Assembly (NCBI GenBank): GCA_937125455.1
Contig: CAKZLK010000012.1
Coordinates: forward strand, 50,241 to 114,240
DNA from: an uncultured Aequorivita sp.
Lineage (GTDB): Bacteria > Bacteroidota > Bacteroidia > Flavobacteriales > Flavobacteriaceae
Reading direction: 5' to 3'
Length of the DNA stretch: 64,000 bases
Shown here: in pieces, positions 1-64,000 of the stretch
Position numbering within the stretch: the stretch's first letter is position 1
Layout of the letters: the number at the start of each line of letters is the position of its first letter
Program-made: the position numbers and the translations under genes
Notes under the pieces: model-generated
Databases searched by the model: none
Told to the model about the DNA's origin: nothing
Seen by the model: the letters and a program-made list of their open reading frames with translations, nothing else

Positions 1-206
1 TAGGAAGTGATTTCCTGTCGCTGTTTTTTCAAAATCATCACTACATCTATCGCGCTGCAACCGCCCACGCCCATCAACAAAAGTTCCATCGGGCTTGCGC
101 CTTTTGAAGGTTCATCAGTTTTGTTGTCGATCAAAACTGGAACGCCGGAAGCGCCTTTTGCTTCAAAAAGATAGTTGTCGTTTATTCTGTTTAGTGAAAC
201 TTTCAT
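1..206 (-). CDS. OsmC/Ohr family protein, 3' end cut by window edge
   Basis: ATG at 204-206 (rc). Translation MKVSLNRINDNYLFEAKGASGVPVLIDNKTDEPSKGASPMELLLMGVGGCSAIDVVMILKKQRQ carries the SPMELLL..GGC..D pattern typical of OsmC-like proteins. Confidence 0.65.
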   Translation of the reverse strand, partial: MKVSLNRINDNYLFEAKGASGVPVLIDNKTDEPSKGASPMELLLMGVGGCSAIDVVMILKKQRQEITS

Positions 207-264
207 AGTTCTAAGTTTTTTAAAAATTTGCTGAAATAACCTTGGCTGATTTAATTTTGAAAAA

Positions 265-762
265 TTAATAGTTATTTGAGTGATAAGTAAGCTTGAGATT
301 TTCTTTATCAATTAAATATGTCGAAAAACAAGCCGGTGTTCCATTTTGGTCGAGATAAATTTTTCCTTCAATTTTCTTATCGCTTTTTTTGAATAAAAAC
401 TCCAAACCTTTTAATTTTTCACGCTCCATTAATAATAAAACTAAACGATTTTTAAATAAAAAAGCGCCTGAAATCATTAGATTATTCCAGTCAACTTCAA
501 CATCACCAATTATTCTAGTACTAGAAGTAAGAAATAATTTGTCTTGACCATTAAATTCCGCTACTCTAATAGAATAATCAATGGATGATTTTTCTAAATT
601 ATTCTCTTCATTACATTTGTCAAAAGCATAAAGTTCTTTGATCATTTTATATGATGGAGTGAATAAATGAGTTTCGAAGTCATAAGTTTTCTGATCATTT
701 TGTGAATACAAAACATTTGAAAAAAAGAAAATCGAAAAAATTAATAATACTATTTTTTGCAT
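265..762 (-). CDS. hypothetical secreted protein
   Basis: 165-aa ORF with an N-terminal hydrophobic signal-like segment (MQKIVLLIFSIFFFSNVLYSQ). No family recognised. Confidence 0.5.
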   Translation of the reverse strand: MQKIVLLIFSIFFFSNVLYSQNDQKTYDFETHLFTPSYKMIKELYAFDKCNEENNLEKSSIDYSIRVAEFNGQDKLFLTSSTRIIGDVEVDWNNLMISGAFLFKNRLVLLLMEREKLKGLEFLFKKSDKKIEGKIYLDQNGTPACFSTYLIDKENLKLTYHSNNY

Positions 763-837
763 TTGTTAAAATAATAAATTTTTAAATTAAAAACTTTTCT
801 GTCTTATGTCTTGCAGCGCAGCGGTCTTAAGTCTTTT

Positions 838-1980
838 TCAATCTTTATCGCTAATCCGCAAAATATCACCGAAAACGCCTCGAGCTGTAACTGCTGCTCC
901 CGCGCCAGCACCTTGGATAACAATTGGATTATCACCGTAACTTTCGGTATAAATTTCAAAAATTGAATCGCTTCCTTTAAGGGCGCCCAACATACTATTT
1001 TTGGGAACCGAAGTTAAATTCACGGTTAAAATTGCACCCGTTTCTTTTGACAGATCGCCGTGCAAATCTGCTACGTAACGAAAAACACAATCTTTTGTTT
1101 GGTTTTTCTTTTTGATTTGAAAAGGAACGTCCAATTCTTGCAAACGGTCTAAAAATTCTTCTTTTGAAACGTTCCGCAAATCTTTTGGAATTAAATTTTG
1201 AATTGAAATATCTTCAAACTCATTGTGCAAATCCAATTCACGGGCCAAGATAAGCAATTTCCGTCCAACGTCATTTCCGCAAAGATCTTCACGCGGGTCA
1301 GGCTCTGTAAATCCTTTGCCTATTGCCGATCTTAATACAGAACTGAAAGTTCTATCTTCTTCTGAAAAAGTATTGAAAATATAACTCAACGAACCCGAAA
1401 AAACGCCACGGATTCTCGTGATATTTTCTCCCGAAAGATGCAGAAGTTTTATGGTATCAATCAACGGTAATCCTGCCCCTACATTTGTTTCATATAAATA
1501 TTGACGCTTTTTTGAAGTCAGTTTTTCGCGAAGTTCTTTATAAAAATTCAAATCCAATGTATTGGCGATTTTGTTTGAAGAAACCAAATGGAACCCATTT
1601 TCAACAAAATTTGAGTAATTTTGAACAAAGTCAGAATCTGCGGTATTGTCAACCAAAATCAAGTTTTGGAGATTATTGGTTTTCGCGAAGGAAATAACTT
1701 CTTCGGGACTGTATGATTTTTCAGTTTCTATCTTTTCTTCCAACCAATTTTTGTCCAGTCCTTTTTGCCGGAGCAAAACGGTTTTTGAATTGGCGATTGC
1801 GAAAATGTTTAGCTCCAAATCACGTCGTCGGGAGATTTCTTCCTTCGAAGAAATTATTTGATCCACCAAATGGCGACCCACATTTCCGTGACCGAAAATG
1901 GCGATGTTTATCTTTTTCTTTTTAATCTTTTCCAGATTTATCAATTGTTCCAAAGGAATTTTTACTGTTGCTGCACTCAT
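838..1980 (-). CDS. hom: homoserine dehydrogenase
   Basis: 380 aa with an N-terminal Rossmann motif (IAIFGHGNVGRH) and a homoserine-dehydrogenase-like catalytic half. Lies second in an operon behind a SAM riboswitch. Confidence 0.85.
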   Translation of the reverse strand: MSAATVKIPLEQLINLEKIKKKKINIAIFGHGNVGRHLVDQIISSKEEISRRRDLELNIFAIANSKTVLLRQKGLDKNWLEEKIETEKSYSPEEVISFAKTNNLQNLILVDNTADSDFVQNYSNFVENGFHLVSSNKIANTLDLNFYKELREKLTSKKRQYLYETNVGAGLPLIDTIKLLHLSGENITRIRGVFSGSLSYIFNTFSEEDRTFSSVLRSAIGKGFTEPDPREDLCGNDVGRKLLILARELDLHNEFEDISIQNLIPKDLRNVSKEEFLDRLQELDVPFQIKKKNQTKDCVFRYVADLHGDLSKETGAILTVNLTSVPKNSMLGALKGSDSIFEIYTESYGDNPIVIQGAGAGAAVTARGVFGDILRISDKD

Positions 1981-1990
1981 CGTTTTCGTT

Positions 1991-3160
1991 TTAATAGGTT
2001 AGAATTTCTTTTGAATTTTCAATTGTTTTGAAGGCTTCGGAAAGATCGTTGATCAAATCCTCGGCGTCTTCAATTCCGCAGGAAAGGCGGATTAGCGAAT
2101 CGTTGATTCCAGCATTCAAACGTATCTCCCGAGGAATGGAAGCATGCGTCATTTGTGCAGGATGGCAAAGCAAACTTTTAACTCCGCCAAGACTTTCTGC
2201 CAACTTAAAATATTTAGTATTTGTTACAAACATTACCGCAGCTTCCTGGGTGTCGTTTTTCAAACTAAAAGAAACAATACCTCCAAACAGGCCGTCTTGT
2301 TGTCTTTTGGCGATTTCATGATTCTTATGGGGTTTTAAACCGGGATAATGCACTCTTGAAACACCTTCTTGGTTTTCCAGAAACAATGCTACTTTGAATG
2401 CATTTTCACATTGTTTTTTATAACGAATATCAAGGGTTTCAATACCGCGAATAGTCAAAAAACAATCCCAAGGACCTAAAATTCCACCTGAAGCATTTTG
2501 AATGAATTTTATTTTTTCTGAAAGTTCCGGTGTTTTTGTAACAACCAAACCAGCAACCAAATCGGAATGGCCACCGATGTATTTCGTTCCACTATGAATA
2601 ACTATATCAGCACCCAGTTCGATTGGCTTTTGCGCGATTGGGGAAGCGAAAGTATTATCAACAACCAATAGTGCATTTACACTTTTCGCTACTTTCGAAA
2701 TCGCTTCGATGTCGGAAATTTTCAAAGTTGGATTGGTTGGCGATTCAATCCAAATGAGCTTTGTTTTTTTGGAAACGGCGTTTGCTACGTTTTCAACTTC
2801 CGAAGCGTCAACGTAGTTTACCTTGATTCCCAGTTTTTCGTAAACATGGGTAAAAAGTCGATACGCTCCGCCGTAAATATCATCAACCGCGACGATTTCG
2901 TCACCAACTGAAAGAAGTTTCAAAACTGAATCAATAGCTGCCAAACCGGTTGCAAAGGCAAAGCCGGAATGGCCATTTTCAAGTTGGGCAACTACGTCTT
3001 CCAACACTTTGCGGGTTGGGTTGTTACTGCGGGCGTAATCAAAACCTTTGTTAACGCCCGGCGCTTCTTGGATAAAGGTTGATGTTTGGTAAACCGGGAC
3101 GGAAATAGCTCCCGTTAACGGATCACTTGGAATGGAATGGATAATTTTTGTTGCACTCAT
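1991..3160 (-). CDS. PLP-dependent trans-sulfuration enzyme (cystathionine gamma-synthase/beta-lyase family)
   Basis: 389 aa of the Cys/Met-metabolism PLP family, with the PLP-lysine context HSGTKYIGGHSD. Sits immediately downstream of a SAM-I riboswitch. Confidence 0.85.
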   Translation of the reverse strand: MSATKIIHSIPSDPLTGAISVPVYQTSTFIQEAPGVNKGFDYARSNNPTRKVLEDVVAQLENGHSGFAFATGLAAIDSVLKLLSVGDEIVAVDDIYGGAYRLFTHVYEKLGIKVNYVDASEVENVANAVSKKTKLIWIESPTNPTLKISDIEAISKVAKSVNALLVVDNTFASPIAQKPIELGADIVIHSGTKYIGGHSDLVAGLVVTKTPELSEKIKFIQNASGGILGPWDCFLTIRGIETLDIRYKKQCENAFKVALFLENQEGVSRVHYPGLKPHKNHEIAKRQQDGLFGGIVSFSLKNDTQEAAVMFVTNTKYFKLAESLGGVKSLLCHPAQMTHASIPREIRLNAGINDSLIRLSCGIEDAEDLINDLSEAFKTIENSKEILTY

Positions 3161-3191
3161 TTTTCTAATTTTTTTGAGTTAATAAATAGAT

Positions 3192-3405
3192 TAAACCAAA
3201 AGATCAATCCCGAACTGAATTCGGGACAATAGAAAAATGTTAAAAAGAATGAAAGCAATTTTTTCGGGAATGAAAAAATTGTCTTGTCGTTATCTATCGT
3301 CAATCCCGATAACTATCGGGATCGTTGTAGAATGTAGCACCTTCTTTCTGGAGAAAGGGTTGCTAAGGCGTCATAGGGTCTATTCCCTCGGCCTTTCTTG
3401 ATAAC
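3192..3405 (-). promoter_or_regulatory. SAM-I riboswitch (aptamer about 3289-3405) with terminator hairpin 3208-3226 and U-tract
   Basis: The minus strand reads GTTATCAAGAAAGGCCGAGGGAATAGACCCTATGACGCCTTAGCAACCC...AGAAGGTGCTACATTCTACAACGATCCCGATAGTTATCGGGATTGACGATAGATAAC. This contains the P1 TTATC/GATAA pairing, the GCAACC and GGTGCTA core strings and a P4 hairpin. Downstream is TCCCGAATTCAGTTCGGGA followed by a T-rich run. Confidence 0.8.
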
Positions 3406-3495
3406 ATTTCAATAAAGTTTTGAACTTTGTGAGCGCAAATATACCGTCAGAAAAATTTAAAAACCAAATATTTCCCCAAAAAACTTCAAATAAAA

Positions 3496-3524
3496 TTGCG
3501 GTTCATTTAATTTTTTTACTTTTG
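3496..3524 (+). promoter_or_regulatory. Bacteroidetes-type promoter for metK (TTG-N18-TACTTTTG)
   Basis: TTG at 3496-3498 and TACTTTTG at 3517-3524 match the -33 TTG / -7 TAnnTTTG consensus. The site is about 130 nt upstream of the metK ATG. Confidence 0.4.
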
Positions 3525-3540
3525 CCCAATACAAATTTAA

Positions 3541-3625
3541 GAGGAAAGATTTGACTGATTGCAACCTCAATAAAAAATGCTAAAGGCAGTGAAAACTTCC
3601 TCGTCGGCATTCGTCAAATCTTCTG
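3541..3625 (+). promoter_or_regulatory. structured metK leader, candidate SAM-responsive riboswitch (class uncertain)
   Basis: A 10-bp helix pairs AAGATTTGAC (3546-3555) with GTCAAATCTT (3613-3622). It encloses UUGCAACC and UGCUAAAGG strings. GAGGAA (3541-3546) is complementary to TTCCTC (3597-3602), a pseudoknot or alternative pairing. Confidence 0.4.
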
Positions 3626-3652
3626 AAAAATATAAATTTTTAAAACCATTTT

Positions 3653-4906
3653 ATGGCCTATTTATTTACTTCGGAAAGTGTTTCTGAAGGACACCCAGAC
3701 AAAGTTGCGGATCAAATTAGCGATGCGCTTTTAGACAACTTTTTAGCTTTCGACCCAGAGTCAAAGGTTGCTTGCGAAACCTTGGTTACCACCGGACAAG
3801 TTGTTTTGGCGGGTGAAGTTAAAAGCAATACGTATCTTGATGTACAAACTATTGCTCGCGATGTGATAAACAAAATTGGTTACACCAAAGGCGCTTATAA
3901 ATTTAGCGGAGATAGCTGCGGGGTTATCTCTTTAATCCACGAACAGTCGCAAGATATCAACCAAGGTGTGGATCGTGAAAACAAAGAGGAACAAGGCGCT
4001 GGTGACCAAGGGATGATGTTTGGCTACGCTACCAAAGAAACCGAAAACTATATGCCGTTGGCGTTGGATATTTCACATAAAATTTTGATTGAATTGGCTG
4101 CGCTTCGCCGTGAAGAAAACGAAATTAAATACTTGCGTCCCGATGCGAAAAGCCAAGTAACTATTGAATACAGCGACGATAATGTTCCTCAGAAAATTGT
4201 TGCATTTGTTGTATCCACACAGCACGATGACTTTGACGAAGACGAAAAAATGCTTGCAAAAATCAAAAAGGATATCACGGAAATTTTGATTCCGAGAGTG
4301 AAGAAATTACTTCCGGAATATGTTCAGAAACTATTCAATGATGATATTGTTTATCACATTAACCCAACTGGAAAATTTGTAATCGGCGGACCTCACGGTG
4401 ATACTGGATTAACTGGAAGAAAAATAATCGTTGACACTTACGGTGGAAAAGGGGCCCACGGTGGTGGCGCGTTCAGTGGAAAAGATCCGAGTAAAGTTGA
4501 CAGAAGTGCGGCCTATGCTTCACGACATATTGCGAAAAACCTTGTTGCCGCTGGAGTTGCAGATGAAGTTTTAGTGCAGGTTTCTTATGCAATTGGCGTT
4601 GTGGAACCAACTTCAATTTTGGTGAACACATACAATTCCAAAAACATAAAACTTTCAGATGGTGACATCGCTAAAAAGGTTTCAGAAATTTTCAATATGC
4701 GCCCAGCAGCTATTGAAAAAAGGTTGAAATTGAGAAACCCTATTTATTCTGAAACAGCTTCGTACGGACATATGGGAAGAAATCCCGAAGTGATTACCAA
4801 AACTTTTGAAAGTCCGTACAATGGACAAATTACAAAAGAAGTGGAGCTTTTCACTTGGGAAAAATTGGATTATGTTGATGCCGTGAAAAAAGCTTTCGGT
4901 CTATAA
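3653..4906 (+). CDS. metK: S-adenosylmethionine synthetase
   Basis: 417 aa with the hallmark motifs [30 protein letters not shown] and [19 protein letters not shown]. Confidence 0.97.
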
Positions 4907-4932
4907 AATACCGTTCCATTTAAAATGAAATT

Positions 4933-4966
4933 AAAAACCATCCTGAAATATCAGGATGGTTTTTTA
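4933..4966 (+). terminator. rho-independent terminator after metK
   Basis: Hairpin CCATCCTGA-AATA-TCAGGATGG (4938-4959) is followed by TTTTTT. Confidence 0.8.
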
Positions 4967-4987
4967 CTTTTAGGAAAATTTCCTCGT

Positions 4988-6628
4988 ATGAAAAATATCG
5001 CAATCCTTTTTGCTTTTGCTAGCATAGTAACCTTTCAGTCGTATTCGCAGGAAACGCTTTGGAAGCCACAGGATGAAACAGAAACCATTCAAAAACAACA
5101 AAACCATCCTATTGAAAGGATGCGATACAAATTGATTGCTTCTAAATATTTAGATAAAAATCAAGTTTTTCAACCCCTATATTCTGAAGTGCAGGCTTTT
5201 TCTGAAAAACGTTATGACGCATTGTTGCCGCTTATTTTGGATAAAGATATTCCAACTTTACAGAGCGAAATTTCCAAAGGCAAATTTTCTTATGAAGAAC
5301 TTACGCTGTTTTTCCTAAAACGTATTTACAAATATGAATTGGATCCGGAAAAGACGTTAAATACAATTATTGCACTGAATTCAAATGTACTAAAAGAAGC
5401 TCGCGAGTGCGACAAAAATAAAAGGTCAAAGAACAATCCAATCTTCGGAATGCCTATTCTTTTGAAGGACAATATTGACACAAAAGAAATGAAAACCACT
5501 GCGGGTGCTGCGGCGCTAATTGACAATACTCCTTCAGAAGATGCATTTATCGTTCAGCGATTGAAAGAAAACGGAGCTTTGATTATAGGAAAGGCAAACC
5601 TGAGTGAATGGGCTTATTTTTTCTGTAATGGCTGTCCGGTTGGCTACAGCGCGGTGGGCGGACAAACACTTAATCCATACGGTAGAATGATTTTTGAAAC
5701 CGGCGGAAGTAGTGCAGGCAGCGGAACGGGAGTAGCGGCAAACTACGCCGTGGCTGCAGTAGGAACCGAAACTGCTGGCTCCATTATATCGCCTTCCAGC
5801 CAAAACTCTTTGGTGGGGCTAAAACCTACTGTGGGCGTTTTGAGCCGTTCGGGGATTGTGCCAATTTCGCACACACTCGACACTCCGGGCCCAATGACCA
5901 AAAACGTGATTGACAATGCAATTTTGCTGGATGCGATGAAAGGCAAGGACATTGCTGATGCGGCTTCCATTACTGTATCTACAAATTATATTGAGGAAAT
6001 AAAAAATGCCACTCTAAAGGGGAAGCGCCTTGGCGTTATGAAGTCGTTACTCTCAGATTCTATGTATGCGGCTACAATAAAAAAACTTCAAAAAGAAGGT
6101 GCGATAATTGTTGAATATAGTGCCGAAGAAATTGACCTTCCCAGTTTTTTGACATTATTGAATCTTGATATGAAAGAAGACCTTCCAAAGTATTTAAAAA
6201 TGCACGATTCCGAAAATATAAAATTTAAAAATCTTGAGGAAATTATGACTTTCAACAAAAAAGACAGTTTAAAAAGAATGCCTTACAACCAAGGAATTTT
6301 TGATGGAATTATAGCTGACAGCACTTCCGCAGATGATTTTCTGAAAATTAAAGAAATGTTGAAAACAAACGGCGCGGAATTCTTTCAGAAACCGATGAAA
6401 GAACACAACCTTGACGCTATTTTATCCATAAACAATTATCACTCGGCCTATGCAGCGGTTGCTTTATATCCGTGCTTAACAATACCGATGGGCTATAATT
6501 CTTCTGGTGAACCGTTTGGACTTACGTTTATCGGAGCGCCTTTTCAAGAAGCAAAATTGCTACAATTGGCAAGTGCCTTCGAAATAAAAAACCCAGTTAG
6601 AAAAAGTCCTTCGGAATATAAAGAATAA
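4988..6628 (+). CDS. amidase (amidase-signature family), secreted
   Basis: Contains the GGSSAGSG signature region. I chose the ATG at 4988 (MKNIAILFAFASI signal-like) because the track start at 4925 lies inside the metK terminator. Confidence 0.85.
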   Translation: MKNIAILFAFASIVTFQSYSQETLWKPQDETETIQKQQNHPIERMRYKLIASKYLDKNQVFQPLYSEVQAFSEKRYDALLPLILDKDIPTLQSEISKGKFSYEELTLFFLKRIYKYELDPEKTLNTIIALNSNVLKEARECDKNKRSKNNPIFGMPILLKDNIDTKEMKTTAGAAALIDNTPSEDAFIVQRLKENGALIIGKANLSEWAYFFCNGCPVGYSAVGGQTLNPYGRMIFETGGSSAGSGTGVAANYAVAAVGTETAGSIISPSSQNSLVGLKPTVGVLSRSGIVPISHTLDTPGPMTKNVIDNAILLDAMKGKDIADAASITVSTNYIEEIKNATLKGKRLGVMKSLLSDSMYAATIKKLQKEGAIIVEYSAEEIDLPSFLTLLNLDMKEDLPKYLKMHDSENIKFKNLEEIMTFNKKDSLKRMPYNQGIFDGIIADSTSADDFLKIKEMLKTNGAEFFQKPMKEHNLDAILSINNYHSAYAAVALYPCLTIPMGYNSSGEPFGLTFIGAPFQEAKLLQLASAFEIKNPVRKSPSEYKE

Positions 6629-8179
6629 CTATTGGCCTCCTTTTCTTTCAGGAACCCTTGGCGTTGGCCAAGTTTCAGGCTCTCCGGTTTTATCATCGAC
6701 TGGCAAAATAACTTGCTCGCGAGAAGTTTTCGAATCATCTTCCGAAGCCATATAGGCTAAAATCGCGGTGAGAATTACATTGCTTTTTACATCGTCAAAA
6801 ACAATTTTATCATAGGTGTCGCGGTTGGTATGCCAAGTATAATTCCAATAATTCCAGCTTAAAGAACTTAAACTGAAAGCAGGAGCGCCGGCAGCCACAA
6901 ATGAAGCATTGTCTGAGCCACCACGCGCTGGCCCACCGGGAAAAGTGGTTTCAATATTTTTTCGAATTGTATCTGGCACTGCTCTTAACCATCGTGACAT
7001 ATAATCATAAGATTGCAGAAAGCCCGCACCGTTGATGCTAGTAACTCTTCCGGTTCCATTGTCTTGGTTAAAAACTGCTTGAATATTGCTTACAATTTCG
7101 GGATGATCAGCTACAAAGGAAGAAGACCCGTTCAGACCTTGTTCTTCACTTCCCCAATGCCCTACCAAAATAGTTCGCTTTGGATTTGGATAAACTTTTT
7201 TCAGAATCCGCATTGCTTCCATCATTACCAAAGTTCCTGTTCCATTATCGGTTGCGCCCGTTCCGCCGTCCCAAGAATCAAAATGGGCTGAAAGAATTAC
7301 ATATTCCTCAGGTTTTTCAGTTCCTTTTATTTCCGCAATTGTATTAAAAGTTGGCACGCTTCCCAAATCTTTCGATTCTGCAACCACGTGTATTTTTGGT
7401 TTGTCGCCGTGGTCTACCATTCTATAAAGCATCGTATAATCTTCCAATTCAAGATCTACTGTTGGAATTTTTTTGGTTCGGGCGCCAAATATTTTATTCA
7501 CTCCAAAACCTTTTGACCAATAAGAATCAACAATTCCAACTGCTCCAGCTTCTTCTAAAGCGGGAATGATACTTCTTCTGTCGTAACCGCTTCGTTTTAT
7601 ATTTTCGTTCCAAACTTTGGTCTGTTCATCCCTTTCTTTCTTCATTTTTTCAAAAGATTCGGGTGTAGCGAATTCTTTCCAATTATCATCCGGTCTTCCT
7701 GTGGGTTGTTTCATCGCAATCATCACGAATTTTCCTTTTACATTCGGCAACCATTTCTGAAATGAAATTGAATCATTTATTTCGGGAAGCACAATCAATT
7801 CAGCAGTTATTCCTTTTGAGGAAGTTCCAGGATTCCAAGCTAATTGGGTTCCATCCAAAGTCTGCACTCTGGGGGAAATCATGTCAATATGCGTAATACC
7901 ACGCTCCCAGCCTTTCCACTCGCCCCATTGTTGGTTTTCTGCAGCAATACCCCAAGTTTTATATTTTGCAACGGCCCAATCGTGTGCCTGTTGCATTTGG
8001 GGCGTTCCTACCAATCGCGGACCAATATCATCAAGTAATTCGTGACCCAGGATTTCAAGTTGTGAGTTTTCGTAAGCTTCTTTTTGAATATTTTCAATTA
8101 CAGGGTTTTTCTCCTGTGCAGACACTGAAAGTGAATAAAATAAAAGAAAAGAAAGTGTAAGGCAGAATAGTTTTTTCAT
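6629..8179 (-). CDS. M28 family aminopeptidase, secreted
   Basis: Metal-binding region SAHFDSWDGGTGATDNGTG. The ATG at 8177-8179 gives a signal peptide (MKKLFCLTLSFLLF). The upstream track start is a TTG. Confidence 0.8.
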   Translation of the reverse strand: MKKLFCLTLSFLLFYSLSVSAQEKNPVIENIQKEAYENSQLEILGHELLDDIGPRLVGTPQMQQAHDWAVAKYKTWGIAAENQQWGEWKGWERGITHIDMISPRVQTLDGTQLAWNPGTSSKGITAELIVLPEINDSISFQKWLPNVKGKFVMIAMKQPTGRPDDNWKEFATPESFEKMKKERDEQTKVWNENIKRSGYDRRSIIPALEEAGAVGIVDSYWSKGFGVNKIFGARTKKIPTVDLELEDYTMLYRMVDHGDKPKIHVVAESKDLGSVPTFNTIAEIKGTEKPEEYVILSAHFDSWDGGTGATDNGTGTLVMMEAMRILKKVYPNPKRTILVGHWGSEEQGLNGSSSFVADHPEIVSNIQAVFNQDNGTGRVTSINGAGFLQSYDYMSRWLRAVPDTIRKNIETTFPGGPARGGSDNASFVAAGAPAFSLSSLSWNYWNYTWHTNRDTYDKIVFDDVKSNVILTAILAYMASEDDSKTSREQVILPVDDKTGEPETWPTPRVPERKGGQ

Positions 8180-8253
8180 AGTGATAATGTAAACTTCCAA
8201 AGTTTTTTTTCAGAAATGAAACATAAAACTACAACTATTTTTAGAAAGGGAAT

Positions 8254-8901
8254 TTAAATAATATTGTGATTACGCGCTTTTTGAACTGCTTCAATCTTAC
8301 TGTGAACTTGTAATTTTTTGTAGATATTTTCAATGTGTTTTCTAACAGTACTCGGTGAAAGGAAAAGATGCTCTGCAATCACCGTATAGCTTAGTCCTTT
8401 GCTAAGTTGTTCCAAAACTTCAACTTCGCGAGTTGAAAGTGATATTTCTTCTTGGTCTCTTGGATTTTGAATATCGATTGGATTGCGGAGCAGTTTCAAA
8501 GTTTTCATTGCTATAGAAGGGTTCATCGCCGCACCACCATTTAAGGTTTCACAGATCCCATCGTATAAATCTTTCGGATTAATTTCTTTCAGCAAATAAC
8601 CGTCTGCCCCAGCTTTTATAGCGTTAAAAATATGCTCGTCGTTATCAAAAGCCGTGAGCATAATTATTTTAATGTGCGGATACTTCTGCTTTATTACTTG
8701 GGTAGTTTCAATACCATTGAGTACAGGCATTTCAATATCCATCAAAATTAAATCGAGATTGTGATTTTCTTGGAGTTTTATGAGCAGTTCGCTGCCATTT
8801 AAAGAAGTGTGCTTCACGGCGACATCATCAAAAAAAGAAAGTTTTTCCTTTATGGCGTGGATAAGGAAAGAATTGTCATCAACTATTGCAATCTTCAGCA
8901 T
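8254..8901 (-). CDS. LuxR/NarL-family response regulator
   Basis: 215 aa with a receiver domain (DDNSF..LILMDIEMP) and a C-terminal LuxR HTH (LSTREVEVLEQLSKGLSYTVIAEHLFLSPSTVRKHIENIYKKL). Confidence 0.9.
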   Translation of the reverse strand: MLKIAIVDDNSFLIHAIKEKLSFFDDVAVKHTSLNGSELLIKLQENHNLDLILMDIEMPVLNGIETTQVIKQKYPHIKIIMLTAFDNDEHIFNAIKAGADGYLLKEINPKDLYDGICETLNGGAAMNPSIAMKTLKLLRNPIDIQNPRDQEEISLSTREVEVLEQLSKGLSYTVIAEHLFLSPSTVRKHIENIYKKLQVHSKIEAVQKARNHNII

Positions 8902-8960
8902 CTTATTTTGGTTAGTAATTTAAAGATACTTAAAAATACAGTTTTAAAAACACAAGAAAA

Positions 8961-8977
8961 TAGGGCAATTGCCTTAT
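8961..8977 (-). promoter_or_regulatory. 17-bp near-palindromic motif copy 1 (TAGGGCAATTGCCTTAT)
   Basis: Lies 60-76 nt upstream of the regulator ATG and overlaps the kinase stop codon. One of four related copies in this window. Confidence 0.5.
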
Positions 8978-10746
8978 TAGGCGGTTACTAATAAAATAAT
9001 GGTTCCCTTTTTGGACGACTTTATTTTAATTGTTCCCCCAATCTCTCGAGCGCGCTTTTTCATATTGTTAAGGCCATTGCCCATTTCTACTGTATTAGCA
9101 TCGAAACCTTTACCGTTATCGGTAATATTAATATGATATTGATTTTCTTCTTTTGAAATATTAACTTCAATTTCGTCTGCAGAAGCATATTTCAATGCGT
9201 TGTTTACTGCCTCTTGAATGATTCTATAAATGTTCATTCCTTCCACGGACGAAAATACATGGGTTTCATCAACATCTTTGTCAATTTGAAAAGAAAACTC
9301 GGTTGTTTCCGAAGCATTCTTGGCGTGTTCTATAAAGTTTGCAATGCGAGCCTGAAGGTCTTCAAAAGTGATGTTTTCTTTGTTCATCGCCCAAATGGTA
9401 TCGCGAAGCTCATAAATGGTTTGCGATGTGAAATTGCTGATGCTGGTTAGTTTATTGCCCAATTTTTCACTGATATCCGTAAAACCATATTTTAAATTAT
9501 CAATACTGGAAATGATAAATGTAAGCTGTGCGCCAATATTGTCATGCAAATCACGGGAAATTCGAAGGCGTTGCTCCTGCAATTTGTTTTGAGTTTCTAT
9601 TTTAGCCAACGCATTTTTTAGCTCACCTTCTTTTTTAAGTTGGCGATTTTTTAGTTTTTGTTGGTTATAAAGTAAATAACCCAATAATCCCAAAACAAAT
9701 GCAAGCCCTAAACTGCCATAAATAAAAGTGTTTTTTCGGCGTACTTCCAAGTCTTTTTCGGCAAGTTGAGCACGTTGTTTTAAAATTTCATTTTGCTTCT
9801 TTTCAGTTTCAAACTCAATGTTAAGAGCTGCAATGCTTTCCTGCACTTTTATGCTGTGAACGCTATCTTTTACAGAAGAATACTGTTCAAAATAAAACAA
9901 AGCCGAATCTGCATTGTTCAACTTTTTGTAAATATCTGAAAGCATTTTGTAATTGTATTGCGTAAGATTTTGGTATTTCTTTTTCAGCGAAATGAACAAA
10001 GATTTATGCATCAAAGGAATTGCTTGGTTCCATTTTTCTTCTGCCATAAAAACCTCTCCCAACTGGGTATAGTTTTCTGCAATTCCCAGCGAATCTGCCC
10101 ACACCAATCTTTGCTTAAGTGATTTGTTGAAATATTCCCTGGACTTTGAATAATTTTCCTGCAAACCATAAACCCCAGCCATGTTGCTCCAACTATATGG
10201 AATGCCTATGGTATCGTTGAATTTTTGTTTTATTTCTAGCCCGCGATTATAGTAAAAAAGTGCGCTATCCAATTCGTTATTTATCTCTTTTAAAACGCCA
10301 TAATTATTATATATATCCTTTAATTCATTTTCAAAATTATTGGCCTCGGCAACGGCTTTTCCTTTTTGCATATAATAAAGCGCCTTTTCTAAATCGCGAT
10401 ATTTCATGCTATACCCCATTTCAGCGTAGTAATCTGCTACCCTATCTAACTTGTTGAGTTTTTCATAAATTTTTATGCCTTCAATTGTACTTTTAGCGCT
10501 TTCCTCATACTTTCCTTGATAACCATAAACCAAACTGAGTTGCGAGTAAGCGTCGGCCATACCAAGCTCGTAGGAAATATTTTTGGCATCTTTTAAATTT
10601 TTCTGAAATAGAGAAACTATGGAATCCTGCGGAATATTAAGTCCTTGAACGTAGAGTTTGTTTATAGAATCAATGGTTTGTTTGTCTTGCGAAAAGGAAG
10701 CCGTGATACTGAAAAAAATGAAAAGCTGTAGAAGAAATTGCCTCAT
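8977..10746 (-). CDS. sensor histidine kinase, TPR-repeat periplasmic region plus HisKA_3/HATPase_c
   Basis: 589 aa with a signal peptide, TPR-like repeats and a TM segment (IYGSLGLAFVLGLLGYLLY). Also has the H-box RISRDLHDNIGAQL and ATPase motifs DNGKGF and GNGLNNMKKRA. Confidence 0.85.
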   Translation of the reverse strand: MRQFLLQLFIFFSITASFSQDKQTIDSINKLYVQGLNIPQDSIVSLFQKNLKDAKNISYELGMADAYSQLSLVYGYQGKYEESAKSTIEGIKIYEKLNKLDRVADYYAEMGYSMKYRDLEKALYYMQKGKAVAEANNFENELKDIYNNYGVLKEINNELDSALFYYNRGLEIKQKFNDTIGIPYSWSNMAGVYGLQENYSKSREYFNKSLKQRLVWADSLGIAENYTQLGEVFMAEEKWNQAIPLMHKSLFISLKKKYQNLTQYNYKMLSDIYKKLNNADSALFYFEQYSSVKDSVHSIKVQESIAALNIEFETEKKQNEILKQRAQLAEKDLEVRRKNTFIYGSLGLAFVLGLLGYLLYNQQKLKNRQLKKEGELKNALAKIETQNKLQEQRLRISRDLHDNIGAQLTFIISSIDNLKYGFTDISEKLGNKLTSISNFTSQTIYELRDTIWAMNKENITFEDLQARIANFIEHAKNASETTEFSFQIDKDVDETHVFSSVEGMNIYRIIQEAVNNALKYASADEIEVNISKEENQYHINITDNGKGFDANTVEMGNGLNNMKKRAREIGGTIKIKSSKKGTIILLVTA

Positions 10747-10749
10747 AAC

Positions 10750-10992
10750 TTATAGTTGGATTTCCTTTTGGACTATCAATGCTTCACTTAAATTAAATTT
10801 TAAAAAATCGTAATTTTTAAGGCTTTTATTTCTAAAATTTATTTGGCAACTATTACTGGAAATAGCATCTTCCAAGGCCAGAAGATTTTGATTGTGAGTG
10901 TGTATGATGGACCTTCTTTCCTTTAAAAACCAGACAATAAGTCCAATAATGGAGAATAGTAGCAACAAAGAAATGGAAAGTGATAAATACAT
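10750..10992 (-). CDS. small single-pass membrane protein, first gene of the kinase operon
   Basis: 80 aa with an ATG start and an N-terminal TM segment (LSISLLLLFSIIGLIVWFL). Its stop lies 3 nt before the kinase ATG. Confidence 0.45.
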   Translation of the reverse strand: MYLSLSISLLLLFSIIGLIVWFLKERRSIIHTHNQNLLALEDAISSNSCQINFRNKSLKNYDFLKFNLSEALIVQKEIQL

Positions 10993-11045
10993 TGCTGGAA
11001 TTGGTTTTAAAACCTAAAGATAACTGATTTTCATTTTTAATCACA

Positions 11046-11062
11046 TAGGGCAATTGCCTTAT
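11046..11062 (-). promoter_or_regulatory. 17-bp motif copy 2 (TAGGGCAATTGCCTTAT)
   Basis: Identical to copy 1. Lies 54-70 nt upstream of the ATG at 10992. Confidence 0.5.
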
Positions 11063-11111
11063 TTAATTTTGGGATATAAATGTTTCTTCTTCTAGAATTT
11101 CTTTATTTAAG

Positions 11112-11152
11112 AATGATAAAAAAAATAAACCCCATAGTTGAACATGGGGTTT
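11112..11152 (-). terminator. rho-independent terminator after the beta-propeller gene
   Basis: The minus strand reads AAACCCCAT-GTTCAACT-ATGGGGTTT followed by ATTTTTTTT. Confidence 0.7.
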
Positions 11153-11210
11153 CAGAACTTTGGGCGCTCCTCAATTCGCCCTCCGTTTGAAAAATAATCT
11201 GGTTAGTAGA

Positions 11211-13079
11211 TTACTTTTTAAGATCGTATGCAAAAATTGAGTTGTTATCTGCTTTGTAATAAAGCAACCCTCCAATTTCATCTACTATATATTCAGGTTG
11301 TTTGTCTTTAAGCACAATTTCCTTTCCTTTTTCACCGGTATCTTTGCTTAATTTCACGAGACCTACACCATCTTCAAGTTTTGTAAGTATAAACTGGTCG
11401 TCTTTAGTTGCTGCCGTTGCTTTGAAACGTTTAAGCATTTCAGCAATTGACGCTCCTGTTGCGGCAGCCATTCCTCCGGCTAGGTCTGCATCTATCTCAG
11501 ACTGTCTGTCATATCCAGCCAATTTGTTTTGCATAGAAGAGTTTGCGGCGGCCATTGCGGTTGTTGCCGACGCTACTGCTGCTACTCCAGCTATAATAGC
11601 ACCCATAGCGCTTTTACCTGGCGCACGGTAATATTCTTGCCATTGTTTGCCGCCATTCCAATCCATAAGCATCATATTTTGATCGCTTGTCAATAAAATT
11701 CCACCATCTCTAATTTCCACGTGTGACGGAGCTTCCTTGCCATCAAATTTTGATTCGGCAAGTGTACTTACCTCTCCTGAAGTTGCATCAACGGCATATA
11801 ACGTTTCGTCTGCACTTATTAGGTAACGGTTATTCTTTTTGTCCAAAGTTGAGCTTACAGCGCCAGCTCTTTTATATTTTAAAGGTTTTTCCCAAACCTG
11901 ATCGCCAGTTTTAAGGTTTACAATATTAGCATCTTCGGAAGTGATATATATTAAACCTTGTGGCGTTTCAGCCATTGTTAAAATATTCTCTCCTGTTTTT
12001 AATGGCTTTTTGAAAAGTGTCTGTCCGTCAAACGAAATCTTGTTGATTCCACCTTGGTAAATCCCGAAGAGAATACCGTCCTCCATTACATAAAAATGCT
12101 GTACGTAGCCTTTTGTTTTAGGGGCTTTTTCCCAAAGGTCCTCACCGTTTGATGCACTCAAGAATGCGATATTCGATTCATTCTTTGCAGCAAAAACACT
12201 GTCACTCCCTCCATCACTTTGATTACTCACTACCGCAATTCCATTGGGCAAAATTTGAAAATTAACAACCTGACCTTTCACTTTATGGTCATCTTTCCAA
12301 AGCTCGGCACCATTTACACCAACTTTGTGAATACGGGTATTTTTTCCTTGATTTACGCTTTCAAAAGCATAAATTTCTTTTTCTGAAGCATCTGCCACCA
12401 TCCAGCTGATATTCTTCATATCGTTTTCCCATAGGGTCTCACCAGTTTGTGCTTTTTTGGCCAATAATCCTTTCGTTGTTGGCACAATTAAATAATCTTT
12501 TAATAAAAGTACAGCACCACTGGGCTGCATACCGGCACCCATTGTTACTTTTCCGGGATCACCCAGATTGAATCTGTAATCTTCTTTACCAGTGTTAAGA
12601 TCGTAAACAGCAACCGCTGTGGCATATTTTTCTTCTGATCGGCGTTGTCCAGTTACAACCAATTTGTTTTGTGGCATTTTCACATCGCAGCTATAGGCTA
12701 TTTTCCAGCCATTGCTTTCGGTGTTGAATAAAACCTGACCTGACATATAATCTATCACAGATTTTTTGGCCGTTAGGTTTGCAAACCCTCCCTGTGCAAC
12801 AATTACATAAGGCGCATTGGGAATAAAAGTAAGCTCCTCTGGCTTTACCCTTCCATATTCAGTAAAATTAAACAACAGTTGATTGCTACCTGGTTTTATC
12901 CCCACAAGACCATCGTTGGTAGCAACCACCATTGTTCCTCCTTGCGTTAATGACATTTCATTTATTTTTGCCCCAGTATCATATCGAAAATCTGGTTGTT
13001 CTGCTTTTTGGGCAGTAATGGTCAAAGTCGTAAAAAGCACAAGGCTGACCATAGTATAAAATTTAATTGAAGTTTTCAT
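11211..13079 (-). CDS. secreted beta-propeller-like (PQQ/WD-like repeat) protein with Ala-rich hydrophobic C-terminal segment
   Basis: The ATG at 13077-13079 gives a signal peptide (MKTSIKFYTMVSLVLFTTLTITAQ). Repeated motifs of the G..LWE/W.K type. Near the C terminus is the segment AMGAIIAGVAAVASATTAMAAA. Confidence 0.6.
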   Translation of the reverse strand: MKTSIKFYTMVSLVLFTTLTITAQKAEQPDFRYDTGAKINEMSLTQGGTMVVATNDGLVGIKPGSNQLLFNFTEYGRVKPEELTFIPNAPYVIVAQGGFANLTAKKSVIDYMSGQVLFNTESNGWKIAYSCDVKMPQNKLVVTGQRRSEEKYATAVAVYDLNTGKEDYRFNLGDPGKVTMGAGMQPSGAVLLLKDYLIVPTTKGLLAKKAQTGETLWENDMKNISWMVADASEKEIYAFESVNQGKNTRIHKVGVNGAELWKDDHKVKGQVVNFQILPNGIAVVSNQSDGGSDSVFAAKNESNIAFLSASNGEDLWEKAPKTKGYVQHFYVMEDGILFGIYQGGINKISFDGQTLFKKPLKTGENILTMAETPQGLIYITSEDANIVNLKTGDQVWEKPLKYKRAGAVSSTLDKKNNRYLISADETLYAVDATSGEVSTLAESKFDGKEAPSHVEIRDGGILLTSDQNMMLMDWNGGKQWQEYYRAPGKSAMGAIIAGVAAVASATTAMAAANSSMQNKLAGYDRQSEIDADLAGGMAAATGASIAEMLKRFKATAATKDDQFILTKLEDGVGLVKLSKDTGEKGKEIVLKDKQPEYIVDEIGGLLYYKADNNSIFAYDLKK

Positions 13080-13136
13080 AATCGTGGTTTTATATGTTGA
13101 TAGTTCAAAGATGCTTCGGAATAAAGGTGAAATCAA

Positions 13137-13153
13137 TAAGGCAGTTGACGTAT
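13137..13153 (-). promoter_or_regulatory. 17-bp motif copy 3 (TAAGGCAGTTGACGTAT)
   Basis: Lies 58-74 nt upstream of the ATG at 13079. Confidence 0.45.
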
Positions 13154-13280
13154 TTTGTTACGTAGAATGGTGGTTAGTTGTTCATTTAAAATTTCACCCT
13201 TAAAAAAACCGGAAGAAAAACTTTCGTTTATCCCCCGGCCCACGTAAAAACCTCAACATAGAGATTCTCTTTAGCGCTTT

Positions 13281-13799
13281 TTATTGAAAATTTACATTAA
13301 AAGAACCTTCGGTAATTTCTTTAAAGCTTCCATCTGCATTTTTCCCTTTGAAATTAAAAGTACCCTTAATATTCGTAGTCGAAACTTCGGAAACATTTAT
13401 TTCACCCGCTACAGTTTCGTCATATGGAGCTACCCAAGTTTGTGCATCCATAGGATTGGCTACATCTACTTCTGTATAACTTGCATTGCCAAATACATTG
13501 GCACCTCCGCCAATATTATAGGAGCCAACTCCGTCAAAACCACCAATGATTGAAATTGTCATATTTCGTCCATTCATTGTGTTTGCAGTGATTGTTACAG
13601 TACTTGTACCATTTGCATCAATGCGCGTAGCGCTAGTGAGCGCCGCTTCTGAATTATAATCTGATCCAGCTACCTTAGCACTCACCGTACCGGAAGCGGC
13701 TCCACCGGCAGAACCGCCATCATCATCTTTCTTACAAGAAGTTAAACTTATGGCAACAACGGCCATCAATACTAAAATTGTTTTGTTGAATGTTTTCAT
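13281..13799 (-). CDS. lipoprotein of unknown function
   Basis: 172 aa with a lipobox-like signal (MAVVAISLTSC) followed by KKDDDGGS. Confidence 0.6.
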   Translation of the reverse strand: MKTFNKTILVLMAVVAISLTSCKKDDDGGSAGGAASGTVSAKVAGSDYNSEAALTSATRIDANGTSTVTITANTMNGRNMTISIIGGFDGVGSYNIGGGANVFGNASYTEVDVANPMDAQTWVAPYDETVAGEINVSEVSTTNIKGTFNFKGKNADGSFKEITEGSFNVNFQ

Positions 13800-13882
13800 T
13801 TTGTTTGGTTTTAATTCTCCGCCCTAGCGGATACGTGATTATTAGTTGAAGCAAAATTGCCCCAAAAGCAAAGGTTTCACAA

Positions 13883-13899
13883 TAGGGCAATTGACGTAT
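13883..13899 (-). promoter_or_regulatory. 17-bp motif copy 4 (TAGGGCAATTGACGTAT)
   Basis: Lies 84-100 nt upstream of the ATG at 13799. Confidence 0.45.
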
Positions 13900-13936
13900 T
13901 CTTTAGAAAGCAGTATTTGGATGCGGTGGGTAGTCC

Positions 13937-14920
13937 TTAAAATTGAATGTGTGGAAACTGTTTTTTAAGTGCGGAAATTTTCTGTTCCAGTTTATCCAAA
14001 AACTGAAGATTTTCCGTACTTTTTGGGTTGAAAGATCTGTGATTTAAACCACTTTGAATGGAGGCGATTTCTTTTTGAAGAAATTCCGTTTTGGAAGAAA
14101 TCCACACTTTGGAAAATTTTTGCCAAATTATTTCAATCGCTGTTTTGTTTGGGTGAAGCATATCTTCGGCATAAAAACGGTAATCCCGAAGTTCGTCCAT
14201 CATAATTTCGAAAGAAGGAAAGTAAAATAGTTGATGGCTGATGGTTGTTAGTTGTTGCCCTTCGACAAGCTCAGGGTGGCAAATTATTTGGTGGATTGCG
14301 GAAATGAGGTGTGCTTTACTCAAGGTATTTTCCGTAAAACCATCTTTAATGTGCCTCACAGGTGAAACCGTATTTATAATAGTTGCATTTGGATTTATTT
14401 CTGAAATTCGATCAAAAATATTTTGAATACTTTTTGAAATCGTTTCAATTGAAAGTAGCTCTTTCGTAAAATTTTGTTGTGGAAGTTTATGGCAATTAGC
14501 TACAATTTTATTGCTTTCAGTATTTCTATAAACCCACGAAGTCCCGAACGTAAAAATAATATGAGTTGAAGAAAAAAGCGCTTCACGTAAATTTTGAAGT
14601 GCAGTGTTTAAGTTGTGAAGAAATTCATTCTTTTCCAAAGAAGAAAGTTCAGAATGTGCTTCAAAACATTTCCAAATTTCGTTGTGTTGAAAGATGTCTT
14701 CTTCAGAAAAAGCTACATTTTCAATAGTACGAACAATCAATCTTTCAATGGATAGCGGATTGAAAATAACCCCAAACGGATTCTGAAGATTTTGAAACTT
14801 ATAATAATCAAACTTCCCTCCAATATTTTCCGAAAAACAACTTCCCAACAAAAGAATCTTCGAAGAATAATCTAATTGATTTTCTTCGGGCTTTAGTAGT
14901 ATTTCGGTTTGAAGTTTCAT
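13937..14920 (-). CDS. GSCFA domain protein
   Basis: 327 aa. The N-terminal LLLGSCFSENIG matches the name-giving GSCFA motif. Confidence 0.8.
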   Translation of the reverse strand: MKLQTEILLKPEENQLDYSSKILLLGSCFSENIGGKFDYYKFQNLQNPFGVIFNPLSIERLIVRTIENVAFSEEDIFQHNEIWKCFEAHSELSSLEKNEFLHNLNTALQNLREALFSSTHIIFTFGTSWVYRNTESNKIVANCHKLPQQNFTKELLSIETISKSIQNIFDRISEINPNATIINTVSPVRHIKDGFTENTLSKAHLISAIHQIICHPELVEGQQLTTISHQLFYFPSFEIMMDELRDYRFYAEDMLHPNKTAIEIIWQKFSKVWISSKTEFLQKEIASIQSGLNHRSFNPKSTENLQFLDKLEQKISALKKQFPHIQF

Positions 14921-14926
14921 TTTTTT

Positions 14927-14984
14927 AGTATTCAGTTTGCAGTAGCAGTTTGCAGAACTGAATACTGCAACTGCAAACTGCTAC
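14927..14984 (-). terminator. interleaved inverted repeats at the alaS 3' end (probable terminator)
   Basis: A, AGTATTCAGTT (14927-14937), pairs with A', AACTGAATACT (14956-14966). B, GTAGCAGTTTGCAG (14942-14955), pairs with B', CTGCAAACTGCTAC (14971-14984). Confidence 0.5.
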
Positions 14985-17593
14985 TTTATATATTCCTGTG
15001 CTTTTTCCAAAGCCTCATCTATTCCCGCAGGATTTTTACCGCCTGCTGTTGCGAAGAAAGCTTGTCCGCCGCCGCCGCCTTGAATGTATTTCCCAAGTTC
15101 ACGAATAATTTTTCCAGCATCGAGTCCTTTTTCAGTAGCCAATTCTTTTGAAATATAGCAAGCCAGTAACGCTTTACCATCGTGTTCGGCTCCAAAAACC
15201 AAAAACAGATTTTCGGTTTCACCACCCATTTCAAAAGCTAAATCTTTCATTCCACCAGCATCTAAATCAATCTTTTTTGCGAGGAAATTTATGTCGTTTA
15301 TTTGCTCTATTTCAGCTTTCAATTCGCCTTTTAAATTCTTCGCTTTGTCCTTTAACAATTGCTGAATCTGTTTTTGCAGATTGTTGTTTTCTTCCTGCAA
15401 ACTTTCTACAGCTTTTACAGGATCCTGTGCATTGTTCAAAGCTTTTTGAAGCGTCGCGAACGATTCACTTCTGTCAATAAAATATTGTTTTGCGGCATCT
15501 CCAGTAATGGCTTCAATCCTTCTAATTCCGGAAGCAACCGCCCCTTCCGAAGTGATTATAAAATGCCAAATATCATTTGTGTTGGGTACGTGCGTTCCAC
15601 CACACAACTCCATCGATTTTCCAAATTTTATTGCTCGAACGCTATCGCCATTTTTTTCACCAAAAAGTGCGATTGCACCTTCGTCAAGTGCTTGCTGGTA
15701 TGGAATGTTTCTTCGTTCTTCCAAAGCAATTCCCTCCCGTATTCTTGCGTTTACAAAATTCTCAACTTGCTTTAATTCTTCATCAGTCATTTTTGCAAAA
15801 TGTGAAAAATCGAAACGCAAATTTCTACTATGGACCATACTTCCCTTTTGCGCCACATGTTCGCCCAAAATATTTCGCAAACCTTGGTGCAGCAAATGTG
15901 TTGCGGTGTGGTTTGAAGCAGTTCGGCTTCTTTGCTTTTGGTCAACTACAGCTTTAAAAGTAGTTTCGGGATTTCGCGGAAGCGTTTTCGTAAAATGAAT
16001 TATTAAGTTATTTTCCTTTTTGGTATCTACGATATAAGTTACGCCACCATCAGTAGCTTCCAAATACCCCTTGTCGCCTACTTGGCCTCCACCTTCTGGA
16101 TAAAAAGGGGTTAAGTTGAAAACGAGTTGGTACATTTCGCCTTCTTTTTTACTTTCCACTTTTCGGTAACGAGTAATTTTCACTTGGGTTTCTAAAGTAT
16201 CATAACCCACAAATTCCTCTACATCGTCTTTTTCCAAAACAACCCAATCGCCAGTTTCTACTTTGGTAGCTGCGCGAGAACGTTCTTTTTGTTTTTGAAG
16301 CTCAGTATCGAATTCCTTTTCATTTAGAGAATAACCGCGTTCCCGAAGAATCAAGGCAGTTAAATCTATCGGGAAACCGAAAGTATCATATAATTCAAAT
16401 GCTTTCTTTCCCGAAATTTCTTTGGAATCTGCGGTTTCAATTACGTTTTCCAGCAAAACCAAACCTTGATCTAACGTTCTCAAAAAGGATTGCTCCTCTT
16501 CGCGGATAACATTTGTGATTAAGTTCTTTTCAGTAATGAGCTCTGGAAAAGCATCGCCCATTTGTGCGCTCAGTGTTTCTATTAATTTATAAATGAAAGG
16601 TTCTTTTTTGTCCAAAAACGTAAACCCGTATCGGATTGCTCTTCTTAAAATTCTACGAATCACATAACCAGCACCAGTATTGCTCGGAAGCTGACCATCT
16701 GCAATTGAAAATGCAACTGCACGAATGTGATCGGCAATTACGCGGATGGCGATGTCTTTCTTTTCGTCTTTTCCATATTTTGAATTTGTTATTGCACCAA
16801 TTTCACGGATCAAAGGTGTAAAAACATCGGTGTCATAATTGCTCTGTTTGTTTTGCAAAACCATGCATAAACGCTCAAAGCCCATTCCCGTGTCGACATG
16901 CTGTGCAGGTAACTTTTCCAGACTACCGTTAGCTTTTCGGTTGAATTGCATAAATACCAAATTCCAGATTTCAACCACCTGCGGATGGTCGTTGTTTACC
17001 AAATCTTTTCCTGAAATCTTTGCTTTTTCTTCCTCAGAGCGAATATCCACGTGTATTTCACTACACGGTCCACACGGCCCTTGGTCGCCCATTTCCCAAA
17101 AGTTGTCTTTTTTGTTTCCGTTTAAAATACGGTCTTCGGGCACAAATTGTTTCCAAAGATTATATGCTTCGGTATCGCGTTCCAAACCTTCACTTTCATC
17201 GCCTTCAAAAATGGTAACGTAGAGAATGTCTTTATCAATTTTTAAAACTTCGGTCAAAAGTTCCCACGCCCATTCGATAGCTTCCTTTTTGAAATAATTG
17301 CCAAAACTCCAGTTTCCCAGCATTTCGAACATGGTATGGTGATAGGTATCCATCCCCACTTCTTCCAAATCGTTATGTTTTCCGCTAACGCGAAGACATT
17401 TTTGCGTATCGGCAATACGACTGCTCTTGGGTTTTCCATTTCCCAAGAAATATTCCTTAAACGGAGCCATACCACTATTGATAAACATTAGGGTTGGATC
17501 ATTTTTCACGACCATTGGTGCCGATGGAACAATAAGATGTTGTTTTGACTCGAAAAACTCTAAAAATTGGGAACGTATTTCCTTAGACTTCAT
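14981..17593 (-). CDS. alaS: alanine--tRNA ligase
   Basis: 870 aa with the class II core (FTNSGM-like [13 protein letters not shown]), the editing-domain HxxxH (HTATHLLH) and a C-terminal DHHA1-like GGGGG region. Confidence 0.97.
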
Positions 17594-17715
17594 TTGTTAT
17601 AAATTTATGCTAAAATTAAGGGTTGGGCACACTGGCAAACAATTTCTATATTTGTAAAACGTTACTTTTAATCTGCGCTAACCAGCAACGCGCAAAAATA
17701 GCAATTTTTTAACGC

Positions 17716-18693
17716 ATGTCTAAGGTTAAATATTATTACGATAGTGAAACGCTTTCGTACCGAAAAATAGAGAAGAAGAAAGGAAGGAAACTGAAGATTT
17801 TCGTCCTAAGTCTTTTGGGAATGTTTTTGAGTGGTTTTTTATTGCTTTTAATTTATATAAACCTTCCCTCTGTACAAACCCCAAAGGAAATGTCTCTTCA
17901 AAGGGAATTGAACAATATGCAGCTTCAGTTTGAGCTTTTAAATAAGAAAATGAACCAAGCACAAGCTGTGCTTGCTGAAGTTGAAGATAGGGACAACAAT
18001 CTGTATCGTGTGTACTTTGAAAGCAACCCTATTCCCGAAGAACAACGCAAAGCAGGTTTTGGAGGGATAAATCGCTATAAAGATTTGGAGGGGTTTGACA
18101 ATTCAAAATTGATCATAAACACAACACGCAACCTGGATATTTTAACGAAACAGATTGTAGTACAATCAAAATCGTTGGACGAAATAGCAAAACTTGCCGA
18201 GGAAAAAGAGAAACTTTTGGCTGCCATTCCAGCAATTCAACCAGTAAAGAATGAAGACTTGACGCGGATTGCCTCAGGCTATGGCTATAGAACCGACCCT
18301 TTCACAAAAGCCCGAAAGTTCCACTATGGAATGGATTTCACGGCTCCTCGAGGCACCCCTATTTACGCCACAGGAGATGGAGTTGTAGCACGAGCCGATA
18401 ATACAGCAACTGGTTATGGAAATCATATTGTGATAGATCATGGTTATGGCTACGAAAGTCTTTATGGGCATTTATATAAATACAATGTACGTGCTGGTCA
18501 AAAAGTTCAGCGAGGAGATATTATAGGTTTTGTGGGAAGTACCGGAAGAAGCGAGGCTCCTCATTGTCACTATGAAGTTTTTAAGGACGGCGAACGCATA
18601 AACCCAATTAATTTTTATTACGGAAGTTTAACTGCGGAAGAATTTGCGGAGATCTTGAAAAAAGCACAAGAAGAAAATCAATCATTGGATTAA
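17716..18693 (+). CDS. M23 family metallopeptidase
   Basis: 325 aa with an N-terminal TM segment and a coiled region. LytM-type motifs HYGMDF, GYGNHIVIDHG and HCHYEV. Confidence 0.85.
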   Translation: MSKVKYYYDSETLSYRKIEKKKGRKLKIFVLSLLGMFLSGFLLLLIYINLPSVQTPKEMSLQRELNNMQLQFELLNKKMNQAQAVLAEVEDRDNNLYRVYFESNPIPEEQRKAGFGGINRYKDLEGFDNSKLIINTTRNLDILTKQIVVQSKSLDEIAKLAEEKEKLLAAIPAIQPVKNEDLTRIASGYGYRTDPFTKARKFHYGMDFTAPRGTPIYATGDGVVARADNTATGYGNHIVIDHGYGYESLYGHLYKYNVRAGQKVQRGDIIGFVGSTGRSEAPHCHYEVFKDGERINPINFYYGSLTAEEFAEILKKAQEENQSLD

Positions 18694-18731
18694 AATTCTA
18701 AAATTTACAATCAAAGCTGACAACTAAAAAA

Positions 18732-19061
18732 ATGCATATAGACCTACCAGAAAGATTATACTACAATATTGGCGAAGTGGCCGAAGCTTTTGGCGTAAAC
18801 ACTTCGTTGATCCGTTTTTGGGAAAAGGAATTTGACGCATTAAAACCAAAAAAAAATGCCAAAGGCAACAGAAAATTTACACCTCAAGACATAAAAAATC
18901 TTGAACTCATTTACCATTTAGTGAAAGAGCGTGGATTTACACTGGAAGGCGCAAAAATTCACTTAAAGGAAAACAAACAAAAAACGCTAGACCAATTTGA
19001 GATTATACGTAAATTGGAATCCGTTAAAGCAGAACTTATAAAAATCAAAGAACAACTCTAA
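18732..19061 (+). CDS. MerR family transcriptional regulator
   Basis: 109 aa with an N-terminal HTH (YYNIGEVAEAFGVNTSLIRFWEKEF). Confidence 0.8.
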   Translation: MHIDLPERLYYNIGEVAEAFGVNTSLIRFWEKEFDALKPKKNAKGNRKFTPQDIKNLELIYHLVKERGFTLEGAKIHLKENKQKTLDQFEIIRKLESVKAELIKIKEQL

Positions 19062-19075
19062 AAACAAATAGCATC

Positions 19076-19684
19076 ATGAAAAAATGGTTACCCATTATTA
19101 TTATTCTTGGCATTATCCTTCTTATCGGCGCTTATATGGCCAGCCTAAACAATAAATTAGTCGTGCTAGACCAAAATGCCACAGCGCAATGGGCAAATGT
19201 AGAAAGCTCTTACCAACGCCGTGCAGATCTTATTCCAAACATAGTAAGCACCGCGAAAGGTTATGCCGAATTTGAACAGTCAACATTAATTGCTGTAACG
19301 GAAGCTAGAAGCAAAGCAACCTCTGTAACTATCGACCCCTCAAACATTACACCCGAGCAGCTTGCTCAGTATCAAGAAGCGCAAGCAGGCGTTACCTCTG
19401 CCCTTTCTCGCTTATTAGCAGTTTTTGAAAGATACCCAGATTTAAAGGCTAATGAAAACTTCAAGGAATTAATAAACGAACTGGAACGTACTGAAAATCG
19501 AATCAATGTGGAGCGCAACAGGTTTAATGATTCAGCAAAAGAATTGAACACTCAACTAAATCAATTCCCTACAAAGTTATTCGCAGGAATGTTAGGCTTT
19601 CATGAAAGAGCATATTTCAAGGCAGATGCTGGCAGTGAAAATGCACCTAAAGTTGATTTTGACTTCGGAAAAGATAAAAAATAA
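19076..19684 (+). CDS. LemA family protein
   Basis: 202 aa with an N-terminal TM segment and LemA-like conserved stretches (QWANVESSYQRRADLIPN, ERYPDLKAN, RFNDSAKELN). Confidence 0.9.
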   Translation: MKKWLPIIIILGIILLIGAYMASLNNKLVVLDQNATAQWANVESSYQRRADLIPNIVSTAKGYAEFEQSTLIAVTEARSKATSVTIDPSNITPEQLAQYQEAQAGVTSALSRLLAVFERYPDLKANENFKELINELERTENRINVERNRFNDSAKELNTQLNQFPTKLFAGMLGFHERAYFKADAGSENAPKVDFDFGKDKK

Positions 19685-20145
19685 TGTCAAAAGTAGAAGA
19701 TTTTCTTACTTCGGAAGAAGAAGCCGCTATTGTTGAAGCTATTCGTATTGCTGAAAAAAATACTTCTGGCGAGATACGTGTACATTTGGAACCCACTTCC
19801 ATTTCCGCAGAAGAGCCCAATGAACAAATTGACGCATTTGATCGTGCTGCAGAAGTTTTTGATATGCTCAATATGCAAAACACCAAAGAAAGCAACGGCG
19901 TACTTATTTATGTTGCAGTTCAAGACCGAACTCTTGTGATAATGGGTGACAAAGGCATCAACGATATTGTTGGGCAGAATTTTTGGGAAAGCACCAAAGA
20001 CATTATCATAAATCATTTTAAAAATGGAAATATGAAACAAGGCTTGGTGGAAGGCATCCTAAAAGCCGGTGAAAAGTTGAAAAAACATTTTCCACACAAA
20101 AAAGACGATAAAAACGAACTGCCGGATGACATTTCGGTAGGGTGA
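19684..20145 (+). CDS. TPM domain protein
   Basis: 153 aa with TPM-phosphatase-like motifs (EKNTSGEIRVHLE, NGVLIYVAVQDRTLVIMGDKGI). Its start overlaps the LemA stop. Confidence 0.75.
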   Translation: MSKVEDFLTSEEEAAIVEAIRIAEKNTSGEIRVHLEPTSISAEEPNEQIDAFDRAAEVFDMLNMQNTKESNGVLIYVAVQDRTLVIMGDKGINDIVGQNFWESTKDIIINHFKNGNMKQGLVEGILKAGEKLKKHFPHKKDDKNELPDDISVG

Positions 20146-20191
20146 TTTTTAAATTTTCAGTCGGCGAATCAGTTGGCGGTAAACAAATTCA

Positions 20192-20989
20192 ATGAAACAT
20201 TTTCTTCAGAAATATAAAATACTGTTTGTATTAATTGGCACTGCATTTCTATCTGAAAATGTTTCGGCTCAGTATGAAATTCCTCCAATCCCTTCGGTTC
20301 AAACATCGGTTTATGATTATATAAACTTGCTTACACCTTCACAAAAAAGTGCACTGGAAAATAAGTTGATCCGCTATGCAGATTCCACTTCCACTCAGAT
20401 TGTTTGTATTATTATAGGTTCTACCAATGGTGAAGATATTTCTATGCTCGGTGCTGAATGGGGCCAGAAATGGAAAATTGGCCAAAAAGGCGAAGACAAC
20501 GGAATTGTTATTACTCTTGCCAAAGACGATCGAAAAGTTGATATAAATACAGGCTACGGAATTGAATACCGCATAACAGATTTAATGTCTGAACGCATTA
20601 TCAACCGCATCATGATTCCCGAATTTAAAACCGGGAATTATTACGCTGGCTTAGACAAAGGCAGTGACGCAGTATTTGCAGCTTTAAAAGGCGAATTCAA
20701 GGAAGACCGTGATTTCGGGAAAAAAGACAGCGGGCACATTCCATTTTTTATCATTTTCGTATTCATCATTATTATACTGGCATTAATTCGTAAAGGTGGC
20801 AAAGGCGGCGGCAAAGGTGGCGGCGGAAGTCTATTAGATATTATTGTACTAAGTAGTCTTGGCCGTGGTGGTTTCGGTGGCGGAGGCGGTAGCTTTGGCG
20901 GTGGCGGTAGTTTCGGCGGCGGAGGTGGCTTTGGCGGCGGTTTCGGCGGCGGTGGCTTTGGCGGTGGCGGCGCTAGTGGAGGTTGGTAA
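20192..20989 (+). CDS. TPM domain membrane protein (YgcG-like) with Gly-rich tail
   Basis: 265 aa with a signal peptide, a TPM domain, a TM segment (FFIIFVFIIIILALI) and a GGFGGGG repeat tail. Confidence 0.8.
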   Translation: MKHFLQKYKILFVLIGTAFLSENVSAQYEIPPIPSVQTSVYDYINLLTPSQKSALENKLIRYADSTSTQIVCIIIGSTNGEDISMLGAEWGQKWKIGQKGEDNGIVITLAKDDRKVDINTGYGIEYRITDLMSERIINRIMIPEFKTGNYYAGLDKGSDAVFAALKGEFKEDRDFGKKDSGHIPFFIIFVFIIIILALIRKGGKGGGKGGGGSLLDIIVLSSLGRGGFGGGGGSFGGGGSFGGGGGFGGGFGGGGFGGGGASGGW

Positions 20990-20993
20990 AACG

Positions 20994-21032
20994 ACATCCC
21001 TCCCCTAACTCTCCCTTCGAAGGGAGGGAGGT
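20994..21032. repeat. hairpin element related to the CCCCCTTCAAAGGGGG family
   Basis: ACATCCCTCCCCTAACTCTCCCTTCGAAGGGAGGGAGGT contains the palindrome CTCCCTTCGAAGGGAG. Lies directly after the TPM gene stop. Confidence 0.6.
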
Positions 21033-21044
21033 CAAAATTTACAC

Positions 21045-21272
21045 GTGGAAAAATTTAAAGACAATTTTTCGAAACAATCTAAGGCTTATCAAAAGTACAG
21101 ACCGTCCTATCCAAAAGCACTGTTTGAATATTTAAGTAAAATTCCTAAAGTCCACGGTTTAGCTTGGGATTGTGGAACGGGTAATGGGCAATCCGTTATA
21201 GGCTTGGCGGATTATTTTGAAAAAGTATATACCACAGATCCCAGTGAGCAGCAAATTTTGAATGCAAAATCA
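21045..21272 (+). pseudogene. 5' fragment of a class I SAM-dependent methyltransferase
   Basis: GTG start. The first ~76 aa are methyltransferase-like, including motif I (LAWDCGTGNGQS). The frame then runs into the antisense of the converging receptor gene and stops. Confidence 0.55.
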
Positions 21273-24038
21273 GTCCCACGGATTGTCATCTATCACGCCT
21301 TTTTTACCGAGTGTATTGAATTTATAACTTAGCGTAAGCATAAAATATTGTTTCAAAACTGTACTCTGAACATCCTGAATATAATCTTCACTGGAAGTAC
21401 GTTTTACGTTATTGTTCTGATTGAGCAAGTCATAAATTTTTAAGCTTGCGCTCGCCTTATCATCCAAAAAGGAATAGGACACCGTACTGTTCCAAAAAAT
21501 ATAATTTTTATCAAATCCGCTGGCAACATCGGGGTTGTATATATAGGCAACATCGTTGTTCCATTCTAGGTTTTTAGGAAAAAAGGTAGATGTTCTCAGA
21601 TTGAATTCGTGCCGCGTATATTTTCTATCTTCAAAAGAATCGATATCAAATGTATTGGTATTAAAGTTTAATGAATATTTGGGCGTTATTTCAAAATAAT
21701 CATTCCATTTAAAGCTAAAATTCACTGATGGAAAATAGCTTACCGTTTTACTGGCGTATTGCACTTCATTATTAAAGTTAATATTTCTATTCAAAGTGGC
21801 ATACATTTGCACGCCATATTTGAAACTGCGTAAAGTATCAATCTTTATATTTTTACTGTAACCCAAGCTTCCAGAAAATCTATAATTGCCGTTTACATTT
21901 GCGTATGTAGTGTTTCTTACCAAATTTTCATCAATAATTGTCCTGGTCACTACTTGATCATTTGTGAATCCCATATTAAAATAACTATAAATTCCAGATT
22001 GGGTTTTATAATCATAATTATTGGCTCCAAAATAAAAACTATTTGTGTTAGAAGGTTTTAAATCTGGGTTTCCTCGGATTATATCCAATGGGTCAGATAC
22101 GTCCACAAAAGGTGACAGTTGCTCAACGGAAGGGGCATTATTTTCTAGATAATAACCCATATATGTTGTAAATTTTTTACTGAATTGATACCTAAAATTA
22201 AAACTCAACTCCAATGCATCAAAATCATTTTTAAAATTTATGGCTCGCAATGCATCTTTACTTTCCAAGGTTCTAAAAATATAACCAACGGTGAAACCAG
22301 TATATATTTTTTCTGAATTATAAGTAAGGCTTATTTGGGGCTTGGAGGACTGATCTGTATTAGTGAAATCTGTACTTTGTGCTGTATTGAAGATTTCATA
22401 TTGCTGTGACAGATTATCAAAATCGAACACACTTTTACGATCTTTTCTTCTATCTTTTTCGAAATTATATCCTACATACAGAAAAAGTGTGTCAGCGATA
22501 AGAGGGATTCGCCAAGATGGCGTAATCGTAAAGTCAGTAGAACTTTTTTTACCATCAGCAAGTTGATTTCTTGAAATAGTGCTAGTTTCATCTCCAAATA
22601 TTTGGATGTTGGAATTCGTAAAATCTTCATTATCGATATCATTGATTTTGTTGTTTGTCCTAATTCTGAAATAACCTCCCTTAGTCCCATATTTTTTAGT
22701 GACAATTAGTTCACTTTCAAAATTTCTACCTTCCCGCTCACCGTGGTTATTGTTTTGTGATTGATTAATTAATTCTTGATCTAAATTTCTACTTTCTTCA
22801 CTTTTATTTAAATCTGTAATAGATTTATTGAATGTTAATTGAGGCTTCACTTCGATTAAAAAAGTTGAATCTATTTGGGTTTTAAAACGAACATTTGCCG
22901 AATGGCTATCGCTATCATTCTCAGAATTGGTACTGGAAGTTGAAAAATATCTATTCTCAGGCAAAATATTTTCTCTATTCCGCAACTCTTCATTAAAAGT
23001 ATTTGCGGATGAATAAAAGTAATCTGTAGTTAAATCTGATCCTTTTCCAAAATCATCAGCAAAATTAGCACCAGCGGTTCGCGAATTGGTTATTCCTTCT
23101 CCACCACCAAAAGATCTTCCATTATAATTGAAAGAGCCATTACTATTCATATTTATGTAGCGGGCACTACCAAACATTTTTTCGATTTCCCCAAAACTGA
23201 AACCCGGTGAATTGATGTTGTTCCCACCAGCGAGTGCACTTACCCGAAGATCATTATCAAAATAATTTATTAGGCCCGCATATTCAAAACGTTTGTCTGT
23301 TCCGCCACCAGCAGCAACTCTCCCAAAAATTCCCTTGTTTTTTTCTTCGTCAATTTGGATGTTTATGGTTTTGTTATTTTCATCGCCTTTTTCTCCCGTA
23401 AATGCCTGTGAATCTGTTTTGGTATCCGTTACCTGAATTTTTTCTACAATTTCCTTGGTAAGATTTCTGGTTGCTATCGTTGGGTCATCACCGAAGAATG
23501 GCTTCCCGTTAACCAATATTTTATTTACAGGTTTCCCGTTAACTGTTATGTTGCCTTGCGCATCCACCTCAACGCCTGGAAGTTCTTTTAATAAGTCTTC
23601 AACCGTAGCGTTCGCTTTTGTGCTGAAAGAAGCTGCGTTAAATTCTAGGGTGTCTTTTTTGATTGTAATGGGTGCGCGGTTTGCAGTAACAATAACACCG
23701 TCCAATTCCTCAGTCTGAACCGACATTTTTATGGTTCCCAGATTAATGGGGGCTCCATTTAGCGTAATTTTTTTCCGAAAAGGAACATATCCTGTATAAC
23801 TGACGTTTACATTAATTTCAGTTACCGAAGTCTTTCCTTCCAATTGAAAATCGCCTTGCTTTCCTGTAATTGTATAGGTTATTAATGAACTATCCGCAGG
23901 TTTTTCAGCAAATACGGTGGCAGATTCCAAAGGAGTACCTTCATTTTCGCCTATAAGCTTACCTGTTATCTCAAATTTTTGAGCATAGATAAAAGTAGAT
24001 AATAAGCTAAAAATCAGTAGGTAAAAATATTTCTCCAT
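21270..24038 (-). CDS. outer-membrane beta-barrel receptor with CarboxypepD_reg-like N-terminal domain (TonB-dependent-receptor-like)
   Basis: The ATG at 24036-24038 gives a signal peptide (MEKYFYLLIFSLLSTFIYAQ). The N-terminal region resembles a carboxypeptidase-regulatory fold, followed by a plug-like region (GKPVNKILVNGKPFFGDD) and a long beta-rich C-terminal part. Paralogous to 55416-58175. Confidence 0.8.
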   Translation of the reverse strand: MEKYFYLLIFSLLSTFIYAQKFEITGKLIGENEGTPLESATVFAEKPADSSLITYTITGKQGDFQLEGKTSVTEINVNVSYTGYVPFRKKITLNGAPINLGTIKMSVQTEELDGVIVTANRAPITIKKDTLEFNAASFSTKANATVEDLLKELPGVEVDAQGNITVNGKPVNKILVNGKPFFGDDPTIATRNLTKEIVEKIQVTDTKTDSQAFTGEKGDENNKTINIQIDEEKNKGIFGRVAAGGGTDKRFEYAGLINYFDNDLRVSALAGGNNINSPGFSFGEIEKMFGSARYINMNSNGSFNYNGRSFGGGEGITNSRTAGANFADDFGKGSDLTTDYFYSSANTFNEELRNRENILPENRYFSTSSTNSENDSDSHSANVRFKTQIDSTFLIEVKPQLTFNKSITDLNKSEESRNLDQELINQSQNNNHGEREGRNFESELIVTKKYGTKGGYFRIRTNNKINDIDNEDFTNSNIQIFGDETSTISRNQLADGKKSSTDFTITPSWRIPLIADTLFLYVGYNFEKDRRKDRKSVFDFDNLSQQYEIFNTAQSTDFTNTDQSSKPQISLTYNSEKIYTGFTVGYIFRTLESKDALRAINFKNDFDALELSFNFRYQFSKKFTTYMGYYLENNAPSVEQLSPFVDVSDPLDIIRGNPDLKPSNTNSFYFGANNYDYKTQSGIYSYFNMGFTNDQVVTRTIIDENLVRNTTYANVNGNYRFSGSLGYSKNIKIDTLRSFKYGVQMYATLNRNINFNNEVQYASKTVSYFPSVNFSFKWNDYFEITPKYSLNFNTNTFDIDSFEDRKYTRHEFNLRTSTFFPKNLEWNNDVAYIYNPDVASGFDKNYIFWNSTVSYSFLDDKASASLKIYDLLNQNNNVKRTSSEDYIQDVQSTVLKQYFMLTLSYKFNTLGKKGVIDDNPWD

Positions 24039-24131
24039 AGAGATAGGTATCAATGTATTTAAACTTTGATTATCTGGGGAGAAAATAAAGTTTAAATATA
24101 TAAGATTTCCCTCTTAAAATTATAAGGACTT

Positions 24132-25436
24132 TTATTTTTTTCTGAAATAAACCGTAATCGGAACACCTGAAAAGTCAAAGTTTTCCCGAAGTTTATTCTC
24201 AATGAAACGTTTATAAGGATCCTTCACATACTGCGGCAGATTACAGAAAAACGCAAAACTTGGATACGGTGTTGGCAGCTGCGTACAGAATTTTATTTTC
24301 ACGTATTTAGCCTTGTAAGCTGGTGGCGGATAAGCTTGAATAATAGGAAGCATTACTTCGTTCAATTCACTTGTCTTAACCTTCTTGCTTCGGTTTTGGT
24401 AAACTTCAACCGCAGTTTCAATTGCCTTATAAATACGTTGTTTTGTTAATACAGAAACAAAAACAATCGGCACATCCACAAAAGGTTCGCATTGTTGGCG
24501 AATGTATTTTTCGTAATCCTTCACGCTACTGGTGTCTTTATCTTCAACCAAATCCCATTTGTTTGCTAGAATCACAATCCCTTTATTGTTGCGCTGTGCA
24601 AGCCAGAAAATGTTTTCAACTTGTCCGTCAAACCCGCGGGTGGCATCAAAAACTAAGATAATAACATCGCAATGTTCAATAGCACGTACGCTTCGCATTA
24701 CCGAGTAGAATTCCAGATCTTCCTTTACTTTGCTTTTTTTGCGAATTCCAGCAGTATCAACCAAATTGAATTCAAAACCAAAACGGTCGTATTTAGTGTC
24801 AATACTATCCCGGGTAGTTCCTGCAATGTCGGTAACAATATATCTATCCTTGCCAATTAATGCATTGATGAAAGAAGATTTTCCAGCATTTGGACGACCT
24901 ACAACTGCAAAACGAGGCAATTCACTATTGTCTTCCTCTTCTCTTTCTGGTAAAGCTTTTACCAAATCGTCAAGCAATTCACCCGTGCCGCTGCCGTTGA
25001 TACTTGAAAGGTTGTATTGATGTTCAAAACCTAAGGAATAAAACTCTAAGGCGTCATTTACCCTTGAAGCTGCATCAACTTTATTGATTGCTAAAAAAAT
25101 AGGTTTTTTTGAACGGCGAAGCAGTTTTGCAACCTCTTGATCCATTCCGGTAACACCGCTTTCAACGTCAACCATAAAAATAATAGCATCGGCTTCGTCA
25201 ATGGCAAGTTCAACTTGTTTGTCTATTTCGGTTTCAAAAATATCATCGCTTCCCTTTACATAACCTCCTGTGTCAATTAAAGAAAACTCTTTTCCATTCC
25301 AGTCACTTTTTCCATAATGACGATCGCGTGTAACGCCACTCACCGCATCCACAATGGCTTCCCTGCGTTGAATCAATCTATTGAAAAAGGTGGATTTACC
25401 TACATTTGGTCTTCCTACGACGGCAACAATGCTCAT
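24132..25436 (-). CDS. der: ribosome biogenesis GTPase Der (EngA)
   Basis: Two tandem GTPase domains (GRPNVGKST and [13 protein letters not shown] and DTAG, NKVD and NKWD) plus a KH-like C terminus. The ATG is at 25434-25436 and the upstream track start is a TTG. Confidence 0.95.
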
Positions 25437-25519
25437 AATCTTAATTTTAGGGTGCAAAAATAGCTTTTAGTTGGGAGAAAAAATACTATTTTAACTGCTT
25501 TAAAAATAAAAGGTAAAGA

Positions 25520-26008
25520 ATGCTTTCGAATGAAATAGTATTGCGCCCACGTTTCCAAATGGAATTTGAACAGCCTTGTTCACAATTACTTGAGAGGTTT
25601 TCAAAAGTGAAAAAGTCACAAAACAAATTTATAATTTCCTGCGTAGATGACCATGTTTTTATAAAACTTCCAAATAGAGAACAGCATTTCTGGTCGCCAC
25701 AGTTGCATTTGGAAATAGCTGAAAAAGATAAAAACTCTTGCTCTTTACACGGTTTTTTTGGACCGAATCCAACCGTTTGGACCATGTTTATGTTTTTACA
25801 CGTGGCTATTGGAATATTATTTATGGTGGATATAACCTGGATGTATTCAAATTATAACTTGGGAAACCCAATAATAATTCAAATTACAATCGCTATTATT
25901 TTAGTTTTAATTTGGATTCTACTTTATGTTGCCGGAAGAATCGGCAAGAAAAAAGGAAAGCCAGTAATGCAGGAGCTTCATAATTTTATGATGCAAACAC
26001 TTGATTAA
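25520..26008 (+). CDS. hypothetical membrane protein
   Basis: 162 aa with an ATG start and two C-terminal hydrophobic segments. No family recognised. Confidence 0.5.
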   Translation: MLSNEIVLRPRFQMEFEQPCSQLLERFSKVKKSQNKFIISCVDDHVFIKLPNREQHFWSPQLHLEIAEKDKNSCSLHGFFGPNPTVWTMFMFLHVAIGILFMVDITWMYSNYNLGNPIIIQITIAIILVLIWILLYVAGRIGKKKGKPVMQELHNFMMQTLD

Positions 26009-26034
26009 AAATCTTAAACCTTAAATTTAGTGCT

Positions 26035-26835
26035 TCAATCTTTGATTTTACTTCTTCTCTTTCTATCTGCAGGGTTTTGCTGAAAACATTTTTCAAGCAT
26101 TTCATAGATTTCGGGATGTTTTTTTTTGAAAAGATTTGGGCGCTCAAAAAAATATTCTGAAGCTACGGCTAAGAATTCAACTTCATTGGTGCCACCGTAT
26201 TTTCGGATGTCAGATTTATTATCATTAATGGCTTCCATTTCTTCGTGCATCAATTTTAGCCACGGTGTAATGTATTGCCTTTGCAAAAGCCGTTCAGGAA
26301 TTCCATCGGCCACACCATCCATTTTATCAATGAGATGAACAAATTCATGAACGGAAGTATTTCCCTTATCCGTATCATTTTGAAACCCTAAATACAGTGC
26401 TTTTCTGGAAAGTATCATTTGTTTTTCAAATCTACCCGAACCTACAAGACCGGCAATAATTCGCTTTTCACCATCATTTTCAAACTCTAGGTCACCGTTG
26501 AAATTGTTGGGATAAATTATGATGCCACTAAGATTATTATAATGCCATTCCTTAAATCCGAAAACGGGAATGACGGCACTGGCGGCAATAAGCACTTTAT
26601 CTAAATCTTCGATTTCGGTTTCAACGGCATCAATATATACTTCACTTAAAAAAAGCATCATTCGCTCGCGAAACGTTTTCTGTTCAACAGTGGAAAGCTC
26701 CCTGTAAAAGTGAACATGCTCATTCAAAAGTGCTTTCCAATCTTCGGGAAAAGTCTGTACGGGACGTTTTTTGTTTTGATTGAAAGCATATACCGCAAAA
26801 GCAACCAGACCAATAAAAAGAATAAAATAAATCAT
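26035..26835 (-). CDS. zinc-dependent peptidase, M90 (MtfA-like) family
   Basis: 266 aa with an N-terminal TM segment and the HEFVHLID zinc motif. Its ATG overlaps the era stop (ATGA). Confidence 0.7.
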   Translation of the reverse strand: MIYFILFIGLVAFAVYAFNQNKKRPVQTFPEDWKALLNEHVHFYRELSTVEQKTFRERMMLFLSEVYIDAVETEIEDLDKVLIAASAVIPVFGFKEWHYNNLSGIIIYPNNFNGDLEFENDGEKRIIAGLVGSGRFEKQMILSRKALYLGFQNDTDKGNTSVHEFVHLIDKMDGVADGIPERLLQRQYITPWLKLMHEEMEAINDNKSDIRKYGGTNEVEFLAVASEYFFERPNLFKKKHPEIYEMLEKCFQQNPADRKRRSKIKD

Positions 26836-27722
26836 TTTTTATTGTTGTACCCAAACCTTCGCAACTGCCGTTCGTCACTACGCCAGTTTTTATTGACTTT
26901 CACATACAGTTCTAAATGTATTTGTTTTCCGAAGAATTTTTCCAAATCCTTTCTAGCTTCCGTTCCCACACGTTTTAAAGCTGAACCTTTATGACCAATG
27001 ATGATTCCCTTTTGGGTTTCACGCTCCACCATAATTACACTGCGGATACGGATGATGGTTTCGTCTTCAAAAAACTCTTCGGTATCAATTTCGACAGAAT
27101 ATGGAATTTCTTTTTTGTAGTGAATCAATATTTTTTCGCGAATGGCTTCATTTACGAAAAAACGTTCAGGTTTGTCCGTTAGTTGGTCTTTTGGATAAAA
27201 TGCTGGAGATTCGGGCAGTAATTCTATAATTCGATTGAAAACTTCGGTAACCCCAAAATTTTGAAGCGCAGAAATGGCGAAAATTTCAGCATTCGGAACT
27301 TTTTCCTGCCAAAGTTTAAGTGCTTCAGCGAGCAATTCCTCATTGCCGATATCTATTTTATTTATAAGAAGTAAAACTGGAATTTTAGCATTTGTTATTT
27401 TATTGAAAAACGCTTCGTCTTTCAGTTCCTTTTCGCCCAATTCAACTAAATAAAGCAGAATATCGGCATCTTCAAAAGCAGATTTTACAAAATCCATCAT
27501 ACTTTCCTGAAGCTGATATGCTGGCTTTATAATTCCAGGAGTATCGCTCAACAGTACTTGAAAATCATCGCCATTTACAATTCCCAAAATACGGTGACGT
27601 GTGGTTTGTGCTTTGGAGGTGATTATGGAAAGTCGCTCGCCCACAAAAGCATTCATCAGCGTGCTTTTGCCTACGTTTGGGTTTCCAATAATGTTTACGA
27701 ATCCGGCTTTGTGTTTTGTCAT
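26832..27722 (-). CDS. era: GTPase Era
   Basis: 296 aa with G motifs GNPNVGKST, DTPG and NKID, plus a C-terminal KH domain (VERETQKGIIIGHKGSALK). Confidence 0.95.
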   Translation of the reverse strand: MTKHKAGFVNIIGNPNVGKSTLMNAFVGERLSIITSKAQTTRHRILGIVNGDDFQVLLSDTPGIIKPAYQLQESMMDFVKSAFEDADILLYLVELGEKELKDEAFFNKITNAKIPVLLLINKIDIGNEELLAEALKLWQEKVPNAEIFAISALQNFGVTEVFNRIIELLPESPAFYPKDQLTDKPERFFVNEAIREKILIHYKKEIPYSVEIDTEEFFEDETIIRIRSVIMVERETQKGIIIGHKGSALKRVGTEARKDLEKFFGKQIHLELYVKVNKNWRSDERQLRRFGYNNKK

Positions 27723-27822
27723 TTCTGAAATATTGATTTTGCAAATTTAAAGCTTAAATCCCGAAACATTGGATTTGGTTCAATTTTAAAACTTTCAGCC
27801 TTGAAATCCTTACTTTTGTACA

Positions 27823-27993
27823 ATGCTTTTCCCAAAGAAAAAAATAGAGCTCAAAGAGGGCGATTATTACATTACCCCCGAAGGCTACAAATGCTTCACG
27901 GAGCAATATCATTTAAAACGTGGCTATTGCTGTGAAAGTGGTTGCCGCCATTGTCCATATGGATTTGACAAAAAAACGGGAAAGCATCAATAA
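27823..27993 (+). CDS. small Cys-rich protein (DUF5522-like)
   Basis: 56-aa ORF absent from the track: MLFPKKKIELKEGDYYITPEGYKCFTEQYHLKRGYCCESGCRHCPYGFDKKTGKHQ. Carries a CCxxGCxxC cluster and is preceded by TACTTTTG. Confidence 0.55.
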   Translation: MLFPKKKIELKEGDYYITPEGYKCFTEQYHLKRGYCCESGCRHCPYGFDKKTGKHQ

Positions 27994-28008
27994 AAATATA
28001 TTCGGAAA

Positions 28009-29991
28009 ATGACTTTTAAAGAACAAATACAACAAGGTATTCCTTCAGTTTTGACAGAAAAGAAACCTTACGACCCATCTATTAATCACGCACCAAAGCG
28101 AAAGGACATTCTTTCAGAAGAAGAAAAGGAATTGGCACTTCGCAATGCACTTCGTTATTTTGAACCTAAACATCACGCCACGCTTCTCCCCGAGTTTCGT
28201 GATGAACTTGAAAAATACGGTCGAATTTACATGTACCGTTTTCGTCCAGATTATAAGATCTATGCACGACCCATCGAAGAATATCCTGGAAAATCTGAAC
28301 AAGCGAAAGCAATTATGCTGATGATCCAAAACAACTTGGATTATGCAGTGGCACAGCACCCACATGAACTTATTACTTATGGTGGAAATGGCGCAGTCTT
28401 TCAAAATTGGGCGCAGTATCTTTTAGTCATGAAATATCTTTCGGAGATGACTGACGAGCAGACTTTGGCTGTGTATTCTGGGCATCCAATGGGTTTATTC
28501 CCTTCACATAAAGATGCACCCAGGGTGGTTGTAACTAACGGAATGATGATCCCGAACTATTCAAAACCTGACGATTGGGAAAAATTCAATGCGCTTGGCG
28601 TGACGCAATACGGGCAAATGACAGCAGGAAGTTATATGTACATTGGCCCGCAGGGAATTGTTCACGGAACTACAATTACAGTTTTGAACGGCTTCCGAAA
28701 AATTAAAAAAGAAACTAATGGCGGCCTATTTGTAACTTCTGGATTAGGTGGTATGAGCGGTGCACAGCCAAAAGCTGGAAACATTGCTGGTTGCGTAACC
28801 GTTTGTGCCGAAGTAAATAAAAAAGCTACTGAAACCAGACACGGCCAAGGCTGGGTTGACGAAGTAATTTCAGATTTAGATGCGCTTTCAAAACGTGTTA
28901 AAGAAGCAATGGATAATAAAGAAACCGTTTCTATAGCATACGATGGAAATGTGGTTGAAGTTTGGGAAAAATTTGCCGAGGAAAATATTCATATTGACTT
29001 GGGAAGTGACCAAACCTCCTTGCACAATCCATGGGCGGGCGGTTATTATCCTGTTGGATTGACATATGAAGAAGCGAACGAAATGATGGCAAACAATCCT
29101 GAACAATTCAAAAAAGAAGTGCAGCGAAGCTTGCGCCGCCAAGTGGAAGCTATCAATAAACACACTGCAAAAGGCACGTATTTTTTCGACTATGGAAACG
29201 CTTTTCTATTGGAAGCCTCTCGTGCCGGTGCTAATGTACTTTCCGACGAAAAAAATAAAGAATTCAGATATCCTTCCTATGTTCAAGATATCATGGGGCC
29301 GATGTGTTTTGATTACGGTTTCGGGCCTTTCCGATGGGTATGTGCTTCTGGCAAAGCAGAAGATCTTCAAAAAACGGATGAGATAGCCTGTAAAGTTTTG
29401 GAAGATTTAATGAATAATTCACCAAAAGAAATCCAACAACAAATGCAGGACAACATTACTTGGATAAAAGGTGCACAGGAAAATAAATTGGTTGTTGGTT
29501 CGCAAGCACGCATTCTTTATGCAGATGCAGACGGGCGCGTTCAAATTGCTTCCGCTTTCAATAAAGCAATTTCTGAAGGGAAAATTGGTCCTGTTATTTT
29601 AGGTCGCGACCATCACGATGTTTCTGGAACAGATTCTCCATATCGTGAAACTTCTAATATTTATGACGGGAGCAGGTTTACGGCCGATATGGCAATTCAA
29701 AACGTGATTGGCGATAGCTTCCGCGGCGCTACTTGGGTAAGCATACACAACGGGGGTGGCGTGGGTTGGGGCGAGGTTATTAACGGTGGCTTCGGTATGG
29801 TTCTTGATGGTAGTAATGATGCGCAAAGGCGTTTGGAAAACATGCTTTTCTGGGATGTAAACAACGGAATAGCCAGACGTAGTTGGGCACGAAATGACGA
29901 AGCTGTTTTTGCTATTAAAAGAGCAATGGATAACAATCCACAATTAAAGGTTACACTTCCAAATTTTGTTGATGATAAATTATTCAAATAA
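28009..29991 (+). CDS. hutU: urocanate hydratase
   Basis: 660 aa with urocanase-like conservation throughout (e.g. GGMSGAQPKA, GSDQTSLHNP, ILGRDHHDVSGTDSPYRETSN). Confidence 0.95.
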   Translation: MTFKEQIQQGIPSVLTEKKPYDPSINHAPKRKDILSEEEKELALRNALRYFEPKHHATLLPEFRDELEKYGRIYMYRFRPDYKIYARPIEEYPGKSEQAKAIMLMIQNNLDYAVAQHPHELITYGGNGAVFQNWAQYLLVMKYLSEMTDEQTLAVYSGHPMGLFPSHKDAPRVVVTNGMMIPNYSKPDDWEKFNALGVTQYGQMTAGSYMYIGPQGIVHGTTITVLNGFRKIKKETNGGLFVTSGLGGMSGAQPKAGNIAGCVTVCAEVNKKATETRHGQGWVDEVISDLDALSKRVKEAMDNKETVSIAYDGNVVEVWEKFAEENIHIDLGSDQTSLHNPWAGGYYPVGLTYEEANEMMANNPEQFKKEVQRSLRRQVEAINKHTAKGTYFFDYGNAFLLEASRAGANVLSDEKNKEFRYPSYVQDIMGPMCFDYGFGPFRWVCASGKAEDLQKTDEIACKVLEDLMNNSPKEIQQQMQDNITWIKGAQENKLVVGSQARILYADADGRVQIASAFNKAISEGKIGPVILGRDHHDVSGTDSPYRETSNIYDGSRFTADMAIQNVIGDSFRGATWVSIHNGGGVGWGEVINGGFGMVLDGSNDAQRRLENMLFWDVNNGIARRSWARNDEAVFAIKRAMDNNPQLKVTLPNFVDDKLFK

Positions 29992-30002
29992 AGATAACTC
30001 CT

Positions 30003-30542
30003 ATGAAAGCACTTAAATTTTTACCGCTGTTGTTTCTTTTTATTTTAACCTCCTGTTCCACTGTTCGCGTGGCGACGGACTTTGATAAAGAAGCAAATTT
30101 CAACCAGTACAACTCCTTCGCTTTTTATAAGCCTGGAATTGATAAAGCTCAAATCAGTGACCTTGACAAAAAGCGCATCCTTCGCGCTATTGAAGCAAAT
30201 CTTTCCTTAAAAGGAATGTCGAAATCGGAAAATCCCGATTTACTAGTTAGTATTTTTACCAAAGAGCGAGAGCGCGTTGATGTTTACAACAACAATTTTG
30301 GTTATGGCTGGGGTTGGAATCCTTGGTATTACGGTGGATATTATGGAGGAAACAATATTTCCCGCTCAACCGAAGGCACACTATACATAGACCTGATTGA
30401 TGCGAAAACCAATAATTTGGTGTGGCAAGGTATGGGTAGCGCTGATTTAGTAACTGGTGATATGGAGCGAAAAGAAGAGCGTATTCGCGAAATTGTAACG
30501 AAAATTTTAGCTGAATATCCACCGGGAGCAATGAAAAAGTAA
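30003..30542 (+). CDS. DUF4136 family lipoprotein
   Basis: 179 aa with a lipobox (FILTSC) and DUF4136-like motifs (VATDFDKEANFNQYNSFAF, GTLYIDLIDAKTNNLVWQG). Confidence 0.7.
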   Translation: MKALKFLPLLFLFILTSCSTVRVATDFDKEANFNQYNSFAFYKPGIDKAQISDLDKKRILRAIEANLSLKGMSKSENPDLLVSIFTKERERVDVYNNNFGYGWGWNPWYYGGYYGGNNISRSTEGTLYIDLIDAKTNNLVWQGMGSADLVTGDMERKEERIREIVTKILAEYPPGAMKK

Positions 30543-30665
30543 GCCAAAAAAAATTCGCATCCAACAAAACCTTATTCTGAAAAACTATTTAGTGACAAGA
30601 AATGATTTCTTGAGTAAATATAAAAATCGACCTCATTCGATAAAAAAATAAAAAAAGAAAAAGGT

Positions 30666-31577
30666 ATGAAATTATTAAAATTAGTAATGCTCGTATTCCT
30701 TGTTAGCTTCGGAATGCAGGCACAGGAATTAGTAAGTGGAAAAGCGACTTTAACCCGTGTTGCTAGCGGGATTTATGAGATTAAAAAAACGGATGGCACA
30801 CTAAAAAAAATAAACATACGCCCCAATGAAGACAAACACCTTCAGGGCACACTTGCTGTACTTTTCAGCGATTGCGAGCAACTGCGGCAATCGGTTTTTG
30901 ATTCACAATTATTTACTGAAGGACAATTGATACAGGCCGTTGAAAAATATAACAACTGCGATTACAAACCTTTTGAACCCACGGAAAAGGAAATTAAACA
31001 AGCTGCCAATTTTCAGAGTGATGAATATAAATTATTCGCAAGCATTGGCGGTTCTTTAAACAGCATTAGTTTTTTTAATTTTGGTAATTCCGAAAATTTA
31101 GCACAAGGCCAATTAAGTTTTGGCTTGGCTGCAACACCAGGGTTTTTAGGTTCTTTACAAGGCAATTTACACCTTACTTTAGAAGCAAGCGCTGCGTTTT
31201 CTGGTGATAGGAATTTTGGCAATTCACCCTTTACCACAAATTTCAAGAAAAATTCATTTAGAGCCAGTTTTGGAACAGAATATCACTTCAACAAAAATGG
31301 TTCAATAAAACCCCTTATAGGGATAAGCGTAGGTCTTGTTCGCGATCGCTACAATGGGAATTATGATGGTTATAAAATAAAACAAACCGAAGGAAGCGCT
31401 TATTGGGAACCAAAAGCAGGAGTTCTTTTTTCGTTAGACGCCAAAAAATCGCTTGGAGTAATTGTAAGCTATATTCCCGAATACGAAAATGACCTTTCTT
31501 TTATAGGTAATGGTGAAATAGTCCCTTTGATTATTGATACACATTATATAAATGCTGGTTTGTATCTATATTTTTAA
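30666..31577 (+). CDS. hypothetical outer-membrane beta-barrel-like protein
   Basis: 303 aa with a signal peptide. The C-terminal half has alternating beta-strand-like segments and ends in an aromatic residue (YLYF). Confidence 0.5.
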   Translation: MKLLKLVMLVFLVSFGMQAQELVSGKATLTRVASGIYEIKKTDGTLKKINIRPNEDKHLQGTLAVLFSDCEQLRQSVFDSQLFTEGQLIQAVEKYNNCDYKPFEPTEKEIKQAANFQSDEYKLFASIGGSLNSISFFNFGNSENLAQGQLSFGLAATPGFLGSLQGNLHLTLEASAAFSGDRNFGNSPFTTNFKKNSFRASFGTEYHFNKNGSIKPLIGISVGLVRDRYNGNYDGYKIKQTEGSAYWEPKAGVLFSLDAKKSLGVIVSYIPEYENDLSFIGNGEIVPLIIDTHYINAGLYLYF

Positions 31578-31616
31578 TTAATTTTATGTTGCACATAAAT
31601 TTGATTTAAAATATTG

Positions 31617-32156
31617 ATGGTAAAGCTTTCAAAATATAATCAGCGCTCGCTGTATGGTGGACTCATTGCAGCAATCATTACTGGAACTGGTGTTTTCCTT
31701 TTAGGCAATGTTTCAGGTTACGAAGCAAAAAATCTAATAACTTCATCCCTGCCCGGCATAAACATGTTATGTAATACCATTGCCCTGGCTTCAGCAACAA
31801 TCTTGGCTCTTTTGCTGACATTATTGGGTATAAGTTCCGGTTCTTCATCTAAGTTGAAAAAAGAACATTACCTTCAAGTAATGGCCATTGCAAAACTGGA
31901 TACAATCCTTTTTGTGATTTCTATTATTCTCTTTCAAGTTTTCAATATACCCATCACCGAATCCGATGAATTACCAACAACTTGGTATTCTAATATTTAC
32001 TGGGCAACGCTTTTTCTTTCATCCCTTTTAAGTGGCGGGATTGTATCGGTAATTTTTATGCTTTATAACACTGTAATCAATATGATTAAAATTGTGGGGT
32101 TAGGTGAAAAAGATCATCCGCTTGTTTTTCATGAAGATGATAAAGAGGATGAATAA
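31617..32156 (+). CDS. hypothetical integral membrane protein
   Basis: About 179 aa with four hydrophobic segments. I prefer the ATG at 31617 to the TTG at 31614. Confidence 0.5.
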   Translation: MVKLSKYNQRSLYGGLIAAIITGTGVFLLGNVSGYEAKNLITSSLPGINMLCNTIALASATILALLLTLLGISSGSSSKLKKEHYLQVMAIAKLDTILFVISIILFQVFNIPITESDELPTTWYSNIYWATLFLSSLLSGGIVSVIFMLYNTVINMIKIVGLGEKDHPLVFHEDDKEDE

Positions 32157-32192
32157 AAAAGCCTTCCCAAATTTTTTTTTTGGAAAGGCCTT
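32155..32192. terminator. bidirectional terminator between convergent genes
   Basis: AAAAAAGCCTTCCCAAA-TTTTTTTT-TGGAAAGGCCTT forms an imperfect hairpin flanked by A and T runs. Confidence 0.6.
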
Positions 32193-32216
32193 CAACAATT
32201 GGGGATAAATATTCTT

Positions 32217-33827
32217 TTATTGTTTAATCACTTTTATTCCTTTTTCTAATCCTCGGTTTGTTGAAACGTTCATAAAATAAATTCCTGAAGTCCAATTTTG
32301 AGCATCGATATTTATTGTGTTTTCACCATTATATTTAGCACTAAACAATTGTTGTCCTAAAACATTAGATATCGATATTTCTTTAATGGAGGAGTTACTT
32401 TTTATTAACATATTTTCTTTCACAGGGTTTGCAAAAAATATTGAACCGTTTGATAATTCTTCAACTCCAGCGGTGTCGTCCACCACATTTTGTGCATATA
32501 TTTTTTGGCCACTACCTTTGTCTTCTACAAAAACAGCCACGCTTTGCATTGCTGCTTGTTTCGTAAAATTAATTCTACTTTTTGAATCTGAAAATGTAGC
32601 TACAGGTCGTGTTTCTTCGGGCCAAGCAAAATCGCCGTTTTCATCAAGATATACTGAGTGTAATGTTACAGGCGAAACACCATTATCTAATCCCTCTTTT
32701 ATAATAAATAAAGGTGTGTTGTTATTTAACTGAAGACTTCCCGCATGAATTTTTTCTGAAGCAATTGGAAATACAACTTTAGCATTATCTGTAAACTCTC
32801 GCGCTCCCGAATCTTTATCAAATTTTTGAACATACTCTCCTTTTTCACTCTGACTTGTATTGGAATAAGTAGCTACAGACCAAATAAATTGTGAACCAGG
32901 TTCAAAAGCGATTTCAGTTTCCATTTCATAATCGGTTTCATTTACATCGAAGTCAGAGCCGTTGATTCCCCAAGGCAAAGTTCCGTCTGGATTTATTCGT
33001 TGCAAATAGGAGTCAAATCGTGTTCCCGCTGAAGCATAATAACCCATATAAACTACATCGCCATCCTGAACACCTTTGTACGAACGAATAAAAGCAGTAG
33101 CCCTGTCAGCAATTTGAACTGGATTTGCCCATACTGGATTTCCATCTGCATCATAGCGTTGGGCATATAGGTATGAGTTAATACCGCTAAGTAGCTTATG
33201 AAAAACCACAATAAAATTACCACCTGAAATTTCAAAAAAGTTTGCTGGAGAAGTAACACTTCCTGACAGCTCAATAGGCATTGTAGTTGGCCAAACTGAA
33301 TTGCCGCTACCATCATACTTTTGCATCACACCCCCTGACGACCCTAGCCAACTAACAATAGCACCTCCTGTAGAAAGTGGCAAAACTGTTACTACATTAC
33401 CACTACCAACTTGAACTCCATTAGCGCCCCATAAATGATTGCCATCGGTATCCATTTTAAACACAAAGGCAGGATCTCCGCCGGCTGTTCCTGTTGCACC
33501 AATATAAAGGTGATCATCCGCATCAACTACTGTACTCATTATTACGGTAGAAGTACTCATAGGTATTTGATCACTTACAAGCATTCCATCACTACCAAAT
33601 TTTTGGTTGCCATTAGCATCCATTACCTGCAAGCGTAATTCAATGTTGGTAGGCGCACCAACATTTTTCCAATAAACCACATAAGTTTGACCATCAGAAG
33701 TTCCTTTGGCTTGCATATCGAGCTCTCCAGATTCTGCTACAAGTGTATTCAAATCAGTATCTGCAGTCCATTGCGCGTGCAAAAGAGCTACACTAAAAAG
33801 TGCGAAAAAAGTAATTATTGATTTCAT
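32217..33827 (-). CDS. secreted protein with T9SS type A C-terminal sorting domain
   Basis: 536 aa with a signal peptide. The C-terminal ~80 aa (ISISNVLGQQLF...SGIYFMNVSTNRGLEKGIKVIKQ) fits the Por secretion tail pattern. Confidence 0.75.
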   Translation of the reverse strand: MKSIITFFALFSVALLHAQWTADTDLNTLVAESGELDMQAKGTSDGQTYVVYWKNVGAPTNIELRLQVMDANGNQKFGSDGMLVSDQIPMSTSTVIMSTVVDADDHLYIGATGTAGGDPAFVFKMDTDGNHLWGANGVQVGSGNVVTVLPLSTGGAIVSWLGSSGGVMQKYDGSGNSVWPTTMPIELSGSVTSPANFFEISGGNFIVVFHKLLSGINSYLYAQRYDADGNPVWANPVQIADRATAFIRSYKGVQDGDVVYMGYYASAGTRFDSYLQRINPDGTLPWGINGSDFDVNETDYEMETEIAFEPGSQFIWSVATYSNTSQSEKGEYVQKFDKDSGAREFTDNAKVVFPIASEKIHAGSLQLNNNTPLFIIKEGLDNGVSPVTLHSVYLDENGDFAWPEETRPVATFSDSKSRINFTKQAAMQSVAVFVEDKGSGQKIYAQNVVDDTAGVEELSNGSIFFANPVKENMLIKSNSSIKEISISNVLGQQLFSAKYNGENTINIDAQNWTSGIYFMNVSTNRGLEKGIKVIKQ

Positions 33828-33929
33828 AAGAATGTGTTTTAATTTATTTTTTTATGACAATTAACAAACCTAAGGTAAAGCTAATGTTTTATTAAATAAA
33901 CACTTTATTGAAAGTAGCTTAGCCTTTTT

Positions 33930-35984
33930 TTAATAGTTTAGTATTTCAAGTATTTTTTTTCTCACTTTTTCAGTAGAAGGAATCATAGTTTCTTCCAATG
34001 TTGAATTTAAAGGAATGGCAGGCATATTTTCAGAGCCAATCAACATCACCGGCGCATCCAAGTGCTGAAAACATTCCTCCTGAATTCTGCCCTGCAAACC
34101 TCTACTGAAACCATTTTCGGAAGGTTCCTCGGTAACTACAAGACATTTTCCACATTTTTTGACCGATTGGAAAACCGTCTCATAATCCAATGGGTGAAGC
34201 GTTCGTAAATCTACCACTTCAATTTTATCCTGCATTCCAAGTTCTTCGGAAGCATTCATCGCCCAGTGCACGCCCATTCCGTAAGTAATAATAGAAAGCG
34301 TTTCCTCTTCTTCCTTTTTCCAAATTTCCTGTAAAACCCAAGCTTTTCCGAAAGGTAAAATATAATCTTCAGAAGGCATCAATGAAGTTGCGCCTTTTGT
34401 ACCTTTCACTTTGCTCCAATATAGACCTTTATGTTCAAAAATGACAACAGGATTTGGATCGTAATATGCAGCTTTCAGCAAACCTTTTAAATCGGCGCCA
34501 TTACTTGGATACGCAATTTTTAACCCGCGTATATTTGTAATAATGCTTTCCACGGAAGAAGAATGATATGGTCCACCGCTTCCGTAAGCGCCAATAGGAA
34601 CACGCAAAACCATAGAAACAGGCCATTTTCCGTTTGATAGATAACAACTCCGCGAAACCTCAGTAAAAAGTTGGTTGAGTCCAGGCCAAATATAATCGGC
34701 AAACTGAACTTCAACAATTGGTTTCAAACCAACGGCACTCATTCCAACAGTACTTCCAACGATGAAAGCTTCTTGAATAGGCGTATTAAAAACACGGTTG
34801 TCACCAAATTTCTGAGCCAAAGTTGCCGCTTCGCGAAAAACACCTCCTAATCTTCCACCTACATCCTGACCGTATAATAGACATTCAGGGTGCTTCGCCA
34901 TTAACTCTTCAATAGCGAAAAGTGCACAATCTACCATCACTACTTTTTCGCCACCTTTTGGGGAACGCTCTCCTACTTCTTCAGTAATTTCAGTTGGCGC
35001 AAAATCGTGCGTAAATAAATCTTCTGGTTTTGGATCTTCGGCTGCGAATGCTTTATTTAAATCTTTTTCGATTTCGATTTTGATTTCAGTTTCAATTTCA
35101 CCAAGTTCTTTTTCAGTAAAACCATTCTCCAACAAAAGCTTTTTCAATTTTGGATATGGATCACGGCTTTTTGCTTCCTCTAAATCATCGCGATAAAACT
35201 CCATGCGAACTCCGGAAGTGTGGTGATTTAACAATGGAACCTTAGCGTGCACCAAAAACGGTCTGCGTTCTTTCCTGATTTTTGAAATAACATCTTTAAT
35301 AGTATTATAACTTTCTTCGAAATCGGTTCCATCAATTGAAACAGCTTCCAAACCGTGAAAACCTTTGGCATATTCAAAAGCATCCTGCGCGCGAGTTTCT
35401 GCTGCATTTGCTGAAATATCCCAACCGTTGTCCTGCACCAAATACAATATTGGCAACTGTTTTAAAGCAGCCATTTGAAAAGCTTCGGCAATCTCACCTT
35501 CGGTAACAGATGCGTCACCTAAACTGCAAACTACAATAGGAAGTTCAGAAGTTTCATTTTTAAATTCTGACTTAAAAGATTCTTTATACCAAAATCCCAT
35601 AGCAACACCCGTTGCTGGAATGGCCTGCATTCCCGTAGCTGAGCTTTGGTGTGGAATTTTAGGCTTATCGTCATCTTTTAAACTGGGATGTGAATAGTAT
35701 GTTCTTCCACCAGAAAATGGATCGTCTTTTTTTGCTAAAACTTGAAGCATTAGCTCGTAGGGTTTCATTCCAATAGCCAATAAAATAGAATCATCACGAT
35801 AATATGGAAATGCATAATCCTGCGGCAAAAGCTGCATTCCCAAGGCAGTCTGAATCACTTCGTGACCGCGCGAAGTTGCGTGCACATATTTTGAAACAAC
35901 CTTGAAATTTTCTTCATAAATTTCTGTCATCGCTTTTGCAGTGACGAGATTTTTAAAGGCTTTTTTTAATATATCTTTATTCAT
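33930..35984 (-). CDS. 2-oxoacid dehydrogenase E1 component, fused alpha/beta subunits
   Basis: 684 aa. The N-terminal half has the TPP-binding region (GDASVTEGEIAEAFQMAA...VQDNGWDIS) and the C-terminal half is a transketolase-like beta subunit. Confidence 0.9.
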   Translation of the reverse strand: MNKDILKKAFKNLVTAKAMTEIYEENFKVVSKYVHATSRGHEVIQTALGMQLLPQDYAFPYYRDDSILLAIGMKPYELMLQVLAKKDDPFSGGRTYYSHPSLKDDDKPKIPHQSSATGMQAIPATGVAMGFWYKESFKSEFKNETSELPIVVCSLGDASVTEGEIAEAFQMAALKQLPILYLVQDNGWDISANAAETRAQDAFEYAKGFHGLEAVSIDGTDFEESYNTIKDVISKIRKERRPFLVHAKVPLLNHHTSGVRMEFYRDDLEEAKSRDPYPKLKKLLLENGFTEKELGEIETEIKIEIEKDLNKAFAAEDPKPEDLFTHDFAPTEITEEVGERSPKGGEKVVMVDCALFAIEELMAKHPECLLYGQDVGGRLGGVFREAATLAQKFGDNRVFNTPIQEAFIVGSTVGMSAVGLKPIVEVQFADYIWPGLNQLFTEVSRSCYLSNGKWPVSMVLRVPIGAYGSGGPYHSSSVESIITNIRGLKIAYPSNGADLKGLLKAAYYDPNPVVIFEHKGLYWSKVKGTKGATSLMPSEDYILPFGKAWVLQEIWKKEEEETLSIITYGMGVHWAMNASEELGMQDKIEVVDLRTLHPLDYETVFQSVKKCGKCLVVTEEPSENGFSRGLQGRIQEECFQHLDAPVMLIGSENMPAIPLNSTLEETMIPSTEKVRKKILEILNY

Positions 35985-36097
35985 TGTTTATTTTTTGGAG
36001 TCACGAAACACGACTGTTGGAATCACGACTTTTTTCTTTAACACACGAAACACGACGTTTTGAAACAAGACTTATTGATCAATTTGGCAAATGCGAA

Positions 36098-36129
36098 AAC
36101 ATCCCCCTAACCCCCTTCAAAGGGGGAAT
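36098..36129. repeat. 32-nt element AACATCCCCCTNNCCCCCTTCAAAGGGGGAAT, copy 1
   Basis: Lies between the E2 stop and the E1 start. Nearly identical to 43198-43229 and 50737-50768. Confidence 0.85.
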
Positions 36130-36137
36130 TGATTACT

Positions 36138-37424
36138 TTAAATTTTTCTTTCGGAATCAATCTGTTCCATATAATCGGCTATTCTTCGTAAAAAAGAACC
36201 TGCCAAGTATCCATCTACAATTCTATGATCAAAGGACAGTGACAAATACATCATCTGTCTAATTTCAATAGTATCACCCTCTTCCCGCTCCATAACTTCG
36301 GCGCGTTTTTTTATGATTCCAGTTGCCAAAATGGCGGCTTCGGGTTGGTTGATGATTGGTGTTCCCATCAAGCTTCCGAAGGTTCCTACGTTACTAATTG
36401 TAAAAGTACCTCCTTTGGTGTCATCGGCTTTCAATTTGTTATCCCGGGATTTTCCAACCAATTCGTTGGTAGTTTTGGCCAGTTCTTTTAAATCTTTCTT
36501 ATCAGCATTTTTCACAACGGGAACAATTAAATTTCCAGAAGGAAGTGCCGTAGCCATACCAATATTTATTTCCTCTTTTACAATAATATTTGTTCCATCA
36601 AGCGTGGAATTTATCATTGGAAAATCTGTGATTGCTTTTGCAACACATTCAATAAACAAAGGGGTAAACGTGAGTTTTTCGCTATATTTTTTCTGAAAAG
36701 CAACTTTGTTTTTGTTTCGCCAATTAACCATTTCGGTCAAATCTGCTTCTACATATGCCGTTACGTGTGGTGACGTGTGTTTACTGAAAACCATATGGTC
36801 AGAAATCATCTGTCGCATGCGATCCATTTCTACTATTTTCCCCTTCCCTTTATCAAATTTTAAATCGGGGATTTGAAAACCAGAAACTTCAGGAACAGGC
36901 TGTGCAAACTGAAACGGACGACCGTTTTCCAAATAATTTGAAACATCACTTTTACGCAATCGGCCATCCTTTCCTGTTCCGGAAATTCGAGCCAGCTCTT
37001 CGTAACTAATATGATTTTTACGGGCAATGGCATCAACCAAAGGTGAAATGAAAACGTTTTCATTTACTTTAAATGAAGCGGGTTTTGAGGCTTGTTTTTG
37101 TGCTTTTGGTTTTTCGGAAGCCTTATCTTTAACTATATTTTTTTCAGTAGTTTTTTTTGAAGGTTTTAAAACTCCTTTTTCTTCAGAAAGCTCTAATACC
37201 GCTATCACTTCCCCAACGGGAACAACATCCTTTGCTTTAAATATATGTTCAAGCATTTTTCCAGAAGCAGGCGCAGGCACTTCATTGTCCACTTTATCAG
37301 TGGCAACTTCCAGCAATATATCGCCTTCTTCAAAATAATCGCCTTCATTTATCATCCAATTGATGATGGTTCCTTCGGTAATGCTTTCGCCCATTTTGGG
37401 CATTTTGAATTCTGTTTTTTGCAT
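36138..37424 (-). CDS. 2-oxoacid dehydrogenase E2 (dihydrolipoamide acyltransferase)
   Basis: Has a lipoyl domain (EVATDKVDNEVPAP), an E3/E1-binding domain and a catalytic DHR motif (SLSFDHRIVDG). The ATG at 37422-37424 (MQKTEFKMPKMGESI) is preferred over the GTG at 37442, which lies inside a repeat. Confidence 0.9.
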   Translation of the reverse strand: MQKTEFKMPKMGESITEGTIINWMINEGDYFEEGDILLEVATDKVDNEVPAPASGKMLEHIFKAKDVVPVGEVIAVLELSEEKGVLKPSKKTTEKNIVKDKASEKPKAQKQASKPASFKVNENVFISPLVDAIARKNHISYEELARISGTGKDGRLRKSDVSNYLENGRPFQFAQPVPEVSGFQIPDLKFDKGKGKIVEMDRMRQMISDHMVFSKHTSPHVTAYVEADLTEMVNWRNKNKVAFQKKYSEKLTFTPLFIECVAKAITDFPMINSTLDGTNIIVKEEINIGMATALPSGNLIVPVVKNADKKDLKELAKTTNELVGKSRDNKLKADDTKGGTFTISNVGTFGSLMGTPIINQPEAAILATGIIKKRAEVMEREEGDTIEIRQMMYLSLSFDHRIVDGYLAGSFLRRIADYMEQIDSERKI

Positions 37425-37437
37425 TTTATATTTCAAT

Positions 37438-37521
37438 GTCACACTGAGCGCAGTCGAAGTGCTATTTTGTTAAAATCACAATATAACTTTTAAATGACCC
37501 CTCGACTGCGCTCGGGGAGAC
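37438..37521. repeat. inverted pair of REP-like elements forming a long hairpin
   Basis: GTCACACTGAGCGCAGTCGAAGTG (37438-37461) and GACCCCTCGACTGCGCTCGGGGAGAC (37496-37521) share a perfect 12-bp complement, GAGCGCAGTCGA/TCGACTGCGCTC. Confidence 0.8.
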
Positions 37522-37525
37522 ATCT

Positions 37526-38134
37526 TTATGATTCTTTTTTCTCTTTTCTAAATTCAGAAATAGTTTTATAAAAATCCTCCTGTTTTGGCCTATTCTTGGG
37601 AATTTCCCGAAGCGGCTCCACTTCTTTTAAACTTTCGTGGCAGTCCGTTGGCAATTGTTGGTATAATCTTGTTCCAGCAGTTTTCCAAGCAATCATTTCA
37701 TCCGAAATATCTTTAATTGCTTTTGCAGGGTTGCCTACAATTAATTTACGCTTTGGAAATTTCTCTTCAGCTTTTACAAAACTCATTGCGCCAACAATAC
37801 ATTCATCGCCAATTTCGGCATCATCCATTATCACGCTGTTCATTCCAATCAAGCAATTTCTTCCTAAATTTGCACCGTGAATTATTGCGCCGTGACCCAC
37901 GTGAGCACTTTCTTTTAGCACAATACTTTTACCGGGAAACATATGGATAGTACAGTTTTCCTGAACATTTACCCCATCTTCCAAAATAATTTCTCCCCAA
38001 TCGCCACGAATGGCAGCCCCCGGACCGATATAACAGTTTTTTCCAATAATAACATTACCAGTGACTGCCGCCAAAGGGTGTACAAAACTGGATTTGTGTA
38101 TAATCGGTATATGTCCTTTAAAGCTATAAATCAT
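37526..38134 (-). CDS. paaY: hexapeptide-repeat (gamma-carbonic-anhydrase-like) protein, PaaY type
   Basis: 202 aa with left-handed beta-helix repeats and a C-terminal extension. Last gene of the paa operon. Confidence 0.75.
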   Translation of the reverse strand: MIYSFKGHIPIIHKSSFVHPLAAVTGNVIIGKNCYIGPGAAIRGDWGEIILEDGVNVQENCTIHMFPGKSIVLKESAHVGHGAIIHGANLGRNCLIGMNSVIMDDAEIGDECIVGAMSFVKAEEKFPKRKLIVGNPAKAIKDISDEMIAWKTAGTRLYQQLPTDCHESLKEVEPLREIPKNRPKQEDFYKTISEFRKEKKES

Positions 38135-38149
38135 TATTTTAAATTATTT

Positions 38150-38590
38150 GACAAAAAGATAAAAGAATTAAGAGACAGTTTTTAGTTCAATGTATTTTTA
38201 AAATTTGATATCATTGCCTGTAATTTTTGTATAGTTTGTAAATCAAACGCACAAATCAATTGTGTCTCCCATTCAAATGAAGAACCCAAAGCAGTTTCTA
38301 AATACTGAATAAAATGCTTATCTGAATTTCTGGCCGAACCCTCTGCAATATTTGATGCAATAGAAATAGAACAACGTTGCAACTGATTTGAAAGACCATA
38401 AATTTCAGATTTAGGGAATTTGCAAGTAATAGTATAGGTTTCCTTCACAAGCTTTCTTGCTTCCTGCCAAATTGCCAATTTTCTAAAATTATGCATTAAT
38501 GCCATTTTAAACTACATTATCTTTTCATCCTTTTCATCCTTTTCATCCTTTTCGTCCTTTTCGTCTTTTTACCCTTTGGTCTTTTTACTA
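38150..38590 (-). repeat. IVS-like cassette A: repeat arms bracketing a four-helix-bundle ORF
   Basis: The right arm at 38521-38565 is five tandem 9-mers (CTTTTCATC x3, CTTTTCGTC x2) with degenerate copies to 38590. The left arm at 38150-38178 (GACAAAAAGATAAAAGAATTAAGAGACAG) is a degenerate complement. Confidence 0.6.
38182..38505 (-). CDS. four-helix-bundle protein (23S rRNA intervening-sequence protein family)
   Basis: 107 aa: FRKLAIWQEARKLVKETY...PKSEIYGLSNQLQRCSISIASNIAEGSAR is the characteristic pattern of this family. Confidence 0.85.
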   Translation of the reverse strand: MALMHNFRKLAIWQEARKLVKETYTITCKFPKSEIYGLSNQLQRCSISIASNIAEGSARNSDKHFIQYLETALGSSFEWETQLICAFDLQTIQKLQAMISNFKNTLN

Positions 38591-38612
38591 TTTGATCCGT
38601 TCGTGTCTACAA

Positions 38613-39371
38613 TTAACTTTCGCCAAACTTTTTCAATGTTTCTTTTGTGAATTCTGAAAGCACCAATCTGCCAGAAATAACAGCTCTTTCCGACAATAAT
38701 TCATCCCAATCTTCGGTGCCGCGCCAGAAAACTTTTTTCATTTCTTTCATGGCTTCGGGATTGTAAGTGCACAGATTTTCTGCACATTTTTGAACGGCTT
38801 CATCTAATTCTTCCAAAGAATCAAACACTTGATTGTACAAACCTTTTTGGCGTGCCCATTCGGCTTCGTAAAAGGAATTTGCGTCAATAGCGATTTGACT
38901 CATTCCGCTCAAGCCAAGTTTGCGCTCAACGGCTGGGCCAACCACAAACGGACCAATTCCAACATTTAATTCACTTAATTTTATCGCAGCAAATTTTGTC
39001 GCCATACAGTAATCGGTTGCAGAAGCAACCCCTACACCACCACCAACGGTTTTTCCCTGAATTCTTCCGATGATAAATTTTGGACATTTGCGCATGGCGT
39101 TTATTACATTGGCAAATCCGCTAAAGAATACTTTCCCCGTTTCGGCATCGTTGATGTTTATCAATTCGTTGAAACTGGCTCCAGCACAGAATGTTCTATC
39201 GCCACCGCTTTTAAGAATAATAACTTTTACGTCGTCATTATTTCCAGCATCGGTGATTGTATTTGCCAGTTTTGCCAACAAATCTCCCGGAAGGCTGTTA
39301 TGTGCCGGATGGAAGAATTCAATGGTTGCAATTGCATTTTCGGTTTTTAGGTTTACGTACGGTTTATCCAT
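38613..39371 (-). CDS. enoyl-CoA hydratase/isomerase family protein
   Basis: 252 aa with a crotonase fold (VIILKSGGDRTFCAGASFNEL, GKTVGGGVGVASATDY). Confidence 0.85.
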   Translation of the reverse strand: MDKPYVNLKTENAIATIEFFHPAHNSLPGDLLAKLANTITDAGNNDDVKVIILKSGGDRTFCAGASFNELININDAETGKVFFSGFANVINAMRKCPKFIIGRIQGKTVGGGVGVASATDYCMATKFAAIKLSELNVGIGPFVVGPAVERKLGLSGMSQIAIDANSFYEAEWARQKGLYNQVFDSLEELDEAVQKCAENLCTYNPEAMKEMKKVFWRGTEDWDELLSERAVISGRLVLSEFTKETLKKFGES

Positions 39372-39459
39372 TCTTAAATAATAAATTTTAAATGCAAAAT
39401 GTAAAAGTATGTTTCAAACCATCTTTTACATTTTTAATTTTATATTTTTCGGTTTTAAA

Positions 39460-41955
39460 TTACAGTAATCCAAATTGTTCAAAATGGTGGTTCAAATGCT
39501 TCCGCTCCAACAAATACCATTCGTAACGATTCATTTCGCCAAAAACCAAATTGTTTAATTTAGCTTCTGGGTTTTCTTTGAAATAGGTTTTATAAGCTTC
39601 CCTTTCTTCAAGAAATTTCTCCTTCGCCGTTGCTAAATCGGGATAGTTCAATTTATCCAATGTGTCTTTTTCGAGCATTGGAAAATTTGTATTACGCGGA
39701 AATTTGTCATAATTATATAGGCTTGCATGCACTTTTTCCAAAATTTTTTCTGGCGTTGTAGTTTCAAAATCCTGAATTTTTCCTGAAGCAATTTTATAAG
39801 TGTATTCCAGATGCTCCAGCATATGCTGTGGCGTCATAATACCCCATTTTGGCTTGGTATCTACCGTTAATTTGTTCAATAATTCCTGAATTTTTTCATC
39901 AGTCATTTCAACAAAAGTTTCTTGCTTCTTTTGAACCATTGTGAGAATTGTAGCCAAGGCAACTAGTTCATCATCGTTATCAAAAACCTCAACAAACCAC
40001 TTTACGATTCCACTAGGATGTTCAGCAGAAGCGACGTCTCTATCAACTTTTTGTTTGCAAGTCAACCGAACATAAACGGTATCATTATGATACAACGGCC
40101 GCAGGAATCGGCAGTCCTCCAAACCGTAGTTTGCAGCAACAGGACCTTTGTTTGGATACACAAACAACCCCGCCGCAGCGGAAATAATGAAATAACCGTG
40201 AGCAGTTCGCTTTTCGAAAATGCTCCCGTCAAGTGAAGTTATATCAGTGTGGGCATAAAAATGATCCCACGTAAGATTGGCGAAATTGATAATATCTGTA
40301 TCCGTAAATGTGCGCTTATGTGTTTTAAGCGACATACCCGGCTCGATGTCTTCCCAATGATATTTGAATGGATGTTGTTCGGTTTCTTTGTATTTAGAAT
40401 TTGGTTGGTAAATACCTGTTACTTCGGTTAAGGTTGTTGGCGAACCTTGAATGGCACAACGCTGTAAATAATGTTTTACACCGCGAATACCACCCATCTC
40501 CTCACCGCCGCCGGCACGTCCCGGACCGCCGTGGATAAGGTTTGGTAACGGCGAACCGTGACCTGTACTTTCCTTCGCGCTTTCCCTATTCAGAATTAAA
40601 ATCCTTCCATGATGCGTTGCTGCAGAAACAGTGTATTCTTTTGCAATTTTATTATCATTGGTTATAATGGAACTCACCAAAGAACCTTTTCCCATTTTGG
40701 AAAGCTTTATTGCTTCTTCCAAATTTTTATAAGGCATTAATGTACTCACGGGTCCGAAAGCTTCGGTTATGTGTGCAGCCTCGTTTTGCAAAGGATTGTC
40801 TTCGCGAAGCAAAATAGGTTTCATAAAAGATCCTTTTTTTGAATCGGCGCCTGTGACTTTAAAATCATCAAAATCGCCGTAAACTATTTGTGCGGTTTTT
40901 GTGATTTTTGAAATCTGTTCTTTCACTGAATTGCGTTGTGCATCGCTAACCAATGAACCCATTCGAACCTCTTTTAATCTTGGATCTCCAATGGTAACTT
41001 TGTCGAGTTGTTTTCCGAGGGCGATTTGAACATCTTCAATCAATTTTTCGGGAACGATAATTCGTCGAATTGCAGTACATTTCTGTCCGCATTTCACGGT
41101 CATTTCATTTCGAACTTCTTTTATGAAAAGATCAAATTCCGGTGTTCCCGGAACTGCATCTTCCCCTAAAATAGAAGCATTCAAACTATCGGCTTCCATA
41201 GTGAAAGGAACCGATTCCTCAATCAATCGCGGATGTTGTTTTAGTATTTTTCCAGTACTTGCCGAACCTGTAAACGTAATGACATCCTGTGATTCTACAG
41301 TATCTAAAATGTTTTTAGCGGTTCCGCTTATTAGTTGCAACGAACCCTCTGGAAGAATTTTTGAAGCGATGATTTCCTTAACCACTGCTTCCGTTAAATA
41401 AGCAGTTTGCGGAGCTGGCAAAACGACGGCTGGCATTCCAGCCATCCAGTTTACGGCACATTTCTCCAACATTCCCCAAATAGGGAAGTTGAAAGCATTT
41501 ATATGCACAGCAACACCCTCGCGAGGCACCATAATGTGGTGCGCCATAAAACGTCCACCGCGTGAAAGATCAATCGGGTCGCCTTCCACATCAAAAGGTT
41601 GGTTTGGAAATAATTTCCGAAGGGATGCATTGGCAAAAAGATTACCAAAACCGCCTTCAATATCAATCCAACTGTCAATTTTTGTAGCTCCAGTTCTATA
41701 ACTTATTTCGTAAAATTGGTCCTTCCTTTTGGTCAGGTACATTGCCAATTTTTTCAGCATCAGTCCACGTTCCTGAAAAGTCATTTTCCGAAGCACATTG
41801 CCTTTTTCCCTTCCGTATTGTAAGATTGAAGGAATATCGAGCCCTTCCGTAGTTACACTTGTAAACTGTTCTCCGGTTATAGAATCGAGAATTGGGCTTC
41901 CTTCTCCTTTTCCATCCGTCCAATTTCCTAATATATAATGTTGTGTTTTTGTCAT
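39460..41955 (-). CDS. paaZ: PaaZ-type bifunctional aldehyde dehydrogenase / MaoC hotdog hydrolase with extra C-terminal domain
   Basis: 831 aa. Comprises an ALDH domain (EADSLNA, GQKCTAIRR), a MaoC-like hotdog domain (TDTDIINFANLTWDHFYAHTD) and an additional ~150 aa tail. Confidence 0.85.
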   Translation of the reverse strand: MTKTQHYILGNWTDGKGEGSPILDSITGEQFTSVTTEGLDIPSILQYGREKGNVLRKMTFQERGLMLKKLAMYLTKRKDQFYEISYRTGATKIDSWIDIEGGFGNLFANASLRKLFPNQPFDVEGDPIDLSRGGRFMAHHIMVPREGVAVHINAFNFPIWGMLEKCAVNWMAGMPAVVLPAPQTAYLTEAVVKEIIASKILPEGSLQLISGTAKNILDTVESQDVITFTGSASTGKILKQHPRLIEESVPFTMEADSLNASILGEDAVPGTPEFDLFIKEVRNEMTVKCGQKCTAIRRIIVPEKLIEDVQIALGKQLDKVTIGDPRLKEVRMGSLVSDAQRNSVKEQISKITKTAQIVYGDFDDFKVTGADSKKGSFMKPILLREDNPLQNEAAHITEAFGPVSTLMPYKNLEEAIKLSKMGKGSLVSSIITNDNKIAKEYTVSAATHHGRILILNRESAKESTGHGSPLPNLIHGGPGRAGGGEEMGGIRGVKHYLQRCAIQGSPTTLTEVTGIYQPNSKYKETEQHPFKYHWEDIEPGMSLKTHKRTFTDTDIINFANLTWDHFYAHTDITSLDGSIFEKRTAHGYFIISAAAGLFVYPNKGPVAANYGLEDCRFLRPLYHNDTVYVRLTCKQKVDRDVASAEHPSGIVKWFVEVFDNDDELVALATILTMVQKKQETFVEMTDEKIQELLNKLTVDTKPKWGIMTPQHMLEHLEYTYKIASGKIQDFETTTPEKILEKVHASLYNYDKFPRNTNFPMLEKDTLDKLNYPDLATAKEKFLEEREAYKTYFKENPEAKLNNLVFGEMNRYEWYLLERKHLNHHFEQFGLL

Positions 41956-41957
41956 AA

Positions 41958-43169
41958 CTAATAATTCACATTTTCAATAATCGCTGCATAACCTTGTCCC
42001 ACGCCTACACACATTGTGATCAAGGCATATCTTTTGTTTTGCTCTTGAAGTTCTAAAGCTGCTGAATAAGCAAGCCGAGCTCCAGTAACACCAAGCGGAT
42101 GGCCGATAGCGATTGAACCGCCGTTAGGATTTATTCGAGGATCATCATCTTTTAATCCCCATTCGCGGATGCACGCCAAAGCTTGTGATGCAAAGGCTTC
42201 ATTCAACTCAATTATATCCATATCTTCCATTTTCAAACCTGCTTTCTTTAAAGCTTTTTTTGAAGCTTCCACTGGGCCGATACCCATAATTCGTGGTTCT
42301 ACGCCAATTACTGCGGAACTAACAATTCGCGCAATAGGTTTTAAATTATATTTTTTAACGGCATCTTCAGAAGCAATTATTGTTGCAGCGGCACCGTCAT
42401 TTAATCCTGAAGAATTTCCTGCAGTTACACTTCCATCTTTTTTGAAGGCTGGACGCAATTTCGCCAAAACTTCTTTAGTTGTTTCCGGACGAATGAATTC
42501 ATCATCTTTAAAAATAATTGGGTCTTTTTTTCGCTGTGGAATTTCCACAGAAACTATTTCTTTAGCCAACCTTCCATTTTCCTGAGCTTTTGTAGCTTTC
42601 ATTTGTGAATGATATGCAAATGCATCTTGGTCTTCACGTGAAATATTGTGTTTTTCAACCAAATTTTCAGCTGTGTTTCCCATTCCGTCAGTGCCATACA
42701 TTTCGGCCATTTTTGGGTTTACGAATCGCCATCCAAAACTTGAATCGTACATTTTAGAATCTGTTCCGAAAGCTTTTGAAGGTTTTGCAATTACATAAGG
42801 CCCGCGTGTCATATTTTCAACGCCCCCAGAAATAAACAGATCGCCATCGCCAGCTTTTATAGCCCTATTGGCGTGAATGATTGCGGAAAGTCCACTGCTA
42901 CAAAGCCTGTTTACTGTTTCACCAGGAACTGTAACAGGTAATCCCGCTAAAAGTGAAGCCATTCGAGCAACATTTCTATTGTCTTCCCCCGCTTGATTGG
43001 CACAGCCGAGGATTACATCATCGTAAGCTTCTTTGGGGATGTTTGGGTTTCTTTTTACTAATTCAGCGATTACCAATGCTGCCAAATCATCTGTTCGCAC
43101 AGTGCTTAGCGTTCCTTGATAACTTCCTATTGGGGTTCGTATTCCGTCTATTATATATGCGTTTTTCAT
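41958..43169 (-). CDS. paaJ: 3-oxoadipyl-CoA / acetyl-CoA C-acyltransferase (thiolase)
   Basis: 403 aa with the active-site Cys context VNRLCSSGL and the C-terminal motifs NPNGGSIAIGHPLG and CVGVGQG. Confidence 0.9.
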   Translation of the reverse strand: MKNAYIIDGIRTPIGSYQGTLSTVRTDDLAALVIAELVKRNPNIPKEAYDDVILGCANQAGEDNRNVARMASLLAGLPVTVPGETVNRLCSSGLSAIIHANRAIKAGDGDLFISGGVENMTRGPYVIAKPSKAFGTDSKMYDSSFGWRFVNPKMAEMYGTDGMGNTAENLVEKHNISREDQDAFAYHSQMKATKAQENGRLAKEIVSVEIPQRKKDPIIFKDDEFIRPETTKEVLAKLRPAFKKDGSVTAGNSSGLNDGAAATIIASEDAVKKYNLKPIARIVSSAVIGVEPRIMGIGPVEASKKALKKAGLKMEDMDIIELNEAFASQALACIREWGLKDDDPRINPNGGSIAIGHPLGVTGARLAYSAALELQEQNKRYALITMCVGVGQGYAAIIENVNY

Positions 43170-43197
43170 TTCTTATAATATAATTAATCCGGAGGAA

Positions 43198-43229
43198 AAC
43201 ATCCCCCTGTCCCCCTTCAAAGGGGGAAT
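43198..43229. repeat. 32-nt element AACATCCCCCTNNCCCCCTTCAAAGGGGGAAT, copy 2
   Basis: AACATCCCCCTGTCCCCCTTCAAAGGGGGAAT lies between the metallopeptidase stop and the thiolase start. Confidence 0.85.
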
Positions 43230-43239
43230 AAACTCGTTA

Positions 43240-44097
43240 TTAATTTAAAATTTCTGAAAAGGTATCACCCTGTTTTATATCGCCAGTTTTATAGCCTTTC
43301 AGAAACCATTTTTTGCGTTGTTCTGAGCTCCCGTGCGTAAAACTATCGGGGACAACATTCCCCTGCATTCTTTTTTGGATGGCATCATCGCCCACTGCAT
43401 TGGCCGCACTCAGTGCCTCATCAATATCGCCTTCCTCAAGATATTCTTGATTGTAATGCGCCCAAAGTCCCGCATAAAAATCTGCTTGAAGTTCAAGCGC
43501 CACAGATAATTTGTTGGCTTCATTTCTATTTTGGCGTTGCAGTTGTGTTACTTTTTGCGAAGTTCCGAGTAATGTCTGTACGTGATGACCTATTTCGTGA
43601 GCTGTTACATAGGCAATGGCAAAATCGCCACCCTGTGCACCAAAACGGGTTTTTAATTCATCAAAAAATGCCAAATCCATATACAATTTTTGATCCGCAG
43701 GACAGTAAAATGGTCCCGAAGCTGAGCTTGCATTTCCACAACCAGTGCTTACTGCATCAGTAAAAAGAACCATCGTGGGGTCCTTATATTGTCCAAGATT
43801 ATTATCACTGAAAACTTTTCCCCAAACATCTTCCGTATCGGCTAAAACAGTCGCCATAAAATTTCCCATTTCCTTTTCCTGGGCAGTAAGTTCTCTTTGC
43901 TCAGTTTGCTGAATGGTCTGGCTGTTTCCTATTTGCTCCACGATAGGTGCAAGTTGTTGCCCAGTTTCACCACCAAAAAATTGTAAAGCAAGAACAATTA
44001 GTGTTACCGCTATTCCGCCACCAGCGGCCAATTTACCTTTGCTCATACCGCGACGATCGTCTAAGTTACCGCTTTGTCTTCTGCCTTGCCATTTCAT
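43240..44097 (-). CDS. neutral zinc metallopeptidase (YpfJ-like)
   Basis: 285 aa with an N-terminal TM segment and the HEIGHH zinc motif (AYVTAHEIGHHVQ). Confidence 0.8.
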   Translation of the reverse strand: MKWQGRRQSGNLDDRRGMSKGKLAAGGGIAVTLIVLALQFFGGETGQQLAPIVEQIGNSQTIQQTEQRELTAQEKEMGNFMATVLADTEDVWGKVFSDNNLGQYKDPTMVLFTDAVSTGCGNASSASGPFYCPADQKLYMDLAFFDELKTRFGAQGGDFAIAYVTAHEIGHHVQTLLGTSQKVTQLQRQNRNEANKLSVALELQADFYAGLWAHYNQEYLEEGDIDEALSAANAVGDDAIQKRMQGNVVPDSFTHGSSEQRKKWFLKGYKTGDIKQGDTFSEILN

Positions 44098-44203
44098 AAT
44101 TTGAACATTTATATTTGTTAAGGGTTCATTTAATATTGTTGACTTAAAATTAAGCTTTCAATTTGAATATTATCACTTCAAAAATCAGATATCATTAATT
44201 TTA

Positions 44204-44608
44204 CTACTCCCAATCCTTGCTAGTTCTATAAACTACACCTTTAAAGAGTGCAACCAATTCATCCCCGCGCTTTACTTCAACGATATTGAAACCTAGTTTA
44301 TTCCCCACTTTTTCGATTACAGATTCTGCAGTTAAATAATCTCCTTCATTCAAGGCTTCAATATGATTTATTGAAGTTTCTATGGAAACTGCATACTTTC
44401 CGTGGGTGTTTGCCGCGAAACCGAAAGCCGTGTCGGCAAGACTATAACTTATGCCTCCGTGGGCTTTGTTCATACTATTCAGCATTTCTTTGCGAACCGT
44501 CATTGCAACTTTGCATCTGCCCTTTTCAACTTCCAATATTTCAATACCAAGCCAGGAGCTGAAAGCATCTTGACTGAGCATTTTATGTGGTATTTTCTTT
44601 CCTTCCAT
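44204..44608 (-). CDS. paaI: hotdog-fold acyl-CoA thioesterase, PaaI family
   Basis: 134 aa with the PaaI-like core NSMNKAHGGISYSLADTAFGFA. Confidence 0.8.
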   Translation of the reverse strand: MEGKKIPHKMLSQDAFSSWLGIEILEVEKGRCKVAMTVRKEMLNSMNKAHGGISYSLADTAFGFAANTHGKYAVSIETSINHIEALNEGDYLTAESVIEKVGNKLGFNIVEVKRGDELVALFKGVVYRTSKDWE

Positions 44609-44698
44609 TCAAATTTAAAAATAATAAATGTAAAATTTAAAAGGCCAAAGTCAGACGATCACTTTTACATTTTTAATTTTTCGGCTTTACATTTTACA

Positions 44699-45904
44699 TT
44701 AATAAAACGTTCTTTTTTCTTTTTTCATTCTTCTTAAAATAGGCGAACAACGGTATCTGTCTTCATGATATTCATCGTAAAGTTGATCCATTTTTTCAAC
44801 GCACCAATCAATTCCTTTTTCATCTGCCCAAGCCAGTAAGCCTTTCGGATAGTTTACGCCTTTGGTCATTGCGTTGTCTATATCTTCTGCGGAAGCGATA
44901 TTCCAAAAAAGTGCGTCGGCTGCTTCGTTTATGAGCATTACCAAAATTCTTTCAAAAATATTTTTAGCTTTTTCAGAAGACAAAGACCCCTCGACTGCGC
45001 TCGGGGTGACGTTCTTTGAATAATCGTAATATCCTTTTCCACTTTTTCTACCCAAATAGCCAGCTTCCGCAAAACGTTTTTGAGTGAAAGCGGGTTTGTA
45101 CCTTGGGTCGAAATAAAATGCTTCAAAAACGGTTTCTGTTACGGTGTAATTTACATCGTTACCAATAAAATCCATCAATTCGAAAGGTCCCATCCTGAAA
45201 CCTCCAATTTCTTTCATTGCGGAATCTATTTCAGAAAAAGTTGCAATTCCTTCTTCATAAATCCGGAGTGCCTCACCGTAAAAGGGACGTGCAACGCGGT
45301 TTACAATAAATCCGGGAGTATCTTTTGCAACCGCAACCGTTTTTCCCCAATCCTTAATTGTTTTTACAGAAATATTTAAAGTTTCCTCGGAGGTTTGGAT
45401 TGCGGGAATTACCTCAACCAATTTCATCAATGGCGCTGGATTGAAAAAGTGAATCCCAACGCAGCGTTCTGGTTTTTGCAACGAAGAAGCTATTGAAGCA
45501 ATGGAAAGAGAAGATGTATTAGAAGCAATAATACAATCTTCACTCACAAACTTTTCGAGTGTTGAGAACACATTTTTCTTTATCTCCAAATTTTCGACAA
45601 TGGCTTCAATTGTCAAATCGGATTTTTTCAATTCTTTTAAGGAATTGACATATTTTATGTTGTTTTGGATGCGTTCTTTTTCTGCGGAATCAATTTTTCC
45701 TTTCTCGACCAAACGATCCATTATTTTCTCTAAATCAGCTTTGGCTTTATCCAAGGCTTCCGTTTTTGTATCGTATAATTTTACTGAGCAACCAGCTGTG
45801 GCAGCTACTTGTGCAATGCCCGCTCCCATTGTTCCGCTTCCTATAATTCCAACAAATTTGATTAACGATTGCTGATTTTTGATTTTTGATTTTTGATTTT
45901 CCAA
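44699..45904 (-). CDS. paaH: 3-hydroxyacyl-CoA dehydrogenase
   Basis: 401 aa with a Rossmann motif (VGIIGSGTMGAGIA) and 3HCDH N- and C-terminal domains. The only canonical start upstream of the GxGxxG is the TTG at 45904, inside a repeat arm, so the start is uncertain. Confidence 0.85.
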   Translation of the reverse strand: MENQKSKIKNQQSLIKFVGIIGSGTMGAGIAQVAATAGCSVKLYDTKTEALDKAKADLEKIMDRLVEKGKIDSAEKERIQNNIKYVNSLKELKKSDLTIEAIVENLEIKKNVFSTLEKFVSEDCIIASNTSSLSIASIASSLQKPERCVGIHFFNPAPLMKLVEVIPAIQTSEETLNISVKTIKDWGKTVAVAKDTPGFIVNRVARPFYGEALRIYEEGIATFSEIDSAMKEIGGFRMGPFELMDFIGNDVNYTVTETVFEAFYFDPRYKPAFTQKRFAEAGYLGRKSGKGYYDYSKNVTPSAVEGSLSSEKAKNIFERILVMLINEAADALFWNIASAEDIDNAMTKGVNYPKGLLAWADEKGIDWCVEKMDQLYDEYHEDRYRCSPILRRMKKEKRTFY

Positions 45905-46323
45905 ATTATTAAATTTTATTTTTTTGTGAAGCTGTTTTAATACTAGCTACAAAAATTGAAATTAACTCATTGTTCTCTAAAAGTAATAAGTCAATCATTT
46001 GAACATTGGTTATTAAATTAGCTCCTTTTTGAATTTTCATATTAACGAAAGACTCTCTTAATTCCTTCAGTGAAAGTTTCATTTTATGAAGAAAATCTCT
46101 CGATGATTCAGCACTTCTCGCTTCCCCATAATTTAAAGCTACAGACGTAGTTGATCGTATTAGCTGTTTTGTCAAATGCTCTGAGGCAAATGAACCATCA
46201 AAGTGCTTGCACATTAAAATCACATCCACCGCAAACTTTATCAGTCTATCTTCAAGCTGGTTGGGTATCATTTCGTCATTTTTTACTTCTGAAATCAGCA
46301 ATCAAAAATCGTTAATCGTTAAT
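45861..46323 (-). repeat. IVS-like cassette B: inverted heptamer-repeat arms bracketing a four-helix-bundle ORF
   Basis: The left arm (45861-45900) is ATTAACGATTGCTGATTTTTGATTTTTGATTTTTGATTTT. The right arm (46291-46323) is GAAATCAGCAATCAAAAATCGTTAATCGTTAAT, whose reverse complement is ATTAACGATTAACGATTTTTGATTGCTGATTTC. Confidence 0.8.
45909..46271 (-). CDS. four-helix-bundle protein (23S rRNA intervening-sequence protein family)
   Basis: ATG at 46269-46271 (MIPNQLEDRLIKFAVDV...). Family pattern EHLTKQLIRSTTSVALNYGEARSAES..DFLHKMKLSLKELRES. Confidence 0.8.
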   Translation of the reverse strand: MIPNQLEDRLIKFAVDVILMCKHFDGSFASEHLTKQLIRSTTSVALNYGEARSAESSRDFLHKMKLSLKELRESFVNMKIQKGANLITNVQMIDLLLLENNELISIFVASIKTASQKNKI

Positions 46324-47102
46324 TACCTTCCTTTAAACTCAGGTTTTCTTTTATTTACAAACGCATCAACACCTTCCGCATAATCTTCACTTTGAGCGGC
46401 TTCTATTTGAAGTTTGCTTTCCAAATTTAATTGATCTTCCAAAGAATTTTGCATTGAATGATTTAACAAACGCTTCGTCAATCCCAATGCTTTTGTAGGC
46501 ATATTCGCCATTGTGTTTGCAATATTATTTACTTCTTCCATAAAGTTTTCTGAAGCAACCACTTTATAAACCATTCCCAGTTTTTCGGCTTCTTCTGCGG
46601 AAACTTTATCGCCCAACATCATTAAAGCAGAAGCTTTTTGAAAACCGATCAATCGTGGCAAAAAGAAGGTTCCTGCACTATCGGGCACCAATCCTATTTT
46701 ACTAAACGCTTGAATAAAACTAGCGTTTTCTGAAGCAATAACCACATCGCAGGCTAAAGCTATATTGGCTCCCGCCCCAGCGGCTACACCATTAATGGCT
46801 CCAATTACAGGTTTTTCAATATTTCGAATTCGGGAAATAATTGGGTTATAATGTTCTTCAAGAATTTTTTTGAAACCTGGATTCAATTCAGGCGAAGTAA
46901 CTTCCTTTAAATCTTGTCCGGCACAAAAAGCCTTTCCACTTCCAGTGATTACAATTGCACGGACTTCTGGATTCTTTTCGCAGGCATCCAATTCGTTTTG
47001 AAGCAACAACGCCATTTCACGGTTGAAGCTATTGAAAACCTCTGGACGGTTTAGTGTTAAGGTTGCAATATTATTATTAACTGTTTTTAAAATTGAGCTC
47101 AT
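46323..47102 (-). CDS. paaG: 2-(1,2-epoxy-1,2-dihydrophenyl)acetyl-CoA isomerase (crotonase family)
   Basis: 259 aa. LTLNRPEVFNSFN...ITGSGKAFCAGQDL closely follows the PaaG pattern. Confidence 0.8.
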   Translation of the reverse strand: MSSILKTVNNNIATLTLNRPEVFNSFNREMALLLQNELDACEKNPEVRAIVITGSGKAFCAGQDLKEVTSPELNPGFKKILEEHYNPIISRIRNIEKPVIGAINGVAAGAGANIALACDVVIASENASFIQAFSKIGLVPDSAGTFFLPRLIGFQKASALMMLGDKVSAEEAEKLGMVYKVVASENFMEEVNNIANTMANMPTKALGLTKRLLNHSMQNSLEDQLNLESKLQIEAAQSEDYAEGVDAFVNKRKPEFKGR

Positions 47103-47117
47103 TCATTTTTTATTGAA

Positions 47118-47215
47118 GATTGCAGATTAACGATTGTAGATTTTTGAAGTTTTGTTATTGTATTTTTCTAATTCAAAAATCTGTAATCATCAATCGTTAA
47201 TCGTTAATCGTTAAT
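47118..47215. repeat. ORF-less long hairpin built from heptamer-repeat arms (paaD-paaG gap)
   Basis: The left arm (47118-47148) is GATTGCAGATTAACGATTGTAGATTTTTGAA. The right arm (47172-47215) is TTCAAAAATCTGTAATCATCAATCGTTAATCGTTAATCGTTAATC. The loop is 23 nt. Confidence 0.75.
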
Positions 47216-47718
47216 CATTTAAGACATTTAAAATAATCAAAAGGTTCTTGGCAATCGTCGCATTTAAAAAGTGCTTTGCAAGCCGTGGAACCAAATTGAC
47301 TAACTAAATGGGTATTTGTGCTTCCGCATTGCGGGCATTTTACCATTTTTTTTTCGCCGAGCAAAACATCTTTGTCGGCTGTTTCTGAAAGCGGACGGGC
47401 AATACCGTATTCCTCCATTTTTTTTAAACCTTCCTCTGAAATCCAATCGGTAGACCAGGCGGGTGAAAGAATCAATTCAACTTCTGCTTTCTTTCCAATT
47501 TCTGAAAAGGCTTTTTTTAAATCATCACCAATTACATCCATTGCCGGGCAACCGGAATAGGTTGGAGTAAGTTTTATGTGAACAATTCCATTTTCTTCTA
47601 TTGCTTCGCGAATTACACCCAGATCCAAAACAGTAAGCACAGGAATCTCCGGATCTGAAACGGTTTTCATAACTGGAATTAAGTCTTGCTGTATGTTCGG
47701 CTTTTCTGTGAGTGTCAT
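47215..47718 (-). CDS. paaD: 1,2-phenylacetyl-CoA epoxidase subunit PaaD
   Basis: 167 aa with a DUF59/MIP18-like domain (DPEIPVLTVLDLG, TPTYSGCPA) and a C-terminal Cys-pair zinc ribbon (CPQCGS...CDDC). Confidence 0.85.
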   Translation of the reverse strand: MTLTEKPNIQQDLIPVMKTVSDPEIPVLTVLDLGVIREAIEENGIVHIKLTPTYSGCPAMDVIGDDLKKAFSEIGKKAEVELILSPAWSTDWISEEGLKKMEEYGIARPLSETADKDVLLGEKKMVKCPQCGSTNTHLVSQFGSTACKALFKCDDCQEPFDYFKCLK

Positions 47719-47724
47719 AATTTA

Positions 47725-47849
47725 TTAACGATTGTAGGAACCTAATTAACGATTGTTGATTAACGATTTTTGATTGTTGAAGTTTAAAATATTAAATCAA
47801 TTGCTCTTTAATTCTTAAATCTGAAATCAAAAATCAGCAATCGTTGATC
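47725..47849. repeat. ORF-less long hairpin built from heptamer-repeat arms (paaC-paaD gap)
   Basis: The left arm (47725-47782) contains TTAACGATTGTTGATTAACGATTTTTGATTGTTGAAG. The right arm (47814-47849) is CTTAAATCTGAAATCAAAAATCAGCAATCGTTGATC. The loop is about 31 nt. Confidence 0.7.
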
Positions 47850-47853
47850 TTTT

Positions 47854-48603
47854 TTACCAAGTCATATTTGGATAGGTGCGCTGCATATATTGCAAGTCGG
47901 CCAAAATATAGCCCATATGTTCAGTGTGAACTCCTTCTTTTCCACCTTTGGTGAAATATTTGTTTTCGGGGACTGTAAGGGTGGCTTCTTTTAAAACTTC
48001 GGAAACCTCTTCGTAATATTTTTCTTTGAAAGTTGAAACATCAATTCCGACACCTTCTTTTCCCTTAGCCTTTTCAGCATCGGTCGTAAAGAAAAGTTCG
48101 TCAGTAAATCGCCAAAGATCATCGATTGCTTCTTGCATTTTAGCGTTACTTTCTTCAGTGCCATCACCCAAACGTTTTACCCAATCGCTTGAAAAACGTT
48201 TGTGATAACTCACTTCCTTAATTCCTTTCTTGGCAATTGCAGCTAAAGTTTCATCAGGACTGTACTGCAATTTTTCCATCAACATCAAGTGATACACATC
48301 AAATAAAAACTGACGGCCAATAACGTAACCGAAATGTGTATTTGGCTGTTCAACAAGCAGACAATTTTTATATTCTCTTTCAATCCTTAAAAAAGCGATA
48401 TCGTCTTCCGTTTTACCTTCTCCGGAAATTTTTGCGGCATATTGATAATAACTTCGGGTTTGGCCGAGTAAATCCAATGAAATATTTGTCAGTGCAATAT
48501 CGGTTTCCAAGCTTGGACCGTGTCCGCAGAGTTCACCCAATCGCTGGGCGAGGATTAGGGAGTTGTCTGCGATTGTGAGGATGTAGTTATATAAATGCTT
48601 CAT
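47854..48603 (-). CDS. paaC: 1,2-phenylacetyl-CoA epoxidase subunit PaaC
   Basis: 249 aa. DNSLILAQRLGELCGHGPSLETDIALTNISLDLLGQ follows the PaaC pattern. Confidence 0.85.
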   Translation of the reverse strand: MKHLYNYILTIADNSLILAQRLGELCGHGPSLETDIALTNISLDLLGQTRSYYQYAAKISGEGKTEDDIAFLRIEREYKNCLLVEQPNTHFGYVIGRQFLFDVYHLMLMEKLQYSPDETLAAIAKKGIKEVSYHKRFSSDWVKRLGDGTEESNAKMQEAIDDLWRFTDELFFTTDAEKAKGKEGVGIDVSTFKEKYYEEVSEVLKEATLTVPENKYFTKGGKEGVHTEHMGYILADLQYMQRTYPNMTW

Positions 48604-48615
48604 TTTAAATTATTA

Positions 48616-49025
48616 AAATCGAAATCGAAACTCAAATCGAAATCGAAAACATTAGCTATATTTTTTGAGAAGTGAAACAACAATTCTTATTAGTTCGTCA
48701 TTTTCATTTCGTATTGCTGCAATATTATTAGACTCAATGAGATTCGCTTTAATTTGAATATTAATATTCCTTAGTGATTCTCGTAATTCTTTCAATGTAA
48801 TCCTTAATTTATTGGCTCTATCTTTATCTGAACCCGCTCCTTCAAATTCTCCGAAATTTAATGCAGATGAACAAGCTGACCTTATAAGCTGTTTTGCTAA
48901 ATAATCGGCGGCAAAAGGTTTTGGTGGTTCTTTAAAAATTACAACCACAGATGCTGCGAAATCTTCGAAACGGCTATCTAAATTATAGTTCTTCATTTTT
49001 CGATTTCATTTTCGATTTCGATTTC
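48616..49025 (-). repeat. IVS-like cassette C: inverted heptamer-repeat arms bracketing a four-helix-bundle ORF
   Basis: The left arm (48616-48650) is AAATCGAAATCGAAACTCAAATCGAAATCGAAAAC. The right arm (48997-49025) is TTTTCGATTTCATTTTCGATTTCGATTTC, its complement. Confidence 0.85.
48652..48996 (-). CDS. four-helix-bundle protein (23S rRNA intervening-sequence protein family, divergent)
   Basis: 114 aa. DYLAKQLIRSACSSALNFGEFEGAGSDKDRANKLRITLKELRES parallels the 45909-46271 paralogue. Confidence 0.75.
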   Translation of the reverse strand: MKNYNLDSRFEDFAASVVVIFKEPPKPFAADYLAKQLIRSACSSALNFGEFEGAGSDKDRANKLRITLKELRESLRNINIQIKANLIESNNIAAIRNENDELIRIVVSLLKKYS

Positions 49026-49028
49026 CCT

Positions 49029-49313
49029 CTACATATGTTTCACTTCATCTGGCAAATCATAAAAAGTAGGATGACGATATACTTTGTCCTGTGCAGGCTC
49101 AAACATTTCACCATTATCTGCAGGATTTGAAGCGGTAATATTTTTACTTTCAACAACCCAAATGCTCACGCCTTCATTTCTTCTAGTATAAACATCGCGG
49201 GCATTTTCCATTGCCATTTCAGCATCGGCAGCGTGCAGACTTCCAAAATGACGGTGTTCCAATCCATTTTTACTGCGGACGAATATTTCCCAAAGGGGCC
49301 AATTTTTTTTCAT
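49029..49313 (-). CDS. paaB: 1,2-phenylacetyl-CoA epoxidase subunit PaaB
   Basis: 94 aa. WEIFVRSKNGLEHRHFGSLHAADAEMAMENARDVYTRRNEGVSIWVV is the PaaB signature. Confidence 0.9.
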   Translation of the reverse strand: MKKNWPLWEIFVRSKNGLEHRHFGSLHAADAEMAMENARDVYTRRNEGVSIWVVESKNITASNPADNGEMFEPAQDKVYRHPTFYDLPDEVKHM

Positions 49314-49320
49314 AAATATA

Positions 49321-49753
49321 GTCTTGAGTAGTTAGTATTTTGTATTGAGTTATTCATTATTTCTCTAAAGATTTAATTAATGCGTAATTCATTTTTTGTA
49401 CTTCTATTACTTCTTTAAGAATTGGTTCAACCAAATTTTCTGAGACTAAATTTAACTTATGCGAAAGTATTAATTGAGTAAAAAGCTCATACGCTGAACC
49501 ATTTGCAATGCTAATGAAATTTTTAAATTCACCTTTTGTATTTCTTCCTGCACCTTCAGCAATATTTGACGGAACAGAAATAGCACTTCTTCTTATTTGG
49601 CTAGTCAATTCATATTTTTCTTCTTTTGGGAACTTTGAAGATAATTTATAAGTTTCAACTGCAATGTCCATTGCTTTATTCCAAACTTTTAAATCATTTA
49701 ATACATTCATAATGGTTAGATTCTCATTACTAATCTCTCAATACTCAATACTG
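49321..49753 (-). repeat. IVS-like cassette D: inverted repeat arms bracketing a four-helix-bundle ORF
   Basis: The left arm (49321-49352) is GTCTTGAGTAGTTAGTATTTTGTATTGAGTTA. The right arm (49717-49753) is TAGATTCTCATTACTAATCTCTCAATACTCAATACTG, whose reverse complement contains TATTGAGTATTGAGAGATTAGTA. Confidence 0.7.
49357..49710 (-). CDS. four-helix-bundle protein (23S rRNA intervening-sequence protein family)
   Basis: 117 aa. LKVWNKAMDIAVETYKLSSKFPKEEKYELTSQIRRSAISVPSNIAEGAGR is the family pattern. Confidence 0.85.
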   Translation of the reverse strand: MNVLNDLKVWNKAMDIAVETYKLSSKFPKEEKYELTSQIRRSAISVPSNIAEGAGRNTKGEFKNFISIANGSAYELFTQLILSHKLNLVSENLVEPILKEVIEVQKMNYALIKSLEK

Positions 49754-49755
49754 AA

Positions 49756-50712
49756 TTAACTTGCTTTTGCTACTTTTCTTTTTTCGTTCTTTTCGGCATG
49801 GGCCATTGCGGCATCACGCACCCACTCTCCATTATTCCAAGCATTTACACGGGCATCCATTCGCTCTTTGTTGCACGGGCCGTGGCCTTTTACAACTTGC
49901 CAGAATTCATCCCAATCAATTTCACCAAAATCATAACTACCAGTTTCTTCATTGAATTTCAAATCTGGATCTGGAATTGTAAGCCCAAGCAAATCTGCTT
50001 GCGGCACCGTTTGATCTATAAATTGTTGACGCAATTCGTCATTGCTTTTGCGCTTCAGTTTCCATTTCATTGATTGCTCTGTGTGAATGGACTCAGCATC
50101 GGTTGGCCCCAACATCATCAAACTTGGCCACCACCAGCGATTTAAAGCATCTTGCGCCATTGCTTTTTGCTCTTCGGAACCTCGGCAAAGCGTCAGCATA
50201 ATTTCGAATCCTTGTCTCTGGTGAAAACTTTCTTCCTTGCAAACACGTACCATTGCACGAGCGTACGGACCGAAAGATGTGTTGCAAAGCGGCACCTGAT
50301 TTATAATCGCAGCACCATCAACCAACCAACCAATGGCTCCCATATCGGCCCAAGTGATTGTTGGATAATTGAAAATAGAAGAGTATTTCGCCTTGCCGGA
50401 ATGCAATTGTTCGTAAAGTTCATCTCTAGAAATACCTAGAGTTTCACAGGCGGAATACAAATATAATCCGTGACCTGCTTCATCCTGAACTTTTGCCAGC
50501 AATGCTGCTTTTCGTCTTAATGAAGGTGCACGGGTTATCCAGTTTCCTTCTGGAAGCATCCCTACAATTTCAGAATGAGCATGCTGACTTATCTGCCGAA
50601 TATGAGTTTTACGGTATTTCTCCGGCATCCAATCTTTTGGCTCTATCTTTTCATCGCGCGCAATGCGGGCTTCGAAAATTTCTTCTAAGTTTTTTACTTC
50701 TTTTTCACTCAT
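49756..50712 (-). CDS. paaA: 1,2-phenylacetyl-CoA epoxidase catalytic subunit PaaA
   Basis: 318 aa with di-iron ligand regions ([31 protein letters not shown]). Confidence 0.92.
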
Positions 50713-50736
50713 AATAAAATGTTTTAAGCTTAGGAT

Positions 50737-50768
50737 AACATCCCCCTAGCCCCCTTCAAAGGGGGAAT
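50737..50768. repeat. 32-nt element AACATCCCCCTNNCCCCCTTCAAAGGGGGAAT, copy 3
   Basis: AACATCCCCCTAGCCCCCTTCAAAGGGGGAAT lies between the paaE stop and the paaA start and abuts the paaE stop codon. Confidence 0.85.
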
Positions 50769-51841
50769 TATACATCAAAATCTACTTTCACTTTTTCGGA
50801 AGTTGGAACGGCTTGGCAACTCAACACATAGTTTTGGGCTACTTCCTTTTCTTCTAAAGCGTAATTTATTTTCATCTCTACACTACCTTCCAAAACCTGG
50901 CATTTGCAAGTGCTACAAACCCCGCCTTTACAAGCAAAAGGTAAATCTGCACCAGCGGCGAGGGCAGCATCCAAAATATTGTCAAAATCTTTGGTCATTG
51001 TGAATTGAAATTCCTTTCCAGCATCAACAATCGTTATTTCAACACCTTCCACATTTTGTTGGGCCAAACGTTCTGCACGTTTCTTATCTTCTTCAGTTAA
51101 ACCTGTTACGAACAATTCAAAGTGAATTAATTCTTTGGGTAAGCCAGCGTTTACAAGATAACTGCTTACATAATTTATCATTTCCTCGGGACCGCACAGA
51201 AAAACTTCATTTGTATCTGGGATATCAATGAAATTTTTGGTCAACACCTCCATCTTTTCATCATCAAAACGACCGTTAAATAGTTCGATGTCTCGGCGCT
51301 CTTTGGTGAGGAAATAATAGATTTCCAACCTTCCAAAGTATTCGTTACGCAACTGTTCCAAAGCCTCTTTAAAGATAATGGATTTCGCCGTTCTATTGGC
51401 ATAAAACAGTTTGCAAGTTGCTTTGGGCTCCAAGGCCAAATGTGTTTTAATCATTGATAGAACGGGAGTAATCCCGCTTCCTGCAGCAAAAAACAGGTAG
51501 TTTTTGACTTTGTCGGGTTCAATTTCAACCCCAAACATTCCGCTCGGTTCCATAATTTCCAGCGTATCTCCAGTTTTCAATTCTGAATTTACATAGGTTG
51601 AAAATGCCCCTCCCGGAATTAATTTAACCGCAACTTTCCATTCGTTGTCTACAGGACTGGAACACAAACTATAGGAACGGCGAGTGTCTTCACCATTTAT
51701 ATCGGCTTTCAAGGTTAAATGTTGGCCTTGACGAAACTTAAACTCATCAACCAAATTTTCGGGTACGTCAAAAGTTACTACCGAACAATCGTCAGTCTCT
51801 TTGTAAACGTCCTTTACTTTTATTTTATGAAATTTTGCCAC
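50768..51841 (-). CDS. paaE: 1,2-phenylacetyl-CoA epoxidase reductase subunit PaaE
   Basis: 357 aa with a GTG start. Has FAD/NAD-binding ferredoxin-reductase motifs (RSYSL, FFAAGSGITP) and a C-terminal plant-type 2Fe-2S cluster (CKGGVCSTCKC). Confidence 0.9.
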   Translation of the reverse strand: MAKFHKIKVKDVYKETDDCSVVTFDVPENLVDEFKFRQGQHLTLKADINGEDTRRSYSLCSSPVDNEWKVAVKLIPGGAFSTYVNSELKTGDTLEIMEPSGMFGVEIEPDKVKNYLFFAAGSGITPVLSMIKTHLALEPKATCKLFYANRTAKSIIFKEALEQLRNEYFGRLEIYYFLTKERRDIELFNGRFDDEKMEVLTKNFIDIPDTNEVFLCGPEEMINYVSSYLVNAGLPKELIHFELFVTGLTEEDKKRAERLAQQNVEGVEITIVDAGKEFQFTMTKDFDNILDAALAAGADLPFACKGGVCSTCKCQVLEGSVEMKINYALEEKEVAQNYVLSCQAVPTSEKVKVDFDV

Positions 51842-51865
51842 GTGATTTTTGTCGAATTAGGTTAA

Positions 51866-51896
51866 CAAAACTAACGCTTGTTAGTTAGAATTGCAA
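51866..51896 (-). promoter_or_regulatory. candidate paa operon promoter with embedded palindromic operator
   Basis: The minus strand reads TTG (51894-51896)-N20-TAGTTTTG (51866-51873). The palindrome AACTAAC-GCTT-GTTAGTT (51869-51886) overlaps the spacer and the -7 box. Confidence 0.4.
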
Positions 51897-51923
51897 ATTA
51901 TTAACTTTGCGATAAACTGCCCC

Positions 51924-52493
51924 TCACACAATACCCTTTATCAATACCGAAACCATATCTTTTTTCAGAATATTTACATCCACTTTTCCACGCTTTTGAT
52001 ACCACAAATACAGGGTTCGCAATGTGGAAAGTATAGAAAATAATATTACTTCGGGATGGTATGGTTTTATTTCTCCAGCCTCTATGCCTTGTTTTATAAT
52101 GCTTCGGAAATTCTCTTCGTAATCTTCCCGCATTTTCACAAATGACCTTAAATCTATTTCCTCCAAATGCATCCAATCGTTATTCAAAGCAGCAAGCGCT
52201 TCAGAATGGTTCACGGTAATATCTATATGAAGCTCAATTACTTTTTCTACTTTTTTTATTGCCGAACTATTTTCAGCCAACACATTTTCCATGCCAACAG
52301 TAAATTCTTCTGCAACTTTCAAAATAATTTCTGAAAGTATTTCCTGCTTGCTTTTTATGTGATTGTAAAGACTCGCAGCCTTTATGTCCATTGCTGTTGC
52401 AATGTCGCGCATAGAAACAGCGGTGTAGCCTTTTTCGTAAAAAAGACGTGTTGCGGTTGCTATTATTTCCTGTTTACGGGAGATTGTTTTCAT
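51924..52493 (-). CDS. TetR/AcrR family transcriptional regulator
   Basis: 189 aa with an N-terminal TetR HTH (IIATATRLFYEKGYTAVSMRDIATAMDIKAASLYNHIKSK). Lies directly upstream of paaE. Confidence 0.85.
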   Translation of the reverse strand: MKTISRKQEIIATATRLFYEKGYTAVSMRDIATAMDIKAASLYNHIKSKQEILSEIILKVAEEFTVGMENVLAENSSAIKKVEKVIELHIDITVNHSEALAALNNDWMHLEEIDLRSFVKMREDYEENFRSIIKQGIEAGEIKPYHPEVILFSILSTLRTLYLWYQKRGKVDVNILKKDMVSVLIKGIV

Positions 52494-52627
52494 TGATAAT
52501 GCAATATAGGAATTTTAGGGCTGAGCACCCCTTCCGATTTTTTTGCGAAAAAGCAAAAAAACCACCTTCCCCTGAAAAAGGGGAAGGAGCTATGCATTTT
52601 CAAAACAAAACCAAGTACTTTTGAATT

Positions 52628-54394
52628 ATGGAAAACAAGATTGAAACCAACGAATTGTTGGACCGGTTACCGCCACATTTAAAACAATATATAAAGCCAC
52701 AGAATTATGAGCAATACACGCCCATAAATCAAGCTGTTTGGCGCTATGTAATGCGAAAAAATGTGGATTACCTTGCTAAGGTTGCCCACGAAAGCTATTT
52801 GGAAGGTCTTAAAAAAACAGGGATTTCCATTGATGAAATTCCTTCCATGTACGGGATGAACCGTATTTTGAAGGAAATTGGCTGGGCTGCAGTGGCCGTT
52901 GACGGGTTTATTCCGCCCAATGCGTTTATGGAATTTCAGGCCTATAAAGTGCTTGTAATTGCCAGCGACATCCGCCAACTTGAAAATATAGAATACACGC
53001 CAGCGCCTGATATTATTCACGAAGGCGCCGGTCACGCTCCAATTATTGCGAGCCCTGATTATGCAGAGTATTTGCGCCGTTTTGGAGAAGTGGGTGCAAA
53101 AGCCATTTCCAGCGCACACGATATTGATATGTATGAAGCCGTTCGCGAACTTTCTATTTTAAAGGAAGCGGAAGGTATTTCCCAAGAATTAATAAATGCC
53201 GCCGAAGCTCGCGTGGAAGAACTTCAAAATAAAAAAGTCAAGCCTTCCGAGATTTCGTTGATCCGAAATTTGCATTGGTGGACTGTGGAATACGGTATGG
53301 TTGGCACGGTTGAAAATCCAAAGATTTATGGCGCGGGATTGCTTTCTTCCATTGGCGAAAGTGTTTGGTGTATGAAGGATGAAGTGAAGAAAATCCCTTA
53401 TTCCATTGACGCAGCATACCAAGATTTTGACATTACAAAACCGCAACCACAACTTTATGTAACCCCAGATTTTGCGTATTTACAGGAGGTTTTGGAAGAA
53501 TTTGCAAACACCATGGCCGTTCGGAAAGGCGGTTGGCGAGGATTGAAAAAACTTATAAAATCAAAACAACTCGGGACGATTGAAATAAGTACCGGACTTC
53601 AAATTAGCGGCCATTTTTCGCGAATGATCAAAAACGAGGATAATGAAGTTGTTTATTTTGAAACCGAAGGCAAAACCGCGCTAAGCTATCGCGAAAAAGA
53701 AGTAATTGGTCACGGAGTAAGTCGACATAAAAATGGATTTCGCTCGCCATTAGGGAAGTTGAAAGGAATCAATCTCGCTATTGAAAATATGGGCCCGCGC
53801 GATTTACAAGCGTATAGTTTTTACGATGGAAAACCCATTGCTTTTGAATTTGAAAGCGGTATCACTGTGCAAGGACTTAACGTAACTGGAATACGGAATT
53901 TAAGAGGTGAATTGATGCTTATCCAATTTACAGATTGTACGGTGAAATATAAAGATGAAGTGTTATTTTCTCCAGAAATGGGCGATTTTGACATGGCTGT
54001 AGGTAAGGAAATTGTCTCGGCTTTTGCGGGTGCGGCGGATTACAATTCGTTTGATTTAGCAACACACACTTCTTTAAGCGAAACCATCCGTTCGCATACT
54101 TCAGAAAAGGAAAAAGAGCTGAATTCACTTTACAAAAAAGTTAGAGAGATTCGTAATTCTGAAAAAATAGATACGACAAAGCTTCAGGAAATTTTTGAAA
54201 TGTTACAAGAAAACCATTCAACCGATTGGCTGCTTACGTTAGAGATTTATGAGTTGGTATCTAAAACAGACTCAGGTTTTTCCGAAGAAGTTTTGAAACA
54301 TCTTTTACATTTGAAGCAACAAAGACCAAAAGTGGCGCATTTGATTGACGGTGGGTTGATACTTTTGGAAGCGAAAAAAAAAGGAAATTATTAA
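52628..54394 (+). CDS. aromatic amino acid hydroxylase family protein, long form
   Basis: 588 aa. The N-terminal ~300 aa carry the iron-ligand pattern PAPDIIHEGAGHAP and HWWTVEYGM. The C-terminal ~290 aa have no family I recognise. Confidence 0.75.
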   Translation: MENKIETNELLDRLPPHLKQYIKPQNYEQYTPINQAVWRYVMRKNVDYLAKVAHESYLEGLKKTGISIDEIPSMYGMNRILKEIGWAAVAVDGFIPPNAFMEFQAYKVLVIASDIRQLENIEYTPAPDIIHEGAGHAPIIASPDYAEYLRRFGEVGAKAISSAHDIDMYEAVRELSILKEAEGISQELINAAEARVEELQNKKVKPSEISLIRNLHWWTVEYGMVGTVENPKIYGAGLLSSIGESVWCMKDEVKKIPYSIDAAYQDFDITKPQPQLYVTPDFAYLQEVLEEFANTMAVRKGGWRGLKKLIKSKQLGTIEISTGLQISGHFSRMIKNEDNEVVYFETEGKTALSYREKEVIGHGVSRHKNGFRSPLGKLKGINLAIENMGPRDLQAYSFYDGKPIAFEFESGITVQGLNVTGIRNLRGELMLIQFTDCTVKYKDEVLFSPEMGDFDMAVGKEIVSAFAGAADYNSFDLATHTSLSETIRSHTSEKEKELNSLYKKVREIRNSEKIDTTKLQEIFEMLQENHSTDWLLTLEIYELVSKTDSGFSEEVLKHLLHLKQQRPKVAHLIDGGLILLEAKKKGNY

Positions 54395-54398
54395 TTAA

Positions 54399-54421
54399 CA
54401 CTTCGACAAGCTCAGTGTGAC
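54399..54421. repeat. REP-like element (CACTTCGACAAGCTCAGTGTGAC)
   Basis: Same family as 14258-14280, 37438-37461, 37496-37521 and 44985-45010. Confidence 0.7.
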
Positions 54422-54446
54422 AAGTGCGAGGAAAAATTCATATTAA

Positions 54447-54752
54447 ATGGGATTATTAGATTTTTTATTAGGAAACAAATCAAAAAAAATTGAGGACTTT
54501 AAAAGCCGTGGCGCTATCATTATTGATGTGCGCACCAAAGGCGAATATAGCGGAGGGGCAATTCCAGGCTCTAAAAACATTCCGTTACAAAATATTTCTT
54601 CAAAAATGAATGAAATAAAAAAATGGAACAAACCAGTAATTACATGCTGCGCCAGCGGAATGCGTAGTGGAAGCGCGGCGACAATCCTAAAAAGCAACGG
54701 TGTAGAAGCAATGAACGGCGGCGGTTGGTTCAGTTTGAGCAACAAACTATAA
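54447..54752 (+). CDS. rhodanese-like domain protein
   Basis: 101 aa with the active-site loop CCASGMRSG. Confidence 0.85.
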   Translation: MGLLDFLLGNKSKKIEDFKSRGAIIIDVRTKGEYSGGAIPGSKNIPLQNISSKMNEIKKWNKPVITCCASGMRSGSAATILKSNGVEAMNGGGWFSLSNKL

Positions 54753-55361
54753 CTTCAAGTCCTGAAGATCTTTTTCTTCTTCTATAGGTTTTCCATTATA
54801 TTTCAATGTCCAACCCATAGAATTCGTTAATATATAAATTTTCTGAAGTTCGGATATGAGGCGGTTTTCTGCATTTGTTCGAAGTTCAGACGCCTCTATT
54901 TTTTTACGAAGTGATTTTTCAACACGCTGTTTTATTTTGTTGTAATCGGTAGCCGTAAACTGATTTAAATAATCTTGGGTGACGTCGTAATATTCAATAT
55001 TTGGATTTATGGAAAGCTCGGGTTCTGGGATGTTCGTAATGGTTACAGTTTTTGTGGCTTCATCAATTTCAGTGTTCACTTTGCTTAAATCATAAGCTAT
55101 GCTGGCTTTCGCATTTACAACAATCAACGCTTTCTTTCGGGCGTCAAAAAGGCCATACATTAAATCTTTACTATCGTTATAACTAAAAACCTGTGCATAA
55201 CTCCCTTCGGTTACAATCAGTTTGCCCACGTTTTTCAGTTCTTTTTGAATTAAGGCCGTATTGGCTTCCAATTGCTCGCGATTATCCTTTCGGTTTTCAC
55301 AATAGCGCAGACCGAAAACGATTATAAAAGCAATTACTATTCCGAGGAAGATGTTTCGCAT
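54747..55361 (-). CDS. DUF4230 domain protein
   Basis: 204 aa with an N-terminal TM segment and a DUF4230-like pattern (VGKLIVTEGSYAQVF...ARKKALIVVNAKASIAYDLSKV). Confidence 0.65.
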   Translation of the reverse strand: MRNIFLGIVIAFIIVFGLRYCENRKDNREQLEANTALIQKELKNVGKLIVTEGSYAQVFSYNDSKDLMYGLFDARKKALIVVNAKASIAYDLSKVNTEIDEATKTVTITNIPEPELSINPNIEYYDVTQDYLNQFTATDYNKIKQRVEKSLRKKIEASELRTNAENRLISELQKIYILTNSMGWTLKYNGKPIEEEKDLQDLKL

Positions 55362-55387
55362 AGTTGTAATTTAGGTAAAATTCGTGA

Positions 55388-55413
55388 GATTGCTTCGCTT
55401 CGCTCGCAATGAC
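55388..55413. repeat. REP-like element (GATTGCTTCGCTTCGCTCGCAATGAC)
   Basis: Imperfect palindrome GATTGC...GCAATG in an intergenic gap. Resembles the short dispersed repeats of this genome type. Confidence 0.55.
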
Positions 55414-55415
55414 GG

Positions 55416-58175
55416 TTACAAGTCATATTTTATAACAAACATCACAATACGCGGAAGCACAAAATACTGCGATGTAGTGTTGAACTGGTCGTTAAAACTA
55501 TCGTTGTTTATAGATTTGGTATCTAAAATATTTGTGGCCTGAACCGAAAACTCCCAAGGGCTTTCGCCGTGTTTGTAATACAGATTGGCGTTGAAAAAGG
55601 AATAGCTGTTATCCACTGTTTTGGCGTCGTTGGTATATTTGTAATAATCCCATTCTGTAAAAAGATTGAAGTCTTTTAAAAACCGAAGATTCACATTTGC
55701 ATACGGGCGGTTTGTAAAAAATGTCTGCTTAATTCCACCGTTGTCGTAATCATTTTTCATAAAACGATAACCCACTTCAAAATTTGGGAAATCCTTAAAG
55801 TTACTCAAAACACTGGCATTGTAGTTCTGCGTAAGACTTTGGCTTTCCTGAATTTCATTATTTATAGTATTGTTTGTTTTGCTTAAAAACACAGCCGCAT
55901 CCAGCTTAAACTGAACTTTTTTTACAGTTTTGCTAAATCTTCCCACTGCCGAAAAAGTCTCATCGGGGAAGTTGCTGTCAAAATTCAATGGACTGCTCAC
56001 TTGACTTATGCCTCGCAAATCTGTATTTGTTTTGATGGCGTCAATTCGTCGTGTATAACTCAAATTTCCACCAATATTGGTATAATTGAAAAGATTGAAA
56101 CTGAAATAAGTTAAATTATAACTGTGCGAAAGTGAATTTTCCAACTCACGATTTCCGCGAAAAAGACGGTTGTAGTTATTAAAAACATATGCTTGAGCGT
56201 AATTATTTACATCGCTATATTCAGAAGTAATTGCATAGTTGAAGCGTAAGTTTTCACTCTTTTTCAATTCCAAAACCACATTTACATCTGGCAAAACCAT
56301 CCAATCGTTTTGGGTTGCAACTGTTCCTAATTGTTCGTTTTTTAGATTATAATTGTGAAGCGTAACGCCAGGTGTGAAAATAAATTTACCAGATTTCAAT
56401 TTATAGTGAAGTCCGAAAAAGGCGTCTGTGAAGGTATAGGTTACGTCGTTATTAAAATCATTTTCAGTGAAATCATTTTGATTGCCATTATCCAAAATCT
56501 GAAAAATACTAGAATTGAATTTTTGATTGCTATAGGTAGTTCCGACTGTGAAGTTAAGATTGCTAACATTATTCAAAATGTAGTAATAATCAACCTTTGC
56601 ATCCAGCTTATTGCTTTTTACTGTTTTGTTTTGATTGACATTATAGCGATCTGATTGCTGTAATGGGTCAAAGGTATCAGAATCACTATTGAATGGGTCT
56701 AACGGATTTATAACCGTGAAAACGCCACGGAAAGGAATAGAATCCTGTACCGCCTGATAAAACGGATCTTCGTTTTGATATAGATGCTGAACTTCTGCGG
56801 CAAATATATTCTTGTCATTTAACGTGTAATAAGCATTTGCAGTTTGATTGATAGAGAACGGTTTGTTTTCTTTTACTTCGGAAATATTGTTTTGGTTGCC
56901 ACCCACGATAGAAATTGTGGCGTCATCTTCGCTTTGTTTTGACGTTTTAATCAACGCATCATAATCCAATTGAAAATCTTTGTTTGGCTTATAGGTGCTG
57001 CTCAATTTCAGCATTGCCAATTGGTTGCGCTGATCGTTTTCAGTATTGGTATTTTCGGTAATTCCGGTTAAAATATATTGACGAATACTGTTGTTTACAA
57101 TGTTCGTTTTGTTGTCGCTCAATATTCCAAAGCCACTAACATCCAGTTTGTCATTTACGGCATAACTAAAGTTTCCAGCAACAAATTTCGCGTCAATACT
57201 TTTTGCGCGATCGTTCTGCGAAACAGCAAAGCCGAGGTCGCTATCGCTAATTCTAAAATTGGTTCCACCGCCTTTATTGAAATTCTTAAACCCACCCGTA
57301 AAGTTGAAATAATCCCGAAACGTAAAAGGAACTTCCCCAATATTGTTGAAATCGGTGATTACGTTAATGCTGTATTTTGGGCTATAATAAAACAGTTTTG
57401 GATGGACTAGATAACGGCCGTTTTCTCCTCCATATTCATCTGCCAAGCCAGCGCCGGCAGTAACTTCCCCAAACCAAAAGTTTTTCTTTCCCTCTTTTAG
57501 CCTTATGTTTATCGCCACGTTATCGCGGTCGTTTCCAAGGCCACGCATTTGGTCTACTTCGTTGTAATTTCGGAGCACTTCCACTTTGTCCACAGCATCG
57601 GCAGGAATGTTTTTGGTGGCTAGTTTGCTATCGCCGTCAAAGAAATCTTTACCCTCCACCATTACTTTAGAAACGGTCTTCCCTTCCACCTGTATTTCGC
57701 CTTCATCATTTACCTCAACACCGGGAAGTTTTTTCATCACATCGCCCAGTTTGCGCTCATCGCCGTTTGTAAAACTGTCTGCGTTGTAAACAATGGTATC
57801 GCCTTTTACGGTGACGGGCATTTCGTAAACGATTTCCACATCATCCAACTGGTTTTCCTGAGGTTTTAGGATAAAATCCAATTCAATATTTTCAGCATCA
57901 GTGGGAACGTTTACCGTTTGTTCTTTGGTTTCATACCCTAAAAAACTTGCCCTTAAAACGTAATTATTTCCTTTTGGAAGATCAAGCTGATAGCGACCTT
58001 GGTAATTGGTAATACCGTAAGACTCCGTTTTACCAGTAACTTTGATACTCGCTATAACATTGGCAAATTCCAGCGGATTGCCGATGCTGTCCTTGATGGT
58101 CCCTTTTACCTTGATGCTTTGGGCGGAGAGGGTGAGAGAGAAAATAAATAATAGAATTGTAAAGATTTTGTTCAT
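55416..58175 (-). CDS. outer-membrane beta-barrel receptor with CarboxypepD_reg-like N-terminal domain (TonB-dependent-receptor-like)
   Basis: The ATG at 58173-58175 gives a signal peptide (MNKIFTILLFIFSLTLSAQ). Paralogue of 21270-24038 (GKTVSKVMVEGKDFFDGDSKLATKNIPADAVDKVEV). The track's N-terminal extension runs into a repeat arm. Confidence 0.8.
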   Translation of the reverse strand: MNKIFTILLFIFSLTLSAQSIKVKGTIKDSIGNPLEFANVIASIKVTGKTESYGITNYQGRYQLDLPKGNNYVLRASFLGYETKEQTVNVPTDAENIELDFILKPQENQLDDVEIVYEMPVTVKGDTIVYNADSFTNGDERKLGDVMKKLPGVEVNDEGEIQVEGKTVSKVMVEGKDFFDGDSKLATKNIPADAVDKVEVLRNYNEVDQMRGLGNDRDNVAINIRLKEGKKNFWFGEVTAGAGLADEYGGENGRYLVHPKLFYYSPKYSINVITDFNNIGEVPFTFRDYFNFTGGFKNFNKGGGTNFRISDSDLGFAVSQNDRAKSIDAKFVAGNFSYAVNDKLDVSGFGILSDNKTNIVNNSIRQYILTGITENTNTENDQRNQLAMLKLSSTYKPNKDFQLDYDALIKTSKQSEDDATISIVGGNQNNISEVKENKPFSINQTANAYYTLNDKNIFAAEVQHLYQNEDPFYQAVQDSIPFRGVFTVINPLDPFNSDSDTFDPLQQSDRYNVNQNKTVKSNKLDAKVDYYYILNNVSNLNFTVGTTYSNQKFNSSIFQILDNGNQNDFTENDFNNDVTYTFTDAFFGLHYKLKSGKFIFTPGVTLHNYNLKNEQLGTVATQNDWMVLPDVNVVLELKKSENLRFNYAITSEYSDVNNYAQAYVFNNYNRLFRGNRELENSLSHSYNLTYFSFNLFNYTNIGGNLSYTRRIDAIKTNTDLRGISQVSSPLNFDSNFPDETFSAVGRFSKTVKKVQFKLDAAVFLSKTNNTINNEIQESQSLTQNYNASVLSNFKDFPNFEVGYRFMKNDYDNGGIKQTFFTNRPYANVNLRFLKDFNLFTEWDYYKYTNDAKTVDNSYSFFNANLYYKHGESPWEFSVQATNILDTKSINNDSFNDQFNTTSQYFVLPRIVMFVIKYDL

Positions 58176-58188
58176 TGAAAAGTTTTTT

Positions 58189-58628
58189 ACCACAGAGGCA
58201 CAGAGGGCACAAAGTTTATAAATAGCCATTAATTACTCTTTTTATTCCATCAACTACCTTTACCGAGTTGAAATTGATTAGAAGCCCAAGCTTTAAATCT
58301 TTAAGTTTTAGATATGTTAGAATTTGCGCAGTATGGATAGGCGCTAATTCCTCCACAGATTTTATTTCAACAATTATTGTGTTTTCAACAATTAAATCAA
58401 TTCTATATCCAGCATCCAATTTAACTTCTTTATAAATTATTGGCAATGCAACTTGTTGCTTTACTTCTAATCCCAACAATTTCAATTCATAGGCAAGGCA
58501 ATATTCATAGGTGCTCTCCAACAGGCCAGGCCCCAATTGCTTATGGACTTCGATGGCAGCACCTATAATTTTAGAAGAAATTTCGTTTTCTATCATATAT
58601 TTCTCTGTGTCCTTTGTGCCTCTGTGGT
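58189..58628 (-). repeat. IVS-like cassette E: inverted octamer-repeat arms bracketing a GxxExxY ORF
   Basis: The left arm (58189-58214) is ACCACAGAGGCACAGAGGGCACAAAG. The right arm (58603-58628) is CTCTGTGTCCTTTGTGCCTCTGTGGT, whose reverse complement is ACCACAGAGGCACAAAGGACACAGAG. Confidence 0.85.
58216..58596 (-). CDS. GxxExxY protein (PD-(D/E)XK-like, 23S rRNA intervening-sequence-associated family)
   Basis: 126 aa. IGAAIEVHKQLGPGLLESTYEYCLAYEL...YRIDLIVENTIIVEIKSV fits the GxxExxY family pattern. Confidence 0.85.
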   Translation of the reverse strand: MIENEISSKIIGAAIEVHKQLGPGLLESTYEYCLAYELKLLGLEVKQQVALPIIYKEVKLDAGYRIDLIVENTIIVEIKSVEELAPIHTAQILTYLKLKDLKLGLLINFNSVKVVDGIKRVINGYL

Positions 58629-58634
58629 TAATTT

Positions 58635-59510
58635 TTATCCGCCAAAACCGCCACGACGACCATTGCCACCACCTCTAAAATTCTCACGAAGTTCATCTGT
58701 TTTTTCCTTTACGATTTTTACGTATTCTTCACGACTAACTTCCTTTCCTTTTTTAGGGGGTTCAATTTTTTCGGAATCTTTTGGATTCATTACTATTTTA
58801 GAACATAAAAGTGTGGTTCTGTAAACATTTAGTTCTAAAATTAGACCCGGCAAACCAGCATATTCTCCTGGACCGTTGCTCACAGGAATCTGTGGTGTAA
58901 ACCAAGCTGTAACCTCAATTTCTTCAGGAATTTCAATCATATCCATTGGGTCTTGGGGTTGAGTGGTATCTGTTTTCTTCTCTGCGCTTTCTTTTTCGTC
59001 TTTCTTTTTGGGTCGTGCCATACTGTAATCGTTTTGATCAACTTTCTTTATGGCAGTTGCCTTAAAAGCAATGTATTGCCCAATTGGTTTAGACTCCTTC
59101 GTTATTTGCCAATCCAAGGTTTGGATGGAATCTGTAACTAAAAATTGTTTTCCGAAGAATTCATTCTCCTCAATAATTTGTCCTGTTTTCAAGTTTTTGT
59201 ATTGTGCTCCTGGCGTGTAGCTACTCATCATCATCTTAAAACCGGGGTTTATAGGAGCGGCATCCAGCTTTTCTTCTTCTTTATAGATAGATTCATCTTT
59301 ATTGAATGTTAGAATGTAGGTTTTCTCCAAAGCATTTTTCATCATTTGGGCGACTGTTTTTTTCATCTCCTCAGACATTTCACGGTTGCCACCTCCAAAC
59401 GCCTCCATATCAACAGTGGTTTTGGATTCATAATAGGCTTGTCCGCTAATATTTTGGGCGTTTATTCCGAAAGTAAAAAGTAGCAGAGAAATTAATATAT
59501 ATTTTTTCAT
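58635..59510 (-). CDS. GLPGLI family protein
   Basis: 291 aa with a signal peptide, the name-giving motif (YAGLPGLILE) and an Arg/Gly-rich tail. Confidence 0.8.
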   Translation of the reverse strand: MKKYILISLLLFTFGINAQNISGQAYYESKTTVDMEAFGGGNREMSEEMKKTVAQMMKNALEKTYILTFNKDESIYKEEEKLDAAPINPGFKMMMSSYTPGAQYKNLKTGQIIEENEFFGKQFLVTDSIQTLDWQITKESKPIGQYIAFKATAIKKVDQNDYSMARPKKKDEKESAEKKTDTTQPQDPMDMIEIPEEIEVTAWFTPQIPVSNGPGEYAGLPGLILELNVYRTTLLCSKIVMNPKDSEKIEPPKKGKEVSREEYVKIVKEKTDELRENFRGGGNGRRGGFGG

Positions 59511-59683
59511 AAAAGATATTATTTATTTGAAAGTCAAAGTTAAAACACTTTGACCGAAATGTTTAAAATTAGTTTAATTTGTTTGAACAAATTTTGTATG
59601 GTACCACTATGACGAACCAAATTATAATCTGTTACATTATTTTTCGTTTAAATAAAACCTTCATTTTGTAACTTGCCATTTCT

Positions 59684-60484
59684 ATGAAACAACTTTTCCT
59701 TCTTTTGCTGCTTATCTGCCAAGTAGGCATTACTCAAAGCCTCGCTCCACTGAGCAAGGTACCATTTGTTGCAGATCGATTTATAGGTATGGATAATTAC
59801 AAAAACACCTACTTTATAAAGGACCGGATAATCAACAAGCAAGGTCCCGACGGTAATTTTCTTTTTAACGACCTTCAGTTGGGACGGATTACTTCGGTAG
59901 ATATTATAAATCCGCTGAAAGTGGTTGTATTTTTTCAAGATACGAATACCGTAGTGATGTTGGACAATAAGCTGAATGAAATTGAGCGTATCAATTTTAA
60001 CAACCTACCGCAGTTTATAAATGTAAGTACCGCGACCAATGCCGGAAGCAACAGTCTGTGGCTTTTTAATGTGGACACCCAGCAGCTGGAACTTTATAAT
60101 TACGGTTCCAAATTGCAAACGGTAGTTTCGCAACCCTTTCCTGGGAGGCTACTATCGCAGGCGAGCAATTTCAATTATTGTTTCACCTTAACCGAAAAGA
60201 AGATGCGCGCTTTTAATAGCTATGGAAGCATCTTGAATGAAGTGCCTTCCGAAGGCTATGAAAAAATCATTCAGCAGAATGAAAATCTAGTCGCTTTAAA
60301 AGAGAATTCACTTTATTATATACCCGATTTTGCCAAACGAAATAATGCTGTTTCACACGAAACCGTGAAACTCACATTCCCTGAAATAACCATTAAAGAC
60401 TTGCAGCTTACCAATGATTTCCTGTATATTTATGACGGCGAAAATTTGCACGCTTTTAAACTAACCATCCCAATTAAAGAATAG
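59684..60484 (+). CDS. hypothetical secreted protein
   Basis: 266 aa with a signal peptide (MKQLFLLLLLICQVGITQS). No family recognised. Confidence 0.5.
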   Translation: MKQLFLLLLLICQVGITQSLAPLSKVPFVADRFIGMDNYKNTYFIKDRIINKQGPDGNFLFNDLQLGRITSVDIINPLKVVVFFQDTNTVVMLDNKLNEIERINFNNLPQFINVSTATNAGSNSLWLFNVDTQQLELYNYGSKLQTVVSQPFPGRLLSQASNFNYCFTLTEKKMRAFNSYGSILNEVPSEGYEKIIQQNENLVALKENSLYYIPDFAKRNNAVSHETVKLTFPEITIKDLQLTNDFLYIYDGENLHAFKLTIPIKE

Positions 60485-60486
60485 CT

Positions 60487-61101
60487 ATGCACGTTGCAAT
60501 TGCAGGAAACATTGGTTCCGGAAAAACCACCCTTACTCGATTATTAGCAAAACATTACAAATGGCAAGCCCATTATGAAGATGTGGAAGACAACCCGTAT
60601 TTGGACGATTTTTACAACCAAATGGAGCGTTGGTCCTTCAATCTTCAGATCTACTTTTTGAATAGTCGCTTTCGTCAAATTCTTGAAATTCGCGAGAAAG
60701 CAAAAAATGTAATCCAAGACAGAACGATTTACGAAGATGCCTATATTTTCGCTCCAAACCTACACGCCATGGGTTTGATGACCAATCGTGATTTTGAAAA
60801 CTACCGATCGCTTTTCGATCTTATGGAAAGTGTTACAGAAGGGCCCGATTTGCTTATCTATTTGCGAAGCAGCATTCCAAATTTGGTGAATCAAATTCAT
60901 AAACGCGGTCGTGATTATGAAAATTCCATTAGCATCGATTACCTAAGCCGTTTGAACGAACGTTACGAAGCTTGGATCCATGGTTACGACAAAGGCAACC
61001 TTATTATTTTTGATGTGGACAACATAAACTTTGTGGACGACCCAGAGCATTTGGGTCAGGTAATCAACAAGATAGACGCCGAACTTCACGGGTTGTTTTA
61101 A
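60487..61101 (+). CDS. deoxynucleoside kinase
   Basis: 204 aa with a P-loop (IAGNIGSGKTTL), DRTIYED and an Arg-rich lid (RGRDYE). Confidence 0.9.
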   Translation: MHVAIAGNIGSGKTTLTRLLAKHYKWQAHYEDVEDNPYLDDFYNQMERWSFNLQIYFLNSRFRQILEIREKAKNVIQDRTIYEDAYIFAPNLHAMGLMTNRDFENYRSLFDLMESVTEGPDLLIYLRSSIPNLVNQIHKRGRDYENSISIDYLSRLNERYEAWIHGYDKGNLIIFDVDNINFVDDPEHLGQVINKIDAELHGLF

Positions 61102-61196
61102 ACAACCTAAAAAAATAAAAAAATCTTCTTTATTACGTTTAATAATAATTCTATATTGCGCGCTTTAACTTATTATTAACACGTAAAACACTACAA

Positions 61197-61721
61197 ATGA
61201 AAATTATTAAACTATTTCTTTTTACCACATTTTTAGCATTAACTATTTCTTGTTCAAAGGATGATGACAATCCAACAACTGCAAACAATGGCAATATCGT
61301 CGGGGTTTGGAAAGGAACCACAGTAGATTATACTGGAAGCACAACTACTTCTGGTCAAGGGCAAACTATATCTGCTGACTATGTTGGGGAGGCCTATGAC
61401 GTTGATTATACCCTAACTTTCACCGAAAACCCTAAAAAAGTTATTTCAGACGGGAGTTATAGCATTGAACTAACAACCACTATTAATGGTCAATCCACTA
61501 CTCAAAACGTTGAGGGACTTGAGTTTCTTTCAAGCGGTGATTGGAATATAAATGGCGATACATTGTCAATTACTGTTGATAATGAAACGGACGATGCAAC
61601 CATCATGGAATTGACTGATACAACTTTGGTATTGAAAGCAGTGGAAACTCAGACAATGAATCAAGGAGGCTTTACAGTAACTTCAACAACTCAGGTTATC
61701 TTAAGTTTTACAAAGCAATAA
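61197..61721 (+). CDS. lipocalin-like lipoprotein of unknown function
   Basis: 174 aa with a lipobox (ALTISC) followed by SKDDDN, and a beta-rich Thr/Gly composition. Confidence 0.55.
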   Translation: MKIIKLFLFTTFLALTISCSKDDDNPTTANNGNIVGVWKGTTVDYTGSTTTSGQGQTISADYVGEAYDVDYTLTFTENPKKVISDGSYSIELTTTINGQSTTQNVEGLEFLSSGDWNINGDTLSITVDNETDDATIMELTDTTLVLKAVETQTMNQGGFTVTSTTQVILSFTKQ

Positions 61722-61740
61722 TCGAATTCTTTAGTGATAT

Positions 61741-61775
61741 AAAAAGCCCCGTCAATTACTGACGGGGCTTTTTTA
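61741..61775. terminator. bidirectional rho-independent terminator
   Basis: AAAAAGCCCCGTCA-ATTAC-TGACGGGGCTTTTTT lies between convergent genes. Confidence 0.8.
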
Positions 61776-61800
61776 TATTCTATTTATATTATGAAGGAAG

Positions 61801-64000
61801 CTACTCTTTATCCTTCACTTTAATCTTCATTCCATCCACATCTTTCAATTGTGCTCTCACTTCTTCTTCAGTTCCAGTGAACGTTTTGGTTTCAGTAGTT
61901 TCAACGCCGTCAACTGTTTTTGTAATAGTTACGTTTGCAGTTACTTGATCGTTGCTATCGTTTTTCAACATTTCAACAGTAGTTTCGGTTTTGTCCTTCA
62001 GGTTTTCGCCTTCTTCAATGGTGCTTCCGGTTTCAATATATTGAATTTGCTTTTCGGTCAAAATAGTTTTGTTTCCATCGGCATCAATAAAGTATACTTC
62101 ATCTGAAGTAGTTTCATTAGCCATTACATCACTACTAGTATGGCCTCCAAGGATTGGGGCAATTACAAGTCCGATCAAACAGGTAAGTTTAATCAAGATG
62201 TTCATAGAAGGTCCTGAAGTATCTTTAAAAGGATCACCAACAGTATCACCGGTTACCGCAGCTTTATGCGCATCAGAACCTTTGTAGGTCATTTCACCGT
62301 TAATCAATACTCCCGCTTCAAAAGATTTTTTAGCGTTATCCCAAGCACCTCCAGCGTTGTTTTGGAAAATAGCCCAAAGTACACCACTCACGGTAACTCC
62401 AGCCATATAACCACCCAACATTTCGGCAATTGCCATATTGTTCATTCCAAAAATCATCGGAACGAAAGCAATAACCAATGGAAAACCTATGGTTAAAACA
62501 CCTGGTAATAACATTTCCTTCAAAGACGCTTTGGTTGAAATAGCCACACATTTGTCGTATTGTGGTTTACCGGTACCTTCCATAATACCAGGAATGTCAC
62601 GGAACTGTCTACGCACTTCGTTTACCATCTGCATTGCAGCTTTACCAACCGCATTCATAGCCAAGGCAGAGAATACAACTGGAATCATACCACCCACAAA
62701 AAGCATCGCTAAAACAGGCGCTTTAAAGATGTTAATTCCATCAATTCCAGTAAAGGTTACATAAGCAGCAAAAAGTGCCAATGATGTTAATGCAGCAGAA
62801 GCAATGGCAAAACCTTTACCAGTTGCAGCAGTAGTATTCCCAACAGAGTCTAAAATATCGGTACGCTCACGAACAATTGGTTCTTGCTCGCTCATTTCGG
62901 CAATACCACCAGCGTTATCACTAATAGGTCCAAAAGCATCAATTGCAAGTTGCATCGCTGTTGTAGCCATCATTGCAGACGCTGCAAGGGCAACCCCATA
63001 AAAGCCAGCAAAAGCATACGATGCCCAAATAGCACCTGCAAAAAGTAATACTGAAGGGAATGTAGAAATCATTCCTGTTGCCAAACCTGCAATAATATTG
63101 GTTCCAGCACCAGTTGATGATTGTTGTACTATTTTAAGAATTGGTTTTTTACCCAAACCAGTGTAATATTCAGTTACCGATGAAATTGTAGCACCTACAA
63201 CCAAACCAACCAATGTGGCATAAAATACTCTCATTGAAGAAATCTCTTGCAGTCCTTCGCCGAAGAAACTCATATTCATGGTTTCTGGAAGCATCCATTT
63301 TACAAGAACAAAACACGAAATAGCCACTAAAACTATGGACACCCAGTTCCCGATGTTTAAAGCACCCATTACTTGGGCTTCTTTCGCATCGTTATTTTTT
63401 ATTTTAACCAGCATTGTACCAATAACAGAAATAATGATTCCTGCACCTGCAATTGCCATTGGCAATAAAATGGGGCCAATACCGCCAAAAGCATCTGTAA
63501 TGGCACCGCCCATATCTTTTATAACGTAGTTCCCTAAAACCATCGCTGCCAACACTGTGGCTACATAACTACCAAATAAATCGGCACCCATACCTGCAAC
63601 ATCACCAACGTTATCACCCACGTTATCAGCAATAGTAGCTGGGTTACGCGGATCGTCTTCTGGAATACCAGCTTCAACTTTCCCTACCAAATCTGCACCA
63701 ACATCAGCAGCTTTTGTGTAGATACCACCACCAACACGTGCAAAAAGTGCGATAGATTCAGCACCTAAACTAAAACCAGCCAATGTTTCAAGCACGATAG
63801 TCATTAATTCCTGTGGGGTTCTAGTAATGCCATCAACAGTTGTTGGCTCCCAAACACCGTTCATAAAAACGTGGAAGAAGATGATAAAGAATAAAGTTAG
63901 ACCCAAAACAGCAAGACCTGCAACACCTAAGCCCATTACCGTACCACCACCAAAAGATATTTTTAGGGCATCTGGCAAGCTTGTTCGCGCAGCTTGTGTG
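61801..64000 (-). CDS. hppA: membrane-integral pyrophosphatase (H+/Na+-translocating), N terminus beyond window edge
   Basis: Conserved motifs are [22 protein letters not shown] and DTVGDPFKD. The reading frame stays open to the window end, and the track's M at 63978 is a TTG inside the gene. Confidence 0.92.

Follow-up and report, generated by a model that had tools for sequence, protein, structure and literature searches.

The 64-kb stretch of DNA analysed here (the window), probably from an Aequorivita species to judge by its homologues, carries a near-palindromic element four times around a two-component system. The locus raises the question of whether this element is the operator of the adjacent response regulator, as the earlier note had proposed, the binding site of some other factor, or a repeat without regulatory function. 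The sites, the genes behind them, their promoters and their counterparts in other genomes were examined, and the results point to an operator from which the regulator would probably activate four transcription units.

Genes of the locus

Pfam domains and ORF coordinates bear out the earlier assignment of the genes as a regulator, a kinase, an 80-aa membrane protein, a propeller protein and a lipoprotein. The genes, motif copies, -7 boxes and terminator of this locus all lie on the minus strand. The regulator (8254-8901) is a NarL/FixJ-family response regulator with a REC domain and a GerE helix-turn-helix (HTH) domain (Pfam Response_reg, 2e-24; GerE, 4.5e-18), in which the phospho-acceptor would be Asp55 and the recognition helix is STVRKHIENIYKKLQVH. 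Its best NCBIfam match is NarL, and its closest solved structures are VraR, LiaR and NarL. At 129.2 bits against an equivalog cut-off of 250, an identity as a NarL equivalog (nitrate/nitrite) was rejected. Pfam and topology prediction identify the partner (8977-10746) as a sensor histidine kinase with TPR, HisKA_3 and HATPase_c domains. Behind an N-terminal signal or first transmembrane segment (TM1), about 320 aa outside the cytoplasm form the TPR domain; a transmembrane helix (residues 340-360) then leads to HisKA_3 and HATPase_c. The kinase operon is headed by sm80, an 80-aa single-pass membrane protein (10750-10992) that ends 3 nt upstream of the kinase ATG and for which searches of Pfam and NCBIfam found no family match.

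The propeller protein (11211-13079) is an exported PQQ_2/BamB-like protein by Pfam, with a signal peptide and a predicted tandem beta-propeller that contains a hydrophobic insert rich in Ala. Identity across genera is 70-95%, and the ATG at 13079 agrees with the length of the homologues (622 aa). The predicted structure is of moderate quality (pLDDT 70); the fold search returned generic tandem WD and BamB-like propellers only, and structure prediction and fold search gave no functional lead. An intrinsic terminator with a 10-bp stem and a T run (11127-11152) ends the propeller transcription unit. The lipoprotein (13281-13799) belongs to DUF6252 according to Pfam and NCBIfam and has the lipobox LTSC. 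We also considered another lipoprotein gene, at 61197-61721, as a DUF6252 paralogue, and the comparison shows no meaningful paralogy.

Four copies of an 18-bp palindrome

The four 17-mers quoted in the earlier note are all present where it placed them. The conserved unit, however, is 18 bp rather than 17, with an additional A/T pair at 8960, 11045, 13136 and 13882. Copy 1 (ATAAGGCAATTGCCCTAT, 8960-8977) lies before the regulator gene, and its first base is also the final base of the stop codon of the kinase. Copy 2 (again ATAAGGCAATTGCCCTAT, 11045-11062) lies before the sm80-kinase operon, copy 3 (ATACGTCAACTGCCTTAT, 13136-13153) before the propeller gene and copy 4 (ATACGTCAATTGCCCTAT, 13882-13899) before the lipoprotein gene. 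The gaps between the 17-mer and the ATG measure 59, 53, 57 and 83 nt, which corrects the range of 54-100 nt given before. The core GGCAATTGCC, described as a perfect palindrome, is perfect in two of the four sites but not in the other two.

In gene orientation the motif reads ATAMGKCAAYTGCCYTAT and forms a 7-2-7 inverted repeat. It can be written as ATA(C/A)G(G/T)CAATTGCC(N)TAT, with two inverted 7-bp half-sites separated by 2 bp, and the dyad symmetry of the consensus, ATACGGCAA|TTGCCGTAT, is of the size expected for a dimer. Across 99 sites, positions 1-3, 5, 7-8, 11-12, 14 and 16-18 are nearly invariant, which is partly an effect of how the sites were retrieved. The two half-sites are conserved almost equally overall (0.93 vs 0.95 mismatches), with asymmetry at positions 6/13 and 4/15 only, and the idea that the promoter-proximal half-site is better conserved was dropped on these figures.

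A matrix built from other genomes only returns exactly four sites in the 64 kb, with scores of 29.8 bits for copies 1 and 2, 26.7 bits for copy 3 and 30.5 bits for copy 4, in agreement with the earlier note, which had noticed the motif nowhere else in the window. The clustering is far beyond the expectation from shuffled sequence: the 17-mer pattern with up to 3 mismatches gives 9 strand-hits in the window against 0.37 expected, and GGCARTTGMC gives 9 matches against 0.66 expected. Two weak matches, at 59049 and 62422, were set aside as chance occurrences; they lie inside coding sequence, score at most 11.7 bits and lack a -7 box at the fixed offset described below.

A fixed register between the palindrome and the promoter

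The Bacteroidetes -7 box, TAnnTTTG, stands exactly 22 nt downstream of the motif in 86 of 99 oriented sites, where it starts at motif coordinate 41, and it starts within 1 nt of that coordinate in 11 others. Of the same sites, 80% carry T19 and 62% carry G20; together with T18, these bases make up a -33 TTG that overlaps the end of the motif. The spacer and the flanks are unconserved, and conservation is confined to the 18 bp. In the window, -7 boxes are found downstream of copy 2 for the sm80-kinase operon (TATCTTTA, 11015-11022), of copy 3 for the propeller gene (CATCTTTG, 13106-13113) and of copy 4 for the lipoprotein gene (CAATTTTG, 13852-13859), and an extended model scores these three sites at 36.9, 42.5 and 47.5 bits, respectively. 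For the regulator gene, a putative -7 box read from the sequence (TATTTTTA, 8931-8938) is 21 nt from copy 1, and the alignment of regulator promoters reveals a second conserved box (TATCTTTA, 8921-8928).

For Flavobacterium psychrophilum, the sigma-A box is reported to occupy -12 to -5 (PMC9723704). With the -7 box taken to occupy these positions, the motif would span about -52 to -35, with its centre at about -43.5, and the predicted start sites in the window would lie near 8925/8926, 11010, 13101 and 13847. With start sites placed in this way, the sites have the geometry of class II activator sites, which are centred at -41.5 to -44.5, abut or overlap the -35/-33 element and keep a fixed helical register. 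The register is common to promoters of unrelated genes and is therefore not simply inherited. Among the matches listed, a TTT at the fixed offset is present in 61/66 sites in homologous blocks, in 15/27 sites of other Bacteroidota and in 1/42 sites outside the Bacteroidota. A sigma-70 promoter scan of the window was uninformative (18 found vs 18.7 expected); Bacteroidetes promoters differ. The palindromic form of the element and the normal -33/-7 elements behind it led us to reject a reading as the promoter of an alternative sigma factor.

Conservation of the sites in other genomes

An exact-pattern scan over about 185,000 genomes gave at least 120 matching blocks, and about 50 of the 120 blocks listed are homologues of the locus that carry the motif before the same genes. 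Conservation of motif position in orthologous loci, a check that the earlier note had suggested, is thus observed. The same promoters, those of the DUF6252 lipoprotein, the beta-propeller protein, sm80 with the TPR kinase, and the regulator, are marked in dozens of Flavobacteriales genomes. A site stands directly upstream of 22 homologues of the lipoprotein and 11 homologues of sm80, which would have its own operator-dependent promoter in other genomes, and 18 oriented sites from other loci lie upstream of the regulator. In Emticicia agri and in an Ignavibacteriaceae MAG, only relatives of the kinase and the regulator were detected beside the motif among the matches listed. As a check that does not depend on the motif, three loci were retrieved through the propeller protein (from Aequorivita sp. 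H23M31, Constantimarinum and Rasiella); they have sites before the lipoprotein, propeller and regulator genes, and in one Aequorivita locus before the kinase gene.

As in the window, the regulator gene adjoins the motif in dozens of other loci. In a motif-blind sample of 18 close orthologues, about 10 have a strong site immediately before the regulator gene; in many of the remaining orthologues the regulator gene closely follows the kinase gene and the site is found further upstream. Not all loci would thus autoregulate the regulator gene separately. In several loci, no site was found within the DNA examined. The regulon in other genera extends to exported MORN, CHAT, caspase-WD40, papain-like, Kelch and FGE-sulfatase proteins, and some other genomes have remote sites, away from the locus. 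The compact regulon proposed before thus holds within the 64-kb window, but other genera have further and sometimes remote members.

Covariation between the recognition helix and the operator core

Among regulators that keep the motif, which are 49-95% identical, the recognition helix hardly varies, even between the Aequorivita protein and regulators with only 49-50% overall identity. We compared helices and sites in 80 metagenome loci fetched by the regulator protein alone. Regulators with the helix 'LSPSTVRKH' have sites with a CA..TG core in 23/25 loci, and regulators with 'LSxGT[IV]RKH' have ATACG-N8-CGTAT sites, which lack this core, in 14/15 loci. The presence of the CA..TG core thus differs sharply between the helix classes (23/25 vs 1/15; Fisher p ~7e-8, with phylogeny ignored, with helix classes defined after seeing the data and among related, non-independent sequences). 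Two regions distinguish the classes, the N-terminus of the recognition helix and the last helix, and the residues concerned are not at the positions that we take to be base-contacting in NarL.

Proposed mechanism and alternative explanations

Shared loci, the promoter register, the invariant helix and the covariation of helix and core together support the proposal that the motif is the operator of the adjacent regulator. Judged from sequence comparisons, it is probable that the 18-bp element serves this NarL/FixJ-family protein in class II-style activation of the four units. The periplasmic-TPR kinase would phosphorylate the regulator, presumably at Asp55, and a regulator dimer would bind the palindrome at about -52 to -35, where the operator abuts the -33 TTG of a sigma-A promoter of the Bacteroidetes type. 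As class II activators do, the bound dimer would then recruit RNA polymerase or activate it, and so switch on the regulator gene, the sm80-kinase operon, the exported tandem beta-propeller protein and the DUF6252 lipoprotein. Autoregulation, which had also been proposed, is supported because sites precede both the regulator gene and the sm80-kinase operon; activation of this operon would make the autoregulation positive, and sm80 may act on the kinase as a feedback partner. Our best guess for the physiological role is a cell-envelope or surface response.

The same palindrome could serve repression: at -52 to -35, the regulator would keep sigma region 4 off the -33 TTG, and induction would follow when it leaves the DNA. 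Such occlusion is geometrically possible, as the last base of the motif belongs to the -33 TTG in most sites, and proteins of the NarL family are capable of repressing. We nevertheless regard repression as improbable, since repressor sites tolerate variable positions, whereas the single-base register in 86/99 sites across unrelated promoters is typical of activators that contact the polymerase, and NarL itself activates from -44.5 (PMC9314961). Sites before the regulator and kinase genes also fit positive autoregulation, which is common in two-component systems. It is very unlikely that another transcription factor, encoded elsewhere, binds the motif and that the two-component system is close to it through shared regulation rather than as its cause. 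Remote sites in other genomes and regulator relatives without a detectable site nearby would fit such a factor, but no DNA-binding protein other than the regulator shows a consistent link to the motif, and this includes Emticicia and Ignavibacteriaceae, where the other genes of the locus were not found among the matches listed. The covariation of helix class with operator core and the 7-2-7 geometry, which suits GerE-type dimers, also argue against a factor encoded elsewhere.

That the copies are a non-regulatory repeat (REP- or MITE-like, a restriction or methylation cluster, or a hairpin terminator) or a chance cluster is hardly credible. In favour of such a reading are the palindromic form, the core CAATTG, which is the sequence of a type II restriction site, and a simple terminator scan, which flags 11045-11062 as terminator-like on the plus strand; the flagged hairpin, however, lies on the non-coding side and upstream of the inferred start sites. 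A repeat would also have to account for conservation of 18 bp only between varying flanks, for copies confined to promoters at a fixed register, for a count far above the 0.37 matches expected from shuffles and for non-Bacteroidota matches that lack the promoter signature (1/42 with it, among the matches listed). For a dispersed extragenic palindrome of the REP or MITE type in particular, the four copies in 64 kb, all at promoters and with unconserved flanks, led to rejection.

Comparison with known systems

NarL binds 7-2-7 inverted repeats and can activate from just one of them, centred at -44.5 (PMC9314961). The system resembles NarL/NarP of Escherichia coli in its regulator family (REC and GerE HTH), in its HisKA_3 kinase partner and in its 7-2-7 half-sites, which read TAcGgCA-AT-TGCCnTA here and TACYYMT-NN-AKRRGTA for NarL and diverge after the common TAC. 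Unlike NarL/NarP, it has a sensor with a periplasmic TPR domain rather than a nitrate-binding domain, a Bacteroidetes -33/-7 promoter and a regulon unrelated to nitrate respiration. Like the LiaFSR/VraTSR cell-envelope stress modules of the Firmicutes, it pairs a HisKA_3 kinase with a co-encoded small membrane protein; in both, the operon is autoregulated, the operator is a palindrome and the regulon is a small group of envelope proteins. The systems differ in their target genes and in the kinase: the Lia and Vra sensors are intramembrane and have no large domain on the outside, in contrast to the periplasmic TPR domain of about 320 aa. Classification as a LiaFSR/VraTSR-type module was rejected; because sm80 matches no family in Pfam or NCBIfam, homology to LiaF or VraT is unsupported.

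In LuxR/lux box (Vibrio fischeri) and TraR/tra box, a GerE-type dimer on an 18-20-bp palindrome near -42.5 overlaps the -35 element and gives class II-type activation. The GerE-type HTH and a palindrome near the -35 region are common to these systems and the locus, but LuxR and TraR have an autoinducer-binding domain through which acyl-homoserine lactone switches them, where the regulator here has a phospho-receiver domain. Pfam gives this receiver domain and no Autoind_bind, which excludes a quorum-sensing LuxR identity. The kinase also recalls FimS/FimR of Porphyromonas gingivalis, whose kinase is the only one in Bacteroidota with a periplasmic TPR sensor between two membrane segments that has been studied by experiment; the system positively controls genes for surface structures (PMC11053733). 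The TPR part of the kinase has a weak NCBIfam match to FimS, and the targets differ in that those of FimS/FimR are fimbrial genes. Because the match reaches 55 bits against a cut-off of 600, the kinase is not a FimS orthologue.

Significance

Flavobacteriia are a dominant bacterial group in marine and freshwater habitats, and to our knowledge two-component regulation in them is almost unexplored. In the literature searched, we found no description of the motif, of DUF6252 or of a flavobacterial NarL-type regulon, and nothing relevant on TPR/HisKA_3 in Bacteroidetes. For a system that is conserved in many genera, the analysis yields a precise putative operator and a promoter model that predicts start sites, and the regulon is therefore directly testable. 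It is among the first cases in which a candidate activator site is placed relative to the unusual -33/-7 promoter of the Bacteroidetes, and the variants of operator and recognition helix offer a natural series for studies of specificity. It would also bring uncharacterised exported proteins, which elsewhere include CHAT, caspase-like and papain-like proteases, under one signal pathway.

A broader reading is possible, and we hold it only tentatively and with some doubt. The TPR kinase, sm80 and the regulator might constitute an undescribed envelope pathway, widely conserved in Flavobacteriia and with relatives in Cytophagales and Ignavibacteria, in which an all-exported regulon would act in periplasmic or surface quality control or defence, sm80 would provide feedback, and the operator core and the recognition helix would have co-evolved. 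If true, this would be a quality-control or defence response without a counterpart among the known envelope stress systems. The all-exported regulon of this reading combines repeat scaffolds (tandem beta-propeller, Kelch, WD40, MORN and TPR) with cysteine proteases (CHAT, caspase-like and papain-like).

A probable operator marks four promoters of the locus

The 17-bp motif that the earlier note placed before four transcription units is present at every position it quoted. Read along the genes, all of which lie on the minus strand, conservation covers 18 bp, which occur as ATAAGGCAATTGCCCTAT at 8977-8960 and 11062-11045, as ATACGTCAACTGCCTTAT at 13153-13136, and as ATACGTCAATTGCCCTAT at 13899-13882 (all minus strand). 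Strand-hits with at most three mismatches number 9 versus 0.37 expected from dinucleotide-preserving shuffles, and hits to the core GGCARTTGMC number 9 versus 0.66 expected. A position matrix built from sites of other genomes only (maximum possible 32.1 bits) scores the four sites at 26.7-30.5 bits and the runner-up in the 64 kb, within a coding region, at 11.7 bits, in line with the earlier note, which noticed no further copy in the window. A relaxed search for the outer frame and a promoter box returned the same four sites plus one hit at 33006, which matches the outer frame only, without the core. Two details needed revision: the GGCAATTGCC core, described as a perfect palindrome, is so in two sites and not in the other two, and the distances from motif to ATG, given as 54-100 nt, measure 53-83 nt. 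The GGCAATTGCC at 62425-62434, inside a large membrane-protein ORF (61801-63978), and a three-mismatch motif at 59049-59065, inside another ORF (58635-59510), lack the promoter signature and were set aside as chance matches.

As proposed, each of the four downstream units has its own site. They are the regulator (REC and GerE domains; 8254-8901, minus), the operon of the 80-aa single-pass membrane protein sm80 (10750-10992, minus) and the kinase (8977-10746, minus), the PQQ_2/BamB-like exported propeller protein (11211-13079, minus), and the DUF6252 lipoprotein (13281-13799, minus); a GSCFA-family gene and alaS lie upstream of the locus. The sm80 stop codon is 3 nt from the kinase ATG, and a strong terminator follows the propeller gene (11152-11127, minus). 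The kinase consists of an N-terminal signal or first transmembrane segment, about 320 aa of TPR repeats, a single transmembrane helix (residues 340-360), HisKA_3, and HATPase_c. Structure prediction makes the propeller protein a tandem beta-propeller whose Ala-rich hydrophobic insert is poorly modelled; a fold search of it returned generic structural neighbours only. It is highly conserved, and the Ala/Gly-rich insert (residues ~487-557; hydropathy peak at 491-512; pLDDT <50) precedes the last blade. Its homologues identify the source as a species of Aequorivita (Flavobacteriaceae). A second small lipoprotein of 174 aa (61197-61721, plus), with no operator in front of its gene, has the lipobox ISC and then KDDD, a sequence also seen in the DUF6252 protein; similarity between the two is weak (25% over 120 aligned positions) and strongest near the signal peptide.

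Conservation of the motif in other genomes

Orthologues of the propeller protein, used without reference to the motif, led to three loci, in Aequorivita sp. H23M31, Constantimarinum furrinae, and Rasiella rasia. Gene order is common to all three (alaS, GSCFA, DUF6252, propeller, variable genes, TPR kinase(s), regulator), and the motif keeps its position before the lipoprotein, propeller, and regulator genes. Further sites precede the kinase operon in one Aequorivita locus, sm80 in Rasiella, and some of the variable operons. The number of kinases at the locus differs among genomes: the H23M31 locus (L001, 8983-13120) carries an RHS-repeat protein and two tandem TPR-HisKA_3 kinases, of which the second has an operator and an sm80 to itself. 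No propeller homologue was detected in the blocks from Aequorivita antarctica (L105) and A. soesokkakensis (L118), where a motif copy persists between the lipoprotein gene and sm80 (L105 3813-4284; L118 2300-2692) and may be either a remnant or a promoter put to new use.

An exact scan for ATAMGNCAATTGCCBTAT across one genome per species (~185,000 species) gave at least 120 blocks of 8 kb. About 50 of the 120 blocks listed contain homologues of window proteins, with sites preceding the same genes; among the matches listed, these include Aequorivita, Flavobacterium, Leeuwenhoekiella, Dokdonia, Mesonia, Gilvibacter, Polaribacter, Ulvibacter, and Weeksellaceae. A kinase and a regulator with 49-50% identity adjoin the motif in Emticicia agri and an Ignavibacteriaceae MAG, and no other relatives of window proteins were detected beside it in the 8-kb blocks. 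About 40 of the 120 blocks listed belong to unrelated phyla and resemble the random matches that such a pattern should give.

A fixed promoter register

We aligned 99 oriented intergenic sites, anchored on the motif. The 20 nt 3' of the motif show no conservation, and a Bacteroidetes -7 box follows at a constant distance (A42 in 86%, T45-T47 in 91-98%; at position 48, G in 63% and A in 32%). Its start is motif coordinate 41 in 86 of the 99 sites, and 11 others deviate by no more than one base. T19 (80%) and G20 (62%) complete a -33 TTG that begins with the final T of the motif. Because the Flavobacterium psychrophilum sigma-A box TAnnTTTG is reported at -12 to -5 (PMC9723704), the predicted start site is coordinate 53, most often an A, so the motif would span -52 to -35 with its centre at -43.5. 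As a control we counted TTT at the fixed offset from exact hits: among the matches listed, it occurs in 61/66 from homologous blocks, 15/27 from other Bacteroidota blocks, and 1/42 from non-Bacteroidota blocks. Because promoters of unrelated genes keep it too, the register results from constraint rather than shared ancestry. So rigid a register beside a -33 element is the one expected of an activator contacting RNA polymerase.

Regulator promoters have another conserved box, (G)TATCTTTA(A), lying about 9 nt past the canonical -7 box, at 8921-8928 (minus) in the window and also in loci L001, L031, L034, L044, L055, L066, L079, L083, and L105 of other genomes; it may be a second, basal promoter of the regulator gene.

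The adjacent regulator is the probable binding protein

The regulator is the sole DNA-binding protein consistently linked to the motif, even where other locus genes were not detected, and motif-keeping regulators with overall identities between 95% and 49% have almost the same recognition helix, STVRKHIENIYKKLQVH. We also examined 80 metagenome loci retrieved by the regulator protein alone (93-53% identical). Regulators whose helix starts LSPSTVRKH go with a CA..TG core in 40/43 sites (23/25 loci), and those with LSxGT[IV]RKH go with ATACG-N8-CGTAT sites without that core in 20/24 sites (14/15 loci). The association gives a Fisher p of ~7e-8 by locus, with helix classes defined after inspection of the data and related sequences that are not independent. 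The residues that separate the classes lie where the recognition helix begins and within the last helix. The ATACG-N8-CGTAT operators retain the same -33/-7 register and distance to the -7 box, and their regulators often stand in the same alaS-GSCFA-lipoprotein or propeller context. Examples of this variant operator, which lacks the CAATTG core and is used by the sister regulator group, are L161 1682, L194 172, L176 2034, L166 954, L170 2228, and L146 4646 and 5463. In this motif-blind sample a strong site directly precedes the regulator gene in only ~10 of 18 close orthologues; in many of the remainder the regulator lies close behind the kinase and the site is farther upstream. Linkage, helix invariance, and covariation of helix and core support the earlier proposal, and the element is very probably the operator of the adjacent regulator, counting both signs of regulation; we are less confident that the regulator activates through it.

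By analogy, the system would operate as NarL-type activators do at 7-2-7 sites, and the mechanism is conventional. For NarL, one 7-2-7 site with its centre at -44.5 is enough for activation (PMC9314961); the present regulator, however, scores below the NarL equivalog cut-off, and neither its sensor nor its targets are related to those of NarL. LiaFSR/VraTSR resemble the system in family, small membrane partner, autoregulation, and envelope targets, and, of solved structures, VraR and LiaR come closest to the regulator, whereas the kinase here has a large TPR domain in the periplasm and no family match was obtained for sm80. LuxR shares the geometry of its lux box with this operator but has an autoinducer domain that the regulator lacks. 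Among studied Bacteroidota kinases with a periplasmic TPR sensor, Porphyromonas gingivalis FimS (PMC11053733), a weak match to the kinase, comes nearest. Full-text literature searches found no description of the motif, DUF6252, or a flavobacterial NarL-type regulon; the system is widespread and uncharacterised, and is now open to direct testing.

The putative regulon extends beyond the locus

The compact regulon of two envelope proteins, kinase, and sm80 proposed earlier holds in the window; elsewhere there are more families and remote members. Clustering the first genes downstream of sites gave the DUF6252 lipoprotein (22), regulator (18), propeller (14), sm80 (11), MORN-repeat proteins (9), and then smaller families. 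Additional members identified by Pfam in other genera, some remote from the locus in system-bearing genomes (for example, contigs 2 and 6 of MAG JAWKMP01), are DUF6498, FGE-sulfatase, and YbjN-like proteins, a papain-like plus DUF4384 protein followed by caspase plus WD40, Kelch propellers with DUF4907 (Emticicia), and a CHAT-TPR protein of ~955 aa after a MORN-like 242-aa protein (Allomuricauda, Flagellimonas, Leeuwenhoekiella); a protein with a T9SS sorting tail also belongs here. In Arenibacter a homologous 243-aa gene heads a like arrangement whose second gene extends beyond the block, and at the Emticicia agri site a collagen-like lipoprotein gene adjoins divergently. Because nearly all inspected products have an N-terminal signal peptide or lipobox, we regard the regulon as one of exported repeat proteins and cysteine proteases, and our guess is that its physiological output is an envelope or surface response.

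Remote operons with the same operator and register occur in other genera, in L073 (4230-7931), L092 (from 6663), L026 (from 6021), L070 (1979-6878), L045, L058, and L037. Those of L073, L045, and L058 encode the MORN-like 242-aa protein and then the CHAT-TPR protease, the second gene extends beyond the block in L026 and L092, and others pair a papain-like-DUF4384 protein with a caspase-WD40 protein. All inspected products of these remote operons carry signal peptides.

Follow-up and report, generated by a model that had tools for sequence, protein, structure and literature searches.

The window, a stretch of 64 kb of DNA, harbors a paa operon for phenylacetate degradation with four small open reading frames (ORFs), c1 to c4, in gaps between paa genes (Table 1). 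The first-pass annotation had described them as co-oriented with the operon and as members of the four-helix-bundle family of the 23S rRNA intervening sequences (IVS). Both statements agreed with the outcome of the analysis: all four are positioned on the minus strand like the paa genes, and in the HMM comparison all four exceeded the curated cut-off of PF05635 (33.8 bits) with 109.9, 44.6, 40.6, and 134.1 bits for c1, c2, c3, and c4, respectively (E-values of 8.8e-32, 1.8e-11, 3.2e-10, and 2.6e-39), and that of TIGR02436 (24 bits) with 100.2, 73.9, 61.6, and 129.1 bits. The c1 product covered only positions 1-89 of 106 of the PF05635 profile, its helix 4 being shortened in the alignment. A six-frame HMM scan revealed no further family member in the 64 kb. 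The c4 product was 99% identical to a protein of A. antarctica and, as the only one of the four compared in this way, was similar to 2GSC (XCC0516; E-value of 5e-19) and 2RLD (E-value of 1e-4), both entries with 5 chains. The PADLOC defense-protein models gave no meaningful match for c1 to c4. Between positions 37000 and 53000, Rfam 15 indicated no rRNA, the single match being sub-threshold and due to chance (E-value of 0.87), and the hosts of c1 to c4 are protein-coding paa genes, not helix 25 or 45 of a 23S rRNA.

Each ORF is bracketed by two arms of short repeats in inverted orientation, and this arrangement of arm, ORF, and arm is called a cassette here. The repeats previously noticed at all four ORFs were recovered by TRF and as inverted repeats, albeit with a period of 6 to 7 and not strictly 7 in case of c3. 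The 3' arm of c2 is located inside the N-terminus called for PaaH, which has a TTG start. Whole-cassette folds yielded unremarkable MFE z-scores between -1.3 and +0.4, the energy being determined largely by the ORF, and the arms were therefore folded alone. Compared with 200 dinucleotide shuffles each, the arm stems of c2 (32 pairs, -26.1 kcal/mol, z of -4.84, 0/200), c3 (26 pairs, -30.8 kcal/mol, z of -5.19, 0/200), and c4 (17 pairs, -16.4 kcal/mol, z of -2.34, 5/200) were significant, but that of c1 with its 24 bulged pairs was not (-18.9 kcal/mol, z of -1.20, 25/200). The long stem proposed around each ORF was thus upheld for three cassettes and not for c1, in the gap of which relatives also possess 8-9-mer arrays. 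Compensatory changes among relatives were present in 8 of the 27 consensus pairs of the c3-type stem.

Table 1. Positions of the cassettes and of the repeat hairpins in the window
Feature	Position	Strand	Description
c4 5' arm	49731-49753	-	AGTATTG-type heptamers, begins 3 nt past PaaA stop codon
c4 four-helix-bundle ORF	49357-49710	-	117 aa, between PaaA and PaaB
c4 3' arm	49333-49355	-	CTCAATAC.. AATACT, end ~19 nt ahead of PaaB ATG
c3 5' arm	48997-49026	-	GAAATC(G) repeats, period 6-7
c3 four-helix-bundle ORF	48652-48996	-	114 aa, between PaaB and PaaC; subfamily B (LKELRES type)
c3 3' arm	48614-48643	-	TTTCGA repeats
ORF-less GATTNNN-repeat hairpin	47719-47853	-	Fills PaaC-PaaD gap; z of -2.67; units are those of the c2 arms
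ORF-less GATTNNN-repeat hairpin	47103-47214	-	Fills PaaD-PaaF gap; z of -5.75, 0/200 shuffles
c2 5' arm	46277-46322	-	GATTAAC GATTAAC GATTTTT GATTGCT GATTTCA, abuts PaaF stop codon
c2 four-helix-bundle ORF	45909-46271	-	120 aa from ATG at 46271, between PaaF and PaaH; subfamily B
c2 3' arm	45861-45907	-	AAAAATC x3, AGCAATC, GTTAATC
Weak TGTAAAA-repeat hairpin	44609-44698	-	PaaH-PaaI gap; z of -1.05, not significant
ORF-less AAATGTA-repeat hairpin	39372-39459	-	PaaZ-PaaG gap; z of -3.37
c1 5' array	38521-38594	-	9-mer GATGAAAAG / GACGAAAAG, 5.6 copies (TRF)
c1 four-helix-bundle ORF	38182-38505	-	107 aa, shortened, between PaaG and PaaY
c1 3' arm	38149-38177	-	Degenerate complement of 9-mers
ORF-less heptamer hairpin	14921-14980	-	CAGTTTG.. 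/ CAAACTG.., outside paa operon

Hairpins with cassette-type arms and without an ORF, which the first-pass annotation had overlooked, are also present in the window. Homologs of the hairpin in the PaaC-PaaD gap in two related loci, L003 and L017, carry the inner junction of c2, GATTGCTGATTTC[AT]GAA. The heptamer hairpin outside the paa operon begins at the stop codon of an 870-aa gene and ends 7 nt short of the following ATG.

The dN/dS values were 0.03 to 0.12 for the cassette ORFs (0.030 for the c4 orthologs, 0.040 for the c2 orthologs) and 0.02 to 0.075 for the Paa enzymes. This strong purifying selection indicates that the four-helix-bundle protein does something. Using a sigma-70 consensus that is unfit for promoters of Bacteroidota, 44 promoter-like sites were counted versus 41.4 ± 6.2 expected, and no arm was among the 19 terminator-like sites. 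Since neither a promoter nor a terminator specific to the cassettes was detectable, a cassette is presumably transcribed within the RNA of the host operon. None of 20 flanking ORFs contained a domain of a reverse transcriptase, integrase, or transposase, in agreement with the first inspection.

Distribution and remodeling of the cassettes

The comparison set of 80 orthologous paa operons from Aequorivita and relatives contained 102 four-helix-bundle ORFs in nine different gaps, all 102 being co-oriented, with up to five cassettes per operon. In the 525 kb of non-paa flank of the compared loci, no such ORF was found. The gap lengths indicated three states: a tight gap of 0-20 nt, a gap of 40-160 nt with an ORF-less repeat hairpin, or a gap of 420-500 nt with a full cassette. 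The stem begins at a median of 1 nt past the upstream stop codon and ends at a median of 9 nt ahead of the next ATG. Repeat hairpins without an ORF numbered 93 in the paa loci versus 102 cassettes, and their polarity was that of a G-rich 5' arm plus a C-rich 3' arm in 61 cases and the reverse in 2. These ORF-less hairpins are the same element minus the gene.

For 82 cassettes from the window and the 80 related loci, the mean duplex energy of the flanks was -34.7 kcal/mol, versus -21.8 kcal/mol for shuffled flanks and -21.9 kcal/mol with the arm of another cassette as the partner. The lag-7 autocorrelation was 0.44 in the arms versus a baseline of 0.29 and was absent within the ORF. A unit core, nnnAG(T)n, was conserved in the c4-like subfamily, and the conservation of the unit core amounted to 2.69 bits versus 1.81 ± 0.05 bits in the control. 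The earlier statement that the stem is conserved and not the sequence was correct for the stem, but the repeat period, mostly 7, and the short unit core are conserved as well. The number of repeat units varies between orthologs. Each genome has its own arm motif, common to the cassette arms and other nearby arrays, with 17 own-motif arrays versus 1.6 expected. Heptamer arms as a trait of any gene in these gaps were ruled out by GIY-YIG and MazF inserts, which are differently flanked, and a 7-nt unit serving as stop codons in three frames by the existence of period-6 and period-9 arms and by CAG as the commonest core.

The first-pass annotation had regarded the cassettes as possibly selfish, and their presence across the orthologous operons was very patchy, not that of identical cassettes at identical sites, with at least 68 gains or losses counted as state changes on a tree of 72 loci. 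At least seven different occupants of the PaaB-PaaC gap were found among close relatives, and the occupants of one gap differed between the closest relatives, the window and L003. The same operon in L066, L074, L052, and L059 has gaps of 2-16 nt without hairpins. At the PaaA-PaaB junctions of 30 genomes, neither a target-site duplication nor a clean insertion junction was found; this gap had been remodeled by replacement from the stop codon into the first PaaB codons. Recent intragenomic copies were absent from the fetched loci compared, the best within-genome pair having 66% nucleotide identity, so that there is no sign of recent transposition. We infer the mobility of the cassettes from their distribution and not from recent copies, and much of the patchiness could be due to vertical descent combined with losses and allelic recombination.

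Proteins with 74-78% identity are flanked by arms with the unit ATTAGGN in the B-C as well as in the H-I gap, and the FadB-FadA gap of the fad operon of A. nionensis contains a 70%-identical copy of the c4 lineage with AGTATTG arms. Arm motif and ORF lineage travel together, and the arm-ORF-arm module moves as a unit. A single-protein query retrieved 83 related ORFs in 80 metagenome loci with a GC content of 29-70%, which likewise had heptamer-array arms and displayed a median z of -2.55 for the flank duplex, a lag-7 autocorrelation of 0.44, and neighbors preferentially on the same strand (57:12 upstream, 54:13 downstream). One of these cassettes (locus L136) is located between two tRNA genes. 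Xanthomonas XCC0516 (PDB 2GSC) lies between accB and accC and has the arms GGGAATC and CATTCCC. Conserved motifs of 23S rRNA gave no match to a cassette inside this rRNA in the metagenome loci, which is weak evidence since rRNA rarely assembles in metagenomes. The PF05635-type family matched 21,066 clusters at 50% identity (E ≤ 1e-3). Cassettes are not specific to paa operons or Flavobacteriaceae but occur also in fad, tRNA, and accB-accC surroundings and in diverse metagenomic taxa.

The fold energies of sense and antisense strands were -29.5 and -29.0 in the paa set (p = 0.49), and the sense fold was only marginally better in the metagenome set (p = 0.045). Since these values are nearly equal, they do not separate a role at the RNA level from one at the DNA level.

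Interpretation of the cassettes and competing explanations

A cassette is a gene for a 105-130-aa PF05635/TIGR02436 protein located in the loop that is closed by a stem of 15-30 bp; the arms of this stem are inverted arrays of about four to five tandem units of 6-9 nt, mostly 7. A cassette is located in sense orientation in the space that separates the stop codon of a gene from the following start codon, and the arm-ORF-arm module is the unit that is gained, lost, replaced, and carried between sites. This anatomy matches that of ORF-bearing 23S rRNA intervening sequences. The label “IVS-like” was appropriate, considering the shared protein family, the sense ORF in an inverted-repeat stem loop, and the tandem heptamers. 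The cassettes also behave as units that are dispensable, are gained and lost, and ride on transcripts of the host, in line with the earlier proposal, being co-oriented without exception, patchy, and without signals of their own. They are probably IVS-type elements that ride on operon transcripts and are members of a class of small cassettes with a wide distribution.

In the transcript, pairing of the two arms would set the cassette apart as a domain of its own, and the base of the stem would bring the upstream stop codon beside the downstream start codon. By analogy to the rRNA IVS, RNase III probably cuts the stem, and such a cut would free the message for the four-helix-bundle protein while leaving the host cistrons usable. 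Cutting of the stem and release of the cassette would explain why operons, tRNA operons, and rRNA alike tolerate such insertions.

Punctuation of the operon to the benefit of the host would need nothing selfish or mobile: intercistronic RNA hairpins, selected by the host, would stabilize the mRNA, serve as sites of segmental decay, or act as translational-coupling devices, and the four-helix-bundle proteins would be recruited RNA-binding regulators. Hairpins that occupy precisely the space between stop and start codon, many unrelated hairpin types in the same gaps, purifying selection on the ORFs as strong as on the enzymes, a polarity fixed relative to transcription, and the absence of recent copies agree with this explanation and with these hairpin roles, but both are unlikely considering the streamlined relatives with their short and hairpin-free gaps, the different occupants of one gap in the window and L003, and the same arm-plus-ORF module in unrelated operons, phyla, and rRNA. 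A comparably low probability is given to a foldback or MITE-like transposon acting at the DNA level and to its mode of recognition, with arms as terminal inverted repeats or cruciform or hairpin DNA, an incidental RNA structure, a transposase or recombinase that is encoded elsewhere or recruited by the four-helix-bundle protein and recognizes the arms, and ORF-less hairpins as non-autonomous copies. The inverted arms would fit, as would ORF-less versions being about as many as the cassettes, the genome-specific arm motif with its surplus of own-motif arrays, the 186 GGGAATC sites in Xanthomonas campestris, and the equal fold energies of both strands in the paa set. Such a transposon should nevertheless leave target-site duplications, defined termini, or near-identical copies, which were absent; variable-length arrays abut the coding sequences, no transposase was found in the window ORFs scanned, and the strict orientation and G/C polarity even of the ORF-less hairpins would require an added assumption.

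Retro-mobility, in which the excised stem-loop RNA would be copied by a reverse transcriptase in trans with the four-helix-bundle protein as an Avd-like cofactor binding this enzyme or RNA, followed by reinstallation in sense orientation, is very improbable. It would be in line with the strict sense orientation in mRNA, tRNA-operon, and rRNA hosts and with the homology to Avd (matches to PF22296, NF033474, and phrog_3206, all below the cut-off), and reiterative copying could yield tandem short repeats. Contradicting it are an Avd equivalog score of 27.8 versus a cut-off of 80, the absence of recent copies and of a template-repeat/variable-repeat pair, and the lack of a reverse transcriptase in the scanned ORFs of the window as well as in the gene calls of the fad and acc loci. 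Chance resemblance of AT-rich low-complexity intergenic DNA to inverted repeats around ordinary small genes can practically be dismissed. The c1 arms and the PaaH-PaaI hairpin were no better than shuffles and the whole-cassette z-scores were unremarkable, but the mismatched-partner and shuffle controls, the persistence of the architecture at 29-70% GC, the compensatory changes in the stem, and the conserved unit core refute this explanation.

If the cassettes are considered as IVS-type elements, these elements colonize ordinary operon gaps, namely in paa, fatty-acid, accB-accC, and tRNA operons, and probably shape the processing of polycistronic mRNA and translational coupling in many phyla. 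The cassettes also cause annotation errors at downstream start codons. The system is small and directly testable with RNase III, a 110-aa protein, and a repeat array of 30 nt. The excess of 7-base repeats in bacterial genomes, which was noticed long ago, may be due to stem-enclosed cassettes. This joins the orphan S23p/four-helix-bundle family, the rRNA IVS, the origin and spread of which have been unclear since about 1990, and the heptanucleotide excess, which are separate topics in the literature found.

A further-reaching proposal, which is rather doubtful, treats protein and arms as one system: a pentameric ring would read the core spaced by about 7 nt in RNA or DNA and, directly or via host enzymes, create, maintain, and spread the arrays. 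Binding of this ring to the tandem units of its own arms is a speculative guess. If true, ORF-less hairpins and solitary arrays would be non-autonomous offspring of the protein-arm system, and one element class would be behind the heptanucleotide excess (GGGAATC in Xanthomonas; TAACTGA in Beggiatoaceae, cyanobacteria, and Bacteroidetes), the rRNA intervening sequences, and probably the cyanobacterial STRR. It would represent a new kind of mobile element, with a small non-enzymatic nucleic-acid binder as its sole gene.

Comparison with known systems

TRAP is a homo-oligomeric ring that reads a short conserved core at fixed spacing, namely the (G/U)AG repeats in the trp leader of Bacillus, and competes with an RNA hairpin. 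The cassettes resemble this system by an xAG(T) core per 7 nt, about four to five units, and a pentameric ring, but the fold is unrelated and binding by the four-helix-bundle protein is purely hypothetical. Eukaryotic foldback transposons possess long inverted termini of short tandem subrepeats, and most copies are without an internal gene. They are much larger and are moved by a DNA transposase, so that their likeness to the cassettes is architectural only. REP/BIME and MITE sequences are likewise hairpin-forming, intergenic, often within operons, transcribed, and present in coding and non-coding versions. In contrast to these, the cassette arms are variable-length tandem arrays instead of a fixed palindrome, target-site duplications are absent, no transposase or RAYT was seen, and the polarity to transcription is strict. 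Avd (PF22296, NF033474) is a homologous pentamer-forming four-helix bundle, to which c1 and c4 are weak matches (23 and 27.8 bits for NF033474, equivalog cut-off of 80 bits) and c2 and c3 no matches, but there is no reverse transcriptase, template repeat, or variable repeat near the cassettes.

The cyanobacterial STRR sequences are over-represented heptanucleotide tandem repeats. Similar repeats are GGGAATC in Xanthomonas and GGGGA(C/T)T in Nostoc (Rehm 2015, PMC4692102) and TAACTGA in Beggiatoaceae, cyanobacteria, and Bacteroidetes including Aequorivita sublithincola (MacGregor 2015, PMC4679880), and over-representation was also noted by Mrazek 2007, as cited there. The repeats are similar to the cassette arms in being intergenic, transcribed, mostly of about four units, close to the ends of coding sequences, and variable in steps of 7 nt. 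In X. campestris, they form 70 convergent pairs, and the XCC0516 cassette has these GGGAATC repeats as its arms. The papers interpret them as simple-sequence repeats, G-quadruplex formers, or binding sites of regulators, and the passages covered contain no link to a four-helix-bundle gene or an IVS.

The 23S IVS of Coxiella burnetii in helix 45 has a 28-bp terminal stem with a sense S23p ORF in its loop, two to three GACAGAT heptamers just upstream of the ORF, the number of which varies between strains, and mapped RNase III cuts in the stem (PMC4990558). Its ORF is decaying and apparently untranslated; ORF-bearing IVS also exist in Leptospira, Brucella, and Xanthomonas, as cited in PMC4990558, ORF-less IVS hairpins are known as well, and the distribution is sporadic (PMC4990558). 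The cassettes differ in being hosted by a protein-coding or, in L136, a tRNA operon instead of an rRNA helix and in the strong purifying selection on their ORFs compared with the decaying ORF in Coxiella, and RNase III cleavage, demonstrated for the IVS, is only predicted for them. Both have in common the same protein family (S23p is PF05635), a sense ORF in a stem of terminal inverted repeats, tandem heptamers, and a sporadic occurrence.

Four-helix-bundle ORFs in the paa operon

The first-pass annotation had placed four small ORFs of the four-helix-bundle (4HB) family, c1 to c4, into gaps of the paa operon, which serves phenylacetate catabolism, and onto its strand. Both statements were borne out by the gene order on the minus strand, which is TetR, PaaE, PaaA, (c4), PaaB, (c3), PaaC, PaaD, PaaF, (c2), PaaH, PaaI, Zn-peptidase, PaaJ, PaaZ, PaaG, (c1), PaaY, with the identities of PaaB and PaaD confirmed separately. 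The family assignment held as well: all four products passed the curated thresholds for both PF05635 and TIGR02436, and a six-frame HMM scan of the 64 kb of the window yielded no fifth member. The ORFs belong to two subfamilies, with an NIAEG motif in c1 and c4 and LKELRES in c2 and c3; six positions, polar or hydrophobic, do not vary in either. PaaC of the window had its best match in the genome collection, 94%, in Aequorivita nionensis and A. antarctica, and c4 has 99% identity to a protein of A. antarctica, which places the origin of the window in an Aequorivita species.

The 4HB ORF is under purifying selection. The dN/dS values of the orthologous groups, named by the flanking Paa letters, were 0.030 (A-B), 0.040 (F-H), 0.075 (C-D), and 0.118 (B-C), and those of PaaB, PaaI, PaaC, and PaaD were 0.019 to 0.075. 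Neither an excess of sigma-70-like promoters, a consensus that does not fit Bacteroidota promoters, nor a terminator signal was visible at the cassettes, each composed of a 4HB ORF and two inverted arms of short tandem repeats. No Rfam family or defense-system model matched them. As noticed from the sequence before, no reverse transcriptase, integrase, or transposase domain is nearby, here among 20 ORFs spanning 13.9 to 64 kb of the window.

The Zn-metallopeptidase-like gene occurs in Aequorivita-type loci and is missing from most other genera, which indicates another insertion into the paa operon. Two further repeat regions were seen in the window (see the table), and the three GTCGTG(T/A)TTC copies upstream of the E1 dehydrogenase gene are possibly a regulator-binding array.

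Features of the window and of loci from other genomes or metagenomes (L numbers); z is the folding z-score of the arms or hairpin alone against 200 dinucleotide shuffles
Feature	Position	Strand	z	Remark
c1	38182-38505	-	-1.20, not significant	G-Y gap
c2	45909-46271	-	-4.84	F-H gap
c3	48652-48996	-	-5.19	B-C gap
c4	49357-49710	-	-2.34	A-B gap
ORF-less hairpin	PaaC-PaaD		-2.67	
ORF-less hairpin	PaaD-PaaF		-5.75	
ORF-less hairpin	PaaZ-PaaG		-3.37	
ORF-less heptamer hairpin	14921-14980	-		CAGTTTG CAGTTGC AGTATTC.. / CAAACTG CTACTGC AAACTGA..; far outside the paa operon
Zn-metallopeptidase-like gene	43240-44097			between PaaI and PaaJ
GTCGTG(T/A)TTC x3	36030-36125	-		plus G-rich hairpin CCCCCTTTGAAGGGGG, between E2 and E1 genes
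GGC/GGT-rich tandem repeats	20860-20971			periods 6, 15, 18, 30; in 3' end of TPM-domain gene, encoding a glycine-rich tail
Second fad-operon cassette	L081 5610-5981; L082 5631-5981			thiolase to acyl-CoA dehydrogenase gap
tRNA-operon cassette	L136 1230-1851			TAGTATT-type arms; between tRNA-Met and tRNA-Glu genes, co-oriented
XCC0516 (PDB 2GSC) homolog	L166 2924-3372			Xanthomonas campestris, intercistronic, accB-accC
GIY-YIG ORFs	PaaB-PaaC			L014, L024, L029, L031
GIY-YIG ORFs	PaaZ-PaaG			L015, L060, L070, L071
GIY-YIG ORF	PaaD-PaaF			L078
Solo REP-like hairpins	PaaC-PaaD			L006, L009, L014, L016, L019, L026, L042
Solo REP-like hairpins	PaaC-PaaD and PaaB-PaaC			L007, L011, L018, L020-L023, L029, L041
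MazF/PemK-like toxin ORF	PaaJ-PaaZ			L014, L017, L026, L028, L029, L038, L039, L054, L063

Inverted arms and ORF-less hairpins

The tandem repeats and inverted pairs named in the first-pass annotation are present in the window. When folded alone, the arms of c2, c3, and c4 were more stable than their shuffled controls and those of c1 were not; c1, in which helix 4 is also truncated, is a decaying exception among otherwise confirmed cassettes. When the entire cassette was folded, c1, c3, and c4 retained the pairing of their outer arms, with unremarkable z-scores because the ORF dominates the energy. Over 82 cassettes, the mean duplex between upstream and downstream flank amounted to -34.7 kcal/mol, compared to -21.8 kcal/mol for shuffled flanks, -21.9 kcal/mol with the downstream flank of another cassette, and -22.5 kcal/mol with the downstream flank complemented. 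The stem of about 25 pairs starts at a median of 1 nt past the upstream stop codon and ends at a median of 9 nt before the next ATG. In nine c3-type relatives a 24-bp stem is kept; of the 27 predicted pairs, 8 show double changes that compensate each other. The 5' arm is rich in G and the 3' arm in C, and the arms are periodic, with an autocorrelation of 0.44 at lag 7 and 0.39 at lag 14 (baseline 0.29) and no such signal within the ORF; other unit lengths (6, 8, and 9 nt) are found as well, each in particular cassette lineages.

Similar arms exist without a gene. Hairpins on both sides of paaD, overlooked in the first reading, have their GATTNNN units in common with the c2 arms, and ORF-less GATTNNN hairpins at two related loci (L003 and L017) share with c2 the inner junction GATTGCTGATTTC[AT]GAA, which ties the ORF-less hairpins to the cassettes. 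ORF-less gaps of 50 to 260 nt had a median MFE z-score of -2.24 versus -0.23 for random pieces. The G/C polarity of ORF-less repeat hairpins relative to operon transcription was 61 versus 2 over 11 gaps, and since these hairpins lack an ORF, this bias is not explicable by a need for ORF expression. The hairpin at 14921-14980, located between alanyl-tRNA-synthetase-like and GSCFA-family genes, extends from the upstream stop codon to a point 7 nt short of the ATG.

Gain, loss, and probable movement in orthologous operons

A scan with PaaC assembled 80 paa loci from Aequorivita and neighboring genera, which contained 102 4HB ORFs, all 102 co-oriented with the operon, and none in the approximately 525 kb of non-paa flank. 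Nine gaps were occupied: B-C (29), H-I (17), F-H and G-Y (15 each), C-D and A-B (10 each), ZnP-J (8), and D-F and I-J (1 each). Gap lengths were trimodal, at 0 to 20, 40 to 160, and 420 to 500 nt. The presence/absence polymorphism for which the first-pass annotation had proposed to look was found: the distribution is patchy and needs at least 68 state changes on a neighbor-joining tree of 72 loci. Among close relatives, no fewer than seven kinds of occupant were counted in the PaaB-PaaC gap, where even L003, the closest relative of the window, has a different cassette.

Most clusters of proteins with at least 70% identity were confined to one gap, as expected from vertical descent. Some extend over more than one gap, and then the arm motif moves too, as with the ATTAGGN arms at both B-C and H-I. 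Proteins 70 to 75% identical to c4 occupy the FadB-FadA gap of the beta-oxidation operon in A. nionensis and Salinimicrobium, and in A. nionensis the arms of this copy pair perfectly over 18 bp of AGTATTG units, the c4 motif. Judged from such shared motifs, the cassette appears to travel as one unit of arms plus ORF. No target-site duplication was visible; the entire gap is replaced. Within a genome, cassettes share no more than 66% nucleotide identity, so that their spread is old or rare, and much of the patchiness may come from loss and allelic exchange via the conserved flanking genes. The arms of the second fad-operon cassette, AAATGCTGAATTCTAAATTTTGAATGA / TCATTCAAAATTTAGAATTCA, form 21 perfect base pairs and show little tandem periodicity; its 4HB protein differs between L081 (123 aa) and L082 (116 aa).

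PaaB begins with MENTKKNW in tight gaps, MSEKKNW behind a hairpin, and MKKNW behind a cassette. In the window, PaaB starts at 49313, downstream start codons being remodeled by insertions, and the TTG-started N terminus of PaaH as called is the c2 3' arm itself (45861-45907). Remodeled start codons are a likely source of annotation errors.

The GIY-YIG and MazF inserts in the same gaps have flanks quite unlike the repeat arms, which indicates that these arms are specific to the 4HB family. The GIY-YIG nuclease-like ORFs (about 110 aa) are a second hitch-hiking small-gene family. A short GC hairpin, TTCCCGCGAAGGCGGGAA or TGCGCACTTGTTGCGCA, stands before each of them and often also behind it; L019 contains a decayed remnant. 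Two solo REP-like hairpin families, AATTCCCGCGAAGGCGGGAATC and CACCCTGAGCGCAGTCGAAGGGT, reside in otherwise tight gaps, the former being the hairpin that also flanks GIY-YIG genes. The MazF/PemK-like ORF, found in several species, is accompanied by some 300 nt of additional upstream sequence, possibly a partner gene.

Cassettes beyond paa and comparison with known elements

The cassette architecture is general across phyla. A metagenome scan with c4, which matches 21,066 clusters (50% identity) at an E value of at most 1e-3, gave 80 loci with 42 to 79% identity and 29 to 70% GC. The 83 ORFs in these loci share the architecture: their flank duplex had a median z-score of -2.55, with 61% below -2, and flanks of about 50 to 60 nt. 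Same-strand neighbors prevailed upstream (57:12) and downstream (54:13). Arrays had a median of 4.4 units and were G-rich in 38 of 43 left-hand cases, striking arms being TACCCAG x6 / CTGGGTA x5 and CGTGAGG x6 / ACGCCTC x4. Additional arrays of a cassette's own unit occurred within a few kilobases at 10 of 43 loci, 17 arrays versus 1.6 expected, which indicates that each genome has its own repeat "dialect." The lag-7 autocorrelation was 0.44 (baseline 0.26), and aligned units share a core, nnnAG(T)n, of 2.69 bits versus 1.81 +/- 0.05 in column-permuted controls. The earlier view that a stem and not a sequence is conserved was therefore correct for the stem and too exclusive, because the repeat period and the unit core are conserved as well.

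The cassette between two tRNA genes resides in a stable-RNA operon, an intermediate between mRNA and rRNA hosts. Such an rRNA host is known from Coxiella, where the intervening sequence (IVS) of 428 nt in helix 45 contains a sense S23p (4HB) ORF, a 28-bp terminal stem with mapped RNase III cuts, and two to three tandem GACAGAT heptamers, their number depending on the strain (PMC4990558). On this precedent and the stem geometry, the arms would pair on the operon transcript, insulating the cassette and juxtaposing the neighboring stop and start codons. The stem would probably be cut by RNase III, which could make the insertion tolerable in mRNA, tRNA-operon, and rRNA hosts. More speculatively, a pentameric 4HB ring may bind four to five tandem units, in a manner likened to TRAP, for autoregulation or array propagation.

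The cassettes, with their anatomy, position, and orientation, their presence/absence polymorphism, and the co-inheritance of arms and ORF, are classified as elements of the IVS type that reside in protein-coding operons and have a defined repeat-arm architecture; the first-pass reading as IVS-like was right in kind, though incomplete in scope. In the open-access literature, no paper turned up that ties these heptamer repeats to the 4HB family or reports operon-borne cassettes of the IVS type; an earlier description may exist elsewhere. A term search of the text of Rehm et al. 2015 for "S23," "hypothetical protein," and "intervening" gave no hit and no link to a 4HB gene. The arms of the XCC0516 homolog, GGGAATC GGGAGTG GAGAATC GGGAATC / CATTCCC CATTCTC GACTCCC TATTCCC, with the accC ATG directly after the C-rich 3' array and no Shine-Dalgarno sequence between, are the "GGGAATC quadruplex-forming repeats" described there for X. 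campestris, at 186 sites, mostly with four units and including 70 convergent pairs (PMC4692102). Arrays of TAACTGA and other heptamers, Aequorivita sublithincola included, were described by MacGregor 2015 (PMC4679880), which also cites heptanucleotides as the most abundant long simple repeats of prokaryotes (Mrazek 2007). The cassettes connect the rRNA IVS with an orphan protein family and with this heptanucleotide-repeat excess.
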